A DNA stretch of 64,000 nt from a candidate division FCPU426 bacterium (GTDB taxonomy: Bacteria; Oederibacteriota; Muellerivitia; Muellerivitales; Muellerivitaceae): assembly GCA_963719085.1 (NCBI GenBank), contig CAVRAL010000001.1, positions 384,001-448,000 on the forward strand. Reading direction: 5' to 3'. Numbering within the stretch: position 1 is the first letter of the stretch; every line of letters begins with the position of its first letter. A program made the translations under genes and the position numbers. Shown here piece by piece: positions 1 through 64,000 of this stretch. The notes beneath the pieces were generated by a model. That model was not told where the DNA came from and did not search any database. It saw nothing but the letters and a program-made list of their open reading frames with translations.

Positions 1-1
1 T

Positions 2-3000
2 TACCCGGATTGGTTGAAATCCGCCCTGTTCAATGAGCTTTATTATTATTTCGCCGGTGGAACCATGTGGGAAGCGGGGGCGGCTTCCGGACAATTAGAT
101 AATCCGAATGAGGACATGTTTTCCAGTTTGGAAAGTTATATCTATCCTTTTTACGGGACCTCGGATGTCCGCTTTTACGCTTCCTGGGCATTGGCTCAAC
201 TGTGGCCCAATGTGGACAAGCAGGAAGTCGAGCAGTTTTGCGATAGCGTGACCACGACCCGATCCGATCGGCCCGCCCCTCTGGGCAGCTGCGCCCATGA
301 TTTTGGCGCTCCGATCAGCGTTTTCCAACAATGGGATTCCTACGGCACCAGCGCGCTGAATTGGAAAGACTTGAATTCAAAACTGGTTTTGATGGTCTAC
401 CGGGATTGGAATTTGACCGGAGCGTCGGATACCACCTTCCTCAATTATTGCTGGCCCGCGATTCAGACGGCCATGAATAAGGTCCACAGTGAATGTGACG
501 CCAGCGGTCTTCCGGTGGACAGCGGTCCGGACCAAACTTATGACACCATTAATTTGACGGGTAATTCCGCCTATTGCGGCGGTCTTTTCCTGGCGGCCTG
601 CGAGGCGGCCCAGCAAATCGCCTTGGCCGAAGGCAACCCGACCCTTGCCGCCACTTACCAGTCCTGGTTCAACGCGGCCCAGCCCAATTTTGAATCCTTA
701 TTATGGAACGGCAGTTATTACAACATTGATACGGGCAGCGGCGCGGGCGTTTCCGGGGTGGGCCGGATTATGGCGGACCAGCTTTGCGGCCAGTGGTACG
801 CCAAGGCCTGCGGCCTGCCGGGAATCGTGTCGGACGCCCATGCCGTCAGCGCCTGGCAAAAAGTGCACGATGCCAATTGGTCGGGATTCGACGGCGGGGC
901 CCATGGGGCGGTCAATATCTTGAACGGCAACGGAACGCAGAATTTTTCCGATAACGAAAGCGAGGAGGTCTGGGCCGGCACTAATTGGGGCATCGTGGCG
1001 GGGATGGTCCAACAGGGAATGACCACTCAGGCCGCCGACATCGGCAGCAGCGTCTACAATACGGTTTGGAATCTGGGCCAATGGTGGTTCCGCACGCCGG
1101 AAGCCTGGCAGGCCGGCTTGACCAATATGCGGGCGCCTTACTATATGCGGGCCAACGCGGTCTGGGCGGTCAAGCGGGCTTATGACTTCCAACTCGCTCC
1201 GCCTTCCTGCGGGAGCATGACCTGCACCCCGACGCCGACCTTTGCCCTGCCGCCGACCCTCACGCCCACCATCACCTTTACGCCGTTGCCTTGTCTAAAC
1301 TTTGGGACGAGCCCCACTTTCACCGCTACGAGTACCCCTACCCCGGGAACCTACATGGGAAATCAATTCTTGGCTACGTCATCGACCATCAAGTCTTTCA
1401 ATAATAACTCCTTGGTCTTTTCCAGCCGATTTACCGCCCAAAGAACGGATTCGGTGGCTTCGGTAAAACTTCTTTTTAGTTCGGCTGTGGGCAATCCATC
1501 ATATGTTCTTTCGATCCAGGGCGATCAAGGCGGTAACCCCAATGGCGTTCCCTATTGCGATATTTCCAACCCGGTTGCGATGAGCGGTTTCGCTGGCTGG
1601 CAGCAATTTAATTTCAGCGTTCCGGTCCAACTTATTTCAGGGAATGTATACCACTTGGTCCTCCAATGGAGCGGTTTGGGGAATTCTTTGGCGACTTCAA
1701 ATATGGTGGGCTTCGTGGCAGGAACCGCCCCCTTAAACCGGTATTATCCTTTCGATTTGGTGCAAGATTCGGCCTTAAATTTCCTGTCCAATACCGGATC
1801 GGGTTGGACCGTGAATGGTCTGCAACCTATTTTTGAGATTAATTATTCCTCGGGCGCTATAGAGGGCAATCCTTACAACGGGCAAACGAGTTACGCAATT
1901 GACAATCTATATGTAAGGGCGGAACAGTTCTCGGTGGGACCCGATCCGATGACGGTTACCAGTGTTGGCGCTTATGTGAATGCCCTCGGCGGACCTCCGG
2001 CTGATGACCTCCATTGGGAATTTCGCACCGCGGGGAATAACACGGTCATTCCAGGGGAATCGGGTATTCTGGCTCAGGCCAGCCAAGTGCCCATGGCGGG
2101 CGGATGGGTGGACAAGTCTATTTCGCCGGTGGTCTTGGCGCCCGGAAATTATATCTTTGCCTTGAGCGCTCCCGCCGCCACCGACAGCCTCGATTACGGT
2201 TGGGGCGAGACGCGTAGTTCCTCAGGCACTTCATCAGAGGAACCGGCTTTAAGCTATGGGGGAGCTAATTGGTTTGGGCTTATCTCCCAGGATGGGGGAA
2301 ATAGCTGGTCTTCCGACCTGAACGGTGATTTTTGTTTCCGGATGGGGCAGAATCAAACACCGACAGTGACCCCCATCGGGACCGCCACGGCCACTCCATC
2401 GTTTTCATGGACTCCGACCTTGACGCCCAGTGGAACCCCCACCGGGACTTCCACCCCTGATCCAACCGATACCTTAACCGCTTCGGCCACGCCGGACCCC
2501 ACCGATACCGCTTCGCAGACGCCAACCCCGGACCCCACGGATACTCCAAGCGACACACCTACCTTCACTGTTTCCGATACCCCGACCGAGACGCCGACTC
2601 CAACGGAGACTGCGACGGAGACTTGGACCGCTTCCGCCACGGCTTCGGCCACGCCGGACCCCACCGATACCGCTTCGCAGACGCCAACCCCGGACCCCAC
2701 GGATACTCCAAGCGACACACCTACCTTCACTGTTTCCGATACCCCGACCGAGACGCCGACTCCAACGGAGACTGCGACGGAGACTTGGACCGCTTCCGCT
2801 ACGGCTTCGGCCACGCCGGACCCCACCGATACCGCTTCACAGACGCCAACCCCGGACCCCACGGATACTCCAAGCGACACACCTACCTTCACTGTTTCCG
2901 ATACCCCGACCGAGACGCCGACTCCAACGGAGACCGCGACGGAGACTTGGACCGCTTCCGCAACCGCCTCAGCGACGCCGGATCCCACGGATACATTAAC

Positions 3001-3814
3001 CGCGACCCCGAGCGCAACGCCCACCGCGACCTTCACCGCCTCGGTTACCCCGACAGCGTCATCGACCGCGTCCTTCACTCAAACCGCGACGCCGACTCCC
3101 ACAGCCACGCTTACACCCACAAAAACACCGACCAGCTCACCCACGAATACCGTGACTTTGACCCCGACCCCGACAATGACCGCTACCAAAACCTCCACGC
3201 CTACCCCCAATTTTACCCCGACGAAAACCCGGACTGCCTCCATTACCCCTACGGCAACGGTGACGGCAACGCCGACCAAAACCCCCGCGGCCCCGACGGC
3301 GACCCTCACCAAGACGCCGACGATTACCCGAACCTTCACGCCGACAATCACGAAAACTCCCACCAAAACCCCGACAAAAACGCCCACCAAGACGCCGACG
3401 CCCAAGGCCGGGAAGGCCTTTTCAAGCCAAGCGGTTATTTTGGATCCGGAGCAGACACTGACCCCCGCGCCTTTCGAAACCAGGCCGCCGGATGCGACCC
3501 CCACGCCTACTCCGGTTTTATCTCCCGGCCCGTTGGTTTCGGTTTGGCCGAATATTTCCCGCAATGGCCAGGCTTTGCATTGGCGGTTATGGCTGACGGC
3601 GCCTGCTCTCATCGACATAAAAATTTTCGACGTGACCGGGGAATTGGTTTATCAAATGAAACTGCCGGGTTCGGCTGGGATCAATGACATTCCCTGGGAG
3701 CTTCAAAATTTATCCGGCAGACCCGTGGCTTCCGGTTTGTACATTTATTGGGCGCAGATAAGCTCCGGAACCGTCGCAGGGCATCAATCGGGGCATGTGG
3801 TCGTTCTGAATTAA
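2..3814 (+). CDS. GH116 (GBA2-like beta-glucosidase/glucosylceramidase) catalytic domain + two beta-sandwich modules + Thr/Pro-rich stalk + T9SS-CTD/FlgD-like C-terminal domain; 5'-truncated
   Basis: Frame is open from base 2 ([15 protein letters not shown]). GH116-type motifs: [61 protein letters not shown]. Long TPT tract, ending WPN...[11 protein letters not shown]...[15 protein letters not shown]. Confidence 0.85.
2481..2966 (+). repeat. Three near-identical tandem 162-bp (54-aa) repeats inside the Thr/Pro-rich linker
   Basis: Unit CTTCGGCCACGCCGGACCCCACCGATACC... starts at 2481, 2643 and 2805. Protein unit [54 protein letters not shown]. Confidence 0.97.
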
Positions 3815-3963
3815 GAGGGGGTTAAATTTCTTCCCCTGGAATATGCCCCTCCTGCATCAAGACTATGAAAAGGCTTGAAATTCAGTTAAAGTCGCTCCCG
3901 AAATACCACAATCTGACCTAACCGCTCCAATGGCGGCCTGAATTTATTGGGAACGGCAATGGC

Positions 3964-6075
3964 ATGGGCTTCAAAAAATATTTTTTCAATGACGCTCCTT
4001 GGGTTTGTTTTTTTATTTTTCTCGTTTCCAACCTCCTTCTTTCAAATTCAGGGGTGCCCCTTTCCATTAAATTAGTCGTATTCATTTTTGGAATCCTCGC
4101 GCCGCTGGTTTTTCTCGCTCGGCGGCCCATGGAGCCGAACTCATGGGCCGGCCGGGATTTTTTGCCCTCCGCCTCGACCGGAGTTTGGTTTCTTTTGGGT
4201 TTGGCCGCTGTTTTTATCCGTTTTTATCATTTGGAAACCCTTTTTTCCTGGCCCAATACGGATGAGGGGTTGTACGGGGTCTTGGCGATCGATCAGGATC
4301 AAAAATGGTCTTGGCGTTTTTTTTATACCTTCGGCCAAAATCCACCCCTCCTCGTTTGGGTTCTCAGCTTCTTTTTCAGGATATTCAAATCCCCCTTCTT
4401 GGCCCTGTGGCTTTTACCGGCTTTGGCTTCCACGCTCACCATCGGTTTTTTTTATCTCGCCCTTCGCGCCTATTTCTCAAAATCCATTGGCTTCATCGGG
4501 TTTTGCCTGATGGCTTTCAGCCTCTGGCCCTTTTACTTTGGCCGTTGGTGCCACGCGGGCGCGCTGATTCCGCCCTGGGAATGTATTTGCCTTTGGTTGT
4601 TGGCGATTTTTTTAAAGGAGGCGGATTTTTCCCGTAAGAAAAAATGGGCCGGGTTATTGGGGTTTGCCGTCGGATTGGGCTCCCTGACTTTTACTCCCTG
4701 GCCCTTCGCGGCCTTGGCGTTAATAGCCGCTTTCGGGGCGTCCGTGCTCAACGACGCCCGGAAAAATAGAGTTTTGATCTTTTATTTTGGAATTCCTTTT
4801 TTCGCCGCCTTGATTCCTTTCTTCATCGGGGTTTGGCGGGAGGGATACGGCGAGCATATCGAGGCTATGGCGGCTTGGAGCGGGTGGTTTGCCTTGACGC
4901 GGCAGGGTTTGACCATCGTTTCTTACGGGGCATCGCTTTTTTGGGGGACCTTGGAAGGGGACTCCATTTATACCGCGGATTCCGGCGGGATGTTAAACCC
5001 TGTTTGGGGGGCGGCTTTCTTCCTGGGAGCCGCCCAGCTTTACCGCGAAAGGGCCAAAGTCTGGGCCCGGTGGACGGCCCTGTCCTTTTTCATTTGCCTG
5101 CTTCCTGGATTTTTTTCAATGAACGTGGAAATGTTCCGGGTGATCCAGGTTCTTCCTTTTCTCTTGGGAATCACCGCCCTGGGTTTGGCGGTCCTTTTGG
5201 CCCGAATCCCAATACCCTGGCGCGGCGCGGCTTTTTTTATTTTGGCGGCTCTGAGCGCGGGAATGGATGGGACCACGGTTCTCCGGGCCCATGGCCTAAA
5301 CCCGGATTCGGCCGCGGCGGCGCGAAGCGGCCTGCCCCTGGGCGAAATAAGAGCCTATAAAATACTGAAAGACACCAGCGTCCATTTTGGAAACGGATTG
5401 ATTTTCACTGAATTTTCGCAAAGCGCTTTCGACCAAACGCCCTTTGTCACCAGCTACGGTTTCAACTGCGCCGAGAATCCGAAACTGGATCCCGCGAAGG
5501 CCCAATGGGCGGCGGTTTTAACCACGGTGGACTATCGGGATTTTTTGAGCCCTCGATTTACCGGCGCCCGCTGGTTTTGGCTGGACCCGGACGTCCCTTC
5601 GGGGAAGACCCTGTTGGGGCTCATTCCGGTCAACCCCGACAACCGCGCTCTTTTAACCCGGTGGACCCAGGCCCATCATTATTTCCGGGAACTCAGCCGG
5701 GGGATTTTCAATATCCAAGGGGACGCGACTTGTTTGGCGGCGGAAAATCTAATTGAACAACCGCCTTCCATCCTTCAAGGGGACCGGTTTTTAGAATCCT
5801 GTTATTGGCGGAGGCGGGCGCAGTTTTATTACGACCACAATTACGCGGTCCACTATCAGGACCAATTGGACGCGCTCAAACAGGCTGTCGCCGAGGGTTA
5901 TCCCACTTCCGATTTGGATTATCAACTCGGAAGTCTTTTGCTTCGAAAAAAGGAATGGCGGGATTCACGGGCGGCTTTTGAAGCGGCCTTGCGTTTGAAC
6001 CCGGGCGACCCGGACGTGAAGTCGGCCTTGAATTTATTAACGTTCAGGGAAAAAGAAGTCGGGGACAAAAAATAG
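3964..6075 (+). CDS. GT-C fold membrane glycosyltransferase (ArnT/PMT, GT39/GT83-like) with C-terminal TPR
   Basis: Many TM helices, RFYHL...WPNTDEGLY acidic DE motif in the first loop, QNPPL motif, C-terminal TPR-like YQLGSLLLRKKEWRDSRAAFEAALRLNP. Confidence 0.75.
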   Translation: MGFKKYFFNDAPWVCFFIFLVSNLLLSNSGVPLSIKLVVFIFGILAPLVFLARRPMEPNSWAGRDFLPSASTGVWFLLGLAAVFIRFYHLETLFSWPNTDEGLYGVLAIDQDQKWSWRFFYTFGQNPPLLVWVLSFFFRIFKSPFLALWLLPALASTLTIGFFYLALRAYFSKSIGFIGFCLMAFSLWPFYFGRWCHAGALIPPWECICLWLLAIFLKEADFSRKKKWAGLLGFAVGLGSLTFTPWPFAALALIAAFGASVLNDARKNRVLIFYFGIPFFAALIPFFIGVWREGYGEHIEAMAAWSGWFALTRQGLTIVSYGASLFWGTLEGDSIYTADSGGMLNPVWGAAFFLGAAQLYRERAKVWARWTALSFFICLLPGFFSMNVEMFRVIQVLPFLLGITALGLAVLLARIPIPWRGAAFFILAALSAGMDGTTVLRAHGLNPDSAAAARSGLPLGEIRAYKILKDTSVHFGNGLIFTEFSQSAFDQTPFVTSYGFNCAENPKLDPAKAQWAAVLTTVDYRDFLSPRFTGARWFWLDPDVPSGKTLLGLIPVNPDNRALLTRWTQAHHYFRELSRGIFNIQGDATCLAAENLIEQPPSILQGDRFLESCYWRRRAQFYYDHNYAVHYQDQLDALKQAVAEGYPTSDLDYQLGSLLLRKKEWRDSRAAFEAALRLNPGDPDVKSALNLLTFREKEVGDKK

Positions 6076-6170
6076 TTTAAGTTTCGTTTTCCCTCGCCGC
6101 CGGCAAACCCTGCCCGGGCCGTGAAAAATGCGGAAAATCCGGGGAATCAGCTCGGAGAATGCCGCGGCCT

Positions 6171-7328
6171 TTATAAAGCCAATTCCGGGAAATAAAACCT
6201 CAAAATCTTCCGCCAATCCCAGCCTTTTTTGGCCAGCGCGAGGGCGCCGTCCTGGCAAAGGCCCACGCCGTGGCCTTGGCCCCGCCCCTCAAAATAATAA
6301 GTGTCCCCGGATCGCTTCCAAGTAAACCAAGCGCTGGGAAAAACCCGCCAGCCATTGTCCTTGCCGAATTGGGAAATGAACTTTTGCGCGTTAATCCGCC
6401 TGTCCCGGGGGGGAGCGTCCGCGGCCGTGAAAATCGCCTCGAAGGTTTTATCGCGGCCGCCGGGGGTTTTTTCCAAGACCCGCCAGGATAATAACTTCGT
6501 TCCCGGAGGCAAGCCGGCCGTTTCGACCAGGGCTTTTTCCACCTGGGGCGCGGGCGCGGAAGTTTTCCAACGATAAGACGCCCCGCCTTGGCACAGCGTC
6601 TCGCCGTTGAGCTCATCCCGGGTCCGGGCAATGGGCTCGGACGCGCCGCCCCAAATGTCCCCGGCTGAATCCAGCGTCCCGCCGCAGTTTCGATGGAAAT
6701 AATAATTGGGATGGGTTCCGGCGGCGGGAGCGGGAACCCCGGAGACCGTTTGGGCCACGTCGCGCCAATAGTCCATTCGTTGGGGTAGCCCCTCATATAA
6801 GAGGCAGTGGGCCAGGTCGCAGTAGTCATAACGTAAATGCCGCATGCGGTGGGTGAGGGCGTAGAGGCGCACCAACGCGGCGAGGGATTTGTCGTACTCG
6901 GGCCAGAGGCCATGGGGGTCGTCCGACTCCGCCGCGGACACGCAGGCCACGTAATCGTCCAGGCTGGGGTGGTTGAGGATTTGAAGTTCGGGTCCCGAAG
7001 CCTCGTTAAACAAGCGAATGGACAGGGTCCCGGGATAAACGCGGGTCATTTGGTTTACTTTAATTTTACAAAAACCGCCGACCCGGCCCCAAAGAGCCCC
7101 GGAACGGGCTTTGCCGTTGACCCACAAAAATCCACGTGATAATTTTACTTCGTCCCAAGGGCCCTGGCCCGAGGGGGTTTGAATCAAGATCGAGGCGGGG
7201 TTCAGTTTTTCCAGTATTCGGACCGAAAGGTCCGCGTCTTGCGCCGAGGCCTTGAGCGCCCAAGCGAAGACCGTGAGGAATCCTAAAAGCAGTTTCTTAT
7301 TTTTAACTGTCAGTCTATTTAACCGCAT
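6171..7328 (-). CDS. SpoIID/LytB-domain lytic transglycosylase-like protein, exported
   Basis: Signal peptide from the ATG at 7328. Motifs LDDYVACVSAAE, YDYCDLAHCLLYEG, YFHRNCGG and GRGQGHGVGLCQDGA...WRKILRFYFP. Confidence 0.88.
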   Translation of the reverse strand: MRLNRLTVKNKKLLLGFLTVFAWALKASAQDADLSVRILEKLNPASILIQTPSGQGPWDEVKLSRGFLWVNGKARSGALWGRVGGFCKIKVNQMTRVYPGTLSIRLFNEASGPELQILNHPSLDDYVACVSAAESDDPHGLWPEYDKSLAALVRLYALTHRMRHLRYDYCDLAHCLLYEGLPQRMDYWRDVAQTVSGVPAPAAGTHPNYYFHRNCGGTLDSAGDIWGGASEPIARTRDELNGETLCQGGASYRWKTSAPAPQVEKALVETAGLPPGTKLLSWRVLEKTPGGRDKTFEAIFTAADAPPRDRRINAQKFISQFGKDNGWRVFPSAWFTWKRSGDTYYFEGRGQGHGVGLCQDGALALAKKGWDWRKILRFYFPELAL

Positions 7329-7356
7329 CCACGATATCTTACAGGAGATTTCCCCT

Positions 7357-10300
7357 ATGAAAAAGATTCTCGCTATCTGGGCCGCCATCGCCCTTCCGTT
7401 GGGCCTTGTTTTTCTCGCGGTGCGCTGGGCCAACCATCCCAACCTCGCGGCTTTTTTCCTTCATCCGGGCTTGTCTTTCTTTTTGGTTTTTGTTTTCGCG
7501 CTTTACTTGATCCGCCGATTTTTGCTGGTGAAGCCCGGTTTGTATGTCCGGGGGTTTGGAATTTGGCTGGCGGTGCGTTATTTCACCCAGTGTTTTTCCA
7601 CGAACAACGTTCCCAGCCAAAATGACCTGGCTTTAGCCGCTTGGTCTTTTTACGCCGCCCTGGCGGGCGCCTCGCTTTTTTTCCTGGGAATGGAAGAGTT
7701 CGAGGGCCTGGCGTTGAAAGTTTTGAAACGTAAAAAACTTCCGGCCTTTCTGGGCGCGGTCCTACTGGGCCTCTTGGCGGCCTTGGTGTTTGGGGGCGCC
7801 AACGCCTCGGGCTATGGTTTGTCTTCCCGGATCTTGTTTCTTTTAGCCGGCGGTTTTTGCGTCCTGGGCGCTTTGATCCGCGCCTATATTCTCAAGGCGG
7901 ACCCGGAGTACCTCACCGGGTTTGTTTGGCTTTACCTGGCCCTGAAACTGAATACTTTATATTCGCCTGGTTTTGTTCCCTCGATTCATTTCCCCATGAA
8001 CTGGCTTTTTAACGCGCATATCTTTTTTTCATTTTTGGTCTATGTCTTTTGGGAAAAACTCCTGCAGCCCAAGTCCAAGGCCCGGATTTTTATCGGCGCT
8101 TTCGCCGTCGCCGGTTTTCTTTTCACCTTTTTCCTGCAATCCACCCTTTGGACCTGCCAAATCCTGATCGTGGCGGGCTTGCTGATGTGGAATCTGGGCT
8201 GGGATAAAAAAACCGCCCAGCTTCCTTGGGTGGTGAAAGCGCGGGCCTGGGCTCAAAAGATTTTGGCCAACCCGAAATTGAAAATGCTGGTCGACAAGTC
8301 CGGGAAAAAGGCCGCTTCGTTGGGGGGCCTTTTAGCCGCCTGGTCGAAAAAGCCGGTGGTGAAATGGTCGGCCGCGGGTTTGGCCGGGTTGGTGGTTTTG
8401 GCCTTGCTGGGCAATCTGGTTTATCAAATGTTGTCGACTTACGTGATCAGCTTTACCCCCGCGGGCACGTTGACTTCTGCCAGCACCGTGATCCGGGTGA
8501 AATTTTCCAATGACATTACCGTGGCGGGAACCCTGGACTCGGCTTTCCAAATAACGCCGCCGCTTCCCGGGACCACCCGTTTGGAAGACTCCAAAACCTT
8601 GGTTTACACCCCCGGGGCGCCTCTTTTACCGGCCACCACTTATCGGGTGAGGCTGGATACTTCCGAACTGCGGGCTAAATCCTTATTTCTCCAGGGAAGC
8701 GCTAAGACGGTTTTCGCCACCGAGCCCTTTCAAGTGGTCAGCAACCGGCTTTTCTATACCTACGATCTGGTCAAGGGAACCGAGAAGGAATTGGTGGGGG
8801 AATTGGAGTTTAATTACCCGGTGGAGCTCCAGCGCCTGAATCAGGCCTTGAGCGTGACCCGGGGGAACCAATCGCTGGCTTTTTCCTTGGAACCCGGAAC
8901 CCTTCCTACGCGGTTTTTCTTTAAGGCCGGGGGGCTGACCCGTGATTTTGATCCCCAGGTCCTGACGGTCAAGATCAGCGGGGACCTTTCTTGCGTGGAT
9001 TGCGGAAACTCCCTTGCCAAACCTTTCCAGACCACCCTGGTGCTGCCCGCCCGGCCCAAGATGCGGGTCAACCAGGTTCAACTCCATCATGAGCCGGGCA
9101 ACACCCTGATCTCGATTCTTTTCACCCTGCCGGCTTCGGCCGCCGAAGTGAAGAACAACGTCACGATTACGCCCGCCGTGCCTTTCACGGTCCAGACCGA
9201 GTATTGCTACGCGGTCCTTCGGGCCGACTTCCAACCCAACGTGAGCTATCAAGTCAAAATCAGCAAGGGGCTCCGCGCCCAGTCGGGCGAGATTTTGGAC
9301 AATGATTATTCCCAGGCCCTTCAACTGCAAGACGTCCAGCCTTATGTGCGTTTCGCCGACCCGGGCCGTTTGATCCCGCTGGCGGGCGGCAAGCGGGTCG
9401 CGGTGAAGACGATGAATTTGGACGCCTATTCGGTGCGGGTGGTAAAGGTATTCCGGAACAACCTGGTGGATTTCCTGAAACGGGTCCATACCTACAGCAA
9501 TGAGGACTATAACGGCGGCGAGTCTTATTCCTACGTGGAAGGCGATACCGACAGCATCGGCTCCCAGGTTTGGAGCGGCAATGTGACGGTGGAAGGCGGA
9601 CAAATTAATCAGGAAGTGGAAACCGACCTGGATTTTTCCAAATGGCAGTCCGCGCCCTATAAAGGGCTTTTCGCGGTTTATTTGAACGGCTCCGACGGCG
9701 GGGGACAAGACGCCCGTTGGTTCGCGGCCACGGACTTGGGGCTTTTGACCAAACGCTCCGGAAACGATTTGTGGGTGCAGGCGATTTCCATCTCCACCCT
9801 GGCTCCCGCGGCGGGCGCCCATCTGCAGTTGTTGTCCGACAATAACCAGGTGATCGCCGAGGCGGATACGGATTTGGACGGCCGGGCTTGGTTCAAGGAC
9901 ATCAACAATAATCCTTATAAGTTCACCCCCTTTGTGGTGGTGGCCAGTTTGGGCGACGATTGGTCTTTCTTGTCGCTCAATGACTCGCCTTTGGATCAAT
10001 CCCGTTTTGACATCGGCGGCGACCCTTTCAGCACCGAAGGCTGGGATTCTTTCGTGACGTCGGACCGGGGTTTGTACCGTCCCGGCGACACGGCCCATTT
10101 CACCGCCATCGTGCGGCACGCGGACCTGAAAACGCCCGAAGCCTTGCCGGTCAATTTGGTGGTGACGGACGCGGCCGGGAATCCGGTTTCCAAATTGGTT
10201 TCCAAACTGCAAAAAGGCGGACTGACGACTTTTGACCTGCCCGTTCCCCTGGATCTCTCGACGGGGACGCTGAACGCCGCGCTCCAGCTTGAGAACGGCG

Positions 10301-13300
10301 TGCAGTTGGGTTCCACTTCCATTAAGGTCGAGGAATTTATCCCGGCCAAGATCAAGGTGCAGGTTTCCTCGCCCCAGAAGACGGCCAACGCGGGGGAACA
10401 GCTCAGCTTCCAGGTTCAAGCCCGCTATCTTTTCGGAGCCCCGGCGGCCAATTTACAGGTCCAGTCGGTGGTCCATTTGTCCGCCCAGCCCTTTACCAGT
10501 AAGGATTGGGCCAGCTATCAGTTCAGCGATTCCAGCCGGGTTTTCGACGGCGAGGATCTCCAGGTGCCCAATGGCCTGACCGATGACTCCGGAAACCAAA
10601 CCGTTCAGCTTCCGGTCCCGATTTCCATGCTGCCTCCCTCGATGATGAAGGCTGTGGTCTATACCGAAGTGCTGGACAACGGCGGCCGCGCGGTGGGCGC
10701 CAACGCGGTCATCAACGTCCATCGCTATCCTTATTACCTGGGGCTCAAGGCACTGCCGGGCAAGGAGGTGGGTCCGGGTACCAAGGTGAGGATGAAGTAC
10801 GTGGCCATCACGCCTGATGGGAAGCCTACCACGGTGACCCAGGTCAACTTGATCGTCAAACGCAAGGTTTGGTATTCCATCTTCCGCGACAGCGGATGGT
10901 CGGGCTCGGGGACGGAGTCTTCTTATTACGAGGAAGTCATCCTGGGTAAACAAGTGGACATCCACGGCAAAGGCGGTTTTACCTTTACGCCCGATAAGCC
11001 GGGGGAATACACCGTGTATTTGGGCAATGAGGACTCCATGCGCAGCGCCTTGACGGTCGTCGTGTCGGGCCCGGGCGGCGCGCCGGCGGCCAACACAAGC
11101 TCCGACTTGGAGCTGCCGGGACGGTTGTCGCTGATTTTAAACCAGCCTTCTTATGCCGTGGGCGCCGTGCCCAGGGTTGAGGTGCGGGCACCTTTCGCCG
11201 GACGACTCATCCTGACCCTGGAACGGGAAAAGGTTTTTTACACCAAAAGTTTGGAAGTGCCCTCGGGCTTGAGCGTGGTGAGCCTGCCGCCCACGGATGA
11301 GAATGACCTGCCCAACGCGTATGTGGTGGGCCTGCTGGTGAGGAAGCCCGACGAGTCCATGCGCCGACTGCCCATGGCGTCGTTCGGCGTGGTTCCCTTG
11401 AACCTGGACGCTTCCACCCGGCAAATTGACCTGAAGTGGACCACGGCTGATTCGGTTAAGTCCAAAGACGGCATCGATGTTCGTTTGGACACGGGCCATC
11501 CGGGCTCCCAGGTCGTGTTGTCGGCGGTGGACGAGGGAATCCTTCAGATCGTGTCCTTCGCCACTCCCGATCCGTTCAAATATTTCTACCGCAAACGCGG
11601 GATGACCACGTCCACCTACAGTCTTTTCGACCAAGTGCTGCCGAACCTGGGGCAAAAGCTGGCCGTGGGCGGCGACGAGGGCGAGGGCTTCAAGGCCCGC
11701 AACCTCAATCCAGTGGCGGCCAAACGGGTGAAGAGCTTCGCCCAATTCACCGGCATTTTGACCGCGGATGAGACGGGAACCATCACTTACCATTTCCCCA
11801 CGAAAGAATTCCACGGGGAAGTGCGTTTGATGGCCTTGGCAGTGGACGGCGATAAATTCGGCGGTTCCTCCTTTAAGGTGCAGGTGGCCGACCCCGTGGT
11901 GGTGGAGCCTTCGTTCCCCCGGTTTTTGGCGCCCGGCGATAATTTTGACGTGCCCGTTTTGGTTTATAACCACGCCAAGCAGGCGGAGTCGGTGGCGGTG
12001 AAGCTTTCGCAGACCGGCCCCGTGGCGGTGGATGGCGGCGACCAGCAGTCGGTGGAACTGGAGCCGGGGGACCAAAAACAGCTCATCTTCCACGCCAAGG
12101 CGCTGATGGCCGCGGGTGTGGCCGACTTTAAAGTCTCGGCCACCGACCAAAACGATCAAACCTATGACGTGGATACGGAACTTTCGGTGCGGCCGGGGAA
12201 TCCCCTGACCACCGAGATCAAATACGGCCAGTTGAACGCCCAGGACAAGGTCAAATTGCCGGTTCCGGGCGGGTTTATCCCCCAGGGTCAGCGGGTGCGG
12301 TTGGCGGTGTCGTCCAGTCCGCTGCTGACTTTCCTGGGCAGCCTGGATTACCTCATTAACTATCCTTACGGCTGCGCGGAGCAGATGACCTCGCAGGCCT
12401 TTCCCTTGCTTTATTTCAAGGACATGGGCCTTTTGACCGGACGGTTTGAGGACCGCGCCAACGCGGTGGATATGTTCATCCAAGCGGCCGTGGATAATTT
12501 GTGCAAACAGCAATTGGAAGACGGGACCTTCGCCCTTTGGGCCGGGGAAAATGAGAGCGGCGGGGATTACCTGTCCAACTATGTTTCCCATTTCCTGTTG
12601 GAAGCCAACCGGCTGGGATACAACGTGCCCCAGGACGCCTTGGACAAGGTGACCCAAAGGTTAGGGGCCATCAATGTTCAAGGGCAGGGGGACCGGCTTG
12701 ACCGGCGCCAGCAAAATGTCGAGCTTCCGGACAGCGCCTACATCCTTTATTTAAGGACGCTGGCCGGGAAACCCGATCTTCAGTCGATGGCGGCTTTCCG
12801 CGATGATTTGAAAAACCGCTCCTTGACCGACCGGTGTTTCTTGTCCTTGGCTTACTCCAAGATCGGGGACCGCGCCACGGCCGCCGCGCTTTTGCCCCCG
12901 CATTACACGCCCACCAGCCTGGAGCGGGCGCTGGGCGGCGACTGGTTCTCGCCGAACCGGGAAAGGGCGATTTATCTTTACGCCTTGGCTGAGGCTTCGC
13001 CCCAGTCCCCGGAGATTCCGGTTTTAATCCAGGCCTTCGGCCAGGCGCTGAAGGACGGGGCTTTCCATTCGACCCAGGAAGACGCTTGGGCCTTCATGGC
13101 CATCGGTCAAGCGGTAAAGGCCAGCACCCAAGCCGAGCCATTGACCGGCGCTTGGTCGATTCCCGGCGGGACCGCGCACGCCTTGGCGGGCGACAACGCC
13201 TCCGTGAAGGACACCGCCCTTTCGGGCAAGGAGGTCACCTTGAGTAATTTGGGCGACCAGCCTTTCTATTACAACTTGATGGGCGAAGGCACGCGGTTGG

Positions 13301-13755
13301 AGCAGGAAAAGGGGAGCGTGGCCAACGGTTTGAGCGTTGTCCGGGAATACCGGGATGAAAAAGGCGGCTTGGTCAATTTAGGCTCGGTCACTCAGGGTGA
13401 ACTGGTAGTGGTCACCTTGCGGATTCATTGCGCGAAGCCTTTGGACAACCTAGTGGTCGTGGACCTGCTTCCGGCCGGCTTGGAAGTGGATAATCCCCGG
13501 CTGTCCTCGCGCGGAAGCCTGGGTTTCGACCCCGAGTGCAGTTTCCAGCCTGTGTCGGAGGATTTCCGGGACGACCGGGTTCTTTTGTTCTCGAAGGACG
13601 TGGACGGGGATCTGAGCTTTTCCTACAGCGTGCGCGCGGTTACGCCGGGCCGGTTCCAGGTTCCGGGCGTGAGCGCGGAAGCCATGTATGATCCGGATAT
13701 TTTCGGCCGGTCCGGTCCGGGCGACGAACTGATCGTCGCGCCCTTTAAGTTTTAA
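7357..13755 (+). CDS. Bacterial alpha-2-macroglobulin with an N-terminal polytopic membrane domain
   Basis: AGGAG RBS at 7343. TDLGL, SDRGLYRPGD, VEEFIP, LSAVDEGIL, FPRFLAPGD, thioester YPYGCAEQ (Cys codon 12373), VVDLLPAGLEVDN, EDFRDDRV, YSVRAVTPGRF...AEAMYDP. Confidence 0.95.
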   Translation: MKKILAIWAAIALPLGLVFLAVRWANHPNLAAFFLHPGLSFFLVFVFALYLIRRFLLVKPGLYVRGFGIWLAVRYFTQCFSTNNVPSQNDLALAAWSFYAALAGASLFFLGMEEFEGLALKVLKRKKLPAFLGAVLLGLLAALVFGGANASGYGLSSRILFLLAGGFCVLGALIRAYILKADPEYLTGFVWLYLALKLNTLYSPGFVPSIHFPMNWLFNAHIFFSFLVYVFWEKLLQPKSKARIFIGAFAVAGFLFTFFLQSTLWTCQILIVAGLLMWNLGWDKKTAQLPWVVKARAWAQKILANPKLKMLVDKSGKKAASLGGLLAAWSKKPVVKWSAAGLAGLVVLALLGNLVYQMLSTYVISFTPAGTLTSASTVIRVKFSNDITVAGTLDSAFQITPPLPGTTRLEDSKTLVYTPGAPLLPATTYRVRLDTSELRAKSLFLQGSAKTVFATEPFQVVSNRLFYTYDLVKGTEKELVGELEFNYPVELQRLNQALSVTRGNQSLAFSLEPGTLPTRFFFKAGGLTRDFDPQVLTVKISGDLSCVDCGNSLAKPFQTTLVLPARPKMRVNQVQLHHEPGNTLISILFTLPASAAEVKNNVTITPAVPFTVQTEYCYAVLRADFQPNVSYQVKISKGLRAQSGEILDNDYSQALQLQDVQPYVRFADPGRLIPLAGGKRVAVKTMNLDAYSVRVVKVFRNNLVDFLKRVHTYSNEDYNGGESYSYVEGDTDSIGSQVWSGNVTVEGGQINQEVETDLDFSKWQSAPYKGLFAVYLNGSDGGGQDARWFAATDLGLLTKRSGNDLWVQAISISTLAPAAGAHLQLLSDNNQVIAEADTDLDGRAWFKDINNNPYKFTPFVVVASLGDDWSFLSLNDSPLDQSRFDIGGDPFSTEGWDSFVTSDRGLYRPGDTAHFTAIVRHADLKTPEALPVNLVVTDAAGNPVSKLVSKLQKGGLTTFDLPVPLDLSTGTLNAALQLENGVQLGSTSIKVEEFIPAKIKVQVSSPQKTANAGEQLSFQVQARYLFGAPAANLQVQSVVHLSAQPFTSKDWASYQFSDSSRVFDGEDLQVPNGLTDDSGNQTVQLPVPISMLPPSMMKAVVYTEVLDNGGRAVGANAVINVHRYPYYLGLKALPGKEVGPGTKVRMKYVAITPDGKPTTVTQVNLIVKRKVWYSIFRDSGWSGSGTESSYYEEVILGKQVDIHGKGGFTFTPDKPGEYTVYLGNEDSMRSALTVVVSGPGGAPAANTSSDLELPGRLSLILNQPSYAVGAVPRVEVRAPFAGRLILTLEREKVFYTKSLEVPSGLSVVSLPPTDENDLPNAYVVGLLVRKPDESMRRLPMASFGVVPLNLDASTRQIDLKWTTADSVKSKDGIDVRLDTGHPGSQVVLSAVDEGILQIVSFATPDPFKYFYRKRGMTTSTYSLFDQVLPNLGQKLAVGGDEGEGFKARNLNPVAAKRVKSFAQFTGILTADETGTITYHFPTKEFHGEVRLMALAVDGDKFGGSSFKVQVADPVVVEPSFPRFLAPGDNFDVPVLVYNHAKQAESVAVKLSQTGPVAVDGGDQQSVELEPGDQKQLIFHAKALMAAGVADFKVSATDQNDQTYDVDTELSVRPGNPLTTEIKYGQLNAQDKVKLPVPGGFIPQGQRVRLAVSSSPLLTFLGSLDYLINYPYGCAEQMTSQAFPLLYFKDMGLLTGRFEDRANAVDMFIQAAVDNLCKQQLEDGTFALWAGENESGGDYLSNYVSHFLLEANRLGYNVPQDALDKVTQRLGAINVQGQGDRLDRRQQNVELPDSAYILYLRTLAGKPDLQSMAAFRDDLKNRSLTDRCFLSLAYSKIGDRATAAALLPPHYTPTSLERALGGDWFSPNRERAIYLYALAEASPQSPEIPVLIQAFGQALKDGAFHSTQEDAWAFMAIGQAVKASTQAEPLTGAWSIPGGTAHALAGDNASVKDTALSGKEVTLSNLGDQPFYYNLMGEGTRLEQEKGSVANGLSVVREYRDEKGGLVNLGSVTQGELVVVTLRIHCAKPLDNLVVVDLLPAGLEVDNPRLSSRGSLGFDPECSFQPVSEDFRDDRVLLFSKDVDGDLSFSYSVRAVTPGRFQVPGVSAEAMYDPDIFGRSGPGDELIVAPFKF

Positions 13756-13760
13756 GCCAA

Positions 13761-13790
13761 GCCCGCCCCGGTTTTGAAGCCGGGGCGGGC
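13761..13790. repeat. GC-rich intergenic hairpin between the macroglobulin gene and pbpC
   Basis: GCCCGCCCCGG-N8-CCGGGGCGGGC perfect 11-bp stem with no immediate U-tract. Confidence 0.6.
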
Positions 13791-13850
13791 GATCGGGTTT
13801 ACCATTTATGAAACCTCTCGACTTGCTTCGGGTTTGTTAATATTTCCCCC

Positions 13851-16223
13851 ATGAAGCCGCTCCGCCCTCTATTTTTACGTTCCTGGCTCCGTTGGACCGC
13901 CTTGGGCTTGGCGGTTTTAGCGGGGTTTTACCTGTGCCTGCGTTTTTCCCCCTTGCCCGAGATGAAATTAAAAAAAGACTATTCCACGGCCTTCCTGGCT
14001 TCGGATGGGACTTTACTCCGGCTCACCCTGTCGCCCAGCGGGAAGTACCGCCTGCCGCTGGAACTGGAACAAGTGTCGCCCCAAGTGACGAAGGGATTCA
14101 TCGCTTATGAGGACCGTTGGTTTTGGTGGCACCCGGGCGTGAATCCAATCTCCGCGCTGAGGGCCTTGGCGCTGAATCTTTCCCGAGGCAAGGTTTTGGC
14201 GGGCGCGTCCACCTTGACCATGCAGGTAGCCAAACTCCTGGACCCCCGCCCGCGGACCTACGGGTCCAAACTTTTGGAAACATTTCGGGCGCTTCAATTG
14301 GAAGCTCGTTATTCCAAAAAACAAATCCTGGCTTTTTATTTAAACAGCGTGCCCATGGGCGGCAATATCGAGGGCGTGGGGGCCGCGTCCCTCCTTTATT
14401 TTGGAAAACCCGCCCAGTCCTTGTCCTGGGGCGAGACGGCGCTTCTTATCAGCCTGCCCAAGTCGCCTTATTCCCGGCGGCCGGACCGGTTTCCCGATCG
14501 GGCGCGGGAAGGACGGGACAAGGTTTTGCGCCAAATTATCCCGGCGCTCGGTCTTTCACCCGGGGAGGCCCGGGAAGCTTTTCAAGCCGCCGTGCCTCAG
14601 GGCCGTTTTGTGAATCCCTCGCCCGCGCCCCAACTGGCCCGCCGGGCCGCCTATCTTTCGGGAAAACCTTTCGGCGTGATTGAGCTGACCATCAAGCCCG
14701 AGCTTCAGGGGCTGGCCCAGCATGTTTTGTCCGCCGCGGTGGCCCGGCTTAAAATCCAAGGCGCCCACAACGGGGCCTTGATGATCGTGGACAACCATAC
14801 CCGGCAGGTTTTGGCTTACGTGGGGAGCCCGGATTTCCACGACCCCCACGGCGGGCAGATTAACGGGGCCAATATCCTGAGGTCCCCGGGCTCGGCCTTG
14901 AAGCCCTTTCTTTACGGCCTGGCCATCGATCAAGGCGTCTTGACGCCCAAAAAAATCCTCTACGACATCCCCCGGGATTACGGCGGCTACAAGCCGGCGG
15001 ACTATGAGGGCTCTTACGAGGGATTGGTGACGGCGGAGGAGGCGCTTTCCACCTCGTTGAATATTCCGGCGGTGGGGTTGGAGTCCCAGTTGGAGCCGCT
15101 GAACGGCGGTTTGGGACAATGGATTAAACGGGCGGGATGCGTGGGACGGGGGCGGGACCAACTGGATCCCGGGCTTTCGGTGGCGCTGGGCGCCTATCCG
15201 GTGAGCCTGGAAGAAATGATGTCGCTTTACGCCGCGCTGGCCAATGGGGGCGAGTGGAAGCCCTTGGTCTTTTTTAAGGATGGCCGTGATTCCGGCCGGG
15301 GAACGGGCAAGGCCCTGCTTTCGCCGGAGGCTTGTTTTATGGTCTGCGAGATGTTGTCCCAAGTGGAGAGAACCGATATCCCCGCTTCCTGGCAGTTCGC
15401 GCCTTCGTTGAGCAAAATCGCCTTTAAGACGGGGACTTCCTTCGGCCACCGGGACGCTTGGTGTGTGGGCGTGACGCCGGATTACACCATCGGCGTGTGG
15501 CTGGGCAACGCCGATGCCCAAGGGGTTCCCGCGCTGGTGGGCCATGACGCGGCGGCGCCCATCGTGATTGATCTTTTTGATCAATTGACCCGGACCAATG
15601 ACCAGTGGTTCAAAAAACCGCCGGGCGTTCAGATCCGCAAAGTGTGCGCCTTATCGGGAGATCCGGCGGGGGACGATTGCCCCGAATCCATCGACGATTA
15701 TTTTATCCCGGGGGTGAGCGACAACCAGCCTTGCCCGATCCATCGGCGGGTGTGGCTGCGCAAGAAAGACGGGTTGGAGGTCTGTCATTACTGCATGACG
15801 GGAAAACCGCAGGACTATCAAAGCCGGGTGTTTGAGGTTTGGCCGCCTGATGTGACGCGTTTTTTAAGGAGCCATGGGCAAAAATTCGAGGCCATTCCGG
15901 CGCACAACCCGGCTTGCGCTTATTTCAACCAGGGTGAAAAACCACGGCTCACGTCACCCAACCCCGAGGGGCATTATGAGCTGGTCTCGGGCATTCCGCT
16001 GGAAGATCAGAAACTCACCCTGTCGGTCCAAGCGGGGCCCGATGTGGACCAGGTTTATTGGTTCGTCAACGGCGATTTGGTGGCCCAATCCAAGCCCGAC
16101 CAGCTTTCTTTTTGGCAATTGCGTCCGGGCCGGTGGGATGTGTCCGTCATTGATTCCCGGGGACGGGCGGATAAAACCTCGATCCTGGTGACGCCTTCGA
16201 AGGATTCGGCCGCCGCCCATTAA
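13851..16223 (+). CDS. pbpC: Penicillin-binding protein 1C
   Basis: Transglycosylase motifs EDRWFWWHPGVN and GASTLTMQVAK; transpeptidase SxxK (GSALK), SLN, KTGTS; Cys-rich C-terminal region; directly downstream of alpha-2-macroglobulin. Confidence 0.93.
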   Translation: MKPLRPLFLRSWLRWTALGLAVLAGFYLCLRFSPLPEMKLKKDYSTAFLASDGTLLRLTLSPSGKYRLPLELEQVSPQVTKGFIAYEDRWFWWHPGVNPISALRALALNLSRGKVLAGASTLTMQVAKLLDPRPRTYGSKLLETFRALQLEARYSKKQILAFYLNSVPMGGNIEGVGAASLLYFGKPAQSLSWGETALLISLPKSPYSRRPDRFPDRAREGRDKVLRQIIPALGLSPGEAREAFQAAVPQGRFVNPSPAPQLARRAAYLSGKPFGVIELTIKPELQGLAQHVLSAAVARLKIQGAHNGALMIVDNHTRQVLAYVGSPDFHDPHGGQINGANILRSPGSALKPFLYGLAIDQGVLTPKKILYDIPRDYGGYKPADYEGSYEGLVTAEEALSTSLNIPAVGLESQLEPLNGGLGQWIKRAGCVGRGRDQLDPGLSVALGAYPVSLEEMMSLYAALANGGEWKPLVFFKDGRDSGRGTGKALLSPEACFMVCEMLSQVERTDIPASWQFAPSLSKIAFKTGTSFGHRDAWCVGVTPDYTIGVWLGNADAQGVPALVGHDAAAPIVIDLFDQLTRTNDQWFKKPPGVQIRKVCALSGDPAGDDCPESIDDYFIPGVSDNQPCPIHRRVWLRKKDGLEVCHYCMTGKPQDYQSRVFEVWPPDVTRFLRSHGQKFEAIPAHNPACAYFNQGEKPRLTSPNPEGHYELVSGIPLEDQKLTLSVQAGPDVDQVYWFVNGDLVAQSKPDQLSFWQLRPGRWDVSVIDSRGRADKTSILVTPSKDSAAAH

Positions 16224-16251
16224 AGCGGCCGCTAGGGGTGGCCTTTTCCCC

Positions 16252-16278
16252 GCAACTTTTTTTGCCCCGCGTCCGTCC
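16252..16278 (+). promoter_or_regulatory. Putative ECF sigma promoter (GCAAC-N17-CGTC)
   Basis: GCAACTTT at 16252 and CGTC at 16274; same architecture recurs at 16567. Confidence 0.6.
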
Positions 16279-16320
16279 TACTACCCGAAGTGGTTTTCAA
16301 CAAAGTTCAGGAGGGCGGAA

Positions 16321-16518
16321 ATGAGAAAATTCCTAATGGTTTTAGCGGCGGTTGTTTCTTTGGGCGCTTCCAGTTTGGCCATGGCCCAGCCTTGCGGCCC
16401 GGTTCCTTACGGCTACCGCGCCCCGTTTCATCGGGTCGTCGTGGTGGTTCCCGCGCGCGCCCATCGGCCCTATTGGTTCGCGTGGCACCGGGACCATCGT
16501 TTTTACCGGTATTTCTAA
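16321..16518 (+). CDS. Small secreted Arg/His/aromatic-rich protein (65 aa)
   Basis: GGAGG RBS and a classical signal peptide MRKFLMVLAAVVSLGASSLAMA. Confidence 0.7.
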   Translation: MRKFLMVLAAVVSLGASSLAMAQPCGPVPYGYRAPFHRVVVVVPARAHRPYWFAWHRDHRFYRYF

Positions 16519-16566
16519 GAAGCATTTAAGGCGTGAAAAGGCCCCGTTTATCGGGGGAAACCCCGT

Positions 16567-16593
16567 GCAACTTTGAAGGGGGCCGGGCCGTCC
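16567..16593 (+). promoter_or_regulatory. Putative ECF sigma promoter (GCAAC-N17-CGTC)
   Basis: GCAACTTT at 16567 and CGTC at 16589; spacing identical to the copy at 16252. Confidence 0.6.
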
Positions 16594-16630
16594 AATTTAG
16601 CGGAGAGGGAATTACAAATTTAACAAGGAG

Positions 16631-16951
16631 ATGAAAATGAAAAAGACACAAGCTGTTTTGGCCACGCTTCTGGCAATTTCGTTCGCGACGGCTACTTTCG
16701 CCGAGGACCATCCGATGAGCCCCAAGCATCGTCTGCAGCGCCAGCACGGGCGTATTGAGCAAGGCGTGAAAAACGGAAGCATCACCCCGAAGGAACACGC
16801 GAAATTGGCCCGGGAAGGCCATCATATCAACCAGGAACGCAAAGAAGACCTGCGCAAGGACGGGGGAAAGCTGACCCCGGCGGATCGGGCGAAATTGGAG
16901 CACCAGGAAAACAAGCGGTCCGAGCAGATTGACCAGGACAAACACAACTAA
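16631..16951 (+). CDS. Small secreted helical, His/charged-rich periplasmic protein
   Basis: AAGGAG RBS (start may be 16637), signal peptide ending TFA, internal repeat RIEQGVKNGSITPKE / LRKDGGKLTPAD. Confidence 0.85.
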   Translation: MKMKKTQAVLATLLAISFATATFAEDHPMSPKHRLQRQHGRIEQGVKNGSITPKEHAKLAREGHHINQERKEDLRKDGGKLTPADRAKLEHQENKRSEQIDQDKHN

Positions 16952-16986
16952 AAAGTTTCGGATTTCCGGAACCGAAGCCCGGCTTT

Positions 16987-17016
16987 AAAGCGCGCCTTTT
17001 ATGGCGCGCTTTTTTT
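16987..17016 (+). terminator. Rho-independent terminator overlapping the stop of the convergent acyltransferase
   Basis: AAAGCGCGCC-TTTTAT-GGCGCGCTTT followed by a T-run. Confidence 0.75.
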
Positions 17017-18156
17017 ATTCCGGCTCCAGTAGGTCTGTAATTTTTTTTGGATAAACTGATTGAAGGGCATCTCAAAAAAGACCCAGGAAATTTGGGCAAT
17101 CGCTATCACGGTACAACCGTACAGCAAGGCGTAAAAAAAGATCGCCCAGCCGGAAAATAGGGGTAGGAATACCAGAAAAAAGGAATGAAGAAGGTATATG
17201 CCGTAGCTTAATCTGCCGGGCGCGGAAACTAATCCCAAAAAACTTTTGTTGAAGAAATCCCAATGCAATCCTCCTAGCAAAAAGAGTACGGCGCCGGCCG
17301 AAGCCACGGTAGGGGCGAATACCCGGTCCCAATCGCGACTCCAATAATTCGTGAATAGGGCCAAAACCAAGATCAGGCTGGCCCCATAAAAACAAAACCG
17401 TCCGGCAGCGGCTTGGTTTTCGTTGAAGAAGGGTCCCAACTTTTCGGTTAGAAGAAACAAGAGTACGCCCGCGGCGATTTGGTCAAAAGCCCCAAACGAG
17501 CTCTCAATGGCCAAGGGTACCGATTGAGGGTAGTTCGAATAGGCCCACCAGCGGAATAAAAAGGCGAAGATTACTAAGCAGAGGAGAAATCCTACGAGTT
17601 TTTTTCGGGTTCCCAATAGCAACAGGCAGACGGGGAAAAAAAGGTAGAATTGTTCCTCGACGGCGAGTGTCCATAAAACCCGCCATTGGGCGAACCAGGT
17701 GGAGCTATCGTGAATACTCACGAGGATTCGATGCCAATTGAAAAAGAAAAAGAAAATAGAACACCAAAAACTGGGTCCCAACGCGGCTTGATCCGGATGG
17801 ACCCATTTCAGGGAAGGTGACGAGGGGTTTCCGAAGCGCAGGAGCAGCAGGCCCACGATCGTAAAAACGACCAATAGGGGAAATAGGCGGGCGAACCGTC
17901 GGGAATAAAAATCCTTAAAGTCGGGGTTGTAAAGGCCACCTGGGCATTTGGACAGCACCTGGGTAATCAGGAAGCCGGACACCACGAAAAAGAGTGTGAC
18001 GCCCTCGTGCCCCGCCCCGAGTAAAAAGTCTCTAAGTTTCTCCACCCCCCTGGAATGTGCGTGAACCGCCTGGAAATAATGGCCGAACAAGACAGAAAGC
18101 ACGGCCAGGCTCCGAACGAAGTCGATGGCCTGGGATCGGACGGGGGCTATTTTCAT
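16999..18156 (-). CDS. Acyltransferase family 3 (OafA/YrhL-like) membrane O-acyltransferase
   Basis: IDFVRSLAVLSVLFGH, GVTLFFVVSGFLIT, FYSRRFARLFP, LWTLAVEEQFY, GRLSYGIYLLH. Confidence 0.92.
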   Translation of the reverse strand: MKIAPVRSQAIDFVRSLAVLSVLFGHYFQAVHAHSRGVEKLRDFLLGAGHEGVTLFFVVSGFLITQVLSKCPGGLYNPDFKDFYSRRFARLFPLLVVFTIVGLLLLRFGNPSSPSLKWVHPDQAALGPSFWCSIFFFFFNWHRILVSIHDSSTWFAQWRVLWTLAVEEQFYLFFPVCLLLLGTRKKLVGFLLCLVIFAFLFRWWAYSNYPQSVPLAIESSFGAFDQIAAGVLLFLLTEKLGPFFNENQAAAGRFCFYGASLILVLALFTNYWSRDWDRVFAPTVASAGAVLFLLGGLHWDFFNKSFLGLVSAPGRLSYGIYLLHSFFLVFLPLFSGWAIFFYALLYGCTVIAIAQISWVFFEMPFNQFIQKKLQTYWSRNKKSAP

Positions 18157-18250
18157 TGGAGTAACCCTCTTGGTTTTGCCGGGATTATAATTGTTTGAGG
18201 GTTTTTGCCAAAGGGGATTCATGGGAGGCCGATAATGTTAGACTATCCCC

Positions 18251-18796
18251 ATGGAACACCGACTCCACGTTTATTATGGCTACGGCAAAGGCAAAACCAC
18301 CTCGACCGTGGGGCTCCTCATCCGGGCCTTAGGCGCCGGCCAAAAAGCCGCCCTGGTTCAGTTCGACAAGGGTTTCGACGGCGTGAATGAGCACTATTCG
18401 GAGCGCAAAATCCTCCGGACTTTGCCCAACCTCCAACTTTTTCCCTTCGGCAAAGAAAGGGTTTTGGGCCCCAACGCTTTTCGGTTCAAGAATATCGAGG
18501 GGGACTTTGAGGAAGCCCGGGCGGCCTTGGCCAAGGCCCGGGAACTGATCCGGTCGGATTTGGATCTTTTGGTGTTGGACGAGATTTTGGCCGCGGTCAT
18601 GGTGAAGTTGATCAGCCGTGAGGAAGTGATGGACTTGATCGCGCTTTACGACCAAAACCGCCGGTGTGAGTTGGTTTTGACGGGTCATCAAGTTTGGCCC
18701 GAACTGGTGGAAAAGGCGGACCTGGTCACCGAGATGCGCAAAGAAAAACATTATTTCGACCAGAAGGCGCCGTCCAAAAAGGGGATTGAGTATTGA
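18251..18796 (+). CDS. cobO: Cob(I)yrinic acid a,c-diamide adenosyltransferase (CobO/BtuR family)
   Basis: HVYYGYGKGKTT P-loop, VQFDKG, LLVLDEI, ELVLTG, ADLVTEMRKEKHYF...GIEY. Confidence 0.9.
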   Translation: MEHRLHVYYGYGKGKTTSTVGLLIRALGAGQKAALVQFDKGFDGVNEHYSERKILRTLPNLQLFPFGKERVLGPNAFRFKNIEGDFEEARAALAKARELIRSDLDLLVLDEILAAVMVKLISREEVMDLIALYDQNRRCELVLTGHQVWPELVEKADLVTEMRKEKHYFDQKAPSKKGIEY

Positions 18797-18800
18797 ACCT

Positions 18801-19015
18801 TTTCACCGCCCCGCCCGGCCTAGTTAGGCCGAAGCAGGCGGGACATACCACCTTCGATATCATTTTATATATGGATGGTGGTGCCAAGACGCCAAGTCCG
18901 CTAAGTGAGGCATGCATCTGTATTTTACGGAATCAAGAATTTTAACCGTTATTCTTAAGCCGAATTTTTTTAATCTGAAATAAGGTTGATTTAACTTGGC
19001 GTCTTGGCGATGAAA
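18801..19015. repeat. Palindromic REP/MITE-like element, copy A, with nested 72-bp insert
   Basis: TTCACCGCC[72 bp]GCCAAGACGCCAAG ... CTTGGCGTCTTGGCGATGAAA inverted arms; homologous to 23685-23888. Confidence 0.85.
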
Positions 19016-19043
19016 TAGGTTCATTTTATATTCGTGGAGAAAT

Positions 19044-19694
19044 ATGGATTCTCAAAAAGCAAAAGCGATCCTGCCTTGGGCTTCTCTTTCTTTCCTGTTT
19101 ATTCTGGCGGTATTTTCCCACGGGGTTTGTCCTGAATTTTTTTTCCCCGCTTTTGATGGCCGCTCGATTTTGATCCTGGGAGCCCTGGGCGTGGCGGTTT
19201 TTGGAGCGCTGGCCTTTCAAAAAAACGCCGGGATCAACCGCCGCCGCCGCGAGGCCTCGCGTTTGATCCAGGCCTTGCGCGGGAAACGCGCCCCCTTGGG
19301 CGAGCCTACGGAAAACGAGGTGATCTTGGCGGGCCGGGTGGTTTCCCGTTTGACGCGCAACGCGGACGAGGACCTTCGCGAGATCAATCCTGATTTTTCC
19401 CTCGCCTCGCTCCACCGCTTGATTCGTTATCTTCCGCTGCTTCTGGACGAGGTGGAATGCGAGGAGGACGCCTTGATCCGCTGGGGCGTGGTGGGGACTT
19501 ATCTAGGGGAAACCCTCTGCCGCCAGGCGGGCTGGAATTGGTTTTTCAAGCCCGATCCGGCTTTGCGGCAGTTTTCCTTCCTGTCCTCGGTCCTTCAGCG
19601 AGGTCCCGGCCGGGAACTGGACCCTTACGCTTGGGCCGCCGATTTATTCGACCGCCGGCGGGGTTTGGCCGGCTTGTTGGACGAGGTGAAATAG
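19044..19694 (+). CDS. Hypothetical membrane protein (two N-terminal TM segments + helical domain)
   Basis: GGAG RBS, two hydrophobic segments, GTYLGETLCRQAGWNW motif; stop overlaps the next start (TAGTG). Confidence 0.7.
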   Translation: MDSQKAKAILPWASLSFLFILAVFSHGVCPEFFFPAFDGRSILILGALGVAVFGALAFQKNAGINRRRREASRLIQALRGKRAPLGEPTENEVILAGRVVSRLTRNADEDLREINPDFSLASLHRLIRYLPLLLDEVECEEDALIRWGVVGTYLGETLCRQAGWNWFFKPDPALRQFSFLSSVLQRGPGRELDPYAWAADLFDRRRGLAGLLDEVK

Positions 19695-20380
19695 TGGCCC
19701 GCCGCCCTCAAGGCCTTCATTTAAGCGCCCTCGGGGCCGTGGGGCTGGCCGCCTTGATTCTGGCTTTCCCTCCGGTGATGGGCGCGGCCGATGTTTCCCG
19801 GCCCGTCATCCATATCATCTCGGCGGCGACCCCGCTTCAGATTCTCCACGACCACAGCACGGAACAAATCACGGCCATGCGGCACTCGCGTTTTCCGGGG
19901 GCCCATATGCATAGTCCGGGAATCACGGTGGCTGAAAGCGAGATGAAGGCCGATTGTCAGTTGTCGTTCAGCCATAGGGACGGCACCCTGGTTTATAAGG
20001 TTTGGGCCACCTCCGTGACCCTGTTGTTTGATTACAGCCGGATGGATGTTTTTATTTCCAGCCAATACGGCGAGGGGAGCTGTCCCTACCAGCAGATATT
20101 GATCCACGAAAAACAACATGTGGCCATCGATGAGCGGGAATTGGAAAAATACAAAAAGCTCATGGCGGCGGCCCTTCGGCACAGCCGTCTGATCCCCAGC
20201 CGTTCCCATCCGCTCGCCGCCCGGTCGGTTGAGGAGGGTAGGGCCTTGGTGTCCCGGCGCATATTGGGGATCGTGCATCCTTATTTCGCGGCCTATGGGC
20301 GCGCGGTGAAGGCGGAAAACGCCAAGATTGACACCTTGGCCAATTACCGCCGTGTCCAGGCCCGCTGTAACGACTGGTGA
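19694..20380 (+). CDS. Secreted HExxH zinc-metallopeptidase-like protein (DUF922-like)
   Basis: GTG start overlapping the previous stop, signal peptide, CPYQQILIHEKQHVAID, C-terminal NAKID...C. Confidence 0.65.
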   Translation: MARRPQGLHLSALGAVGLAALILAFPPVMGAADVSRPVIHIISAATPLQILHDHSTEQITAMRHSRFPGAHMHSPGITVAESEMKADCQLSFSHRDGTLVYKVWATSVTLLFDYSRMDVFISSQYGEGSCPYQQILIHEKQHVAIDERELEKYKKLMAAALRHSRLIPSRSHPLAARSVEEGRALVSRRILGIVHPYFAAYGRAVKAENAKIDTLANYRRVQARCNDW

Positions 20381-20393
20381 GACAGATAAAACA

Positions 20394-20496
20394 AGTTTAA
20401 AAGTTAGGAACGAGAAGTTCGAAGTTGGATTCAAAAGAAAATCAAAAAGGCTCACGAAGATGGATGATCGAAACTCATCACTCCTAACTTCTAACT
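20394..20496. repeat. Imperfect palindrome built from AGTTAGA/TCTAACT-type heptamers
   Basis: Left arm AGTTTAAAAGTTAGGAACGAGAAGTTCGA; reverse complement of the right arm AGTTAGAAGTTAGGAGTGATGAGTTTCGA. Confidence 0.6.
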
Positions 20497-20513
20497 GCCC
20501 AAGGAAAACTTGA

Positions 20514-23500
20514 ATGAAACTAATGAAAACTTTATCCCTCTTATTTTTAGTCCTGATGGGATTCAACCCAGTCAGGGCCGCGGACTTCAATTGGCTGGCC
20601 AACGGTGATTTCAGCCACCCCGAGGCCGGGGGAACCCAAGGCTGGGTGGGGAACCTCAACCTCCAGCCGGGCCGGGACGGCAAGCCCGCGGTCACGATGG
20701 AAAACCTCCAGGTCAATTGGACCGAGGTCAGCCAGAAGGTTCCCCTGCCCGATCCGGCCCCCCCGGCGGTTGAAATTTCCGGTTGGGTGAAGACCCAGAA
20801 CGTGGTCCAAGGCGCGCAAACTTGGAACGCGGCGCGGATCAGCGTGGTCTTTTACGACAAGGCCGGCAACCGTTTGGGGGATTGGCCCCCGACCACGGCT
20901 CAAGTGATCGGCACCCACGATTGGACGCTTTATTCCCACGAGTATCCGGTTCCGCCCGGGACCGCTTGGCTGACGGTGGAGCTTTCCCTGGGCGATTGCT
21001 TGGGGAAAGCTTGGTTCAGTGATATCCAATGCTCGGTTTACGATTATGATTCCAATCGATTGGCCGCGGGGGCGAAGACCCATCCGGCGCTCAAACCGCA
21101 GGCTTCCGGCCCCACGACCAATTGGCTCATCAACCCGGGCTTTGAGGATTTGGGCTCCCGGGATTGGAACGGCGGGCAAGTGGTCCCGGGCGGACGGCAA
21201 TCGGCCCACTCGCTTTTCATCCAAAACGACGCGCCTTCCTGGAACTTGGCCGAACAAGATGTTTCCACTGGGGGACAAACGCCCAGCTCTTCCGATTCGA
21301 CTTCAATGAAAGCCGGACAAACGCCCGCTTTCATCGTTTATGGCGGCTGGTTAAAAACCGAGGGCGTGGTCCCGGGAACCGCGGACTATATGGCGGCCCG
21401 GCTCGGCGTGGATTTTAGGGACGCCTCCGGCAAACAGCTGGGCGGTTGGCAGGATTCGGTCTGCAAAATCACCGGAACCACCGATTGGACCTATGTCGAG
21501 AAAAAATATCCCGTGCCGCCGGGAACCGCCCAAATCCATGTGGACGCGGGGCTGGGCAATTGCGTTGGAAAAGTTTGGCTGGACGACCTGCGCTTGTCGC
21601 TGCTCGATTCCGCGGGCGCGCCCCTCACCACGATCGTCAGGACCCAGCAGGTCAGCGACACTTCGGATTGGTATGCTTACACGCCTCCTACCGACCCTTC
21701 GGGCGCCGCGCTCGACCTTTCATTCCTCAATGAAAAACCGGCGGGCACCCACGGCTTTGTCACGGCCCAAGGCGGGCACTTTAGCTTCAAGGATGGGAGC
21801 CGGATCCGCTTTTGGGGAACGGATGTGATCGGGCCCAACCTCTTCCTGGCCCACGACCAGGCCGACGCCCTGGCGCTTCGGCTTTCCAAATTGGGCGTGA
21901 ACTTGGTGCGCCTGCATATGGCGGACGCCGATTGGACCGACAATAATTTTTTTGACCCCAAGGCCGACAACACCCTGTCGCTTCAACCGGCCCAGGTGGA
22001 AAAGTTCGATTATCTGGTTTCGGCGCTGAAGAAAAATGGGATCTATGTTTATCCCGATTGGATCGTGGACCGTAAATTCCGCCCCGGGGACCATGTGCCC
22101 GATTATCAGCAATTGGAAGAAGGCGCCAAAGGCGTGATCCATTTCAGCCACCGGATCATTGAGATGAACAAGCTTTACGCCAAACAAATCCTCACCCACC
22201 TCAATCCCTACACGGGGATGACCCTGGCCGCCGACCCGGTTTACGTGGGCAATGAAATCGTCAACGAGTCCTCGATCTTCACCAATTTCCAGGAACAAAA
22301 CTATCCGCCGGCCTATTGGGCCGAGCTTCAAAAGCTTTACACCCGCTGGGGCGGCAAGGGCCAGGTGGCCCATTTCAAATTCGACTATGACAACCAAAAA
22401 CTGGTCCCGACCCAAAATCCCGAGAACGCCGACGCCACCCTGAAGTTCCTGCTGGGGGAAGTGGAGGCGAGCGACCGGGAAATGAAAAAGTTCCTGAAGC
22501 TCACCAGCCCGCACGCGCTGTTGACCGGCAGCAATATGGGGTTTCCCGTGCTGGGGAATATCAAAAGCGATTCGCTGATGGATTTTATGGATACCCACTG
22601 TTATTGGGACCACCCCCAGTATTGGAATATTGAGGGGGGCTGGGCCAACGTGGATTACGCGCCGATGAACAACAACTCCCAGCTTCAAAATCCTTTTCAA
22701 GGGTCGCTGGTCTTCAACCTTTCCCACGACGCCGTGGAAGGCAAACCCTTGATCGTCACCGAGTGGAACGATTGTTTTCCCAACGAGTACCGGATCGAGG
22801 GACCCATGCTTTTGGCCGCCTATGGATCGCTCCAGGATTGGGACGGCCTGCTTCAATTTGATTACGGGATGGAGAAGCCGGGGACGGTCAAGATGACCAA
22901 TTTCGCCCTCAATACCCGGGTGGATAATGAGCCGCTTTTCCAAGCGGGCGCCTTGATCTTCCGGGAAGCCCTCTTGAAGCCCTCGGCCGTCACCGTGGTC
23001 GAGCCTTTGGCGGATTCCCAAATTTTAGCCAATGGAAGCAAAAGCCAATGGCTGTTCGACCATCCCTGGCTTCCTTACGCGGTGAAGGTCGTGAAGCGCT
23101 TCACGGGAGCGGCGGCTGAGAAGGCCTCGGACCTGACGGCGTTGGAGCCGCTGGACCGGGAAGAGGACAAAACCGTGAACAGCTCCACGGGCGAAGAAAG
23201 CCTGGATTACGGAAAGGGGATTTTGAAAGTGGACAGCCCCCAAGCGCAAGGCTTCACGGGCGCCTTGCCGGCGGCCGGGGAAAAGACCGCCGATATGGCC
23301 GTGGCGGTGTCCCCCCGAAACCCCTGGGTTTCGGTGATGGCGGTGAGCCTGGATCAAAAACCTTTGGCCGGTTCGAAACGATTGGTTTTATTCGCCGTGG
23401 GCCGGGCGGAAAACAGTGGTCAGGTTTTCAACGTCACCCGCAAGGCCCTGAAGAATCCGGGCCACCCGCCGGTTTTGATGCAGGGCGTTTCCGCCGGGAT

Positions 23501-23669
23501 CGCCTTGCGGCTGGATCCGGATGAAACTTACCAGGTTTTCCCCTTGGATAGCGATGGAAAGGAAGGGACGCCCTTGAAGGCGGCCCAGGTGAAGGGAATC
23601 TTGAAATTCACGATCTCGCCCAAGGATCAAACGAGCGATTATTTGGTGAGGGTCGAGGACAAAAACTAA
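20514..23669 (+). CDS. Secreted clan GH-A glycoside hydrolase (GH5-like) with two N-terminal CBM4/9-like domains
   Basis: Signal peptide; two NWL.NG.F...GW.KT..V..G...GT.DW modules; KPAGTHGFV, RFWG, GVNLVRLH, NPYTG, acid/base EIVNES, nucleophile VTEWN, QDWDG. Confidence 0.82.
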   Translation: MKLMKTLSLLFLVLMGFNPVRAADFNWLANGDFSHPEAGGTQGWVGNLNLQPGRDGKPAVTMENLQVNWTEVSQKVPLPDPAPPAVEISGWVKTQNVVQGAQTWNAARISVVFYDKAGNRLGDWPPTTAQVIGTHDWTLYSHEYPVPPGTAWLTVELSLGDCLGKAWFSDIQCSVYDYDSNRLAAGAKTHPALKPQASGPTTNWLINPGFEDLGSRDWNGGQVVPGGRQSAHSLFIQNDAPSWNLAEQDVSTGGQTPSSSDSTSMKAGQTPAFIVYGGWLKTEGVVPGTADYMAARLGVDFRDASGKQLGGWQDSVCKITGTTDWTYVEKKYPVPPGTAQIHVDAGLGNCVGKVWLDDLRLSLLDSAGAPLTTIVRTQQVSDTSDWYAYTPPTDPSGAALDLSFLNEKPAGTHGFVTAQGGHFSFKDGSRIRFWGTDVIGPNLFLAHDQADALALRLSKLGVNLVRLHMADADWTDNNFFDPKADNTLSLQPAQVEKFDYLVSALKKNGIYVYPDWIVDRKFRPGDHVPDYQQLEEGAKGVIHFSHRIIEMNKLYAKQILTHLNPYTGMTLAADPVYVGNEIVNESSIFTNFQEQNYPPAYWAELQKLYTRWGGKGQVAHFKFDYDNQKLVPTQNPENADATLKFLLGEVEASDREMKKFLKLTSPHALLTGSNMGFPVLGNIKSDSLMDFMDTHCYWDHPQYWNIEGGWANVDYAPMNNNSQLQNPFQGSLVFNLSHDAVEGKPLIVTEWNDCFPNEYRIEGPMLLAAYGSLQDWDGLLQFDYGMEKPGTVKMTNFALNTRVDNEPLFQAGALIFREALLKPSAVTVVEPLADSQILANGSKSQWLFDHPWLPYAVKVVKRFTGAAAEKASDLTALEPLDREEDKTVNSSTGEESLDYGKGILKVDSPQAQGFTGALPAAGEKTADMAVAVSPRNPWVSVMAVSLDQKPLAGSKRLVLFAVGRAENSGQVFNVTRKALKNPGHPPVLMQGVSAGIALRLDPDETYQVFPLDSDGKEGTPLKAAQVKGILKFTISPKDQTSDYLVRVEDKN

Positions 23670-23684
23670 GGACCGGAAAACCGA

Positions 23685-23888
23685 TTTGCCGCCCTGCCCG
23701 GGCTAACTGGGCCGAAGCAGGCGGGACATACCACGCTCAGTATCATTTTATAAATGGAGGCTGGTGCCAAGACGCCAAGAACGGCATTTGATTTTTTAAA
23801 AAAGACGAATTTAGTTGTTGGGTAAAAATGGAATTTTTACGGTTTAGTTCTATGGTTCACTTGGCGAACTTGGCGTCTTGGCGGTGAA
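23685..23888. repeat. Palindromic REP/MITE-like element, copy B, with nested 72-bp insert
   Basis: TTTGCCGCC[72 bp]GCCAAGACGCCAAG ... CTTGGCGAACTTGGCGTCTTGGCGGTGAA; insert 60/72 identical to copy A by hand count. Confidence 0.85.
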
Positions 23889-24320
23889 GGGGCTTTTCTT
23901 TATTTTCTTCGTGTTTTCTTGCGTCGTTCTTTTTTACGGCGGGGTTCTTTTTTTAAACTGGGGTTTTCGCTCCAGCGGCGGGCGCCGGTCCGGCGGTCTT
24001 TGGGCGCGCGGGCCACGGAAGGTGATTTTTTGAATCCTAGGGCGGCAAGTAAACCATTCAAGAAACCGGCCATGGGGCGCCTTTCGAAGGACGAATTTCA
24101 AGGATGGTAAGGCCTCAACTCCCAAACATCAATCCGGATTTGGCCCCGCTTCCATAGGCTCAAAAATGTCCATTCGTCCATTATTTGACTGTTCTGGCCT
24201 TAGGCGCGTCCGGCCCCGGCTTTTTGAAAGCGCCTTTTTATGGGGCTTTTTCCCTTGGCATTGAAAATGCACATCACTTTAGGCGTCTTCAAAATCAGGT
24301 TGGGGAAAGCCGCTTATTCA

Positions 24321-25079
24321 ATGAAGTTCGAACGCTTATTCTTATCGCTTTTATTCATGGGGACCCTCGGTTTGGGATGGATGACGGGCTGTACCAAACA
24401 ATTAACCCCGGTCGTTCCCGCGGGTCTTCCCACCCTCCAGCCCACCGCCACACCGACCGAAACTTTTACCGCGCCCTACCAGACCCCGACCGTTTCGGTG
24501 CCTCCCGCCGGCATTTACCTGGTGGCGGACACCCAGAACAATTTCTTTACCTACGTTAATTTAGCCGTCAATGGCGCGCCGGAAACGACCGCGACGGTCA
24601 CTTTGACCACGCCCTCGGGGCCGCTTTCGCTTCCTTATTTTTCGGGGAACCCGCCGAGCGCTTTGGCGCCTTATTTCACGAACGCGGGGGCCAATTTGCC
24701 CGGTTCGGATTACCAAGCCGGAGGGGTTTATACCTTGACCGTGGCGACTTCCATCGGAACCGTGAGCGCTTCCGTGACGGCGCCGGGGGGATCGGTCAAT
24801 TTCGCTTCGGATGGATCCCAGGTCTCCTGGGCGGTGGAAGGGGATGAGGATTACGCCACCGTCACCCGGGTTTCGCCTTACGGCACGACCTACCAGTCTT
24901 TCGCTACGGTGGAGGATGTCACGTCGCCCTTGTCGATCCCGAGCTCGGCTTATCCCACCACGGGCACCAGCTACTATTTGACGCTTTTCGCGCAATCGAC
25001 GCTTTACAACATTCCGGGGACGCAAGCCGGATCCCGTTGGACCATCACGCAGGTAACGACGGATACCCTGAGCAAATAA
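24321..25079 (+). CDS. Putative lipoprotein, Thr/Ser-rich beta-sandwich
   Basis: MKFERLFLSLLFMGTLGLGWMTG-C lipobox-like signal followed by a PT-rich linker. Confidence 0.75.
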   Translation: MKFERLFLSLLFMGTLGLGWMTGCTKQLTPVVPAGLPTLQPTATPTETFTAPYQTPTVSVPPAGIYLVADTQNNFFTYVNLAVNGAPETTATVTLTTPSGPLSLPYFSGNPPSALAPYFTNAGANLPGSDYQAGGVYTLTVATSIGTVSASVTAPGGSVNFASDGSQVSWAVEGDEDYATVTRVSPYGTTYQSFATVEDVTSPLSIPSSAYPTTGTSYYLTLFAQSTLYNIPGTQAGSRWTITQVTTDTLSK

Positions 25080-25100
25080 AAGTCGCGCGGGATCCTTAAC

Positions 25101-25137
25101 AAAAAAAAGGCTTACCGGATTCCGGTAAGCCTTTTTT
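25101..25137. terminator. Bidirectional rho-independent terminator
   Basis: A8-GGCTTACCGGA-T-TCCGGTAAGCC-T6 between convergent genes. Confidence 0.9.
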
Positions 25138-25152
25138 GGTTAAAGTTGAAAC

Positions 25153-25539
25153 TCAGGGTTGGAGGCTGAAGGGTCCCGAACCGAAATAAGCGATGAGCAG
25201 GGCCGCGCCCAAGAGCGCCAGGTTTTTATTGAACATGATCATGTCATGCGTTTTGGCGGTAGGGTCCTTCAAGGTCCAATAGTTATGGATCAGGAAGGTG
25301 ACCGGGGCCAAGAAAGCCACAATCAGCCAAGCGCCCCAACGGGCCTCGTAGCCGACGACGATGAGGAGCCCGCCGACCAATTCCATCAATCCGGATACCA
25401 GCACCAGAAATTCGGCCGCCGGGACGCCCTTGGATTTGGCGTAACCCGCCAGCATTTTGGGCTGAGCCAAATGGCTGAAGCCGCTGGCGATGAAAAGAAA
25501 GCTGTAAAGAATTCGACCCACTAAAACCGCGATTCCCAT
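25153..25539 (-). CDS. DoxX family membrane protein
   Basis: LVGRILYSFLFIASGFSH, ELVGGL, FNKNLALLGAAL...GSGPFSL; AGGAGG RBS on the minus strand. Confidence 0.9.
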   Translation of the reverse strand: MGIAVLVGRILYSFLFIASGFSHLAQPKMLAGYAKSKGVPAAEFLVLVSGLMELVGGLLIVVGYEARWGAWLIVAFLAPVTFLIHNYWTLKDPTAKTHDMIMFNKNLALLGAALLIAYFGSGPFSLQP

Positions 25540-25595
25540 AAAATCCTCCTATGAATGTTTGGCTTAAAGAAACTTCGAATTTCCGGCAAAATCGA

Positions 25596-25629
25596 TTTCA
25601 CCGCCAAGACGCCAAGTGCGCCAAGTGAA
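25596..25629. repeat. Uninterrupted left arm of the GCCAAGACGCCAAG repeat family
   Basis: TTTCACCGCCAAGACGCCAAGTGCGCCAAGTGAA with no 72-bp insert. Confidence 0.8.
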
Positions 25630-25780
25630 GCAATGATTTTTTTGATTAAGGTGAAATTGTTCTTTGCTTTAGACGTTGCCTGAAATCCTTACAGGGAACA
25701 TAGGCGCCTGCCGGCCCAAGTTCAACGATTTAGGCCCCGGACCGGTCGATTTTATTTTGAAATGGAAAGATAATTACCCG

Positions 25781-26449
25781 ATGGTAACCACGAACCCCCA
25801 AACCCTTTCGTTGAAAGTAAACGAAATTTACCTGTCCCTGCAAGGCGAGTCCACCTACGCCGGGGTGCCTTGCGTGTTCGTGCGCTTGACCGGATGCCCC
25901 CTGCGCTGTGTTTGGTGCGACACCGCTTACGCCTTTTATAACGGCGAGGATATGGAGCTGGAAAAAATCGTGGACAAGGTCCGTTCCTTCGGGGTGCCGA
26001 CAGTGGAATTGACCGGGGGAGAACCCTTGGCGCAGGAAGGCGCCTTCCGCTTGTTGGAGCGGTTGGTGGAAGAGGAATTTCAGGTGTTGTTGGAAACCAG
26101 CGGCGCGGTGGACGTGGCCCGGGTGCCGAAAGCGGTGGTGAAAATCCTCGACATCAAGTGTCCCGGATCGGGCGAGGAAGGCCGCAACCTTTGGGAAAAC
26201 CTCAACCACTTGGTCCAGGGCCAGGACGAGATTAAGTTTGTCCTGAAAGACCGCGCCGATTATGATTACGCCAAAGCGGTGATCCAGGAGCGGCGGCTGG
26301 TCGGCCGGTTCACCCTGCTTTTTTCCGCCGTCCATAAAAGCCTGGAGCCCCAAACTTTGGCCGAATGGATCATCGCCGACCGATTGCCCGTGAAATTCCA
26401 GCTTCAGATGCATAAAATCATTTGGCCCGGCGAGACGAAAGGCCGATGA
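25781..26449 (+). CDS. queE: 7-carboxy-7-deazaguanine synthase (radical SAM)
   Basis: NEIYLSLQGES, FVRLTGCPLRCVWCDT (CxxxCxxC), LTGGEPL, ETSG, QLQMHK; adjacent to queC. Confidence 0.93.
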   Translation: MVTTNPQTLSLKVNEIYLSLQGESTYAGVPCVFVRLTGCPLRCVWCDTAYAFYNGEDMELEKIVDKVRSFGVPTVELTGGEPLAQEGAFRLLERLVEEEFQVLLETSGAVDVARVPKAVVKILDIKCPGSGEEGRNLWENLNHLVQGQDEIKFVLKDRADYDYAKAVIQERRLVGRFTLLFSAVHKSLEPQTLAEWIIADRLPVKFQLQMHKIIWPGETKGR

Positions 26450-26480
26450 AATAGGTTTTTGATTTAAATGTGAGGTTATC

Positions 26481-27167
26481 ATGAAACGCAAAGCGATTGT
26501 CCTCGTCTCCGGCGGGCTGGATTCCACCACTTGTTTGGCCATCGCCCGTTACCAGGGTTTTGAGCTTTACGCTTTGACCCTGCATTACGGCCAGCGGCAC
26601 TTGGCGGAACTGAAGGCCGCGCGCAAAGTGGCGAAGGCCTTCGGCGCGAAAAGCCATTTGGAACTCAAGGTGCCCCTGACTTCCTTCGGCGGCTCGGCCT
26701 TGACGGATAAAAAAATCAAAGTTCCCAAGTCCCGCACCTTGAAGGAAATGGCGGGGGCGATCCCGTCCACATATGTTCCGGCGCGCAACACCATTTTTCT
26801 TTCGCTGGCTTTGGCTTGGGCGGAAGTCGTGGGCGCGGAGGATGTTTTCATCGGCGTGAACGCCTTGGACTACAGCGGTTATCCCGACTGCCGCCCCGAA
26901 TTCATCGAGACCTTTGAGGACTTGGCCAAACTGGCCACGCAAAAGGGAGTGGAAGGGAAATGGCGTTTCAAAATCCACACGCCCTTGATCCGCATGAGCA
27001 AAGCCGAGATCATCAAGACCGGTAAAAAATTAAAAGTGAATTACGCCTGGACCCATTCCTGCTACGACCCAAAATCCAAGGGCCGTCCCTGCGGCCGGTG
27101 TGATTCCTGTCTTTTGCGCGCCAAGGGTTTTCAAGAGGCGGGAATCGCGGATCCGCTTTTAAAGTGA
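26481..27167 (+). CDS. queC: 7-cyano-7-deazaguanine synthase
   Basis: [37 protein letters not shown]...CGRCDSC. Confidence 0.97.
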
Positions 27168-27204
27168 TAAGAAAGGGATTGAGAAAAAATCATTGATTTA
27201 GTCT

Positions 27205-27344
27205 GTCGTTGCGGGGAGCGAACTTTGCGACGCGGCAATCTCAGTTCGTGGGTTGTTTAGTCTTAACTCTCAAGATGTATTAAGAGGCCATAAACTGGGA
27301 TTGCTTTGTCGCTTAAACCAATGAAAGACGCTCCTCGCAATGAC
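27205..27344. repeat. Palindromic element of the GTCATTGCGAGGAGC...GCAATC / GATTGC...GCTCCTCGCAATGAC type
   Basis: GTCGTTGCGGGGAGCG...GCGACGCGGCAATCTCAGTT pairs imperfectly with AACTGGGATTGCTTTGTCGC...CGCTCCTCGCAATGAC. Confidence 0.8.
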
Positions 27345-27647
27345 GGTTGACCGGCCTGTTCTGTCGCTCTTGCCGAGAGTATGGTTTCGAATTCTTTTTC
27401 CCGCCCATTTTTCGCCCGCGCCGGGTCCTAGTCCTCATCCCTAAAACAATTTTAGCCCTTTAAATAAACAGGACCGACCCATCGGTCGCCAATGGTTGGA
27501 GGCGGGAAAATTGGGTAAAAATTGCCCAACTTTTATTTGCTGACTACTTTAGCAACCAAAAAAGGTGGCTGTTAATGCAGGTTTAACGCCATATTTCTAA
27601 ATCTAATGATAACATTTAACCCTAAACAAACAGGGGGTTCCTCTACC

Positions 27648-28913
27648 ATGCCAACATCTAAAACCTTGTTACGCGTTGTCCTTGTCCTGGCTTTCGCCAG
27701 TTTGGGCCTCACCTCAACTTGGGCCGATCCCAATTTTTCAATCACGGGGGAAGGCCAACTTTCCCGCCATTTCTATGACGCCAATACCACCGCGACGGAT
27801 TTTGGAAGCTATGGCATCGGGGGAACTCTTTTGGCTGAATTTGAGCCAATCGATCTTTTTTCGATCGGTGTTGAATTAGCCGCGAATGATTACCTGGGCC
27901 TCGGCGGAGTAGGGAAGGTTGCCGCTACCACAGATATCGTTGGGCGTTTCATGCCTTTTCCGAGCAATACCATTTCCCCTTATCTATTGGGGAGCTATGG
28001 CGTGAATCCGCTTGGAGCTAATCATGTCGGGGCTTGGCCCAACAGCACGCACTTTTCTTTGGGTGCGGGCTTCCGGTATTTCGTATTGCCTCAGTGGGCG
28101 CTCGATTTTGGCGGTGCTTATAACTATTACGATCCGTCCGCGACGCCGCTTCAAAGCATCGAACTTCACGCTGGATTGGCCTTCTTCGTGAATACGCCTT
28201 TCAAAAATTCCGACAAAATGGTTTGGGCCGGCGGCGGCGTGACAGTCATGCAGCCGGTGACCATCACCGAAACCGACCAATCGAACCCCTCCATACAGGA
28301 CATCGCCCAAAATGAGTATGGTGATCGGACCCTCTATCCCTTGATCGTCGACGCCAATTTTAAGGACAAGTCCAAACCGCTCATCCTGCCGCCGGGCATG
28401 CAGTTGATCATTCCCCAGCATCCCAGCGATGAGATGATGGCTGACGCGCACTTGAAGGCCAAGACGCCCGTTTATAAAAACGCCGCGGATACCTTCTCCA
28501 TGCCCGAGTTGGACAACATCCAGTACCGGTTGGAACCGGCGCAGTCGGATGACTCGGTGGACAATGGCCCCAAGGACCAACTGACCTTCCAAGCCGATTC
28601 GCTTTGGGACATCGCGGCCCGGCCGGATGTTTACGGCGATCCCGAACTTTATCCGCTTTTGGTGGACGCCAATTTCGAGAAGCTTTCCGATCCCTTGCTC
28701 TTAAAGCCGGGCACCCAACTGGTGATTCCGCATGGCCTCTCAAAAGCCAAAATTCAGCAGGCCCGGATCAAGGCCTGGACCGCCGAATATATCCGCTGGC
28801 GCGGCGCGCAGGTTTCCCACGAGGAATACCGCGAGTGGCGTAAAGAAATGGGCATGCCGGCAATTGATGAGGTGACGGGTGAGGTGCTTCAACCCGGAAA
28901 CTTGGGTGAATAA
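27648..28913 (+). CDS. Small outer-membrane beta-barrel fused to two LysM-like domains
   Basis: Signal peptide; amphipathic strands (SPYLLGSYG, FSLGAGFRYF, ALDFGGAYNY, ELHAGLAFF); two repeats S..DIA...YGD..LYPL.VDAN....PL.L.PG.QL.IP. Confidence 0.75.
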   Translation: MPTSKTLLRVVLVLAFASLGLTSTWADPNFSITGEGQLSRHFYDANTTATDFGSYGIGGTLLAEFEPIDLFSIGVELAANDYLGLGGVGKVAATTDIVGRFMPFPSNTISPYLLGSYGVNPLGANHVGAWPNSTHFSLGAGFRYFVLPQWALDFGGAYNYYDPSATPLQSIELHAGLAFFVNTPFKNSDKMVWAGGGVTVMQPVTITETDQSNPSIQDIAQNEYGDRTLYPLIVDANFKDKSKPLILPPGMQLIIPQHPSDEMMADAHLKAKTPVYKNAADTFSMPELDNIQYRLEPAQSDDSVDNGPKDQLTFQADSLWDIAARPDVYGDPELYPLLVDANFEKLSDPLLLKPGTQLVIPHGLSKAKIQQARIKAWTAEYIRWRGAQVSHEEYREWRKEMGMPAIDEVTGEVLQPGNLGE

Positions 28914-29682
28914 GCTTTCGTCCCAAACCGCCTGCCCGCGGCGCTTTCGGTTTGTCGCTGTCAGCTTGGCCCTTTGGTTAGGCTTCGCTCCCTTAGCGGT
29001 GATGGCCGGGCAAATTCAAGCCAAACCGACTCCCACCAGCTCCGATGACTCTGCCGATGGCATTCCCAGCAACTATCCCGAATTGGTGATTGGTCCCGGA
29101 GACCTTTTAGATATTCATGTCTATGGGGAAAATGGAAGCGCGGTTTCCAGTTTGGAAGGCGGCGGCGGAGGCACGGACGCTTTACCGACGGATTACCAAG
29201 TGGATTCGGACGGTGTGATTGTGTTTCCGTTTTTGGGCCGGGTCCATCTCACCGGAAAAACTCCCGCCCAGGCCAGCGATCTTTTAGCCCGCATGCTCAA
29301 TAAACCCCGAAAAGTGACCGTTCTTATTAAAGAATCGAATACCTATTGGGTTTCGGTTTTGGGCGATGTGGCCAAACCGGGCCGATACCAAATTGTGGGG
29401 CAACCGACCCTGCTTTCGGCTTTGGCCGAGGCCGGGGGGCCCTTGCCGGACAGCGATTTAGGCGGGACAATTCTTTTACATGACGACTTTAAAACCAAAC
29501 TGAACCTGAATCGTTATTTTAACGGCGAAGGCAAGGTGGACACGGAACCTTACCTATATCCCGGGGATACTCTGATGATTCAAAAAAGCGGCTGGCCCAC
29601 CATCGGCGAAATCGCCATCGTGGCTTCAATTTTAGCCAGTGCCGCCGTCATCACCGTTGAACTTACGAATTTGAGGCATTGA
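28906..29682 (+). CDS. wza: Polysaccharide export protein (OPX/Wza family), locus 1
   Basis: IGPGDLLDIHVYG, YQVDSDGVIVFPFLGRV, SLBB motif VSVLGDVAKPGRY...LLSALAEAGG, LYPGD; hydrophobic C-terminal helix. Confidence 0.9.
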   Translation: MNKLSSQTACPRRFRFVAVSLALWLGFAPLAVMAGQIQAKPTPTSSDDSADGIPSNYPELVIGPGDLLDIHVYGENGSAVSSLEGGGGGTDALPTDYQVDSDGVIVFPFLGRVHLTGKTPAQASDLLARMLNKPRKVTVLIKESNTYWVSVLGDVAKPGRYQIVGQPTLLSALAEAGGPLPDSDLGGTILLHDDFKTKLNLNRYFNGEGKVDTEPYLYPGDTLMIQKSGWPTIGEIAIVASILASAAVITVELTNLRH

Positions 29683-31370
29683 TGGAATCCATTTCCCATA
29701 TCCAGCCCAATGTTGAGGAAGATTTAAACCTGCATGAATTGGCCCGTGTGGCCTTTTCCCACCGCAAAATGATCGCTTGGGTCACGGGAATCTTCGCGGT
29801 GCTCGCCCTGCTTTACGCTTTTCTTTGGCCCAAAACCTATGAAGCCGAAACCACGGTGAAGGTGCCGGATAGTTCACAAACGGCCCAAGGGATGCTTCGC
29901 CAATTGGTGCCGATGAGCGGAAGCGGCGATCCGATCGAGACCTATGTTGAAATTTGCAGTTCCGCCACCGTGGCGGATGAAGTGTCCCAACACTTAGGTT
30001 TGGCAGCCAAGCCGGGCTTCGCGAATATGACCGAACAACAAATCATCGGCGCTTTGCTTAAAGGCACCGTGAAAATCGCGAATGTCAAAACTTCCAACAT
30101 CATTTCAATCACGGCTCAGTCCCATGATCCCAAATTAGCTTCGGATTTGGCCAATGCTTGGGCGCAAGCTTTTATTGATGTGAACTTGAATCTTTCCCAT
30201 GAAAGCGCTCAATCGAAGCGTGAATTTTTGGAACAACAAGCCAAAGAAATGAAGGCCCGGCTGAATAATCCCGATCTTCAATTGAATGACGAATCGAAGG
30301 CCGATGAAGTGCTCTATGCCCAATTACTTCAAGATCTTCAGCAAGCCCAGATTGAGGAAAAGGTGAATGACGCGGGGATCGTCGTTGTGGATCCGGCGGT
30401 GGTGCCTGAACGGGCTGTGAGCCCGAAAAAGTCCAGGTCGCTATTACTGGCCTTGATCCTCGGGTTGTTGGCGGGGCTCCAGGCTGCCTTTCTGCTTGAA
30501 AAATTGCGGGATCGAATTATGTCCGAGGAACAGTTGAAGCGGGTGACCCGCTTGCCGAATTATGGTTTGATTCCTGATTATCGGGAAGATTATCCAGAAA
30601 GCATGGAACCGCCGGCCGAAGGGGAGCGGTTCAGCCCGAAGGTTCTCATTCAGAATCCAGTTTTTCAACATGCCTATTACCGGGAAAGCTTCAAAATTTT
30701 ACGCACCAACTTGATTTTGTCCCAAGCGGATAAGCCTTTAAAAGTATTGGCGGTTCTGTCGCCTGGCGCCGAAGAGGGAAAAACACTGGTCAACGCCAAC
30801 TTGGCGATCTCTTTGGCGCAAAATGGAAAAAAAGTTTTGTTGGTGGATGCGGATTTTAGAAAGTCCTCCGTGCGAAAAATGTTCGGAACGCCTAATGGAA
30901 AAGAATCAGGTTTGCCCCTGGCCCTCGCGGGGCAACAGGATTGGCGGAGCATGATTCAGCCTTCCGGTGTGGAAGGGCTTGAGCTTTTAGCCAATATGGT
31001 CACCCCACCCAATCCGGCTGAACTTTTAGGCAGTGAATTCCTCAAACGGCTCATCGGCGAATTCAAGGCCGCTTATGATTACGTGATTTTCGACGGCGCT
31101 CCCATTTTGCCGGTGACCGATTCGGTGGTTCTTTCGACTCAGCTGGACGGCGTCGTGTTGATGGCCCGCTGGGACAAAAGCCATTCCGGTGATGTGACGA
31201 AGTCCTTGGAGCATCTGAAGGCGGTGGGAACGAACGTGGTGGGAACCCTGCTCAACTGCGTCAACACCAAGGCGGCTTATTACGGTTTGCGTTATGGCTA
31301 TAACGGATACGCCTACGGCAACTACCGTTACGCCGAAAAAGAAGAAGGATCGAAGGCGGTTAAAAAATGA
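29682..31370 (+). CDS. wzc: Polysaccharide co-polymerase / BY tyrosine kinase, locus 1
   Basis: Wzz-like N-terminus with two TMs, ESFKILRTNL, Walker A SPGAEEGKT, LVDADFRK, PPNPAELL, YDYVIFD, tail YYGLRYGYNGYAYGNYRY. Confidence 0.93.
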   Translation: MESISHIQPNVEEDLNLHELARVAFSHRKMIAWVTGIFAVLALLYAFLWPKTYEAETTVKVPDSSQTAQGMLRQLVPMSGSGDPIETYVEICSSATVADEVSQHLGLAAKPGFANMTEQQIIGALLKGTVKIANVKTSNIISITAQSHDPKLASDLANAWAQAFIDVNLNLSHESAQSKREFLEQQAKEMKARLNNPDLQLNDESKADEVLYAQLLQDLQQAQIEEKVNDAGIVVVDPAVVPERAVSPKKSRSLLLALILGLLAGLQAAFLLEKLRDRIMSEEQLKRVTRLPNYGLIPDYREDYPESMEPPAEGERFSPKVLIQNPVFQHAYYRESFKILRTNLILSQADKPLKVLAVLSPGAEEGKTLVNANLAISLAQNGKKVLLVDADFRKSSVRKMFGTPNGKESGLPLALAGQQDWRSMIQPSGVEGLELLANMVTPPNPAELLGSEFLKRLIGEFKAAYDYVIFDGAPILPVTDSVVLSTQLDGVVLMARWDKSHSGDVTKSLEHLKAVGTNVVGTLLNCVNTKAAYYGLRYGYNGYAYGNYRYAEKEEGSKAVKK

Positions 31371-33010
31371 ATCCGGCGAATTTGTTCTTTTTCGCCATTG
31401 GTATCTTGTCGAATCTTGTCCTGACCCCGCTATTTATCCGCTTCGCCCGCCGCCACGGTTTGGTCGATATGCCAGGCAACCGCAAAATTCACGAAAAACC
31501 CGTTCCGTTTTTGGGCGGTGCCGCCATCCTTCTTTCCATTCTGATCTCGGTTTTTACTGGCTTGGCTTTGCTTGGGCCTGTTCTTGATTTGACTCCCGAA
31601 AGGGAAGCGAAGATGTTGTTGGTTTTGTCGGTCACGACTTTGGCCGGGTTGCTTGGATTTTTTGACGATCTTTATGATTTAAAACCCCGCTACAAGCTTC
31701 TTTTTCAAACCCTTCTTTTCGGCACCTTTACCATCATAGGTTTTCATTTCCAATTCATGCATATTCCGGGTTTGGCACCCTTTGATATGTCGCTCTTTGG
31801 GATTCCATTAACTTTGGTTTGGATTTTGGCGGTGGTAAACGGATTTAATTTCATGGACGGGGTGGATGGTTTGGCCGGTTCGGTTTCGGCCGTTGTGTTT
31901 TTAGGAATCGGCGTGACCTCGATGATTTTGAAAGGGCCCAATCACGTGGGCACGATTTGGCTGGCGGCCTTGGGCGCGGTTTTGGTATTTCTCTTTTTTA
32001 ATTGGAAACCGGCTAAAATTTATTTGGGCGACGCTGGTTCCAACGCTTTAGGCGCCTTGGCGGCGACATCGCTCGTGACATTGGGCCAAGGCAAGCCCTT
32101 CCTTTTGGACCTTTTTGATGGTGGAGGTCTTGATCCTCAGCCGATTGAAGAACCCTATCGCTTTCAGTTTTTAGTGGCGACCCTCATCGTGGGATATCCT
32201 TTGGTGGAAGTGGTTCTCTCGACATTGCGTCGAGGGGTGAAACGATTCTTTTTGGGCCGTTCATTGGAATGGTCTGAGCAAGAGCATTTACATCACCAAT
32301 TACTGAAGATGGGGCTTAAGGCTGACTCCATCTGTGTTTGGGCGATCTTGTTTCAAGGGCTTCTCACCTCAGCGGCGCTTTTGGCAGTGGTTCATCAAAA
32401 CGCCTTGGCCACCTGGCTTTTGATTCCCTTGGTCATGATCCTGGCCTATTTCGGGCCCCGTTCCGGTTTTTTTGATTTTCTACGTTTGAACCAATCCCAA
32501 GCCAAATTGCATTTTCAGATCGCCAACTATTTTATCTCAATGCAAAGGGTGAAATTGCGACTTACCCGTAGCCGGGAAGAAGTATTGGCTTTAGTCACTC
32601 AAAGTTGCGGCGAGTTAGGAATCCGTTGCTTCCGTTTTTTCATCAAGCCTGACCATAACGGCAAGGGCAGTGTGGACTATAACTATCAAGACCCCCAAGT
32701 GACTCGGCATAGGATGGAAGGCTTACAAGATTTCAGCGACGAAAACCCGCCGGATGAATATTTTGATTATTGCGAAATTCCGAGCCAGAGAGGCGAGGCC
32801 TTTTGGCTTTTTAACGAACATTCCCGCGCCGACGAGTTGGATTTGGAATACCGGGTATTGATGAGTGGGTTTATGCGGGAAGCCTTGGAACGCACTACTC
32901 GTCTTGGAGAAGGCTTGGAGCCGTTAGCGATGTCCAGTGTGGAAATTCTTCCACATGGAAAAATCAGCAGCCATCAATTGCGTAAACGCCACAACATTAA
33001 AATGAATTAA
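31367..33010 (+). CDS. WecA/TagO (MraY-like) initiating phosphoglycosyltransferase with extra C-terminal domain, locus 1
   Basis: D.PGNRKIH..PVP.LGG, GFFDD, NGFNFMDGVDGLA, FNWKPAKIYLGDAG, HLHH; ~170 soluble residues after the last TM. Confidence 0.88.
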   Translation: MNPANLFFFAIGILSNLVLTPLFIRFARRHGLVDMPGNRKIHEKPVPFLGGAAILLSILISVFTGLALLGPVLDLTPEREAKMLLVLSVTTLAGLLGFFDDLYDLKPRYKLLFQTLLFGTFTIIGFHFQFMHIPGLAPFDMSLFGIPLTLVWILAVVNGFNFMDGVDGLAGSVSAVVFLGIGVTSMILKGPNHVGTIWLAALGAVLVFLFFNWKPAKIYLGDAGSNALGALAATSLVTLGQGKPFLLDLFDGGGLDPQPIEEPYRFQFLVATLIVGYPLVEVVLSTLRRGVKRFFLGRSLEWSEQEHLHHQLLKMGLKADSICVWAILFQGLLTSAALLAVVHQNALATWLLIPLVMILAYFGPRSGFFDFLRLNQSQAKLHFQIANYFISMQRVKLRLTRSREEVLALVTQSCGELGIRCFRFFIKPDHNGKGSVDYNYQDPQVTRHRMEGLQDFSDENPPDEYFDYCEIPSQRGEAFWLFNEHSRADELDLEYRVLMSGFMREALERTTRLGEGLEPLAMSSVEILPHGKISSHQLRKRHNIKMN

Positions 33011-33012
33011 GA

Positions 33013-34323
33013 ATGGGTTTTGTGTCCGAAGTGATCAATGTAATATTCCGAAAATTATCATCAAAAAAACGAGTCTTAAACCAGGCAGCCATCATGGCGG
33101 TGGCGCGTATTTTGGGATTAGCTTTTGGGGCGGCAGGGATGGTTTGGGCGGCTCGATGTATGGGGCCTCATAATTACGGTCTCTCTGGAATGGTTCAAAG
33201 CATAGTGGTGCAAGTCTCAATGTTTTTTTCACTAGTTCATCCTACAATATTGATACGTGCTTACAAAAACACTTCAAAAGAAGATGAGCGGGAGCGGTTA
33301 GTTCGTGTTTCAAATACGTTTAGATTTTGGGGTGCTTTGGCCTTTTGTATTGTTGGCGCATTGGCATTATGGTTTCGCTTATTGCCAACCGAATATAATT
33401 TCGCAGGTTGGTTTTTCATTCCTTTGATTTTTCTTATGAATTTACAGCCTATCTGGTTATTCCAAGCGGCAGAACACCAGCATTTTCAGTCAGCCATAGC
33501 CGTTTTCCAACCCGCATTTTCCGCGATGCTATATTTTCTATTTTTTAAGCCAGGCATGTCAGCGGGAGCCGATCTTGCAATTTTATCAATTTCGTCAGTT
33601 TTAATTTTATGGATCTATTGGTATTCAGCGAATAAGCTTAAAATTTTTTCAGGGAATCCATTCTGTAAAATTAATTGGAAAGAAGCTAAGGAGTTAATCC
33701 AAAAGTCTGGATGGCTATTTTTTTCAAGCTTAGCTGTTTATGTTTATATTTCTTTGGAACTTCCGTTAGTAGGTTGGCTTTATTCTATCGAAACCCTTGG
33801 ACAATACAGAACTGCATTTTCAGTGGTTAATGCAGCTCAAGCTATTTTTAGTATTGTTCCGGCGCTTCTTTATCCGCGATTTATAGAATGGAGAAAACAA
33901 GGGGAAACATTTCTTTGGAAACGACAAGTTAAATTGGCATTGGTTTTCTCAATCTTGTCTTTTTTTGTTGCCGTTTTTTCTTTTTTGATTATTCCCATTA
34001 TTTATCCCCTTCTTTTTGGCGCCGCCTACTCCGGTGCTGCCTTTCCTTGCGTAATATTGATTGTGTCTAAGCTAGTCGTTGTTGTTAATGGGATATTCTA
34101 TTGGGGGCTTATGACCGATCATGGCTATGACCGAACAACATCTTTCGCAATGATCGGAACCGGCTTTTTTTCTTTAATTTTGAATTTATTATTTATACCA
34201 AAATTTGGAATGTATGCAGCGTCTTTAACGGATCTTGCAAGCGAAATGATTATTCTCGTAAGTTGTTTATATTTTTCCGTCCAACGAATTAAAAAAATTC
34301 GGACGGAAGAAGGAATGATCTAA
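33013..34323 (+). CDS. wzx: Oligosaccharide flippase, locus 1
   Basis: About 12 TMs, ARCMGPHNYG, WLFQA.E, LGQYRTA, LNLLFIPKFGMYAA. Confidence 0.88.
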   Translation: MGFVSEVINVIFRKLSSKKRVLNQAAIMAVARILGLAFGAAGMVWAARCMGPHNYGLSGMVQSIVVQVSMFFSLVHPTILIRAYKNTSKEDERERLVRVSNTFRFWGALAFCIVGALALWFRLLPTEYNFAGWFFIPLIFLMNLQPIWLFQAAEHQHFQSAIAVFQPAFSAMLYFLFFKPGMSAGADLAILSISSVLILWIYWYSANKLKIFSGNPFCKINWKEAKELIQKSGWLFFSSLAVYVYISLELPLVGWLYSIETLGQYRTAFSVVNAAQAIFSIVPALLYPRFIEWRKQGETFLWKRQVKLALVFSILSFFVAVFSFLIIPIIYPLLFGAAYSGAAFPCVILIVSKLVVVVNGIFYWGLMTDHGYDRTTSFAMIGTGFFSLILNLLFIPKFGMYAASLTDLASEMIILVSCLYFSVQRIKKIRTEEGMI

Positions 34324-36347
34324 TGAAAATTTTTCCTCCCGGTAATTGTGAAAAGCTTTATCGATTAATTGACGCTTCAGAGGTTGTGTCGTTCGATGTT
34401 TTCGACACGATTCTTCTAAGGAAAGTATTTCAACCAACTGATCTCTTTACACTTATTGAGAGAAATGAAAAGCTCGGATTTGATTTTAAAGATATTCGGA
34501 TTCATGCCGAGGTGAAGGCGTGGAACAATCGAAAAAATGGTATTTTAGAAGTCGGTCTTAAAGAAATTTATGATGAATTTTCGAAATTTCCGATACCTGG
34601 GATTAGTTCTAAAACAACTGAGAAGTTCAGAGAAGTTGAAATTAATTACGAGAAGAAGATTTGTGATGCAAATCAGTTTTTGATGAAATTTTATAAATAT
34701 GCCGTTAAAAATAAAAAGAGAATAATTTTTTGTAGCGACATGTATTTGCCGAAGTCGGTCATTTCCGAAATTTTGAAGTTACGAGGATTTCGTTCGTTTG
34801 AAAAAATATACGTTTCTTGTGAAATTCAGAAAACGAAACGTTCAGGAGAAATGTTTGACTGGGTTTTGCGCGACATGGGAGTTAGTCCTTCAAAAATACT
34901 TCACATAGGTGACCACCCTATTTCGGACATTAGAAATGCGGCCCGAAAAGGGTTTAAGGTTTTTTATTATAAAAAATGTTCGGAGATGGCGATTCGGGAT
35001 CCGCATTTTAAATCGTTAATGAATAGCTTTTCGGAATTGGAGCGGCAGGAACCTATTGTCTCGACGTGGTTGGCCACCATTGCGAATGAGTTTTATGCGA
35101 ATCGTCCATTGAAAGAAAGGTCGTTCTTTTTTCGATTGGGTTTTTTTCATGCAGGGATTTTGTTGTTAGGTTTTGTGAAATGGATTTCAGAACAAGCCGA
35201 AAAAGATGGCGTGCAAAAAATATATTTTCTTTCTAGAGATGGATATCTTCCGTTTGAAATATATAAAAAAATTTCGAGGGGTGTAAAAGGAGCAATTGCG
35301 GGAGATTATCTCTATGGATCGAGAAAAGCTTTTGTGCTTCCGAGTTTTACAGAAGTGGACGAAAAAAGTTTGAATTTTATGTCTCAGATTAGTTCTGGAT
35401 TGCCACTTTCTGTTTATTTTGAAAGATTGAATTTGAAAAGCGAATATTATCTGGAAATTGTTCGTGATTATGGGTTTAAAAGTCTCGATCAAATTGTCGA
35501 AAATGCGGATAAAATTAAGCTAAAAAAAATATTTAAAGATATAGGTGGCGATATTCTTCGAGAAAATAAATTTGAACGACGAAAACTATTGGGGTATTTG
35601 AAGCAAATGGGGGTTTTGAAGCTTAAAAAGATAGCTTTTGTGGATATCGGTTGGCAAGGGACTTTGCAGAAGGCTTATGAAAAATTGGTTTCAAATCAAC
35701 GTGAAATTAAACAATCAGTTCGAGGTTACTATTTTGGGTTAAGAGAACTATCTGAAATCAGTGAACGAAATTGGATGCAGGATGCCAATGGAATGAAAGG
35801 TTATTTTACGCACTTCGGGCAACCGAATTATCGAAAATTAAAATATGGGTGGCCCTTGTTTGAATTATTGTTTTACGCTCCCCACGGTACTGTCATCGGA
35901 TTTGAAGATAAAAAAACAAAGTTTACTCCGCTCGTGGACAAAACAATAAGTTCTTTTAACTTGGAAAGTTCAATTCAAGTTCAAGAAGGTGTTCGAAATT
36001 TTATTAATTCTTTTGATGGAATCGATAGCTTCGTGAAAATGGAGATAGATTTAATTTCCAAACCGATTATGAGATTAATCTCTCGCCCGACGTTTGAAGA
36101 GGCTAGGAATATTGGGAAATTTGAATTGGGCTCATTTGGAAAATACCACCAATTGAAGGCTATTGCGAAACCCCCGAGCGTTATAGATTTATTTTTAAGC
36201 CCACCTTCATTTCTAAAGGGATTTAAGGAGTCTCCCTGGAAACCTGGTTATTGGCGTCAGAGCCCCTTCTATTTTTTGCTTCCGTCATTTGGGATTGTTG
36301 CCAATTTCAAAAAGAAAATAACCAGTATATTTACGATATTTTGTTAG
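34323..36347 (+). CDS. HAD phosphatase + PRTase-like domain; probable bifunctional ribofuranosyltransferase
   Basis: HAD motifs SFDVFDT, SDMY, HIGD...SD; C-terminal FLSRDG and FVDIGWQGT (PRPP-loop-like). Confidence 0.7.
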   Translation: MKIFPPGNCEKLYRLIDASEVVSFDVFDTILLRKVFQPTDLFTLIERNEKLGFDFKDIRIHAEVKAWNNRKNGILEVGLKEIYDEFSKFPIPGISSKTTEKFREVEINYEKKICDANQFLMKFYKYAVKNKKRIIFCSDMYLPKSVISEILKLRGFRSFEKIYVSCEIQKTKRSGEMFDWVLRDMGVSPSKILHIGDHPISDIRNAARKGFKVFYYKKCSEMAIRDPHFKSLMNSFSELERQEPIVSTWLATIANEFYANRPLKERSFFFRLGFFHAGILLLGFVKWISEQAEKDGVQKIYFLSRDGYLPFEIYKKISRGVKGAIAGDYLYGSRKAFVLPSFTEVDEKSLNFMSQISSGLPLSVYFERLNLKSEYYLEIVRDYGFKSLDQIVENADKIKLKKIFKDIGGDILRENKFERRKLLGYLKQMGVLKLKKIAFVDIGWQGTLQKAYEKLVSNQREIKQSVRGYYFGLRELSEISERNWMQDANGMKGYFTHFGQPNYRKLKYGWPLFELLFYAPHGTVIGFEDKKTKFTPLVDKTISSFNLESSIQVQEGVRNFINSFDGIDSFVKMEIDLISKPIMRLISRPTFEEARNIGKFELGSFGKYHQLKAIAKPPSVIDLFLSPPSFLKGFKESPWKPGYWRQSPFYFLLPSFGIVANFKKKITSIFTIFC

Positions 36348-36436
36348 AAGAACAAATTCTGAATAATTGGGTGAAAATTAGTGAAAAGTAAATGTGTGTT
36401 GTTGGGGACTTTTTTAATTTGGGGTGGTGGTTTCTT

Positions 36437-37099
36437 ATGTTAACGAAGCATAAAAGATGGATGGATGTGAGAGGTGGGTTTCTTGAAAGTGGAAAACTAG
36501 CACATCTATTTTTATATCCGTGGATTCGATTTTTGGGTCTTTGGTTGACGACAATATTTGGACGTTTTTATAGTTATTGGTGGGGCCTGAAAATTGGAAA
36601 AAATTGCGTCTTTAGAGGTTTCCCGATTTTTAGACGTTATCCGGGATCGTTTGTTAGCATTGGCGATAATTGCGCATTTGTTTCTTCTTCTCGTTATAAC
36701 TTTATTGGTGTGAACCATCCATTCCTTTTATCCACGCACAATTCGGATGCACGACTTGAAATTGGTGAAGGATGTGGTTTTAGTGGCACGTCAATTGGAT
36801 GCGCATTGAGCATTCGGATTGGGAATCATGTGCGATGTGGCGCAAATACTATCATTACAGATACGGATTGGCATCCGGAGGATCCGCGTCTTTCCCCGGA
36901 TGCTCCTGTTATTATTGAAGACAATGTTTTTCTCGGCGTTGGCGTCATTGTTCTAAAAGGTGTGAAAATTGGAAAAGGTTCGATCATTGGGGCTGGCAGT
37001 GTGGTGACACATGATATTCCGGCAGGGGTAATTGCGGGCGGAATACCGGCAAAAGTACTTAAAGTTTTAAACATAACTCCTCATAAAAAGAAACGTTAA
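36437..37099 (+). CDS. Hexapeptide-repeat O-acetyltransferase
   Basis: LEIGEGCGFSG, IIEDNVFLGVGVIVLKGVKIGKGSIIGAGSVV...AGGIPAK; start uncertain (36392-36464). Confidence 0.88.
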   Translation: MLTKHKRWMDVRGGFLESGKLAHLFLYPWIRFLGLWLTTIFGRFYSYWWGLKIGKNCVFRGFPIFRRYPGSFVSIGDNCAFVSSSRYNFIGVNHPFLLSTHNSDARLEIGEGCGFSGTSIGCALSIRIGNHVRCGANTIITDTDWHPEDPRLSPDAPVIIEDNVFLGVGVIVLKGVKIGKGSIIGAGSVVTHDIPAGVIAGGIPAKVLKVLNITPHKKKR

Positions 37100-37170
37100 T
37101 AACTCTTGGTATTTACTTTTACTAGGTTCCCTTACGTTGATTTTTACTACGATTTTGATGAGGTCAATTA

Positions 37171-38457
37171 ATGCGCGTTCTTTGGTTTACAAATACTCTT
37201 ATGCCCGATGCTTGTTTAGCGATGGGATTACCTCCTGTTTCAATTGGAGGTTGGATGCCTGCTTTATTGCAGGCATTTCGAAAATATTTTCCAAATATTG
37301 AATTTGTTGTTTTGACAACAAATCGAATGCATCGTCGTGTCATCGTAGACAATGTAACGTATGTTACGTTTGGTGATCCTCGGAAAATGGTATTTGATAA
37401 TGACATTCCGAGTGATTTGGAGAAGGAAATACAGAAATTAGTTGATGAGTTTAATCCCGATCTTATACACGTACATGGAACTGAAAATTTTTACGCCCGC
37501 CTTAATTCCTTCGTTTTGTGTAATAAACCGGTGCTGATTTCTCTTCAAGGTCTTATAAATGGTTATTCTCAACACTATAACGGTAACTTGACGCCGACCG
37601 ATCTTTTGCCTTTTCGCACATTGCGAAACCGGGCGTTTCATGATGGCGTTTTTGAAAATCAAGAAAAATGGATTTTAAAGAGATCTGTGCAGGAGAAAAA
37701 GTCGCTCTCTATGCATAGTTATTATGCTGGGCGTACAAATTGGGACCGTGCATGGTTAATGGCATTTAATCCTAGTTCTACTTATTATCATTTAGACGAG
37801 ATTATAAGATCAGAATTTTATGGTGCGACTAGAGATCCTTTAAATATTTTACCATATTCAATTTATTGTTCTGCGGCCGCGAGTTATCCGCTAAAGGGTT
37901 TACATTGGTTAATCCGTGCGACTGCCATACTGAAGAAGAAATTTCCCGCTATACAAATTCGTATAGCAAATGCTCAGCGGATTCTTTCAAAGCCGAAAGG
38001 TTTTGTCGGATATTTGAAAAAAAATGATTACGCAGTCTACTTAAGGGATCTTATTTCAAAACTTGGACTGAACGAAAATGTCATCGGTTTACCTCAATTA
38101 GCCGCGGATGAAGTCAAAAAGGAATTGGAAAAAGCGCATGCTTTTTGCTTACCATCTCTTTGTGAAAACAGCCCGAATTCTCTAGGCGAGGCAATGTTAG
38201 TTGGCGTGCCATGTGTGGCGAATTATGTAGGAGGTATTCCGGACATGCTGGAGAACGAAAAAGAAGGTATTCTGTGTCCGGCGGCAGATTCGGCTGTCTT
38301 AGCAAAAGCGCTAGAACGTATTTTTGTTGATGAGAAATTTTCGGCCAGACTTGCTTTTAATGCTCAACAAACGGCACGTGAACGCCACGATCCGTACCGA
38401 ATCGTAAAACAGACAAAAAATATTTATGAATCAATTGTTAATGAATTTAGAGGTTGA
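37171..38457 (+). CDS. Glycosyltransferase family 4
   Basis: PDLIHVHGTE, PLKGL, PSLCENSPNSLGEAM (EX7E). Confidence 0.92.
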   Translation: MRVLWFTNTLMPDACLAMGLPPVSIGGWMPALLQAFRKYFPNIEFVVLTTNRMHRRVIVDNVTYVTFGDPRKMVFDNDIPSDLEKEIQKLVDEFNPDLIHVHGTENFYARLNSFVLCNKPVLISLQGLINGYSQHYNGNLTPTDLLPFRTLRNRAFHDGVFENQEKWILKRSVQEKKSLSMHSYYAGRTNWDRAWLMAFNPSSTYYHLDEIIRSEFYGATRDPLNILPYSIYCSAAASYPLKGLHWLIRATAILKKKFPAIQIRIANAQRILSKPKGFVGYLKKNDYAVYLRDLISKLGLNENVIGLPQLAADEVKKELEKAHAFCLPSLCENSPNSLGEAMLVGVPCVANYVGGIPDMLENEKEGILCPAADSAVLAKALERIFVDEKFSARLAFNAQQTARERHDPYRIVKQTKNIYESIVNEFRG

Positions 38458-38499
38458 GCTGAACACCGAGTTAAAAATACTAGTTTAAAAGTAGAGGGC

Positions 38500-39741
38500 A
38501 TGATTTTGTTAAAAAACACCGAAAGCTCTTTAAGAAAGGTATTGCTTTGTGTTTGGGGTTTTGGTGCAACTGCATTGTGCGAATATTTTTGGAAGGGGCG
38601 TTCTGACATAGCGGCAAAATTAGGGTACGTTTTATTTCCGGGGTTCTTTTTTTCTTTTATCTACTTTGGAACAAAATACATTTTTAAGAAACGCCTTGAT
38701 TTGTTATGTACTGCCGCCCATAGATTGAAAGTGTATTTGTATTTCAGCGTACTCACGATTTCTTTATTTGTGGGACTGTTTAGAGGTAATAACTTGAGCT
38801 TCATGATGAATGAAGTGATACTTTTCTATTCTTTGGGTCTTTTTTTAATCTTGGCAGTTGACGAAAAATTTTGCGATCAAGTATTCAAACTTTCCACAAT
38901 TATTTTTTGGGTTGCATTTTTAGGAGGGCTTTTAACACTATATTCTTTGTCGTATACGGCGGATTTCATGCCGGAAGATACCATTGAAGGGGGCGACGAG
39001 CGCTTTACTAGGAGTGCAGCCTACTATTTTTATAGGCCGTTTCTTATTTTAGGACTTCCACTTTTCTTATATGGTTGGATTTCGGTGAAGTCTATGTGGA
39101 AATACTTTCAAATTTGGTCTTTGTTAGGTTTTGCATTATTTGATGTATTTTTTTTCAAACATCGAGGGTCATTAGTTTTTATAGGATTGTCTTTATTTGC
39201 AGTGTTTTTAACGATTCGATTTAAAGGTCAGTGGTTTAAATTTTTAGGATTTGCTTTTTGTTTTTTATTTTTGGTTTTGGCCTGGCTTAATTCTGAGAGC
39301 GGTGAGGTGTTCATAAGCCGGATGAATGACTTTAACAATTTAAGTGTTACCGAGAATAGGCTTCCCGAAACACGGAGGTACTTTGATCAAATGGGTTACG
39401 AGTGGTTGTGGGGGCGCGGTCTCGGAGGTGGCTATAATTTAGGTGGGCTTTTTGGATCGTATTTGCAGGATGAGGATTGGCAAACAATTCATATTGGGTG
39501 GTTAGTATTTACTTTAAAAGGTGGTCTTCCGCTTTTGATTATTATGCTTATGTTTTTTGGTTCCTGGATAAAAAAACAAAAATTCTCTGAAAATCTAAAT
39601 GTTTTTGATATGACGGCCTATTATTGGATTCCAATCCTTTTTTTAATTTGGTCTGTAACTCCAATTGAGCTTAGCGCTTCTTCTGTTTCCGTTTTAGGAT
39701 TGTCATTTTTGATGTTGGGGAGATTTGGGAAGAAAGTATAA
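38500..39741 (+). CDS. Wzy-like polymerase / O-antigen ligase family membrane protein, locus 1
   Basis: About 11 TMs, HRG, periplasmic loop WGRGLGG...IHIGW...KGG. Confidence 0.7.
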   Translation: MILLKNTESSLRKVLLCVWGFGATALCEYFWKGRSDIAAKLGYVLFPGFFFSFIYFGTKYIFKKRLDLLCTAAHRLKVYLYFSVLTISLFVGLFRGNNLSFMMNEVILFYSLGLFLILAVDEKFCDQVFKLSTIIFWVAFLGGLLTLYSLSYTADFMPEDTIEGGDERFTRSAAYYFYRPFLILGLPLFLYGWISVKSMWKYFQIWSLLGFALFDVFFFKHRGSLVFIGLSLFAVFLTIRFKGQWFKFLGFAFCFLFLVLAWLNSESGEVFISRMNDFNNLSVTENRLPETRRYFDQMGYEWLWGRGLGGGYNLGGLFGSYLQDEDWQTIHIGWLVFTLKGGLPLLIIMLMFFGSWIKKQKFSENLNVFDMTAYYWIPILFLIWSVTPIELSASSVSVLGLSFLMLGRFGKKV

Positions 39742-39811
39742 GCTTCAAATTTTAAGTTAGCATTTGCCTTAAAACTCAAACTTTGAAAAAGTTAATCTTT
39801 CGAAAGGTTTA

Positions 39812-40639
39812 ATGATGATTCTGCGCGCTTTGTTAGCATGCCACAATAGACGTGTTAAAACTTTGGCGTGCTTAAAAAGTTTTCGTGATCAAAAAGGGTT
39901 GAAACGAAGTGTGACTAAAAAGGTTACTCTGTTTGATGATGGAAGCACCGACGGAACTTCTGATTGGGTATCGAAGAATAAGTTGGCGGACGAGATTTTT
40001 ATTGGTGATGGAAATTTCTATTGGTGCGGAGCAATGAGAAGATTATGTGTTGGCCTTAAAGATTTTGATTCCGATTTGATTTTGTTGTTAAACGATGACG
40101 TAGTTCTTAAACCGCGAGCTGTTAAGGCGCTTCTTGAGGTAAGGGATTGGGCCCTCTCGAAAAATACGAAAGAGCCAATTGTAGTTGGTGCTACCCAATC
40201 GATTGATTCTCATAATACGACTTATGGCGGACTAGTGAAATATAGTTTTTGGCGTCCATTGGGTTTGAAATTATTAAATCCTAATGGGAGCTATTTGCCG
40301 TGTGATACTTTTAATTGCAATTGTGTTTTACTTTCCCGGAAGACAATATCGGATTTGGGCGGATTCGATAATAATTTTACGCATTCTATGGGCGATATTG
40401 ATTTGGGCTTACGCGCTAGAAAAAGTGGCGTGCCAATTTGGCTTGCTCCTCAGTATGTTGGATATTGCAATAACAACAAACCTGCGGATCGCAAAAAAAC
40501 ATTTCTGGGACGTTGGAAGGCTTTAAATCATCCCAAGGGTGCTCCGCCATTGGAAACATTTTTGCTGTATAAACGACATGGTGGAGTTGCTTGGCCTTTT
40601 TATTGGGCGGCGTTTATAGTTAGAAAATTGATTTTGTAA
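39812..40639 (+). CDS. Glycosyltransferase family 2
   Basis: ACHNR, FDDGSTDGT, LLLNDD, GDIDLGLRA. Confidence 0.92.
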   Translation: MMILRALLACHNRRVKTLACLKSFRDQKGLKRSVTKKVTLFDDGSTDGTSDWVSKNKLADEIFIGDGNFYWCGAMRRLCVGLKDFDSDLILLLNDDVVLKPRAVKALLEVRDWALSKNTKEPIVVGATQSIDSHNTTYGGLVKYSFWRPLGLKLLNPNGSYLPCDTFNCNCVLLSRKTISDLGGFDNNFTHSMGDIDLGLRARKSGVPIWLAPQYVGYCNNNKPADRKKTFLGRWKALNHPKGAPPLETFLLYKRHGGVAWPFYWAAFIVRKLIL

Positions 40640-40763
40640 TTTTCAATTGTTCCAGAAGTTTTGGTCGTTTATTTATTGTTGAGGTGATTAAAAGATGCTG
40701 GTGATAGACGGTTACAGGAAAAATTTTATTAAAACAGCTTTTTGATGATCACGGAGAAACTCT

Positions 40764-41927
40764 ATGATTAGCACATTAGCAGTGGTGGGGGGCCTTTCGA
40801 AGACAGGAGGTGGTACCTCATACAGTGTCCCGGCCTGGAGCAATGCCTTGGCCCGTGAGAATGTTCAACGGTTTTTGGTGACTGTCCAAGCTCCGGGTGA
40901 AGAACTCTCCGATTTTGTTGATGCGAATTTAGTTCATTTAGACAAAGTTTCTGCCTTTGGAACAAACAAATTCAATGTGCGTTGGGCTCCGGGGATGAAG
41001 AATAAACTTCGTTTTATATGTCGTGAGCAAAATATCCAACTCATTCATAATCATGGGGCCTGGCTCCCGGCGAACCATACGGCTTCCCAAGTCGCTCGCG
41101 ATTTCAAAATCCCGTATCTCATTACACCTCATGGCATGCTCACACTCTGGTGTTTCAACAACAAACCTGTGAAAAAACGATTGGCTTGGTGGTTTTACCA
41201 GAAGAAGGATGTGGATCTGGCGCGGGTGATCCATGTGACCGCCCAAAGCGAAGGAGATGAGCTACGCCATTTGGGTTACGGTGGTTCGTTGGCGGTCATT
41301 CCCAATGGGCTGAACTTGCCTGATTGGAAGAATGTGCCAGCAGTGGAACGAGAAATGAAGACGGCTCTATTTGTGTCTCGAATTCACCCGAAAAAAGGAC
41401 TTTTGGATTTAGTGGCAGCGTGGGCAAAGGTGAGGCCCAAGGGCTGGAGGATGCGATTAGTCGGACCAGACGAGGGTGGCTACCAGGCGATGGTGGAAAA
41501 GGCGATTCGGGAGAAAGGGCTTGAAAAAGATTTTATCTTTGATGGTTCGGTTTTTGGGGAACGGCTTTGGAATATTTATAGGGAATCTGATCTTTTTATC
41601 CTTCCAACCCTTAGTGAAAATTTTGGTAATGTCGTTCCGGAGGCCATGGCCTGTGGGTTACCCGTGATTTGCACCCATGGGGCCCCCTGGGAAGAGCTTA
41701 ACAGTCACTCCTGCGGCTGGTGGGTTCCGGTTGGTGCGGAGTCATTGGAAAAAGCCATGCGGGAGGCTTTTGAGACAACGGCTGCCCAACGTCGTGAAAT
41801 GGGGTTGCGAGGTCGGCGGTTAGTTGAAGAAAAATACACTTGGGCTTCCACAGGTCGGCAGATGAAATCCCTCTATGAGTGGATTTTAGGTGAGGGGAAA
41901 AAGCCAGAGTTTGTTCAAGAAGGGTAG
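40764..41927 (+). CDS. Glycosyltransferase family 4
   Basis: TPHGML, SRIHPKKG, ENFGNVVPEAMACG (EX7E). Confidence 0.93.
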   Translation: MISTLAVVGGLSKTGGGTSYSVPAWSNALARENVQRFLVTVQAPGEELSDFVDANLVHLDKVSAFGTNKFNVRWAPGMKNKLRFICREQNIQLIHNHGAWLPANHTASQVARDFKIPYLITPHGMLTLWCFNNKPVKKRLAWWFYQKKDVDLARVIHVTAQSEGDELRHLGYGGSLAVIPNGLNLPDWKNVPAVEREMKTALFVSRIHPKKGLLDLVAAWAKVRPKGWRMRLVGPDEGGYQAMVEKAIREKGLEKDFIFDGSVFGERLWNIYRESDLFILPTLSENFGNVVPEAMACGLPVICTHGAPWEELNSHSCGWWVPVGAESLEKAMREAFETTAAQRREMGLRGRRLVEEKYTWASTGRQMKSLYEWILGEGKKPEFVQEG

Positions 41928-41932
41928 GAATT

Positions 41933-42487
41933 TTGAAAAACGCCCATAACATCATTTACCGAGATTCAATGGCATCCTCCAATCGGATTATTCGGTTGGT
42001 TTGGAATCTTTTTTGGTTTTTCCTATTTCGGCCTTCACCATCTTTTCTCCATGGTTGGCGGCGTCTTTTACTGCGTCTTTTCGGTGCTAAACTGGCGGCA
42101 GGTACTAAAATTTATCCCTCGGTCAAGGTTTGGGCACCATGGAACTTGGAAATGAAACGGGACAGTTGTTTAGGTCCTGGTGTGAATTGTTATTCCATGG
42201 CGAAGGTGTCGGTTGGGGCCTATTGTACGGTCAGCCAATATTCGCATCTCTGCTCGGCGGGACACGATATTTATGACCTTCATTTTAAGCTGACGACGGC
42301 GCCAATTCATTTGGGGGACAATAGCTGGGTGGCGGCGGATGCCTTCGTTGGCCCCGGTGTCACAATTGGGGAAGGCGCGGTTGTTGGAGCGCGGGCTTGT
42401 GTTTTTAAGGATGTGAAATCTTGGTCGATTGTGGGTGGTAATCCGGCAAAGGTCATCGGCAAACGAACCATCCGAAGGGGGCATTGA
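41933..42487 (+). CDS. WcaF-like polysaccharide O-acetyltransferase
   Basis: WRRLLLRLFGAK, WAPWNL, VSQYSHLCSAGHD, GPGVTIGEGAVVGA, GGNPAK. Confidence 0.88.
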   Translation: MKNAHNIIYRDSMASSNRIIRLVWNLFWFFLFRPSPSFLHGWRRLLLRLFGAKLAAGTKIYPSVKVWAPWNLEMKRDSCLGPGVNCYSMAKVSVGAYCTVSQYSHLCSAGHDIYDLHFKLTTAPIHLGDNSWVAADAFVGPGVTIGEGAVVGARACVFKDVKSWSIVGGNPAKVIGKRTIRRGH

Positions 42488-43341
42488 TGCCCAGGTCTCG
42501 AAGTATTAAAGCCCCAACGGTGTCCATCCTGATTTTAACTCTAAATGAAGAAATCAACATATCCGCTTGTCTGGATTCGGTAGGATGGAGTGACGACATT
42601 GTTGTTTTGGATTCGGGTAGCCGAGATAAAACAACAGCGCTCGCCAAAAAGAAGGGTGCCCGGGTTGTTACCCGTATTTTCGATAACTGGGCTACCCACC
42701 AAAATTGGGCCTTGGATCACATCAAGTTTAAAAATCAATGGGTTTTTTATCTGGATGCCGATGAGCGTATGACCGCAGAATTAAAAGGCGAAATCCTCAC
42801 AATTGCGGCTGATCTACAAAGGCCCGAAAATGCTTTTTTTGTCGGCCGAAGGAATTATTTATGGGGCCAGTGGCTCAAACACGCGTTTCCGCCTGGCTAC
42901 ATCCTTCGCTTTTTTAAGCCATCTTGTGTGAGGTTTGAGCGTTTGGTAAACCCAACGCCGGTCATCCAAGGGCCTCATGGTTACCTTAAAAATTATTTTG
43001 ACCATTATAACTTTAGTAAAGGATTGGAAGAATGGTTTGCTAAGCACAATCGATATTCCACTTTGGAGGCGCTTGAGGGGATGAAGACACTGAAAATCCG
43101 GTGGAAGAAAACAAATCTATTTTCCCTGGATCCTTATGCACGGCGTCAGGCCTTGAAGTCGCTCTCGGTTCTAATGCCTTTTCGTCCTCTTTCGAAGTTC
43201 TTTTATCTCTACATCTTCAAAAGAGGATTTTTAGATGGTCGTGGGGGGCTGACCTATTGTGTGATGCAATCCTTCTATGAGTTCATGATCGCGGCCAAGA
43301 TAAGAGAACTAAAGCTCAAGGAAAAAGGATTTCAGGCCTGA
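42487..43341 (+). CDS. Glycosyltransferase family 2 (beta-1,4-glucosyltransferase-like)
   Basis: ILTLNEE.NI..CL, DSGSRDKT, YLDADE, KHNRYSTLEA, GFLDGRGG. Confidence 0.9.
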   Translation: MPRSRSIKAPTVSILILTLNEEINISACLDSVGWSDDIVVLDSGSRDKTTALAKKKGARVVTRIFDNWATHQNWALDHIKFKNQWVFYLDADERMTAELKGEILTIAADLQRPENAFFVGRRNYLWGQWLKHAFPPGYILRFFKPSCVRFERLVNPTPVIQGPHGYLKNYFDHYNFSKGLEEWFAKHNRYSTLEALEGMKTLKIRWKKTNLFSLDPYARRQALKSLSVLMPFRPLSKFFYLYIFKRGFLDGRGGLTYCVMQSFYEFMIAAKIRELKLKEKGFQA

Positions 43342-43345
43342 TGTT

Positions 43346-44179
43346 TCAGGTGAAACGTAATTGGAGCATCAAGCGTTCCCGATCGATTGGGGCGAGAGCC
43401 TTGTGGTAACAGGAGGAGTCCTGTACGAAGCCGGTGCCAGCTTTTCCCTTGATGATGATTTGATTTTCCGCACCAAATTGGGTGATGACCGATTCATCGC
43501 TCTGGTTTGCGGAATGAAACAACATCCGTAGGGGTTTGTTACGGTGCGACTTTTTAATCATTACATGGGCACCGGAACGATCGTCTACTTTTGTCAGATA
43601 AAAACTGGCGTAAATGAAGTTGAGGCCATTCACATCAAAATGGAATTGAACGGTTTGTCCGTCTTTCAAACGCTGTTTTTCCGTGAGCGGTGTAACAAAG
43701 CTCCAAAAGAGCCACGGTTTAATTGCGCGGGGTCGATAGCCTAAGTACTGAGAAACCAGGTGGGCCAAGCCGGGATCGTTGATGATTTTGGCGATCGCGG
43801 GACATTTTTCCGCATGCAAGATTGTGCCAAGGGCGATGGGAGAGCCGGTGGGTAATTGACCTCTTTTGATTTTCTTATAAGTGAAGGGGGCTTCGTCGCC
43901 TTGACGAACTCCAGGAGCGGTTTTGGCGAACTCATATATCTTTTTAACGGTAGCCGGAGATAGGTCGAACCCAAAAGCCACGGCCTCCCGTTTAAGGTCT
44001 TTCAAGGTACCGGGTTTGAGGGCGACGGGAAAAAGCGTCGCGGAAGTGGTGGGCGGTGGGGGAAGGTTAGTGGTAATCCTTCTCAAGGCACTATATCCCC
44101 GGCGGACTTTCTCAAATCGTCCGAAGGCGTAATGCCATTCGCCCTTCGATAGTTTTGTGAGTATGCTCTTCAGATTCAT
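43346..44179 (-). CDS. PhyH-like Fe(II)/2-oxoglutarate oxygenase family protein
   Basis: HxD...H triad (FHFD, CYHKA), YLTKVD..SGAH, terminal RLMLQL. Confidence 0.65.
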   Translation of the reverse strand: MNLKSILTKLSKGEWHYAFGRFEKVRRGYSALRRITTNLPPPPTTSATLFPVALKPGTLKDLKREAVAFGFDLSPATVKKIYEFAKTAPGVRQGDEAPFTYKKIKRGQLPTGSPIALGTILHAEKCPAIAKIINDPGLAHLVSQYLGYRPRAIKPWLFWSFVTPLTEKQRLKDGQTVQFHFDVNGLNFIYASFYLTKVDDRSGAHVMIKKSHRNKPLRMLFHSANQSDESVITQFGAENQIIIKGKAGTGFVQDSSCYHKALAPIDRERLMLQLRFT

Positions 44180-44214
44180 GGATGGTTTTTACTTTTCAAG
44201 ATTTGGAATAGCAA

Positions 44215-45162
44215 ATGAATTATAAACCGATCGTATCGGGCTCACCAGAATCTTCCAGGCTGATTTTTGGTTGTTCTGGCCTCATGGGGCGTGTGGGCAA
44301 GAAAAGCTCATTGCGGATTGTTGCGTTGGCTCTCGAAAGGGGTATTAGCCATTTTGACGTGGCCCGGTCCTACGGTTACGGTGATGCGGAATCCTGTTTG
44401 GGAGAGGCCCTGCAGGGTTGTCGTCGACAAGTTCTGATCACTGGAAAGTTTGGAATCCAGCCCTCGAAACGGGGAACGGCTCTTCGTTTCTTAAAACCCG
44501 TTGCTCAAGGCCTTTTGGCGGCTTTTCCTAGAATTCGGGGCGTTATACGCCGGGGTGTAAAAAGCGCTGGGGCGGGATCGGTGGGCGGCCAATTTGACTT
44601 GATTGATTCCATGCGAAGCTTTGAAACCAGTCTTCGAGCATTGCGGACCTATTATATCGACCTTCTTTTAATGCATGACTGCCGGGACGAAGACGTAACC
44701 GATGGAATGATTGAGTTCTTAGAGTCGTTAAAGAAAACGGGGAAAATTCGGGCCTATGGGGCGGCCACTACATTGGAAACGGCACGGGAAATCGAGAAGC
44801 GTTATCCCGAAAAATTTATTTTTCAATTTCAGGATAGTGTCCTCCGGCGCGCGAAAGAAATGAGGATACCTCAAGGGACTTTTCTAACCTATGGGTTACT
44901 ACACGGAGCGGATCAGGTGGTTCGTTGGGCTCAAGAGGATGAGACGGAATTGACGACAAGGGGATTGTCGCAATTATCCAAAGAGGACATTTTCACCTTA
45001 ATGCTCCAATACGGCCTCTCAGTGAATCCCTCTGGTGCCGTGGTTTGTTCTATGTTGAATCCAGAACACCTAGAATCGAATTTGAAGGTAGTGAATAATC
45101 CTCGGTTTAGCCCGCGACAAGTTGAGACTTTCGCCAAATGGGTGGCCGATAAGACTTCGTGA
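44215..45162 (+). CDS. Aldo/keto reductase
   Basis: LIFGC, GISHFDVARSYG.G.AE..LG, GKFG, SLRALRTYYIDLLLMH, GKIRAYG. Confidence 0.9.
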   Translation: MNYKPIVSGSPESSRLIFGCSGLMGRVGKKSSLRIVALALERGISHFDVARSYGYGDAESCLGEALQGCRRQVLITGKFGIQPSKRGTALRFLKPVAQGLLAAFPRIRGVIRRGVKSAGAGSVGGQFDLIDSMRSFETSLRALRTYYIDLLLMHDCRDEDVTDGMIEFLESLKKTGKIRAYGAATTLETAREIEKRYPEKFIFQFQDSVLRRAKEMRIPQGTFLTYGLLHGADQVVRWAQEDETELTTRGLSQLSKEDIFTLMLQYGLSVNPSGAVVCSMLNPEHLESNLKVVNNPRFSPRQVETFAKWVADKTS

Positions 45163-45175
45163 ATGGGAAAATGTG

Positions 45176-45892
45176 ATGGTAGAAAGCTCAATATATGAGT
45201 ACGACAAAAAGTTCTTTGAGCGTTTGAAAGACGATTCTTTCCGATCCGCGATGAAGATTATCCCCCTGGTTCAAGAATTGATTCCAATTAAATCCGTTGT
45301 CGACGTGGGCTGTGGCACGGGGTCTTGGCTCAAAGCCTTTCAGAAAAATGGGGTCAGGACTATTTATGGTGTTGATGGAAACCAAACCGGGCTCTTAGAA
45401 ATCCCTCGAAATCGATTCTTTAGGACGGATTTGAGACGGCCTTTTAAGCTAAAAGAGAAATTTGATTTGGCTGTTTCGGTGGAGGTGGCTGAGCATCTTC
45501 CTAAGAAAAGCGCTGACTCGTTCGTGAAGAATTTGACCGACTTGGCGCCGGCCGTCCTTTTTTCGGCCGCGATTCCGGGGCAGGGCGGAGACCACCACAT
45601 CAACGAACAGTGGCCTGAATATTGGGCCTCGAAATTCAATCGACGGGGCTTTGTGGCCTTGGATTGTATTCGAACGAAAATTTGGAAGGATCGGGAAATC
45701 TGTTGGTGGTATCGCCAAAATTTGATTCTTTATGTCCGGAAGAGCTTGATGCTCGAAAACCCAAAGCTTTCCGGGATTCCCATTGCCGATCCGCCACAAC
45801 GCTTCATCTATCCGCGCGTCAATCCGCATAGCCGTTTACGAAGAGTTTGGAAGCTTTTTCGCCAAAAATTCAGGACGTTTTTTACGGTGTGA
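45176..45892 (+). CDS. Class I SAM-dependent methyltransferase
   Basis: VVDVGCGTG, FDLAVSVEVAEHL, FSAAIPGQGG..HINEQW. Confidence 0.9.
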   Translation: MVESSIYEYDKKFFERLKDDSFRSAMKIIPLVQELIPIKSVVDVGCGTGSWLKAFQKNGVRTIYGVDGNQTGLLEIPRNRFFRTDLRRPFKLKEKFDLAVSVEVAEHLPKKSADSFVKNLTDLAPAVLFSAAIPGQGGDHHINEQWPEYWASKFNRRGFVALDCIRTKIWKDREICWWYRQNLILYVRKSLMLENPKLSGIPIADPPQRFIYPRVNPHSRLRRVWKLFRQKFRTFFTV

Positions 45893-46081
45893 TATTTATG
45901 GTTTCGTCGAATTTTTCTGACGAGCTTTAAGAGAAATATTAGAAGGTGCGATTTTGTTGTCATTGGGGTTTCGGGGGAGGAGATTGGTATTTTTTAAGGA
46001 AAACGGTTTACTTAAATTAGCCCCTAGAATAAGATTGGATTATCATTTTGAGAAACCAATCCTGTCTTTGAAGGAGCCTGG

Positions 46082-46246
46082 GTGCCTAAAGTTCTCCTTC
46101 TCTACCACTACTACCATCCCGACGATGTCGCACCCATTCCTTATATGGGAATGGGTACAGCCCAAGCTTGCGCCTCAACTGGTGGTTTCGGCACGGGAAA
46201 ACATCGTCAAACGGGTTTGTCCGTAAACGGTGGGTTCTTTGTCTAA
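46082..46246 (+). pseudogene. Duplicated 5' end of the downstream GT4 gene forming a 54-aa ORF
   Basis: AAGGAG RBS + GTG; encodes MPKVLLLYHYYHPDDVA (matching the GT N-terminus) then unrelated sequence; TAA at 46244-46246. Confidence 0.6.
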
Positions 46247-47441
46247 AGTCCTATTGCTCTACCATTACTACCATCCCGACGATGTCGCGGGCGCGCTCCA
46301 GTTCGTTGGACTTGGGGAAGGCCTGGCCGAACGGAATTGGCAAGTTGAAGCTTGGCCCAGCAACCGCAGTTGCCACCATGACGAGCAGACCTATTCCACG
46401 AAGCTCGAGACAGTGAACGGTGTGCTGATCCGCCGGGTTTGGCGGCCCCATTTCAACCAACATAGTTTTATCGGCCGGATTTTAAACGCGATTTGGCTGG
46501 AAAAACGCTGGGCTTGGCGGGCCTTGTTTTCCAAGGGGCCGGACGTGCTTATCCTCGGCACCGATCCGCTTTTCGCCGTTTTTTTGGTTCCTTTTCTGAA
46601 AACGCGCTGGCCCAAAACCAAGATCATCCATTGGTGTTTTGACCTTTATCCTGAATACGCGATCGCCGAGGGAATCGTCTCCAAAAAGAATCCCTTGATT
46701 CGTCTATTGCGTTTTTTTGTGAGAATCTCCTACGCGGGCTGTGATTTGATCGCGAATTTAGGGCCTTGTATGGCGAAACGGCTAAGGGTTTATTCGGTCA
46801 AAAAAACCGTTACGCTCACCCCTTGGGCCTTGGAAGAGCCCCCCGAACCGCTAAAAATTGACGAGGGCGAGAGGAAAACGCTGTTTGGAACGTCTAAGCT
46901 GGGGCTTTTATACTCCGGTAATTTAAGCCATCCGCACGAGTTTTATCTCACGTTGAAGCTGGCCCGAAAGACCCGGGATTTCGCTCAGTTTACTTATAGT
47001 GCCCGGGGAAGCCGGTTGGACGCGCTGAAAAAGGCTTGGAACCCGGAAGACGTCAATTTTAAATTCGACTCCTTCGCGCCCTTGGATAAATTAAAAGAGC
47101 GGCTTTCGGCGCCGGACGTTCATTTGGTTTCTTTGAAGGACGCCTATACGGGCGTGGCGGTGCCTTCCAAGTTTTTTGGGGCTTTGGCGGCGGGCCGGCC
47201 CATTCTTTTTGAGGGAAGCCCCGACTCGGCGATCGCCCTTTGGATTGAGGAATATAAAATCGGCTGGGTTTTGAGCCCGGAAAACCTGAATGAAGTGGCC
47301 CTGGATTTATTGGCTTTCGCGAAGAGCCCCAAAAGAAAACGGGAGTTATTTGACCATTGCCACAAAATCTACCAGGCCCATTTTTCCAAACAAGCCATGA
47401 TGGCGAAATGGGATCAGGAAATCCGAGCGCTAACGAGTTAG
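46239..47441 (+). CDS. Glycosyltransferase family 4 (WcaI/WbuB-like)
   Basis: YYHPD, DLYPE, LYSGNL...H, VPSKFFGALAAGRPIL; start is TTG 46239 or GTG 46230. Confidence 0.88.
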   Translation: MSKVLLLYHYYHPDDVAGALQFVGLGEGLAERNWQVEAWPSNRSCHHDEQTYSTKLETVNGVLIRRVWRPHFNQHSFIGRILNAIWLEKRWAWRALFSKGPDVLILGTDPLFAVFLVPFLKTRWPKTKIIHWCFDLYPEYAIAEGIVSKKNPLIRLLRFFVRISYAGCDLIANLGPCMAKRLRVYSVKKTVTLTPWALEEPPEPLKIDEGERKTLFGTSKLGLLYSGNLSHPHEFYLTLKLARKTRDFAQFTYSARGSRLDALKKAWNPEDVNFKFDSFAPLDKLKERLSAPDVHLVSLKDAYTGVAVPSKFFGALAAGRPILFEGSPDSAIALWIEEYKIGWVLSPENLNEVALDLLAFAKSPKRKRELFDHCHKIYQAHFSKQAMMAKWDQEIRALTS

Positions 47442-47533
47442 TCCGAGTCCGGTTGTAACCGTCGCGGGCTCCGGTGGGCTCGGCCCACCCAAGACGCGGC
47501 ATTCGGCTGATGGCCTCCTGTCAGGGTCTGTGA

Positions 47534-47556
47534 ATTACGCAAAGTTTTGGCGTAAT
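47534..47556. promoter_or_regulatory. Inverted repeat upstream of locus 2 (possible operator)
   Basis: ATTACGC-N9-GCGTAAT in the AT-rich spacer before the second wza. Confidence 0.35.
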
Positions 47557-47724
47557 GACAGCCTATTTAGCCCCAAAAAATTGTCATTTTTTTTGTTTTT
47601 GAGGAAGCGTTAAAGTTGCATAAAATGATGCGTTTCACGCAAGAAAAAAGAACCGATTTTTTCTAAAAATGATAGGCTCTAGTCCGTTTTTGTTGTTCAT
47701 CCCACTACACGATGAGGGGCATGG

Positions 47725-48513
47725 ATGAGTTCTCCTGTTAGGCGTTTTAGTCGGGCCTTTCGAGTTTTTACCTTCGTTTTGATCTGCCTTTGGGCGGCGG
47801 CTCCAGTTTTAGCCAAACCCAACACCAGTCCTACTCCCGTCCCGACTCCGATGGGAACTCCGAGCCCTGATTATCCCAAGATGGTCATCGGTCCCGGTGA
47901 TTTGCTTGCCATTGTGGTGCTTGGCTATGACCGGTCGTTGGGTGCGGGAGGTACGGTGAGCACTTTAGGGGTTTCGGCTCCTGCCAGCCCGGGCGTGGCG
48001 ACCAACGCAGGACTGCCCGCCAACTATTTAGTGGATACGGATGGTCGGATCAACTTTCCCTACGTGGGCCCGGTGAATCTCGCGGGCTTGACCCAGATCG
48101 AGGCCAGTCAACTTTTGATCAAGAAACTGGGGGAATACCTCAAGTTCCCCCAGGTGACGGTGATGATTCAAACCTCCAACACCTATAACGTCTCGGTTTT
48201 GGGCGACTTATTTCACCCGGGGCAGTTCATGATCCGCGGTAGGCCCGATGTCCTTTCGATGATCGCGCAGGCGGGCGGGGCGGCCCTCAATCCGGATCTG
48301 GGCAGTGTGCTCATCACCCGGGGAACCATCAAAATCCACGTTGACGTCGGAAGATATTTAAGCGATCCCAACTACCACGCCACCGCGCCCATCGTTTATC
48401 CGGGGGACATCATCTACGTGCCGCAAAACCCCTGGCCGACCTTGAGTGAAATCGCTGTTTTCGTCGGAGTTATCTATACGGCCTATGTCGTGGCCAATGA
48501 CCTGAAGAAATAA
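47725..48513 (+). CDS. wza: Polysaccharide export protein (OPX/Wza family), locus 2
   Basis: VIGPGDLL, YLVDTDGRINFPYVGPV.LAGLT, VSVLGD...PG, AGG, VYPGDIIYVP; paralogous to 28906-29682. Confidence 0.9.
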   Translation: MSSPVRRFSRAFRVFTFVLICLWAAAPVLAKPNTSPTPVPTPMGTPSPDYPKMVIGPGDLLAIVVLGYDRSLGAGGTVSTLGVSAPASPGVATNAGLPANYLVDTDGRINFPYVGPVNLAGLTQIEASQLLIKKLGEYLKFPQVTVMIQTSNTYNVSVLGDLFHPGQFMIRGRPDVLSMIAQAGGAALNPDLGSVLITRGTIKIHVDVGRYLSDPNYHATAPIVYPGDIIYVPQNPWPTLSEIAVFVGVIYTAYVVANDLKK

Positions 48514-48530
48514 TTAGGACCGGAGAGAGC

Positions 48531-50351
48531 ATGAACAGCCTTCAAATGACGCCGGACGAGATATTCCAGGAAGCCCGGGATCGGGAAGCGCAGGAATCCG
48601 AAGTTTGGGACCTCAAGGACCTGATCCGGATCTGCCTCCACCACCGCTGGTTGATTGGCTATTGCGTGGCCGGTTTCTTGGTCCTTTCCATTATCTATTC
48701 GCTTTTCGCGTCCAAAACCTACGAGGCCATCAGCACGGTGGAACTTCCGGCTTCCACCCAAGAGACGAATGACGCCATCCGGACCTTGGCTTCTTTGCCT
48801 TCCACCGGGGACCCGATCCAGACCTATTTGGACGTGGGGAATTCCAACTCCGTCGCCGAATACGCCATCCAAAAACTGGACCTGACCCACAATAAATTAT
48901 TCAAGTTCTTTTCCTTCCGGCATTTTGATTTTGAGTATCCGACCGTGCAGGAACTGACCGTTTACCTGATGAAAAGCATTGTCTCGGTCACCAACAATAA
49001 AAACTCTGATCTTTTGTTGATTACGGTGGATCAGAAAAAAGACGCGAAATTGGCCGCCGATATCGCCAATGCCTGGGCGGAGGGCTTTATCGCGGTGAAC
49101 CTGGCCATCAGCCAGGAAAGCGCCCAACGTTCCTATCTGTTCATTCATTCCCAATTAGCCCTGATGGCCAAAAAGTTGAACGATGACCGCGACCTTAAAG
49201 GAAACTATTTGAATCCCTCCAACGAGTACCAGTCCGACGAGGTGATCTACAACCTTCTTTTGCAACAGGACCAGCAGGCCGAAATCCAAGCCAACGCCGA
49301 CAACTCAGGCATCGTGGTCGTGGACCACGCCGAAGTCCCTGAGCAAGCCAAATGGCCCAAGCTTGTCATTTGCGTGATCCTGGGTATATTCCTGGGCGTG
49401 TTCGCCGGGATCCAGACGGCCTACCTGATTGAGCGTTTCCAAGACCGGATCAAGATGGACGAGGACTTGAAGCGGGCCAGCGGCATCACCCAGCTGGGCC
49501 AAATCCCGGATTTCCGCCACGAAAACGGGAAACAAGTGGTTTCCTCGACCGAGCTTTTCTCGCCTCACCACCTGATTTCGGACGAGAAGTTCCGTTTTTC
49601 CTCTTATCACGAGAGCTTCAAGGTTTTCCGCACCAACCTGAATTTCTCCCATGTGGACCGGGATCCCCGGGCCATCGCGGTGTTGTCCTCCCATTCGGGG
49701 GAAGGGAAAACCTTGGTTAATTCCAATTTGGCGCTGGTCTTGGCCGAGCTCGGCCAAAAGGTTCTGCTCGTTGACGCGGACTTGCGCAAACCTTCCATCG
49801 GCGTCATGTTCGGCGTCACCACGCCGCCCGCGTCGGGCCTGCCCATGCTTTTGGCGGGCAAGGGAAAACTGGAGGACATGGTGGTGGATTCAGGAATCCC
49901 GAACCTGACCCTGCTGCCCAACAACACCATCCCGCCCAATCCGGCCGAACTGCTGGGCTCGGGCACGCTCAAGCGCGTGTTGGACGACATGAAATCCAAA
50001 TTTGATTACGTGATCTTCGACGCAGCGCCGGTGTTGCCCGTGACCGACTCGATCCTTCTTTCCACCAGCCTGGACGGCGTCGTCCTGCTGGCCCGTTGGA
50101 ACAAGACCCGGCGGTCCGACTTCCGCCGCGCCTTCCAACAACTGCGCACCGCGAGGGCCACTTTATTAGGGACCGCGCTCAACGCCGTGGAGGTAAGGGC
50201 CGGACTCTATGGCTATGGTTACGGCTATGGCTACGGTTACGGTCATGGGTTTGGAAATAAAGGAAACGGCCGAAACAGCGGAAGCAATGGAAAAGGCGAG
50301 AAGGGGAGCGAGAAAAAAATCCCTCAAATTCCGGCTGAACGGCCCAAGTGA
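48531..50351 (+). CDS. wzc: Polysaccharide co-polymerase / BY tyrosine kinase, locus 2
   Basis: ESFKVFRTNL, SSHSGEGKT, LVDADLRK, PPNPAELL, tail YGYGYGYGYGYG. Confidence 0.93.
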   Translation: MNSLQMTPDEIFQEARDREAQESEVWDLKDLIRICLHHRWLIGYCVAGFLVLSIIYSLFASKTYEAISTVELPASTQETNDAIRTLASLPSTGDPIQTYLDVGNSNSVAEYAIQKLDLTHNKLFKFFSFRHFDFEYPTVQELTVYLMKSIVSVTNNKNSDLLLITVDQKKDAKLAADIANAWAEGFIAVNLAISQESAQRSYLFIHSQLALMAKKLNDDRDLKGNYLNPSNEYQSDEVIYNLLLQQDQQAEIQANADNSGIVVVDHAEVPEQAKWPKLVICVILGIFLGVFAGIQTAYLIERFQDRIKMDEDLKRASGITQLGQIPDFRHENGKQVVSSTELFSPHHLISDEKFRFSSYHESFKVFRTNLNFSHVDRDPRAIAVLSSHSGEGKTLVNSNLALVLAELGQKVLLVDADLRKPSIGVMFGVTTPPASGLPMLLAGKGKLEDMVVDSGIPNLTLLPNNTIPPNPAELLGSGTLKRVLDDMKSKFDYVIFDAAPVLPVTDSILLSTSLDGVVLLARWNKTRRSDFRRAFQQLRTARATLLGTALNAVEVRAGLYGYGYGYGYGYGHGFGNKGNGRNSGSNGKGEKGSEKKIPQIPAERPK

Positions 50352-51964
50352 TGCCGGTGTCGGAGGGTTTTTCGATTTTTCTCATTTTAGCGGGGGCCGG
50401 GATTAACCTTGTCCTGACTCCTTTGGCCATCCAGCTTTCCCACCGGTTCAACCTGATTGACCGGCCCGGCCACCGAAAAATCCACCAAGTGCCTATCCCG
50501 AAAGTCGGGGGGCTCGCGGCTTTCGCCTCCATTCTCATTTGCCTGTTGGTGGGCCTGCTTTTCGCGGGTCCCGATGGGAGTCTGTCCACTCCGGGATCGC
50601 GCAAGCTTCTTTTCATCTTAATTTTTTCCCTCGGCGGGTTTCTTTTGGGCCTGTTGGATGACTTGTTCGACCTGCGCCCGCGCCATAAATTTTTAGCCCA
50701 GTTCTTTCTGGCCGGAGCTTTCGCGGTTTTTGGCTATCGCTTCGAGGTCGTGCATGTGCCCGGGGTGCATATTTTCCACCTTTACTGGGTTTCGATTCCG
50801 GTCACGATTTTTTGGATGATGGCGGTGGTCAACGGGTTGAATTTTGCCGATATCCTGGACGGTTTGGCCGGGATGGTGTGTCTTTGCGGCTTCGTCTCTT
50901 TCGGGCTGGCTTCTTGGCTCATCCACGGGGAAATCACCGGCCACCTGTGGCTTTGCGTGGTGGGCGCGCTTTTGACCTTCCTTTTTTTCAATTGGAAACC
51001 CGCCAAGGTTTATTTGGGGGACGGCGGGGCCACCGGTTTTGGTTTTCTGCTGGCCTGCTGTTTGGTGGGGCTGGGCAATGACGCCGGACCCGCGCGTTTC
51101 ACTTTTTCCACGCCCCAGTCGAAGTCCGAGCCCTTTTGGTTCCAATTTTTCGTCGTGTCCCTCTTCGCGGGTTATCCTTTGATGGAAGCGGCCCTGTCCA
51201 CCTTGCGGCGGGGGGTGAAGCGGTTCGTGATGAACCGGTCGATGGAATTTTCCGAGCAGGAGCATATCGGCCACCGCCTCCTGCGGCTGGGGGTTCCCGC
51301 GGGCCGGATCTGCCGTTTGGTGGGGCTTTTTCAACTGCTCCTGACCCTGGCCGGATTGTTTTTAATGAGCCACGACAACGCTTTCGCCGTGCTGACGGTA
51401 TTGCCCCTCTTCATGGGCCTGTCCTTTTTTATGCCCCGCCTGGGCTTCTTTGAGTTTCTTGATCTTAAGTTCATCCGGGCGAACCAGCCCCATTACCAAA
51501 TCGCCCACCATTTCATCATGGTCCAAAAGGTGAAACTGGGGCTGGCCCAAACCCGCCAAGAAGTGCTGGCCCTGGTCAGCCAAACTTGCCGCGAGTTCGG
51601 CGTGCGCTGCGTGCGTTTTAAGATAAGACCCAACCAACAGGACCGGGGCGGCCTGCAATATACATTCCAGCAGGAAATCGCCAAGGACAACTTGGCCGGC
51701 GGCGATGAGGAATTTTACGATTATTTCGAGGGAGCCCTGCCGCGCTGCGAGGCTTTTTGGATATTCACCGCCCACACGGGTACCGAAGAATTGGACGTGG
51801 AATACCGGGTGCTGATGAATCTTTTCATTGAAAAGGCCATGGCGATTTGTGTGAGGCTGGGCGAGGGACAGGAAAATCTCGTGGTGGGGGGGTTGGTCGA
51901 CTTGCCCCACGCCAAAATCAGCGGCCATCATCTGCGGCGCCGCCGGGGACGGGGTTGGAGTTGA
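50351..51964 (+). CDS. WecA/TagO (MraY-like) phosphoglycosyltransferase with extra C-terminal domain, locus 2
   Basis: DRPGHRKIH, GLLDD, NGLNFADILDGLA, FNWKPAKVYLGDGG; C-terminal extension homologous to the locus 1 paralogue. Confidence 0.88.
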   Translation: MPVSEGFSIFLILAGAGINLVLTPLAIQLSHRFNLIDRPGHRKIHQVPIPKVGGLAAFASILICLLVGLLFAGPDGSLSTPGSRKLLFILIFSLGGFLLGLLDDLFDLRPRHKFLAQFFLAGAFAVFGYRFEVVHVPGVHIFHLYWVSIPVTIFWMMAVVNGLNFADILDGLAGMVCLCGFVSFGLASWLIHGEITGHLWLCVVGALLTFLFFNWKPAKVYLGDGGATGFGFLLACCLVGLGNDAGPARFTFSTPQSKSEPFWFQFFVVSLFAGYPLMEAALSTLRRGVKRFVMNRSMEFSEQEHIGHRLLRLGVPAGRICRLVGLFQLLLTLAGLFLMSHDNAFAVLTVLPLFMGLSFFMPRLGFFEFLDLKFIRANQPHYQIAHHFIMVQKVKLGLAQTRQEVLALVSQTCREFGVRCVRFKIRPNQQDRGGLQYTFQQEIAKDNLAGGDEEFYDYFEGALPRCEAFWIFTAHTGTEELDVEYRVLMNLFIEKAMAICVRLGEGQENLVVGGLVDLPHAKISGHHLRRRRGRGWS

Positions 51965-52809
51965 GTCCGGCACTTCCCACCGATTCCGCCGGCCTGAAGT
52001 CCCTGTTGGCGCTGGCGGTGGGAGCCTCGCTTCGCGCCGGGCAAGCCATCTTGGAAATTTACGCGGACGACTTTTCCGTGGACCTGAAGGCGGACCAAAG
52101 CCCGGTCACCTTGGCCGACCGCCGTGCCCACGCGGTGATCGCCGAAGCCCTGGTTCCCGCCGGACTGCCCCTTTTGAGCGAGGAGGGAAAACCCATCCCC
52201 TATGGGGAGCGGGCGGCTTGGGAAAGCTTTTGGCTAGTGGACCCCTTGGACGGCACCAAAGAATTCATTAAAAAAAACGGCGAGTTCACCGTGAACATCG
52301 CGCTCATCCGCGGTGGCCGCCCCGTCTTGGGCGTGGTCCTCGCGCCGGCGCTGGACCAGCTCTATTTCGCCGCCGAAGGACTGGGCGCTTGGGGCGGGAA
52401 GGGGGCGCAACCGCGGAACGCGGGCTGGGAAAGTCTCCGGGATTCGGTCCAACCGTTAAATTTAAAACCCTTCCCGGCTGAAGGCGGGACCCTGCGGGTG
52501 GTGGCCAGCCGTTCCCACGCCACGCCCGAAACGGAAAATTGCCTGGGCGAATTAAGGAAAAAATACCAGGTGGAATTATTGAGTTCGGGAAGCTCGCTCA
52601 AGTTCTGCCTGGTAGCCTCGGGCCGGGCCGATTTATATCCCCGCTTCGCGCCAACCATGGAATGGGATACAGCGGCGGGCCAAGCGCTAGTCGAGCAGGC
52701 GGGCGGCGCGGTATGGCGGTGCGAGGATGGAATGCCCTTGGTTTACAATAAAGAAAACCTGCTCAATCCTTGGTTCCAGGCGGGCGGCCGGGGTTCGGAG
52801 GGGGTTTGA
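51961..52809 (+). CDS. cysQ: 3'(2'),5'-bisphosphate nucleotidase (PAP phosphatase)
   Basis: KADQSPVTLAD, LSEE, WLVDPLDGTKEF, EFTVNIALI, SRSH, GSSLKFCLVASG.AD.YPR..PTMEWDTAAGQA. Confidence 0.95.
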   Translation: MSPALPTDSAGLKSLLALAVGASLRAGQAILEIYADDFSVDLKADQSPVTLADRRAHAVIAEALVPAGLPLLSEEGKPIPYGERAAWESFWLVDPLDGTKEFIKKNGEFTVNIALIRGGRPVLGVVLAPALDQLYFAAEGLGAWGGKGAQPRNAGWESLRDSVQPLNLKPFPAEGGTLRVVASRSHATPETENCLGELRKKYQVELLSSGSSLKFCLVASGRADLYPRFAPTMEWDTAAGQALVEQAGGAVWRCEDGMPLVYNKENLLNPWFQAGGRGSEGV

Positions 52810-54182
52810 AACGCTCCACGATTTCATCCAGGCGTTTGGCGTCTATGATCCCTGAAACCCTGCGGGCTTTTCTCGCCGGTCGTCCCTTCGTCCTGCCGCA
52901 GGGCCGAAAGCGCTTGCTGGGCAAGGCCACCATCATGCTGGGGGCCCGGATTCTGGCCTTAGGGTTCGCCGCCGCCGGATCAGTTTGGGCCGCCCGGTGC
53001 CTGGGTCCCCGCAACCTGGGACTTTCGGGCATGGTCTACAGCGTGGTAGGGCAGACGGTGGTTTTGTTCAACCTCGTTCATCCGACCCTGTTGATCCGTG
53101 AGTACAAAAAAAACCATAGCCCGCAAAAACAAAACCGCCTGATTCGAGTGGACACCACTTTCACCCTTCTCTTGTCCGCCGTTTTCGGTCTCTTAGGGTT
53201 GGGGCTGCAGGCCTTTGGCCAACTGCCCGTGGATTATCATTTTGCCGGATGGTTTTTCGCCCCTCTGCTGATCTTGATCACCCTTCAGCCCGGGTGGGTG
53301 TTTCAGGCCGCCGAACACCAGCATTTCCAATCCCTCATCGCCATCCTTCAGCCCTTGCTGGCCGCGGCCCTTTACTTTTCTTTTTTTAAACCGGGTATGT
53401 CCGCCGGCGCCGACCTGGCGGTCAATACCACGGTCTTTCTGGTGGTGACGACCGTCTATTGGGCCGCTCTTTACCGCTTAACGCCATTCAAGGGATTTCC
53501 GTTCAAGTGGGGTGACGTAAAGTATATTGGGGGTTTGATCCGGAAATCCCGGTGGTTTTTTATTTCGGGGCTCAGTTTTTATATTTACACGGTCCTTGAA
53601 CAGCCTTTGTTGGGGTGGTTGTACTCGGTGGAGGAATTAGGAAAGTACCGGACCGCGATTCAAGTCACCAACGTGGCGGGATCCCTGCTGGGAATTACCA
53701 GCACCTTGTTATTCCCCCGTTTTCTGGAATGGCGTAAAAAGGGGGAAGAGTTTCTCTGGGCGCGGCAGGTGAAAATCGGGGTATTGTTCGCGGGATTCAC
53801 CGTTGCGGGTATGCTGGCGACCTGGATGGTTCTACCGCCGCTTTATCCGTTCGTGTTCGGCGAAAAATTTGAGGCGGCGGCGATTCCAGCGGCCATCTTG
53901 GTCACCTCGAAGCTGGTAGCGGCCTTGGGCGCGATTTTTATCATTGGATTGAGAACCGACCATCGCTATGACAAGAGTACGTCGATCATTTATATGGGTG
54001 TGGCGTTTTTCTCCTTGGTCTCCAACCTTCTTTTAATTCCGCGGTTCGGAATGACCGGCACCGCCTGCGTGAACCTCGCCAGTCAAGTGGTCCTGCTGGC
54101 GGTTTTTTTGCGGATGTCGGCCCAGCGCATGGGGGAATACCGAAAAATAACCACCGGGGACATGCCGTTTTCGATAAACTGA
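52806..54182 (+). CDS. wzx: Oligosaccharide flippase, locus 2
   Basis: Multi-TM; shares FQAAEHQHFQS, FFKPGMSAGADLA and PRF.EWRK.GE.FLW.RQVK with the locus 1 flippase; start TTG 52806 or ATG 52845. Confidence 0.88.
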   Translation: MKRSTISSRRLASMIPETLRAFLAGRPFVLPQGRKRLLGKATIMLGARILALGFAAAGSVWAARCLGPRNLGLSGMVYSVVGQTVVLFNLVHPTLLIREYKKNHSPQKQNRLIRVDTTFTLLLSAVFGLLGLGLQAFGQLPVDYHFAGWFFAPLLILITLQPGWVFQAAEHQHFQSLIAILQPLLAAALYFSFFKPGMSAGADLAVNTTVFLVVTTVYWAALYRLTPFKGFPFKWGDVKYIGGLIRKSRWFFISGLSFYIYTVLEQPLLGWLYSVEELGKYRTAIQVTNVAGSLLGITSTLLFPRFLEWRKKGEEFLWARQVKIGVLFAGFTVAGMLATWMVLPPLYPFVFGEKFEAAAIPAAILVTSKLVAALGAIFIIGLRTDHRYDKSTSIIYMGVAFFSLVSNLLLIPRFGMTGTACVNLASQVVLLAVFLRMSAQRMGEYRKITTGDMPFSIN

Positions 54183-54363
54183 GGCTTATTTTTTAAGGAA
54201 GCCGATGACACGGCAGTTCTCGACAGTTTTCGCGGCGGGAAATTTTGGCCTTTCCGCGCTCGAAAACAAAAGGCGCTGGATGGAAGCGGGGCCTAGAATT
54301 CCCGGTCATTGTGGTTTTCGGCGGAGGGAAGGACCTGGCGGCCCTCCCGGAAAAGGGGTGTGA

Positions 54364-55269
54364 ATGGTAAATCCCAATTTTTTTATTATCGGCGCCCCGA
54401 AATCCGGTACGTCGGCTTTGTGCGTCTATTTGGGGGGGCATTCGGGCGTGTTTATCAGCCGTCCCAAGGAACCGATGTATTTTAATTTCGATCAATCGGT
54501 CAATCGGATAGATTTCAACGCTTACCGCGCCCTTTTTTTAGCGGCTGATCCGGATAAACACAAGGCGGTCGGCGAAGCCACCACGACTTACCTTTATTCC
54601 CAGTGCGCGGTTCCCGAGATATTGAGGTTCAACCCCGCGGCGAAGTTCATTGTGATGCTCCGCGGTCCGATTGATTTTGTCCAATCCTACCATTCCCAAA
54701 TGGTTTTCAACGGCGCGGAGGATATATTGGATTTTCAACAGGCCTGGGCGGCCGAAAATGATCGGCGGGCCGGACAACGGGTTCCCCCGGGCTGTCTGAA
54801 CCCCCGAGGGCTTTTTTACTCGGATAAGGGGATGTTTGGCGCCCATCTGGAAAGGCTCTTTGGCCAAACGCGCCGGGAAAAAGTAAAGGTGATTCTTTTT
54901 GAGGATTTTGCCAGCGACACGCGGCGGATTTACGAGGAAGTATTGGCTTTTTTGGATCTGCCCCCAGATGGAAGGACCGATTTTCCGAAGGTGAACGAGA
55001 ATAAACAGGTTTTTTCCCCCGGGTTTCAGCAATTTATGGCTGCTGTGGAGCGGCCCCTTCGGAAAATAAGGAACCAATTGGGCTGGGCCGGTGGATTAGG
55101 GATCCGGTCGAAATTAGCGGCCCTCAACAGCCGGCCCGCGGTCCGAAAGGCGATTTCAAACGATTTTCGCGACGAGCTTGGCCGGTTCTATGAAGCCGAC
55201 ATACAAAAGCTTTCAGGGATTTTAAATCGGGATCTCTCGGCTTGGACTTCATCCCGGGAGGTCAGTTGA
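54364..55269 (+). CDS. PAPS-dependent sulfotransferase 1
   Basis: PNFFIIGAPKSGTS (5'-PSB), KEP.YF, GEATT.Y, LRGPIDFVQS (3'-PB). Confidence 0.92.
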   Translation: MVNPNFFIIGAPKSGTSALCVYLGGHSGVFISRPKEPMYFNFDQSVNRIDFNAYRALFLAADPDKHKAVGEATTTYLYSQCAVPEILRFNPAAKFIVMLRGPIDFVQSYHSQMVFNGAEDILDFQQAWAAENDRRAGQRVPPGCLNPRGLFYSDKGMFGAHLERLFGQTRREKVKVILFEDFASDTRRIYEEVLAFLDLPPDGRTDFPKVNENKQVFSPGFQQFMAAVERPLRKIRNQLGWAGGLGIRSKLAALNSRPAVRKAISNDFRDELGRFYEADIQKLSGILNRDLSAWTSSREVS

Positions 55270-55273
55270 TCAA

Positions 55274-57421
55274 ATGAAAAATAAGGACCCTCAGAAATTC
55301 AAATCCTCCGGCCGTCGGCTCCCTCGGGGAACCTGGGGGGAGGGATTTAAAAATAAAAATATCCTGATCATCTCGTCCGACGCTTGGGGCACCAATTTCG
55401 TCAGCAAACATCATTACGCGACACTCTTGGCCCAAAATGGAAACCGGGTATTTTTTCTTAATCCGAAGACCTCCCAAAAGCTCGAAGGCGGGGTCCGGAT
55501 CACGCCGGTTTCGAGTAATCTGAGCGTAGTGGATTACAACGAAAGTTTTAAGGGAAACAGTTATGGGCCGTCTTTCCTGGCCCGCTGGCTGCAGCGGCTG
55601 GAGGTATTAAAGCTATCGGCCGCGATTGGCTGTGCTTTGGATGTGGTATGGAGTTTTGATCCTTTCCGGCTTCAGTTCCTGGAGGACTGGCAGGCTTCCT
55701 GGAAAATCTATCATCCGGTGGATTTTCATGATACGGCGCGGGAGTGGCGGGCCGCGAAAAGCGCCGATGTGATCCTGGCTTCTTCAAACCTGATTTTGCG
55801 GAAATTTAATCCGATCGATAAACCCAAAGCCCTCATTCATCACGGGTTAGCCGCCCATTTTTTAGCCCCGAAAATCAAGCGCTTGGCTTTGCCGGGGCGG
55901 TTTAAGGTCAGGGTGGGTTATGTCGGAAATTTATTGTACCGCTATATGGATTGGTCGGCCCTTTTTGAAATCATTGAAAAACATCCGCGCATCGGGTTTT
56001 ATTTCATCGGGCCTTCTGATGAGGCCAGCAATTTGGGAGGGTGGAAACCCTTCGTTGAAAATGTAAAAAGGCTCCGGGCGCTCCCCAATGTTTTTTTGAT
56101 CGGCGCGAAGCCCTCCGCTGAACTTCCGGCTTATTTGAAGTCGATGGACCTTTTTTTAATGGCTTATACCGGGAGAAAAGATTTGGAACGGTTGGCGAAT
56201 CCCCACAAAATCCTCGAGTTTTTAAGCACGGGAAAAGCGGTGGTCAGCCATTATATTGACCAATACTCGGACAAGCGAGATTTGATCTGCATGGCCGAAT
56301 CCAACGATGGGCTGCCGGCTTTATTTCAAAAGGTCGTTTCCGATCTGCCGAAATATAACTCAAAAACTCTGGCCTGGAAACGGATGGAATTTTCGGCCCA
56401 AAATACTTATTCGCGTCAACTGAAAAGGATCGAAGATATCCTCGGCGGGGCACCGAAGCGCTTGGAAGCCCCCGTTTCGGGAAAGAAAATCGGCGTGGAT
56501 GTCTGCGTGGCAACCTACCGGCGACCGGGATTATTGGCCAATCTGTTGGAGTCGTTGGCCCGTCAAGCGTTGGAGGGGATCGTTCTGCGGATCATCGTGG
56601 TCGACAACGATCCCGCTGAAGGGGCCCGTTCGGTGGTGGAAGCTTTCGAAAAAAAAAACGGTTTTGAGGTGATTTACGCTGTCGAGCCGACCCAGGGCAT
56701 TTCCCACGCCCGAAACAGGGCCTTGAAGTTTGTCCGTGGGAACTATTTTGCCTTTGTGGACGATGACGAGACGGTGGCGGAGGATTGGTTGAAAAAATTA
56801 TTGGAGGCGGCGGCGAAATATGACGCCGCGGCGGTTTTTGGGTCCATCGAAAGCGTTCCGCCCCTGGATGCCCCGGAGTGGGTCCGGAGGCATTATTTTT
56901 TCAACCGGAAAAAATTTAAGACGGGAACGGTTGTGCGGGTGGGATCGACCGCCAACGTCCTAGTAAGGCGTGAAGCCTTGAAATCGCTTTCGCAAATGTT
57001 TGATCCGGCCTTCGCGTTGACTGGTGGGGAAGATTCAGATTTCTTTTTCCGTCTTTATCTTGCGGGACAGAAGATGGTCCGCTGCCAAGAGGCTTTGGTT
57101 TATGACCATGTCGCGGCGGATCGGCTGACGCTGGCTTGGATTTTACGCCGGGGATACCGAGCTGGGCAAAGCTACGCCCGTGTTTTTGTGGGCCACCGCT
57201 CATGGCCTGGGAAAGCGGCTTGGGCCTTGGGCTGCCTGGCCCTGATGTTGGGGGGGGCGCTGGCCTTGCCTTGGGTTTGGCTGGGTTCCCGATGGGCCGC
57301 GGTGAGTCTTCTAACTCGTGTTTGTTATTACGCCGGAAAACTTTCGGTTTTATTCGGTTCAGGGCTTTATTTCCAGGAATACGCGGCCCATCGCGCCTCC
57401 GTGGAGTCATCCCATGCGTGA
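55274..57421 (+). CDS. Fused GT-B (GT4-like) + GT2 (ExoM-like) glycosyltransferase
   Basis: N-half SKHHYA, GYVGNL, NPHKILEFL..GK; C-half VCVATYRRP, VVDND, GISHARN, FVDDDE, TGGEDSDFF. Confidence 0.88.
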   Translation: MKNKDPQKFKSSGRRLPRGTWGEGFKNKNILIISSDAWGTNFVSKHHYATLLAQNGNRVFFLNPKTSQKLEGGVRITPVSSNLSVVDYNESFKGNSYGPSFLARWLQRLEVLKLSAAIGCALDVVWSFDPFRLQFLEDWQASWKIYHPVDFHDTAREWRAAKSADVILASSNLILRKFNPIDKPKALIHHGLAAHFLAPKIKRLALPGRFKVRVGYVGNLLYRYMDWSALFEIIEKHPRIGFYFIGPSDEASNLGGWKPFVENVKRLRALPNVFLIGAKPSAELPAYLKSMDLFLMAYTGRKDLERLANPHKILEFLSTGKAVVSHYIDQYSDKRDLICMAESNDGLPALFQKVVSDLPKYNSKTLAWKRMEFSAQNTYSRQLKRIEDILGGAPKRLEAPVSGKKIGVDVCVATYRRPGLLANLLESLARQALEGIVLRIIVVDNDPAEGARSVVEAFEKKNGFEVIYAVEPTQGISHARNRALKFVRGNYFAFVDDDETVAEDWLKKLLEAAAKYDAAAVFGSIESVPPLDAPEWVRRHYFFNRKKFKTGTVVRVGSTANVLVRREALKSLSQMFDPAFALTGGEDSDFFFRLYLAGQKMVRCQEALVYDHVAADRLTLAWILRRGYRAGQSYARVFVGHRSWPGKAAWALGCLALMLGGALALPWVWLGSRWAAVSLLTRVCYYAGKLSVLFGSGLYFQEYAAHRASVESSHA

Positions 57422-58745
57422 CTTACAAGTCCCAGGAAAGGGTATCACGGGCAATGGGGTTTGGCTTCCCTTGCTGGTGAGCTTGGTGGGCTATTACGTG
57501 CTGAACAAGGGCTACGCTTATATCGGCTACCTGCCCATCTTCACCGGCGAGATGACCATGATTTTCTATCTGGTACGTCTGCGCCACGGAAAACTCTTGC
57601 CCGCGTTTTTCCGCACGTCGGCGGCCAAATGGTGGGCGTTGTTCTTCGCGTATAATATTTTCACTTTTTTACGCTCTGCCGCCCATGATCCCCGGGACGC
57701 GATCCAAAACAGCATTTGGTGGGTTTACACGATTTTCTTTTATTTTGGATTCTGCTTCGGCGGCAAGATTTTACGGGATAAGAACGGACCGGCCTTTGAA
57801 AAAATCATTTTAGTTACGGCTTACGCGGCCATCCTGACCGGGCTGATGGCGCCCGCGGGCAAATGGCTCCACAGTTGGAGCGCGTTCCTTTACGACGGCA
57901 ATTCATTGTTCGGCGTCTATAGCACTTATGACGCTTCTTTGAGCGGGCTCATCGGCTATTTATTCTACGCGCGTCGCACGCGATTTCACTTTATCTGGAT
58001 CGCCATGGGCCTTTTTGTGCTGGCCTTTCTACTTGAGTCAAGAGCGGGAATGCTGGAAATGATGGTCATCCTCCCTTACGCCATCTTCGTCGACCGTCAG
58101 ATCCAAATTACCCGTCGATTCAAACAAATGTTCATCGCGCTTATCCTGTTGGTCGCGGCCTTCACGGCCTTAAATATTTCCTATCAGGGAAAGCATGGAA
58201 CAGTTTCCATGCAGACCGTCGAGGACGACGCCTACTCGATCTTTTTTCAGGATGATACAAGCAATCTGGAAGGGACCAAGGACGACCGTCTCATGTGGTG
58301 GGCCAATGTCCTCAAACGAACCTGCATCAACGTCCCCACGCTTTTCTTGGGGCTGGGGGAATCGGTCATCTTAAACACGGCCATCAATGGAAAAGGCGAA
58401 GTTGACCGCTATCCGCATAATTCGTTCCTCTCGGCTTTCGGTTTCACCGGCCTCATCGGGTTGATTTTGTTTTTGGGACTTTTCTATTTGATAGGTTGGA
58501 GGATTTTTAAGGCCTCTCGAAGGGCCCGGGGAAACCTGTTATTGCGTTGGTATCCGGTCTTCGCGATTGGCTACGTGGTGGGGGCCTGTTTCAGTACGGT
58601 ATTTGAGGCCCCATTTCATAGTTTCATCTTTTGGACAATTTCGGGAATCATCTATCACTTGGCGGTGAGGAGTTTTGACCCCGCGGAACTTTCCCCTCCT
58701 TTAGAACGTCCGATAACAGAAGCCAGTTTAAAACGGAGGGGATGA
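57414..58745 (+). CDS. O-antigen ligase / Wzy polymerase family membrane protein, locus 2
   Basis: Multi-TM, SRAG, R...W, LFLGLG...YPHNSFL....TGLIG. Confidence 0.8.
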   Translation: MRDLQVPGKGITGNGVWLPLLVSLVGYYVLNKGYAYIGYLPIFTGEMTMIFYLVRLRHGKLLPAFFRTSAAKWWALFFAYNIFTFLRSAAHDPRDAIQNSIWWVYTIFFYFGFCFGGKILRDKNGPAFEKIILVTAYAAILTGLMAPAGKWLHSWSAFLYDGNSLFGVYSTYDASLSGLIGYLFYARRTRFHFIWIAMGLFVLAFLLESRAGMLEMMVILPYAIFVDRQIQITRRFKQMFIALILLVAAFTALNISYQGKHGTVSMQTVEDDAYSIFFQDDTSNLEGTKDDRLMWWANVLKRTCINVPTLFLGLGESVILNTAINGKGEVDRYPHNSFLSAFGFTGLIGLILFLGLFYLIGWRIFKASRRARGNLLLRWYPVFAIGYVVGACFSTVFEAPFHSFIFWTISGIIYHLAVRSFDPAELSPPLERPITEASLKRRG

Positions 58746-60097
58746 TGAAAAAACAAGCGTTTTTGGCCTTGGGATTGATTTTGGGGTTGAGCGGATGGTC
58801 GCGCGCCGGGGCGGATGAGGTCGCGAGCCCGGTTCCAACGGCTCCCGCGGTTTCAAGCCCAATCCCCACGCCGACCGCCACTGCGACTTCCACCCCGGGA
58901 ATCAGTGTCAAGGACGCGCCGTACAGCGCCTATGGTGACGGGGTCCATGACGATACGGCCGCGGTTTCCATGGCCTTCGCTCACGCGGCGGCCCAAGGCG
59001 GCGGACTCTATTTCCCTCCGGGTAGCTATAAGATTACCGAAACGATATTGGTATCGGCCTCGAATTTCGTATTTTCCGGCGTCCGGGGCCAATCCATCCT
59101 GACCACCGATAATTTGACCAAATTACTGCAATTAAAAGATTGTTCCAACGGAACCTTTGAGAACATTTCCTTCCAGGCGACCACTCAGGACTCGGGGAAA
59201 GAAAAAGGGGGCCATAGCCTCATCGTGGCCAACGACGCCCCGGTCAACCACTTGAATTTCCAGGGATGCTCCTTTACCACACCCAACGCGGACATGAACG
59301 GCGTTTATTTCGTCTCCCATTCGGATATTCCGAACCTGTTTCAGGGGATCCATTTCACCGATTGCGACTTCACTCATATCGGTCGTATTGGGGCTGAGAT
59401 TCAAAACTTATCCCAGTCCAAGGCCACCACCCAAAGCATCACGGACGTGGCGTTCGACAACTGCCGCTTCACGGATTGCGGAATTTTTACTTGGGGCATG
59501 GGCGTCAGCGGTTCGGCGGGCCGCTATGACTCTGGGTTGACGGTGACCGGCTGTACCTTTGACCATGTGAAATTCTGCGCCATTGAAGCCATGTTCAATC
59601 AGGTTTTGATCCAAGGAAACCGGTTCGTCAACGCCGGCAGCGATCATACAAGCCTCATCCATGTCACGCCCAAAGAATTTAACTTAAACGGCTTCAACTT
59701 CTCCCAAAACGAGTGTCCGGATGGAACTTACAACGCGAACTTTCTTTGGAACTGTTCCGCCGTCCGGTCGGAGAACAATCGTTGGGCCACCCGGGGCCGC
59801 GCCTTTTTTCTGCGGGACGATTCGGACATGATTTTTTCCAACGACACGATCCAGGTCACGGGCGGCGCGGCGATCATGGAGGACAGGCCTTGTCTGTCTA
59901 CCACCTTTTCCAACTGCCAAATCTCCAATAACGACGGCTGGATCGTCAATAGCCAGACCGGCGGGGATTCGGGAATCACCTTGGAGGACTGCACCCTATC
60001 GACCCCGGGGGGCCAGGCGTTTAAACTTCCCCGGGGAGGCACCCTCCACGCGGTGAACAATACCTTGAACGGCCAAATCGTTTCGGACATGAACTGA
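58742..60097 (+). CDS. Secreted right-handed beta-helix (pectate-lyase-3-like) protein
   Basis: Signal peptide, PT linker, SVKD...AYGDGVHDDTAA...LYFPPGSY, repeated I.F..C.F strands. Confidence 0.85.
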   Translation: MMKKQAFLALGLILGLSGWSRAGADEVASPVPTAPAVSSPIPTPTATATSTPGISVKDAPYSAYGDGVHDDTAAVSMAFAHAAAQGGGLYFPPGSYKITETILVSASNFVFSGVRGQSILTTDNLTKLLQLKDCSNGTFENISFQATTQDSGKEKGGHSLIVANDAPVNHLNFQGCSFTTPNADMNGVYFVSHSDIPNLFQGIHFTDCDFTHIGRIGAEIQNLSQSKATTQSITDVAFDNCRFTDCGIFTWGMGVSGSAGRYDSGLTVTGCTFDHVKFCAIEAMFNQVLIQGNRFVNAGSDHTSLIHVTPKEFNLNGFNFSQNECPDGTYNANFLWNCSAVRSENNRWATRGRAFFLRDDSDMIFSNDTIQVTGGAAIMEDRPCLSTTFSNCQISNNDGWIVNSQTGGDSGITLEDCTLSTPGGQAFKLPRGGTLHAVNNTLNGQIVSDMN

Positions 60098-60099
60098 GG

Positions 60100-61362
60100 A
60101 TGGCCCGGAGGCTTTTTTTTCAGGCTTTGGAAACATTTTGGATAGCGGGCTGCGGGCTTCTGCGGTTCCTGCGGGGGCTCAAGTCTTTTTTTGAGGGCTT
60201 GCTCGAGTTTGGATATTTTTTATGTTTGAGTCCGGGTTCCCCGGACTCGGGCGGGGACAAGCCCCGAAAAATATTGGTCATCAAACCGGATGGAATCGGC
60301 GATCTGATCCTGGCCATCCCATTCTTACGCGGATTGAAAAAAGAGTTTCCCCAGGCTTCCATCACCGTGGTGGCTCATCCCGCCGCCGTCCCGCTTTTGG
60401 AGTTCTGCCCCTATGTCGACGAGGTTCTTCCTTTCAAAAACAAATGGGGAAAATACCTCCGTTTCGGGGGGATCCGCCGCGCACTCGCTTTTGCCCGCCA
60501 ATTTTTGGCCGGGCGGGAATTTGACCTGGCGGTTTTGCCGCGCTGGGACGTGGATTACTATTACGCCTCCCTTTTGATTCAAGGTAGCGGCGCTCCCCGG
60601 CGGATCGGTTATTCCAGCCGGATCTCGATGGAAAAGCGGCTTTTGAACCCCGGTTACGATCTTTGCTTCAGCCAAGTGGCCCGGGGCGGCGGGGGGCTTC
60701 ACGAAGTCCAAAAGAACCTGGAACTGCTCCGACAAATGGGTGTTCCGGTCCAAGACGATGGGTTGGAATTTTGGGCCGGGGACGCGGATTGGGAGGTCGT
60801 GGATCGTTTGTGGGGGACGCTGGAAATGCGGAACCCGCATAGGCCTATCGCTCTCGGGGTGGGCCCGGCGGGTTCACGTCGGCAGTGGCCGGCGGATCGG
60901 TTTATTGAATTGGCCCGTTGGCTTCACGCGCGTTATGCCGTCCCGATTTTGGTGGTGGGTTCCAAGGCCGAATCTTTCGTCGGGGATCGAATCGCGGCGG
61001 AGACCGGGGCCTACCTGCGTAATTTGTCGGGCCGGATTAGTTTACGGCAAACCGCCGCCGTCTTAGCCCGATGCGGGCTTTTTATCGGGAACGATTCCGG
61101 GCCGCTTCACCTGGCCGCGGCGGCTGAGTGTCCGGTGCTTGAAATTTCATGCCATCCACGGGGCGGGGCCGCCGAGGGGGAGAATTCCCCTTTGCGCTTT
61201 TCCCCTTGGGGGGTTCCTAGTAGAATTTTGCAGCCTGATCCGCAAAGTCCGCTCTGCGCGGTTAAATGTTCCGCGTTTTTCCCCCATTGTATCCTCGGCG
61301 TTTCCGTGGAACGAACAAAGGAAGCCGTAACGGAATTGTTGGAAGAACCGAAAAAATTTTGA
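60100..61362 (+). CDS. Glycosyltransferase family 9 (heptosyltransferase-like)
   Basis: KILVIKPDGIGDLILA.P.L..LK..FP, RQWP..RF, FIGNDSGPLHLAAA. Confidence 0.9.
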   Translation: MARRLFFQALETFWIAGCGLLRFLRGLKSFFEGLLEFGYFLCLSPGSPDSGGDKPRKILVIKPDGIGDLILAIPFLRGLKKEFPQASITVVAHPAAVPLLEFCPYVDEVLPFKNKWGKYLRFGGIRRALAFARQFLAGREFDLAVLPRWDVDYYYASLLIQGSGAPRRIGYSSRISMEKRLLNPGYDLCFSQVARGGGGLHEVQKNLELLRQMGVPVQDDGLEFWAGDADWEVVDRLWGTLEMRNPHRPIALGVGPAGSRRQWPADRFIELARWLHARYAVPILVVGSKAESFVGDRIAAETGAYLRNLSGRISLRQTAAVLARCGLFIGNDSGPLHLAAAAECPVLEISCHPRGGAAEGENSPLRFSPWGVPSRILQPDPQSPLCAVKCSAFFPHCILGVSVERTKEAVTELLEEPKKF

Positions 61363-61378
61363 AAGTTCCCAGGAGACA

Positions 61379-62188
61379 ATGGAGGAGGCTCGCGTGAACG
61401 AATTCCCTAAATCCCTCCCCCGGACGCCTGTGCTGGGTGTTCCGGTGACCCGCGCCGAATTGGGCGAGGTCACGGCTTGGGTCTTGGAATCCGCCCGGCG
61501 GCGTTTGCCTGCCAAGGTGGCCGTGGCGCCGGTTCATAACCTGGTGGTGGCCCATCAGGACCCGGAACACCGGGAGGCCCTCCGAGGATGCCAGATCGTC
61601 ACGGCGGACGGACAACCGGTCCGCTGGACGGTGAACTTATTCCGGGATGCGGAAACGCCGCCCCTTCGCGAGCGGGTGTATGGACCGGATTTGACCCGGG
61701 TGCTTTGCGAATCCGCGGCTCGGGAAGGGATGGCGGTTTATTTTTTCGGCTCGACCCCGGCGGTCATGGAAAAGCTCTTGGCCCGGCTGCGGGCGATGAT
61801 CCCGAAGTTGTCGGCTTCCGGCCATTGCCCGGGCCTGGTGAATTTTTCGGGAGCCCCAGCGGAGGTTTACGACCCGGCGGAGGACTTGGAAAAGATACGC
61901 TCTTCGGGAGCCCAAATCCTGTTCGTAGGACTGGGTTGTCCCAAGCAGGAGCGCTGGATGCATCTTTACGCCCAGAGGGTTGGAATCCCTTGTTTGGGTG
62001 TGGGGGCCGCCTTTGATTTCCACGCGGGCACCTTGGCTCAAGCGCCCGTTTGGATGCAAAAAATCGGGTTGGAGTGGTTTTTTCGTCTGGTCATGGAACC
62101 CCGCCGGTTGTGGCGGCGTTATTTAATCGGCAACAGCTTATTTATAGCCTTGGTGGCCCGTGAAATTTTGCGCCGGAGAAAAGAATGA
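61379..62188 (+). CDS. WecG/TagA/CpsF family (GT26) glycosyltransferase
   Basis: ADGQP, ERVYGPDL, FVGLGCPKQE, GVGAAFDF.AG, GLEWFFRL..EPRRLWRRY. Confidence 0.93.
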   Translation: MEEARVNEFPKSLPRTPVLGVPVTRAELGEVTAWVLESARRRLPAKVAVAPVHNLVVAHQDPEHREALRGCQIVTADGQPVRWTVNLFRDAETPPLRERVYGPDLTRVLCESAAREGMAVYFFGSTPAVMEKLLARLRAMIPKLSASGHCPGLVNFSGAPAEVYDPAEDLEKIRSSGAQILFVGLGCPKQERWMHLYAQRVGIPCLGVGAAFDFHAGTLAQAPVWMQKIGLEWFFRLVMEPRRLWRRYLIGNSLFIALVAREILRRRKE

Positions 62189-63090
62189 TGTACCCTAATT
62201 TTTTCATCATCGGCGCCCCTAAATGCGGCACGACGGCATTGGCCCAATATCTTTCGGAAAACCCGTATATTTTTTTTAGCGGAACCAAGGAACCCCTTTA
62301 TTTCTCGTTCGATCTCATGAAAACAGCCGCCATGGATTTGGAAGCCTATCTTTCGCTTTTCAAGGGGGCCGATCCCGGGGTTCATCAGGCGGTCGGAGAA
62401 GGCTCCGCCGTTTATCTTTTTTCCCGGACGGCCGTTTCTGAGATTTTGAAATTCAACCCGGAAGCGAGGTTCATCGTCCTTTTGCGCAATCCGGTGGATT
62501 TGGTGCAGGCCTGGCATTCCCAAAAAATATTCGAGGGACGGGAAGATATCCTGGACTTTGAGCGGGCTTGGCGGGCGGAAGGGGAGCGGCGAAATGGCAA
62601 ACGAATCCCCGCCTCCTGTTGGGAACCTAAGGATCTTTTTTACTCGGAGTGGGGGTTGTTGGGGGGGCAAATGAAACGTCTTTTAGAGAGGGTGCCGAAG
62701 AGCCGGGTCAAAGTGATTCTGTTTGAAGATTTTAACGCCGACCCGGCAAAAACCTACCGTGAAACACTCGATTTTTTAGGCGTGCGGTGGGACGGCCGGA
62801 CGCGGTTTGAACGGATCAACGAAAATAAACGATTGATCTGGCCGCCGCTCCAATTGTTTTTTGGCTTTTTAGCCCAATGCGCTTGGTGGATAAAAAAAGA
62901 ACTTCGCCTTACCCGGAAATGGGGGATTGTCTCCGGCTTGCTTTCCTGGAACACCCGGGCGGGGAAAAGACCGCCGGTTTCGCCGGCGTTTCAGTCCGAA
63001 TTAGAGGCTTTTTACAAGGCGGATGTTTCCATGTTGTCCGATTTGTTGGGGCGTGATTTATCCCATTGGACTTCCAGCAAGGACGCTTGA
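62185..63090 (+). CDS. PAPS-dependent sulfotransferase 2
   Basis: PNFFIIGAPKCGTT, KEPLYF, LRNPVD; close paralogue of 54364-55269. Confidence 0.92.
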   Translation: MMYPNFFIIGAPKCGTTALAQYLSENPYIFFSGTKEPLYFSFDLMKTAAMDLEAYLSLFKGADPGVHQAVGEGSAVYLFSRTAVSEILKFNPEARFIVLLRNPVDLVQAWHSQKIFEGREDILDFERAWRAEGERRNGKRIPASCWEPKDLFYSEWGLLGGQMKRLLERVPKSRVKVILFEDFNADPAKTYRETLDFLGVRWDGRTRFERINENKRLIWPPLQLFFGFLAQCAWWIKKELRLTRKWGIVSGLLSWNTRAGKRPPVSPAFQSELEAFYKADVSMLSDLLGRDLSHWTSSKDA

Positions 63091-63093
63091 ACC

Positions 63094-63699
63094 ATGAGTG
63101 GATCCAAAGGGGCCGCCGGTGCGGGCAAAAAATATTGGGTTTTAATTTTTATTTGTTTCTGCGCCTTGGCCGCCGAATTCCTCTATTTTGCCTTTACCTA
63201 CCGGGCGTTGAATCCGGCGCCTCCGCCGGAATTCGATCTGGTGCTAAAATATACCGATTCGGGTTCTTTAAAATTTCCCCTATACTTGGCCGAGCATTTT
63301 CATAAACCCCTTTATATTTCGAAGGCCCCCTGGGAGAACGGAAAGTTCTACCGAAAAATTCCAAAGGGCCTGGGGGTTTTTGTCGATTCCAGCGGGCGGA
63401 CCACGGATGCCAACGCGCGCCATAGCGCGCCCTTTATCCGCTCCCACGGGTTCAAGCGGGTTTTGCTGGTCACGTCTTGGGTTCACGCTCCCCGCGCCCT
63501 CTTTTTGACCCGGTTTTATCTTTGGGGTTCGGGAGTTTCGGTGATCGCCTGTCCCGGTGAGTCCGTTCCGGCGAATTGGTGGCGGCAAATGGGATTTTGG
63601 ATGGAGAGCGTTAAGTTTTGGGGAAGCTTGGGCCGGGTGGTTTTGGCCTCTGCACCTTTCGAGTGGGAGACGGGCCCAGACGGGAGAAAATTGAAATGA
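63094..63699 (+). CDS. YdcF/ElyC (DUF218) family protein
   Basis: N-terminal TM, TTDANA, VLLVTSWVHAPRA, terminal E..K motif. Confidence 0.8.
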   Translation: MSGSKGAAGAGKKYWVLIFICFCALAAEFLYFAFTYRALNPAPPPEFDLVLKYTDSGSLKFPLYLAEHFHKPLYISKAPWENGKFYRKIPKGLGVFVDSSGRTTDANARHSAPFIRSHGFKRVLLVTSWVHAPRALFLTRFYLWGSGVSVIACPGESVPANWWRQMGFWMESVKFWGSLGRVVLASAPFEWETGPDGRKLK

Positions 63700-64000
63700 A
63701 GCTCAAAAAACGACGCTTTGAATCTGGATGGATGATTCGGGCATTGGTTTATGTTTTGGAAAGGATCCGCCGTCGAAAAAGGCTTTTGTTTTCAACCGCC
63801 GGTTTCGACGAACCGAGGAATACCAGGAACCTTTTTGGCCCGGAATCTTTTTCATCGATTGAAATCTATTCCAGGGAGGCGTCGGCTTCGAACCCGGCCT
63901 TAACCCGAGTGGAAATCGAAAAGTTTAAAAACAAGGGATGGGTGGGGACCTATCCGCTGCTGACTCCCCGGGGCGGGCGTCTTTTGTTAAGCGTGCATGA
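63696..64000 (+). CDS. 3'-truncated ORF, possibly PhyH-family dioxygenase
   Basis: ATGA overlap with the previous stop; frame open to the window end; LTRVEIEKFKNKGWVG resembles the LT.E.I..F...G. start of PhyH proteins. Confidence 0.5.
   Translation, partial: MKLKKRRFESGWMIRALVYVLERIRRRKRLLFSTAGFDEPRNTRNLFGPESFSSIEIYSREASASNPALTRVEIEKFKNKGWVGTYPLLTPRGGRLLLSVH

Follow-up and report, generated by a model that had tools for sequence, protein, structure and literature searches.

In the sources cited here, bacterial alpha-2-macroglobulins (A2Ms) of type I are treated as lipoproteins and those of type II as soluble proteins that a single-helix partner keeps in place; ECAM, for example, is described as having a signal peptide and a lipobox (PMC3328433). 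Can an A2M instead be built into the membrane by a multi-helix domain of its own, and, if so, what does that domain do? The question is raised by a locus in our window, by which we mean the whole 64,000-nucleotide stretch of a candidate division FCPU426 genome analysed here, for which a sequence-only reading had proposed a fusion of this kind.

One gene for a membrane domain and an A2M

The gene and its surroundings comprise the following features.

6171..7328, - strand, divergent SpoIID-like gene with a likely start at ATG 7328-7326, inferred from signal-peptide alignment (weak Pfam SpoIID match, E 7e-4, below cutoff)
7343..7347, + strand, Shine-Dalgarno-like AGGAG with a 9-nt spacer to ATG 7357, read directly in the sequence
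7357..13755, + strand, whole gene for the membrane-domain and type I alpha-2-macroglobulin fusion (P0001), 2132 aa (frame, Pfam and PDB matches)
13761..13790, no strand assigned, GC-rich hairpin, arms of 11 bp, lying after the A2M stop and before the pbpC start (sequence read)
13851..16223, + strand, pbpC, a PBP1C-type class A PBP with BiPBP_C (Pfam Transgly 1e-48, Transpeptidase 2e-17, BiPBP_C 1e-18)

The open frame spans 7252-13755 and, as the sequence-only reading had claimed, the gene runs on uninterrupted from the AGGAG-preceded ATG, which lies at 7357 and gives 2132 aa without a stop. Independent contigs from sequencing runs X2, X3 and X4, which belong to three studies, bridge positions 8242-8477, 8225-8514 and 8280-8430 with substitutions only and zero gaps, and the junction for which read support had been called for is thus crossed without indels over 8225-8514. 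Parts of 7300-7470 are without cover in the contigs of these runs. That two genes were joined by an error of assembly or annotation, or that a later start leaves the A2M with a single-helix anchor, is hardly conceivable. An in-frame Met at residue 310, ahead of the last helix, would suit the latter, but it lacks an upstream Shine-Dalgarno sequence and is not conserved among relatives, and it was rejected as an internal start on these two grounds, while the MKK... terminus of the window protein lines up with the starts of its relatives. The same in-frame arrangement recurs in separate assemblies, in 22 loci of the phylum as well as in 20 database proteins, each with one gene rather than two, and the homology of these in-frame extensions means that the membrane extension is not a product of chance. 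The dN/dS of the membrane part, at 0.16, 0.21 and 0.22 in three pairs, is far below 1 (0.09-0.12 for the A2M body), and the membrane part is under purifying selection. We concluded that the A2M and the membrane domain are one real single gene; the outcomes that the sequence-only reading had named as refuting it did not arise.

The body of the protein was resolved into the following parts.

8443..8670, + strand, Big_5 Ig-like domain, the first periplasmic domain (Pfam PF13205, E 1.5e-8)
9727..10698, + strand, bMG3, MG2 and bMG5 macroglobulin domains (Pfam E 2e-21, 2e-18 and 1e-21)
11128..11550, + strand, A2M bait-region domain (Pfam PF07703, E 8.6e-22)
12373..12384, + strand, CAEQ thioester motif, residues 1673-1676 (sequence read)
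13327..13698, + strand, bMG10 C-terminal domain (Pfam PF17973, E 1.3e-25)

Over residues 363-2114 the Pfam order is Big_5, bMG3, MG2, bMG5, A2M bait-region domain, A2M and bMG10; together with the CAEQ beginning at residue 1673, which is also present in all four full-length relatives read, this agrees with the earlier description of Ig and MG domains with an intact thioester. Against the PDB, the body matched SaA2M (4u48) at E 2.6e-103 and YfhM (4rtd, 5a42 and 4ziq) at E of about 1e-101, being homologous to these type I ECAM/YfhM and SaA2M structures over residues 265/269-1765/1770 of its 1772 aa. Judged from its sequence, the body belongs to the type I (thioester-containing, pbpC-linked) bacterial A2Ms and bears the marks of an ECAM- or SaA2M-like protease trap. 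It shares with ECAM, YfhM and SaA2M the CxEQ thioester, the bait-region domain, the MG domains and an adjoining pbpC, and its location, like that of ECAM and SaA2M, is presumably periplasmic at the inner membrane. In contrast to ECAM and SaA2M, the body has some 265 residues, Big_5 among them, ahead of the part that aligns to these two from their residues 90-128, and where ECAM has a signal peptide and lipobox the window protein has a 359-aa integral domain of about 11 helices. The lipobox is a feature of the characterised type I members and not of the domain family, single-helix anchors also occurring among database homologues. The type II protein MagD (MagD/YfaS class) of Pseudomonas aeruginosa differs further, since it lacks CxEQ, belongs to the six-gene mag operon and owes its place at the inner membrane to MagB, an anchor in trans with one predicted helix, whereas the window protein has the thioester, a pbpC partner gene and an in-cis anchor of about 11 helices; neither the missing CxEQ nor the six-gene mag/yfa operon that defines type II is found here, the neighbours being pbpC and the SpoIID-like gene.

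The membrane domain, its modules and its distribution

Within the N-terminal 359 residues we distinguished the following.

7357..8199, + strand, polytopic part, putative TM1-TM10, residues 1-281 (hydropathy, AF2 helices, K+R bias; no Pfam/NCBIfam family)
7456..7803, + strand, first copy of the membrane module, residues 34-149 or so; its cytoplasmic loops bear RRFLLVKP at 53 and MEEFE at 112 (motif scan, profile-profile)
7819..8199, + strand, second copy of the membrane module, residues 155-281 or so, bearing RAYILKADPE at 175 and FWEKLLQPK at 231 (motif scan, profile-profile)
8200..8352, + strand, Lys-rich cytoplasmic linker, residues 282-332, two amphipathic helices (12 K+R; AF2)
8353..8433, + strand, last transmembrane helix, residues 333-359, N-in/C-out, exporting the A2M body (hydropathy, AF2, charge count)

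Residues 1-359, including the Lys-rich cytoplasmic linker and the last helix, were assigned about 11 transmembrane helices. Kyte-Doolittle hydropathy gave 7-8 strong hydrophobic segments, and AlphaFold2 placed 11 membrane-length helices at 2-21, 39-56, 63-79, 88-110, 127-149, 155-178, 185-202, 212-230, 241-257, 262-281 and 333-359, with amphipathic helices at 290-304 and 306-330, in part of low pLDDT, inside the Lys-rich stretch. Loop Lys+Arg for an N-in/C-out topology came to 24 on the cytoplasmic side versus 1 on the periplasmic side; the count of 11 is a predicted one, based on a model of moderate confidence (pLDDT 74.2, pTM 0.63, from a 19-row alignment) and on this positive-inside count made by hand. 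Model and charge bias together match the ten or so helices, Lys-rich amphipathic stretch and final transmembrane helix first read from the letters. The last helix runs straight into the conserved ISFTPxG that begins the first Ig-like domain, and the basic stretch ahead of it recurs in the long extensions of relatives, with a K+R fraction of 0.11-0.27 in 20 of 21 and 0.08 in one.

No lipobox pattern was found in the first 40 residues, the earliest Cys being residue 79, which upholds both the reported lack of a lipobox and the view that a polytopic N-terminus stands in place of an anchor of the ECAM/YfhM lipoprotein type. Cleavage of helix 1 as a signal peptide was also considered and rejected by eye, there being no small residue at -3 of the candidate cleavage sites. 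The same genome encodes Lgt, two LspA and Omp85, so the multi-pass anchor is not a substitute for an absent lipoprotein pathway, an explanation that Lgt and LspA rule out.

The membrane domain is a tandem array of a four-helix module of about 120-150 aa, a feature that is new in the present analysis. In profile-profile comparisons module 1 matched module 3 with a probability of 81% (E 1.2e-5) and module 2 in register with a probability of 46% (E 2e-4), and the equivalent module 2 matched module 3 of relatives with a probability of 99.3% (E 4e-20). A motif scan found in each module an RRxxLxxP loop and a WE(K) amphipathic turn, both cytoplasmic, and the spacing of these motifs also speaks for a repeat. 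The 26 well-conserved positions of the membrane domain are largely interfacial Trp, Arg or Pro; they include cytoplasmic R53, R175 and W232-E233, the last pair kept in 13/13 group A sequences, and a periplasmic W-x-N-H-P loop (W24-N26-H27-P28). These cytoplasmic motifs and the periplasmic loop might just as well be places where a partner binds or a signal is relayed. There are two module copies in the window and, by profile comparison for the sister-genus type, three in sister genera, with apparently one to four motif pairs, counted by eye, among other relatives. Extensions in the sister genera and in outgroups P0012-P0014 are 500-553 aa long, and the window protein is a two-module derivative without the third module.

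The search for the same fusion in relatives, which the sequence-only reading had recommended, was successful. Eight of 31 family genomes matched the membrane-domain profile, always within the A2M open frame, six of them in frames of 2012-2349 aa and two in frames cut by contig ends. Forty homologues of the A2M N-region were compared from the database. The 20 that were full-length with at least 33% identity all have extensions of 198-634 aa with 4-14 hydrophobic segments, two were N-truncated, and the other 18, with identities of no more than 30%, show a single helix, a signal peptide or a lipobox. From 99 phylum genomes the 30 best loci were read, and of the 25 at 34% identity or more, 22 have a multi-helix extension, two are cut by a contig end and one, the frameshifted orthologue G061, has no polytopic part; in both counts the homologue sets were chosen by query similarity and the groups defined by the feature that was counted. 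In the A2M-core tree the polytopic forms, 21 of 21, fall in one clade with SH-aLRT 100 and one change, and the window protein has the features of this subclade, namely a multi-TM extension some 200 aa long or longer, a linker that is basic and amphipathic and, ahead of the first Ig domain, a closing N-in/C-out helix. For the short, diverged extensions of G027, G031, P0021 and P0026, homology to the window domain was not demonstrable (hhalign probabilities 0.1-58%, in scores that hydrophobic profiles can inflate). Although unannotated, the multi-helix extension predominates in this A2M lineage, being present at 22 of the phylum's 25 orthologous loci, and the multi-pass-anchored lineage spans at least nine families of this uncultured phylum.

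Searches for a known family or fold were negative throughout. Pfam found no domain in residues 1-360 and, on six domain sequences at E of 10 or less, only scattered single matches; NCBIfam has no family for the membrane domain, and a PDB sequence profile did not match it. The fold of the region was compared separately: Foldseek against the PDB gave a best E of 0.57, with nothing above helical-bundle background, a wide VIA-align search gave a best Z of 7.4, inside the noise for helical bundles, and the best ESM Atlas score of 0.75 was uninformative. A word-index search with residues 1-360 among proteins of 1172-3731 aa returned only the query itself, a result that reflects limited sensitivity because fused relatives exist. 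Exhaustive phmmer with the same residues gave three weak matches, to a 910-aa fusion fragment, a fragment of 151 aa and a protein of 301 aa whose contig measures 1131 nt, none of which speaks for a domain that stands alone. With profile A1, a search of proteins of 165-910 aa recovered solely the 301-aa fragment. Profile searches for related loci found none with A1 and one with A2 in metagenome contigs, and none in genome contigs. The membrane domain thus has no matching Pfam or NCBIfam family, solved fold or stand-alone homologue, although the absent match is no proof of a new fold. We also found no description in the literature of an A2M with a multi-pass membrane domain, so the novelty suggested for the architecture stands as regards family models and published descriptions, but not as regards rarity, for the 22 loci show that it is no one-off.

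The role of the membrane array

We take the gene to encode a type I A2M on an 11-helix integral anchor instead of a lipid, its membrane array probably being a rigid multi-pass pedestal or scaffold. The domain is made up of the N-terminal helix, the two tandem modules, the Lys-rich amphipathic linker and then the final N-in/C-out helix, which sets the first Ig-like domain directly at the periplasmic membrane face. The array would fix and orient the trap on the inner membrane near PBP1C and would have no enzymatic, transport or classical signalling activity of its own. We infer this role from the absence of catalytic or output features; the variable length of the extensions (198-634 aa) and number of motif pairs, the interfacial conservation and the lack of a known family, fold or stand-alone homologue argue for a structural rather than a catalytic function.

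The genes next door suggest a docking platform, close to the PBP1C and SpoIID scaffold raised in the sequence-only reading, in which the helix array would bind the single TM helix of PBP1C, and perhaps the SpoIID-like enzyme, into one complex, or would mediate self-association of the A2M. The neighbourhood of pbpC downstream and an adjacent SpoIID-like gene, noted from the start, is real: pbpC also lies immediately 3' of the A2M gene in G021 and G012 (both f1), G027 (f4) and G031 (f8), a SpoIID-like gene adjoins it in f1 genomes and G031, and the SpoIID orthologues of relatives score better in Pfam (3e-10, 8e-11 and 6e-13). Cooperation of A2M with PBP1c has been proposed (PMC3328433, PMC5764988), and in the present case it is synteny that points to a link with PbpC and SpoIID. 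However, the classical lipoprotein A2Ms share the pbpC linkage without any such domain, so the linkage does not require one, and no pbpC lies directly downstream among the ORFs listed for G076 and G045; we regard docking as doubtful. That the domain is a membrane enzyme, a transporter or a lipid-handling protein which simply happens to be fused to the A2M is highly improbable. Parallel tandem helix repeats do occur in many transporters and a few polar residues are conserved (H27, E233 and Q268), but beyond the scattered matches mentioned there was no Pfam or NCBIfam match even at E 10, the PDB sequence, Foldseek, VIA and stand-alone searches were as barren as described above, and the number of modules varies.

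A transmembrane relay, by which bait cleavage or thioester activation would pass through the helix array to the cytoplasmic loops and Lys-rich helices and recruit or release a partner there as a signal of envelope breach, was the other role raised in the sequence-only reading, and we consider it unlikely. It would accord with the purifying selection on the membrane domain, with the lack of any linker between the last helix and the first Ig domain, and with the placing of the most conserved residues both in the cytoplasmic loops and in the periplasmic loop beside that domain. Yet Pfam detected nothing with an output role, be it a kinase, HTH, anti-sigma or GGDEF domain or any other, the loci read contain no conserved neighbouring regulator, and a motif-pair number that apparently ranges from one to four in relatives would be unusual for a defined conformational relay.

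Meaning for the A2M family

The finding opens no long-standing question. It reveals a type I trap lineage that retains a multi-pass anchor integral to the membrane, in which a module without known family or fold is repeated. A third way of attaching A2Ms is thereby defined, and with it a new family of membrane-protein repeats. A bolder and quite unlikely proposal is that the modules form a new membrane-embedded class of transducer or pedestal, with the RRxxLxxP and WE(K) loops and the Lys-rich helices coupling the trap mechanically to the cytoplasmic side of the membrane, so that protease attack would be reported or answered inside the cell, or PBP1C and SpoIID gathered at the site; if true, this would amount to a bacterial 'complement receptor in cis'. 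The lineage offers a natural system for asking if an immune-like protein of the periplasm gains more from its anchor than a tether; the candidate additional roles are to orient the trap, to assemble it with PBP1C or SpoIID, and to signal.

An A2M gene with a polytopic N-terminus

The forward-strand frame of the alpha-2-macroglobulin (A2M) gene is open from 7252 to 13755, and its first ATG, at 7357, follows an AGGAG (7343-7347) after a 9-nt gap. Translation from this ATG is stop-free for 2132 residues (P0001, the A2M fusion), as the sequence-only reading had described, and the CAEQ thioester that it had called intact is present at residues 1673-1676. The body of the protein (residues 361-2132) has type I features, being alike over almost its entire length to the solved type I bacterial macroglobulins SaA2M of Salmonella (4u48; E 2.6e-103) and YfhM/ECAM of E. 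coli (4rtd, 5a42, 4ziq; E approximately 1e-101). Pfam gave no match within residues 1-360, and NCBIfam gave none to the whole of P0001 or to its N-terminal part alone.

Features of P0001 (residues; all encoded on the + strand)
2-21, 39-56, 63-79, 88-110, 127-149, 155-178: membrane-length helices 1-6 (AlphaFold2)
185-202, 212-230, 241-257, 262-281, 333-359: membrane-length helices 7-11 (AlphaFold2)
290-304, 306-330: two amphipathic helices (AlphaFold2)
53 and 112: module 1, RRFLLVKP and MEEFE (motif scan)
175 and 231: module 2, RAYILKADPE and FWEKLLQPK (motif scan)
363-438: Big_5 (Pfam)
between Big_5 and bMG10: bMG3, MG2, bMG5, A2M bait-region domain, A2M (Pfam)
1673-1676: CAEQ (read in P0001)
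1991-2114: bMG10 (Pfam)

Hydropathy placed hydrophobic segments in series up to residue 281, followed by a lysine-rich stretch and a final segment at about 334-358, and the AlphaFold2 model of this membrane part (19 rows; pLDDT 74.2, pTM 0.63) contained eleven helices of membrane length. With no lipobox at the N-terminus, where the first cysteine is residue 79, these results confirmed that a membrane domain of about 11 helices stands in place of a lipoprotein anchor; the count of eleven is itself a prediction from the model and the loop charges. In an N-in, C-out topology, lysine and arginine in the loops number 24 on the cytoplasmic side versus 1 on the periplasmic side, which fits the positive-inside rule and would make the A2M body periplasmic. 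Genes for Lgt, two copies of LspA and Omp85-family proteins are present in the genome, so the cell is presumably diderm and able to make lipoproteins, and the multi-pass anchor is thus no stand-in for a missing pathway. At G000:C1:1423200-1424934, outside the window in its own genome, Lgt adjoins a tandem pair of LspA (Peptidase_A8) frames, 316 and 168 aa long.

The junction and its distribution among relatives

Contigs of three public runs, each from a separate study, bridge the junction without gaps, from the linker through the last helix into the first part of the Ig domain. The first (8242-8477) did not differ from the window, the second (8225-8514) had 16 substitutions and the third (8280-8430) had 11. 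As a query, the 360-aa part matched 6 of 41 related genomes, the window's own included, while the domain profile matched 9 of 99 phylum genomes and 8 of 31 family genomes, in 7 of 17 genera. All eight family matches fell inside the open frame of an A2M gene. Six of these frames measure 2012-2349 aa and the other two are truncated at contig ends; the fusion is found in relatives. For three genome pairs the dN/dS of the membrane part was 0.16, 0.21 and 0.22, low values that mark it as translated and constrained, and that of the A2M body was 0.09-0.12, so that the rate in the membrane part is roughly double. An internal start at in-frame Met 310 was rejected, since no Shine-Dalgarno sequence precedes it and the methionine is not conserved. 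Based on these data, we regard the fusion as almost certainly genuine and an artefact as scarcely credible.

Residues 361-860, used as query, retrieved 40 other database proteins, for each of which the domain boundary was set by BLASTP and the hydrophobic segments were then counted. Every full-length protein with an identity of 33% or more (20 in all) had an N-terminal extension, 198-634 aa long and containing 4-14 segments, and the 18 with at most 30% identity had a single helix, signal peptide or lipobox (P0028 with a 263-aa extension and one helix). These sets and the phylum loci below were selected by query similarity and grouped by the very feature counted, and their related genomes are not statistically independent. 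Two more, P0020 and P0025, begin within the A2M body and are uninformative on the extension. In the maximum-likelihood tree, inferred from the first 900 body residues (39 rows; fragments P0002, P0020 and P0025 left out), the 21 polytopic forms made up one clade with SH-aLRT 100, and the label therefore changes once on the tree.

Across the phylum, the A2M N-region was matched in 31 of 99 species genomes, and 30 loci were read. Where identity was 34% or higher (25 loci), 22 loci had a multi-helix extension, two of the 22 ending at contig ends and one (G081) counting only if a non-ATG start is allowed; the extension is spread over nine family codes (f1, f4, f7, f8, f10, f14, f19, f21 and f23). 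The loci of G095 and G064 start at a contig edge and are uninformative, and the G061 orthologue is frameshifted and lacks the polytopic part. At that locus (L046, G061:C150:17251-21189) the frameshift lies just 3' of the last helix with nothing polytopic upstream, and the gene may be decaying or the assembly may be in error there; the congeneric G062 carries an extension of 319 aa in which 7 segments were counted. The five loci with at most 31% identity had short N-terminal regions, with a lipobox in G036, a single helix in G079 and at most one hydrophobic segment in G009, G047 and G072. In G022 (L009, G022:C25:92000-104000) the A2M frame stops early, at 1987 aa and without bMG10, and an overlapping 375-aa frame carries on the A2M sequence, suggesting a frameshift in the assembly near the A2M C-terminus.

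A tandem module in the membrane domain

By eye, a cytoplasmic motif, [RK]R-x-x-L-x-x-P(E), recurs along the N-termini, with W/M-E-(K/E/R) at a helix end about 58 residues after it. The alignment of 13 domain sequences (group A) was cut in three by the coordinates of P0011, a related protein, and the modules were compared profile-profile: module 2 matched module 3 with a probability of 99.3% (E 4e-20), module 1 matched module 3 with 81% (E 1.2e-5) and module 1 matched module 2 with 46% (E 2e-4), all in one register. P0001 has two modules and relatives with extensions of about 500 aa have three; by eye, the 634-aa extension of P0018 has about four motif pairs and extensions of 198-220 aa have one. 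The tree nests P0001 in a group whose sister and outgroup branches (the latter P0012-P0014) bear extensions of 500-553 aa, so P0001 has probably lost a module.

By hhalign, a second group (P0017, P0019, P0022-24) was linked to group A with moderate confidence (82%, E 1e-5); P0016 was linked at 94% and P0018 at 91%, and the extensions of G027, G031, P0021 and P0026 showed no sequence link to it. At least 11 of the 13 group A sequences share 26 conserved positions, chiefly helix-end Trp, Arg and Pro (including W8, W24, R53, W96, R175, W232, W265, W278 and W282), together with Q268, periplasmic N26-H27-P28 and cytoplasmic E233.

Gene neighbourhood and possible roles of the membrane domain

Candidates for the two partners named in the sequence-only reading, PBP1C and SpoIID, lie on either side of the A2M gene by Pfam, the SpoIID match being weak and below the cutoff.

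Neighbours of the A2M gene
upstream, opposite strand: SpoIID-like gene
13851-16223, downstream: PBP1C-type enzyme (pbpC), with Transgly, Transpeptidase and BiPBP_C

A pbpC gene also lies 3' of the A2M gene in G021 and G012 (f1), G027 (f4) and G031 (f8); among the ORFs listed for G076 and G045 it was not directly downstream. A SpoIID-like gene adjoins the A2M gene in genomes of f1; in G031 it comes after pbpC. The start of this gene in the window, chosen by aligning the signal peptide with those of relatives, is probably ATG 7328-7326, only about 28 bp from the A2M start at 7357, which would put each promoter inside the other gene's coding region. Immediately 3' of the A2M stop and ahead of pbpC, the sequence can form a GC-rich hairpin (13761-13790) whose arms are 11 bp long, one of them occurring again at 63968-63978. 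The hairpin may be a terminator, attenuator or repeat element, and no clear T-run was seen after it. Envelope and glycan genes are abundant around the A2M gene, including a 1266-aa GH116 (DUF608) protein (14-3814), a PMT_2 glycosyltransferase-like protein of 703 aa with TPRs at its C-terminus (3964-6075) and an Acyl_transf_3 membrane acyltransferase (16999-18222). In G027 (L039, 516-1712) a 398-aa S26 signal peptidase, with a DUF6677/DUF5683-like N-terminal membrane part, precedes the polytopic A2M on the same strand.

Once their bait is cleaved, type I A2Ms trap the protease by a covalent bond. Cooperation with PBP1c in envelope defence is proposed for them in PMC3328433 and PMC5764988. In the published accounts consulted, type I A2Ms are lipoproteins and the type II protein MagD is tethered in trans through MagB, which has a single helix; we found no description of a multi-pass anchored bacterial A2M in the main texts of freely accessible papers. 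At JGI the relatives are named only as 'uncharacterized protein YfaS (alpha-2-macroglobulin family)'.

That the domain is an enzyme or transporter seems most improbable. Pfam at E up to 10 gave only scattered single matches for six domain members, and a profile search of PDB sequences gave none. The best Foldseek E-value was 0.57, the best VIA-align Z was 7.4 (unrelated helical proteins, inside the helical-bundle background) and the best ESM Atlas score was 0.75. A stand-alone form was not found: an exhaustive single-sequence search gave three matches, all fusion fragments or short-contig pieces, and a profile search of proteins of 165-910 aa gave only a 301-aa fragment already among them. A relay across the membrane through the domain is improbable, and it is unlikely that the domain docks PbpC or SpoIID or associates with itself.

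The reading that we favour, with a fair degree of confidence, is a structural one, since the first Ig domain begins immediately past the last helix, motif pairs vary in number between relatives and the conserved residues are interfacial. The array of modules would then serve as a multi-pass pedestal, fixing and orienting the protease trap at the membrane surface.
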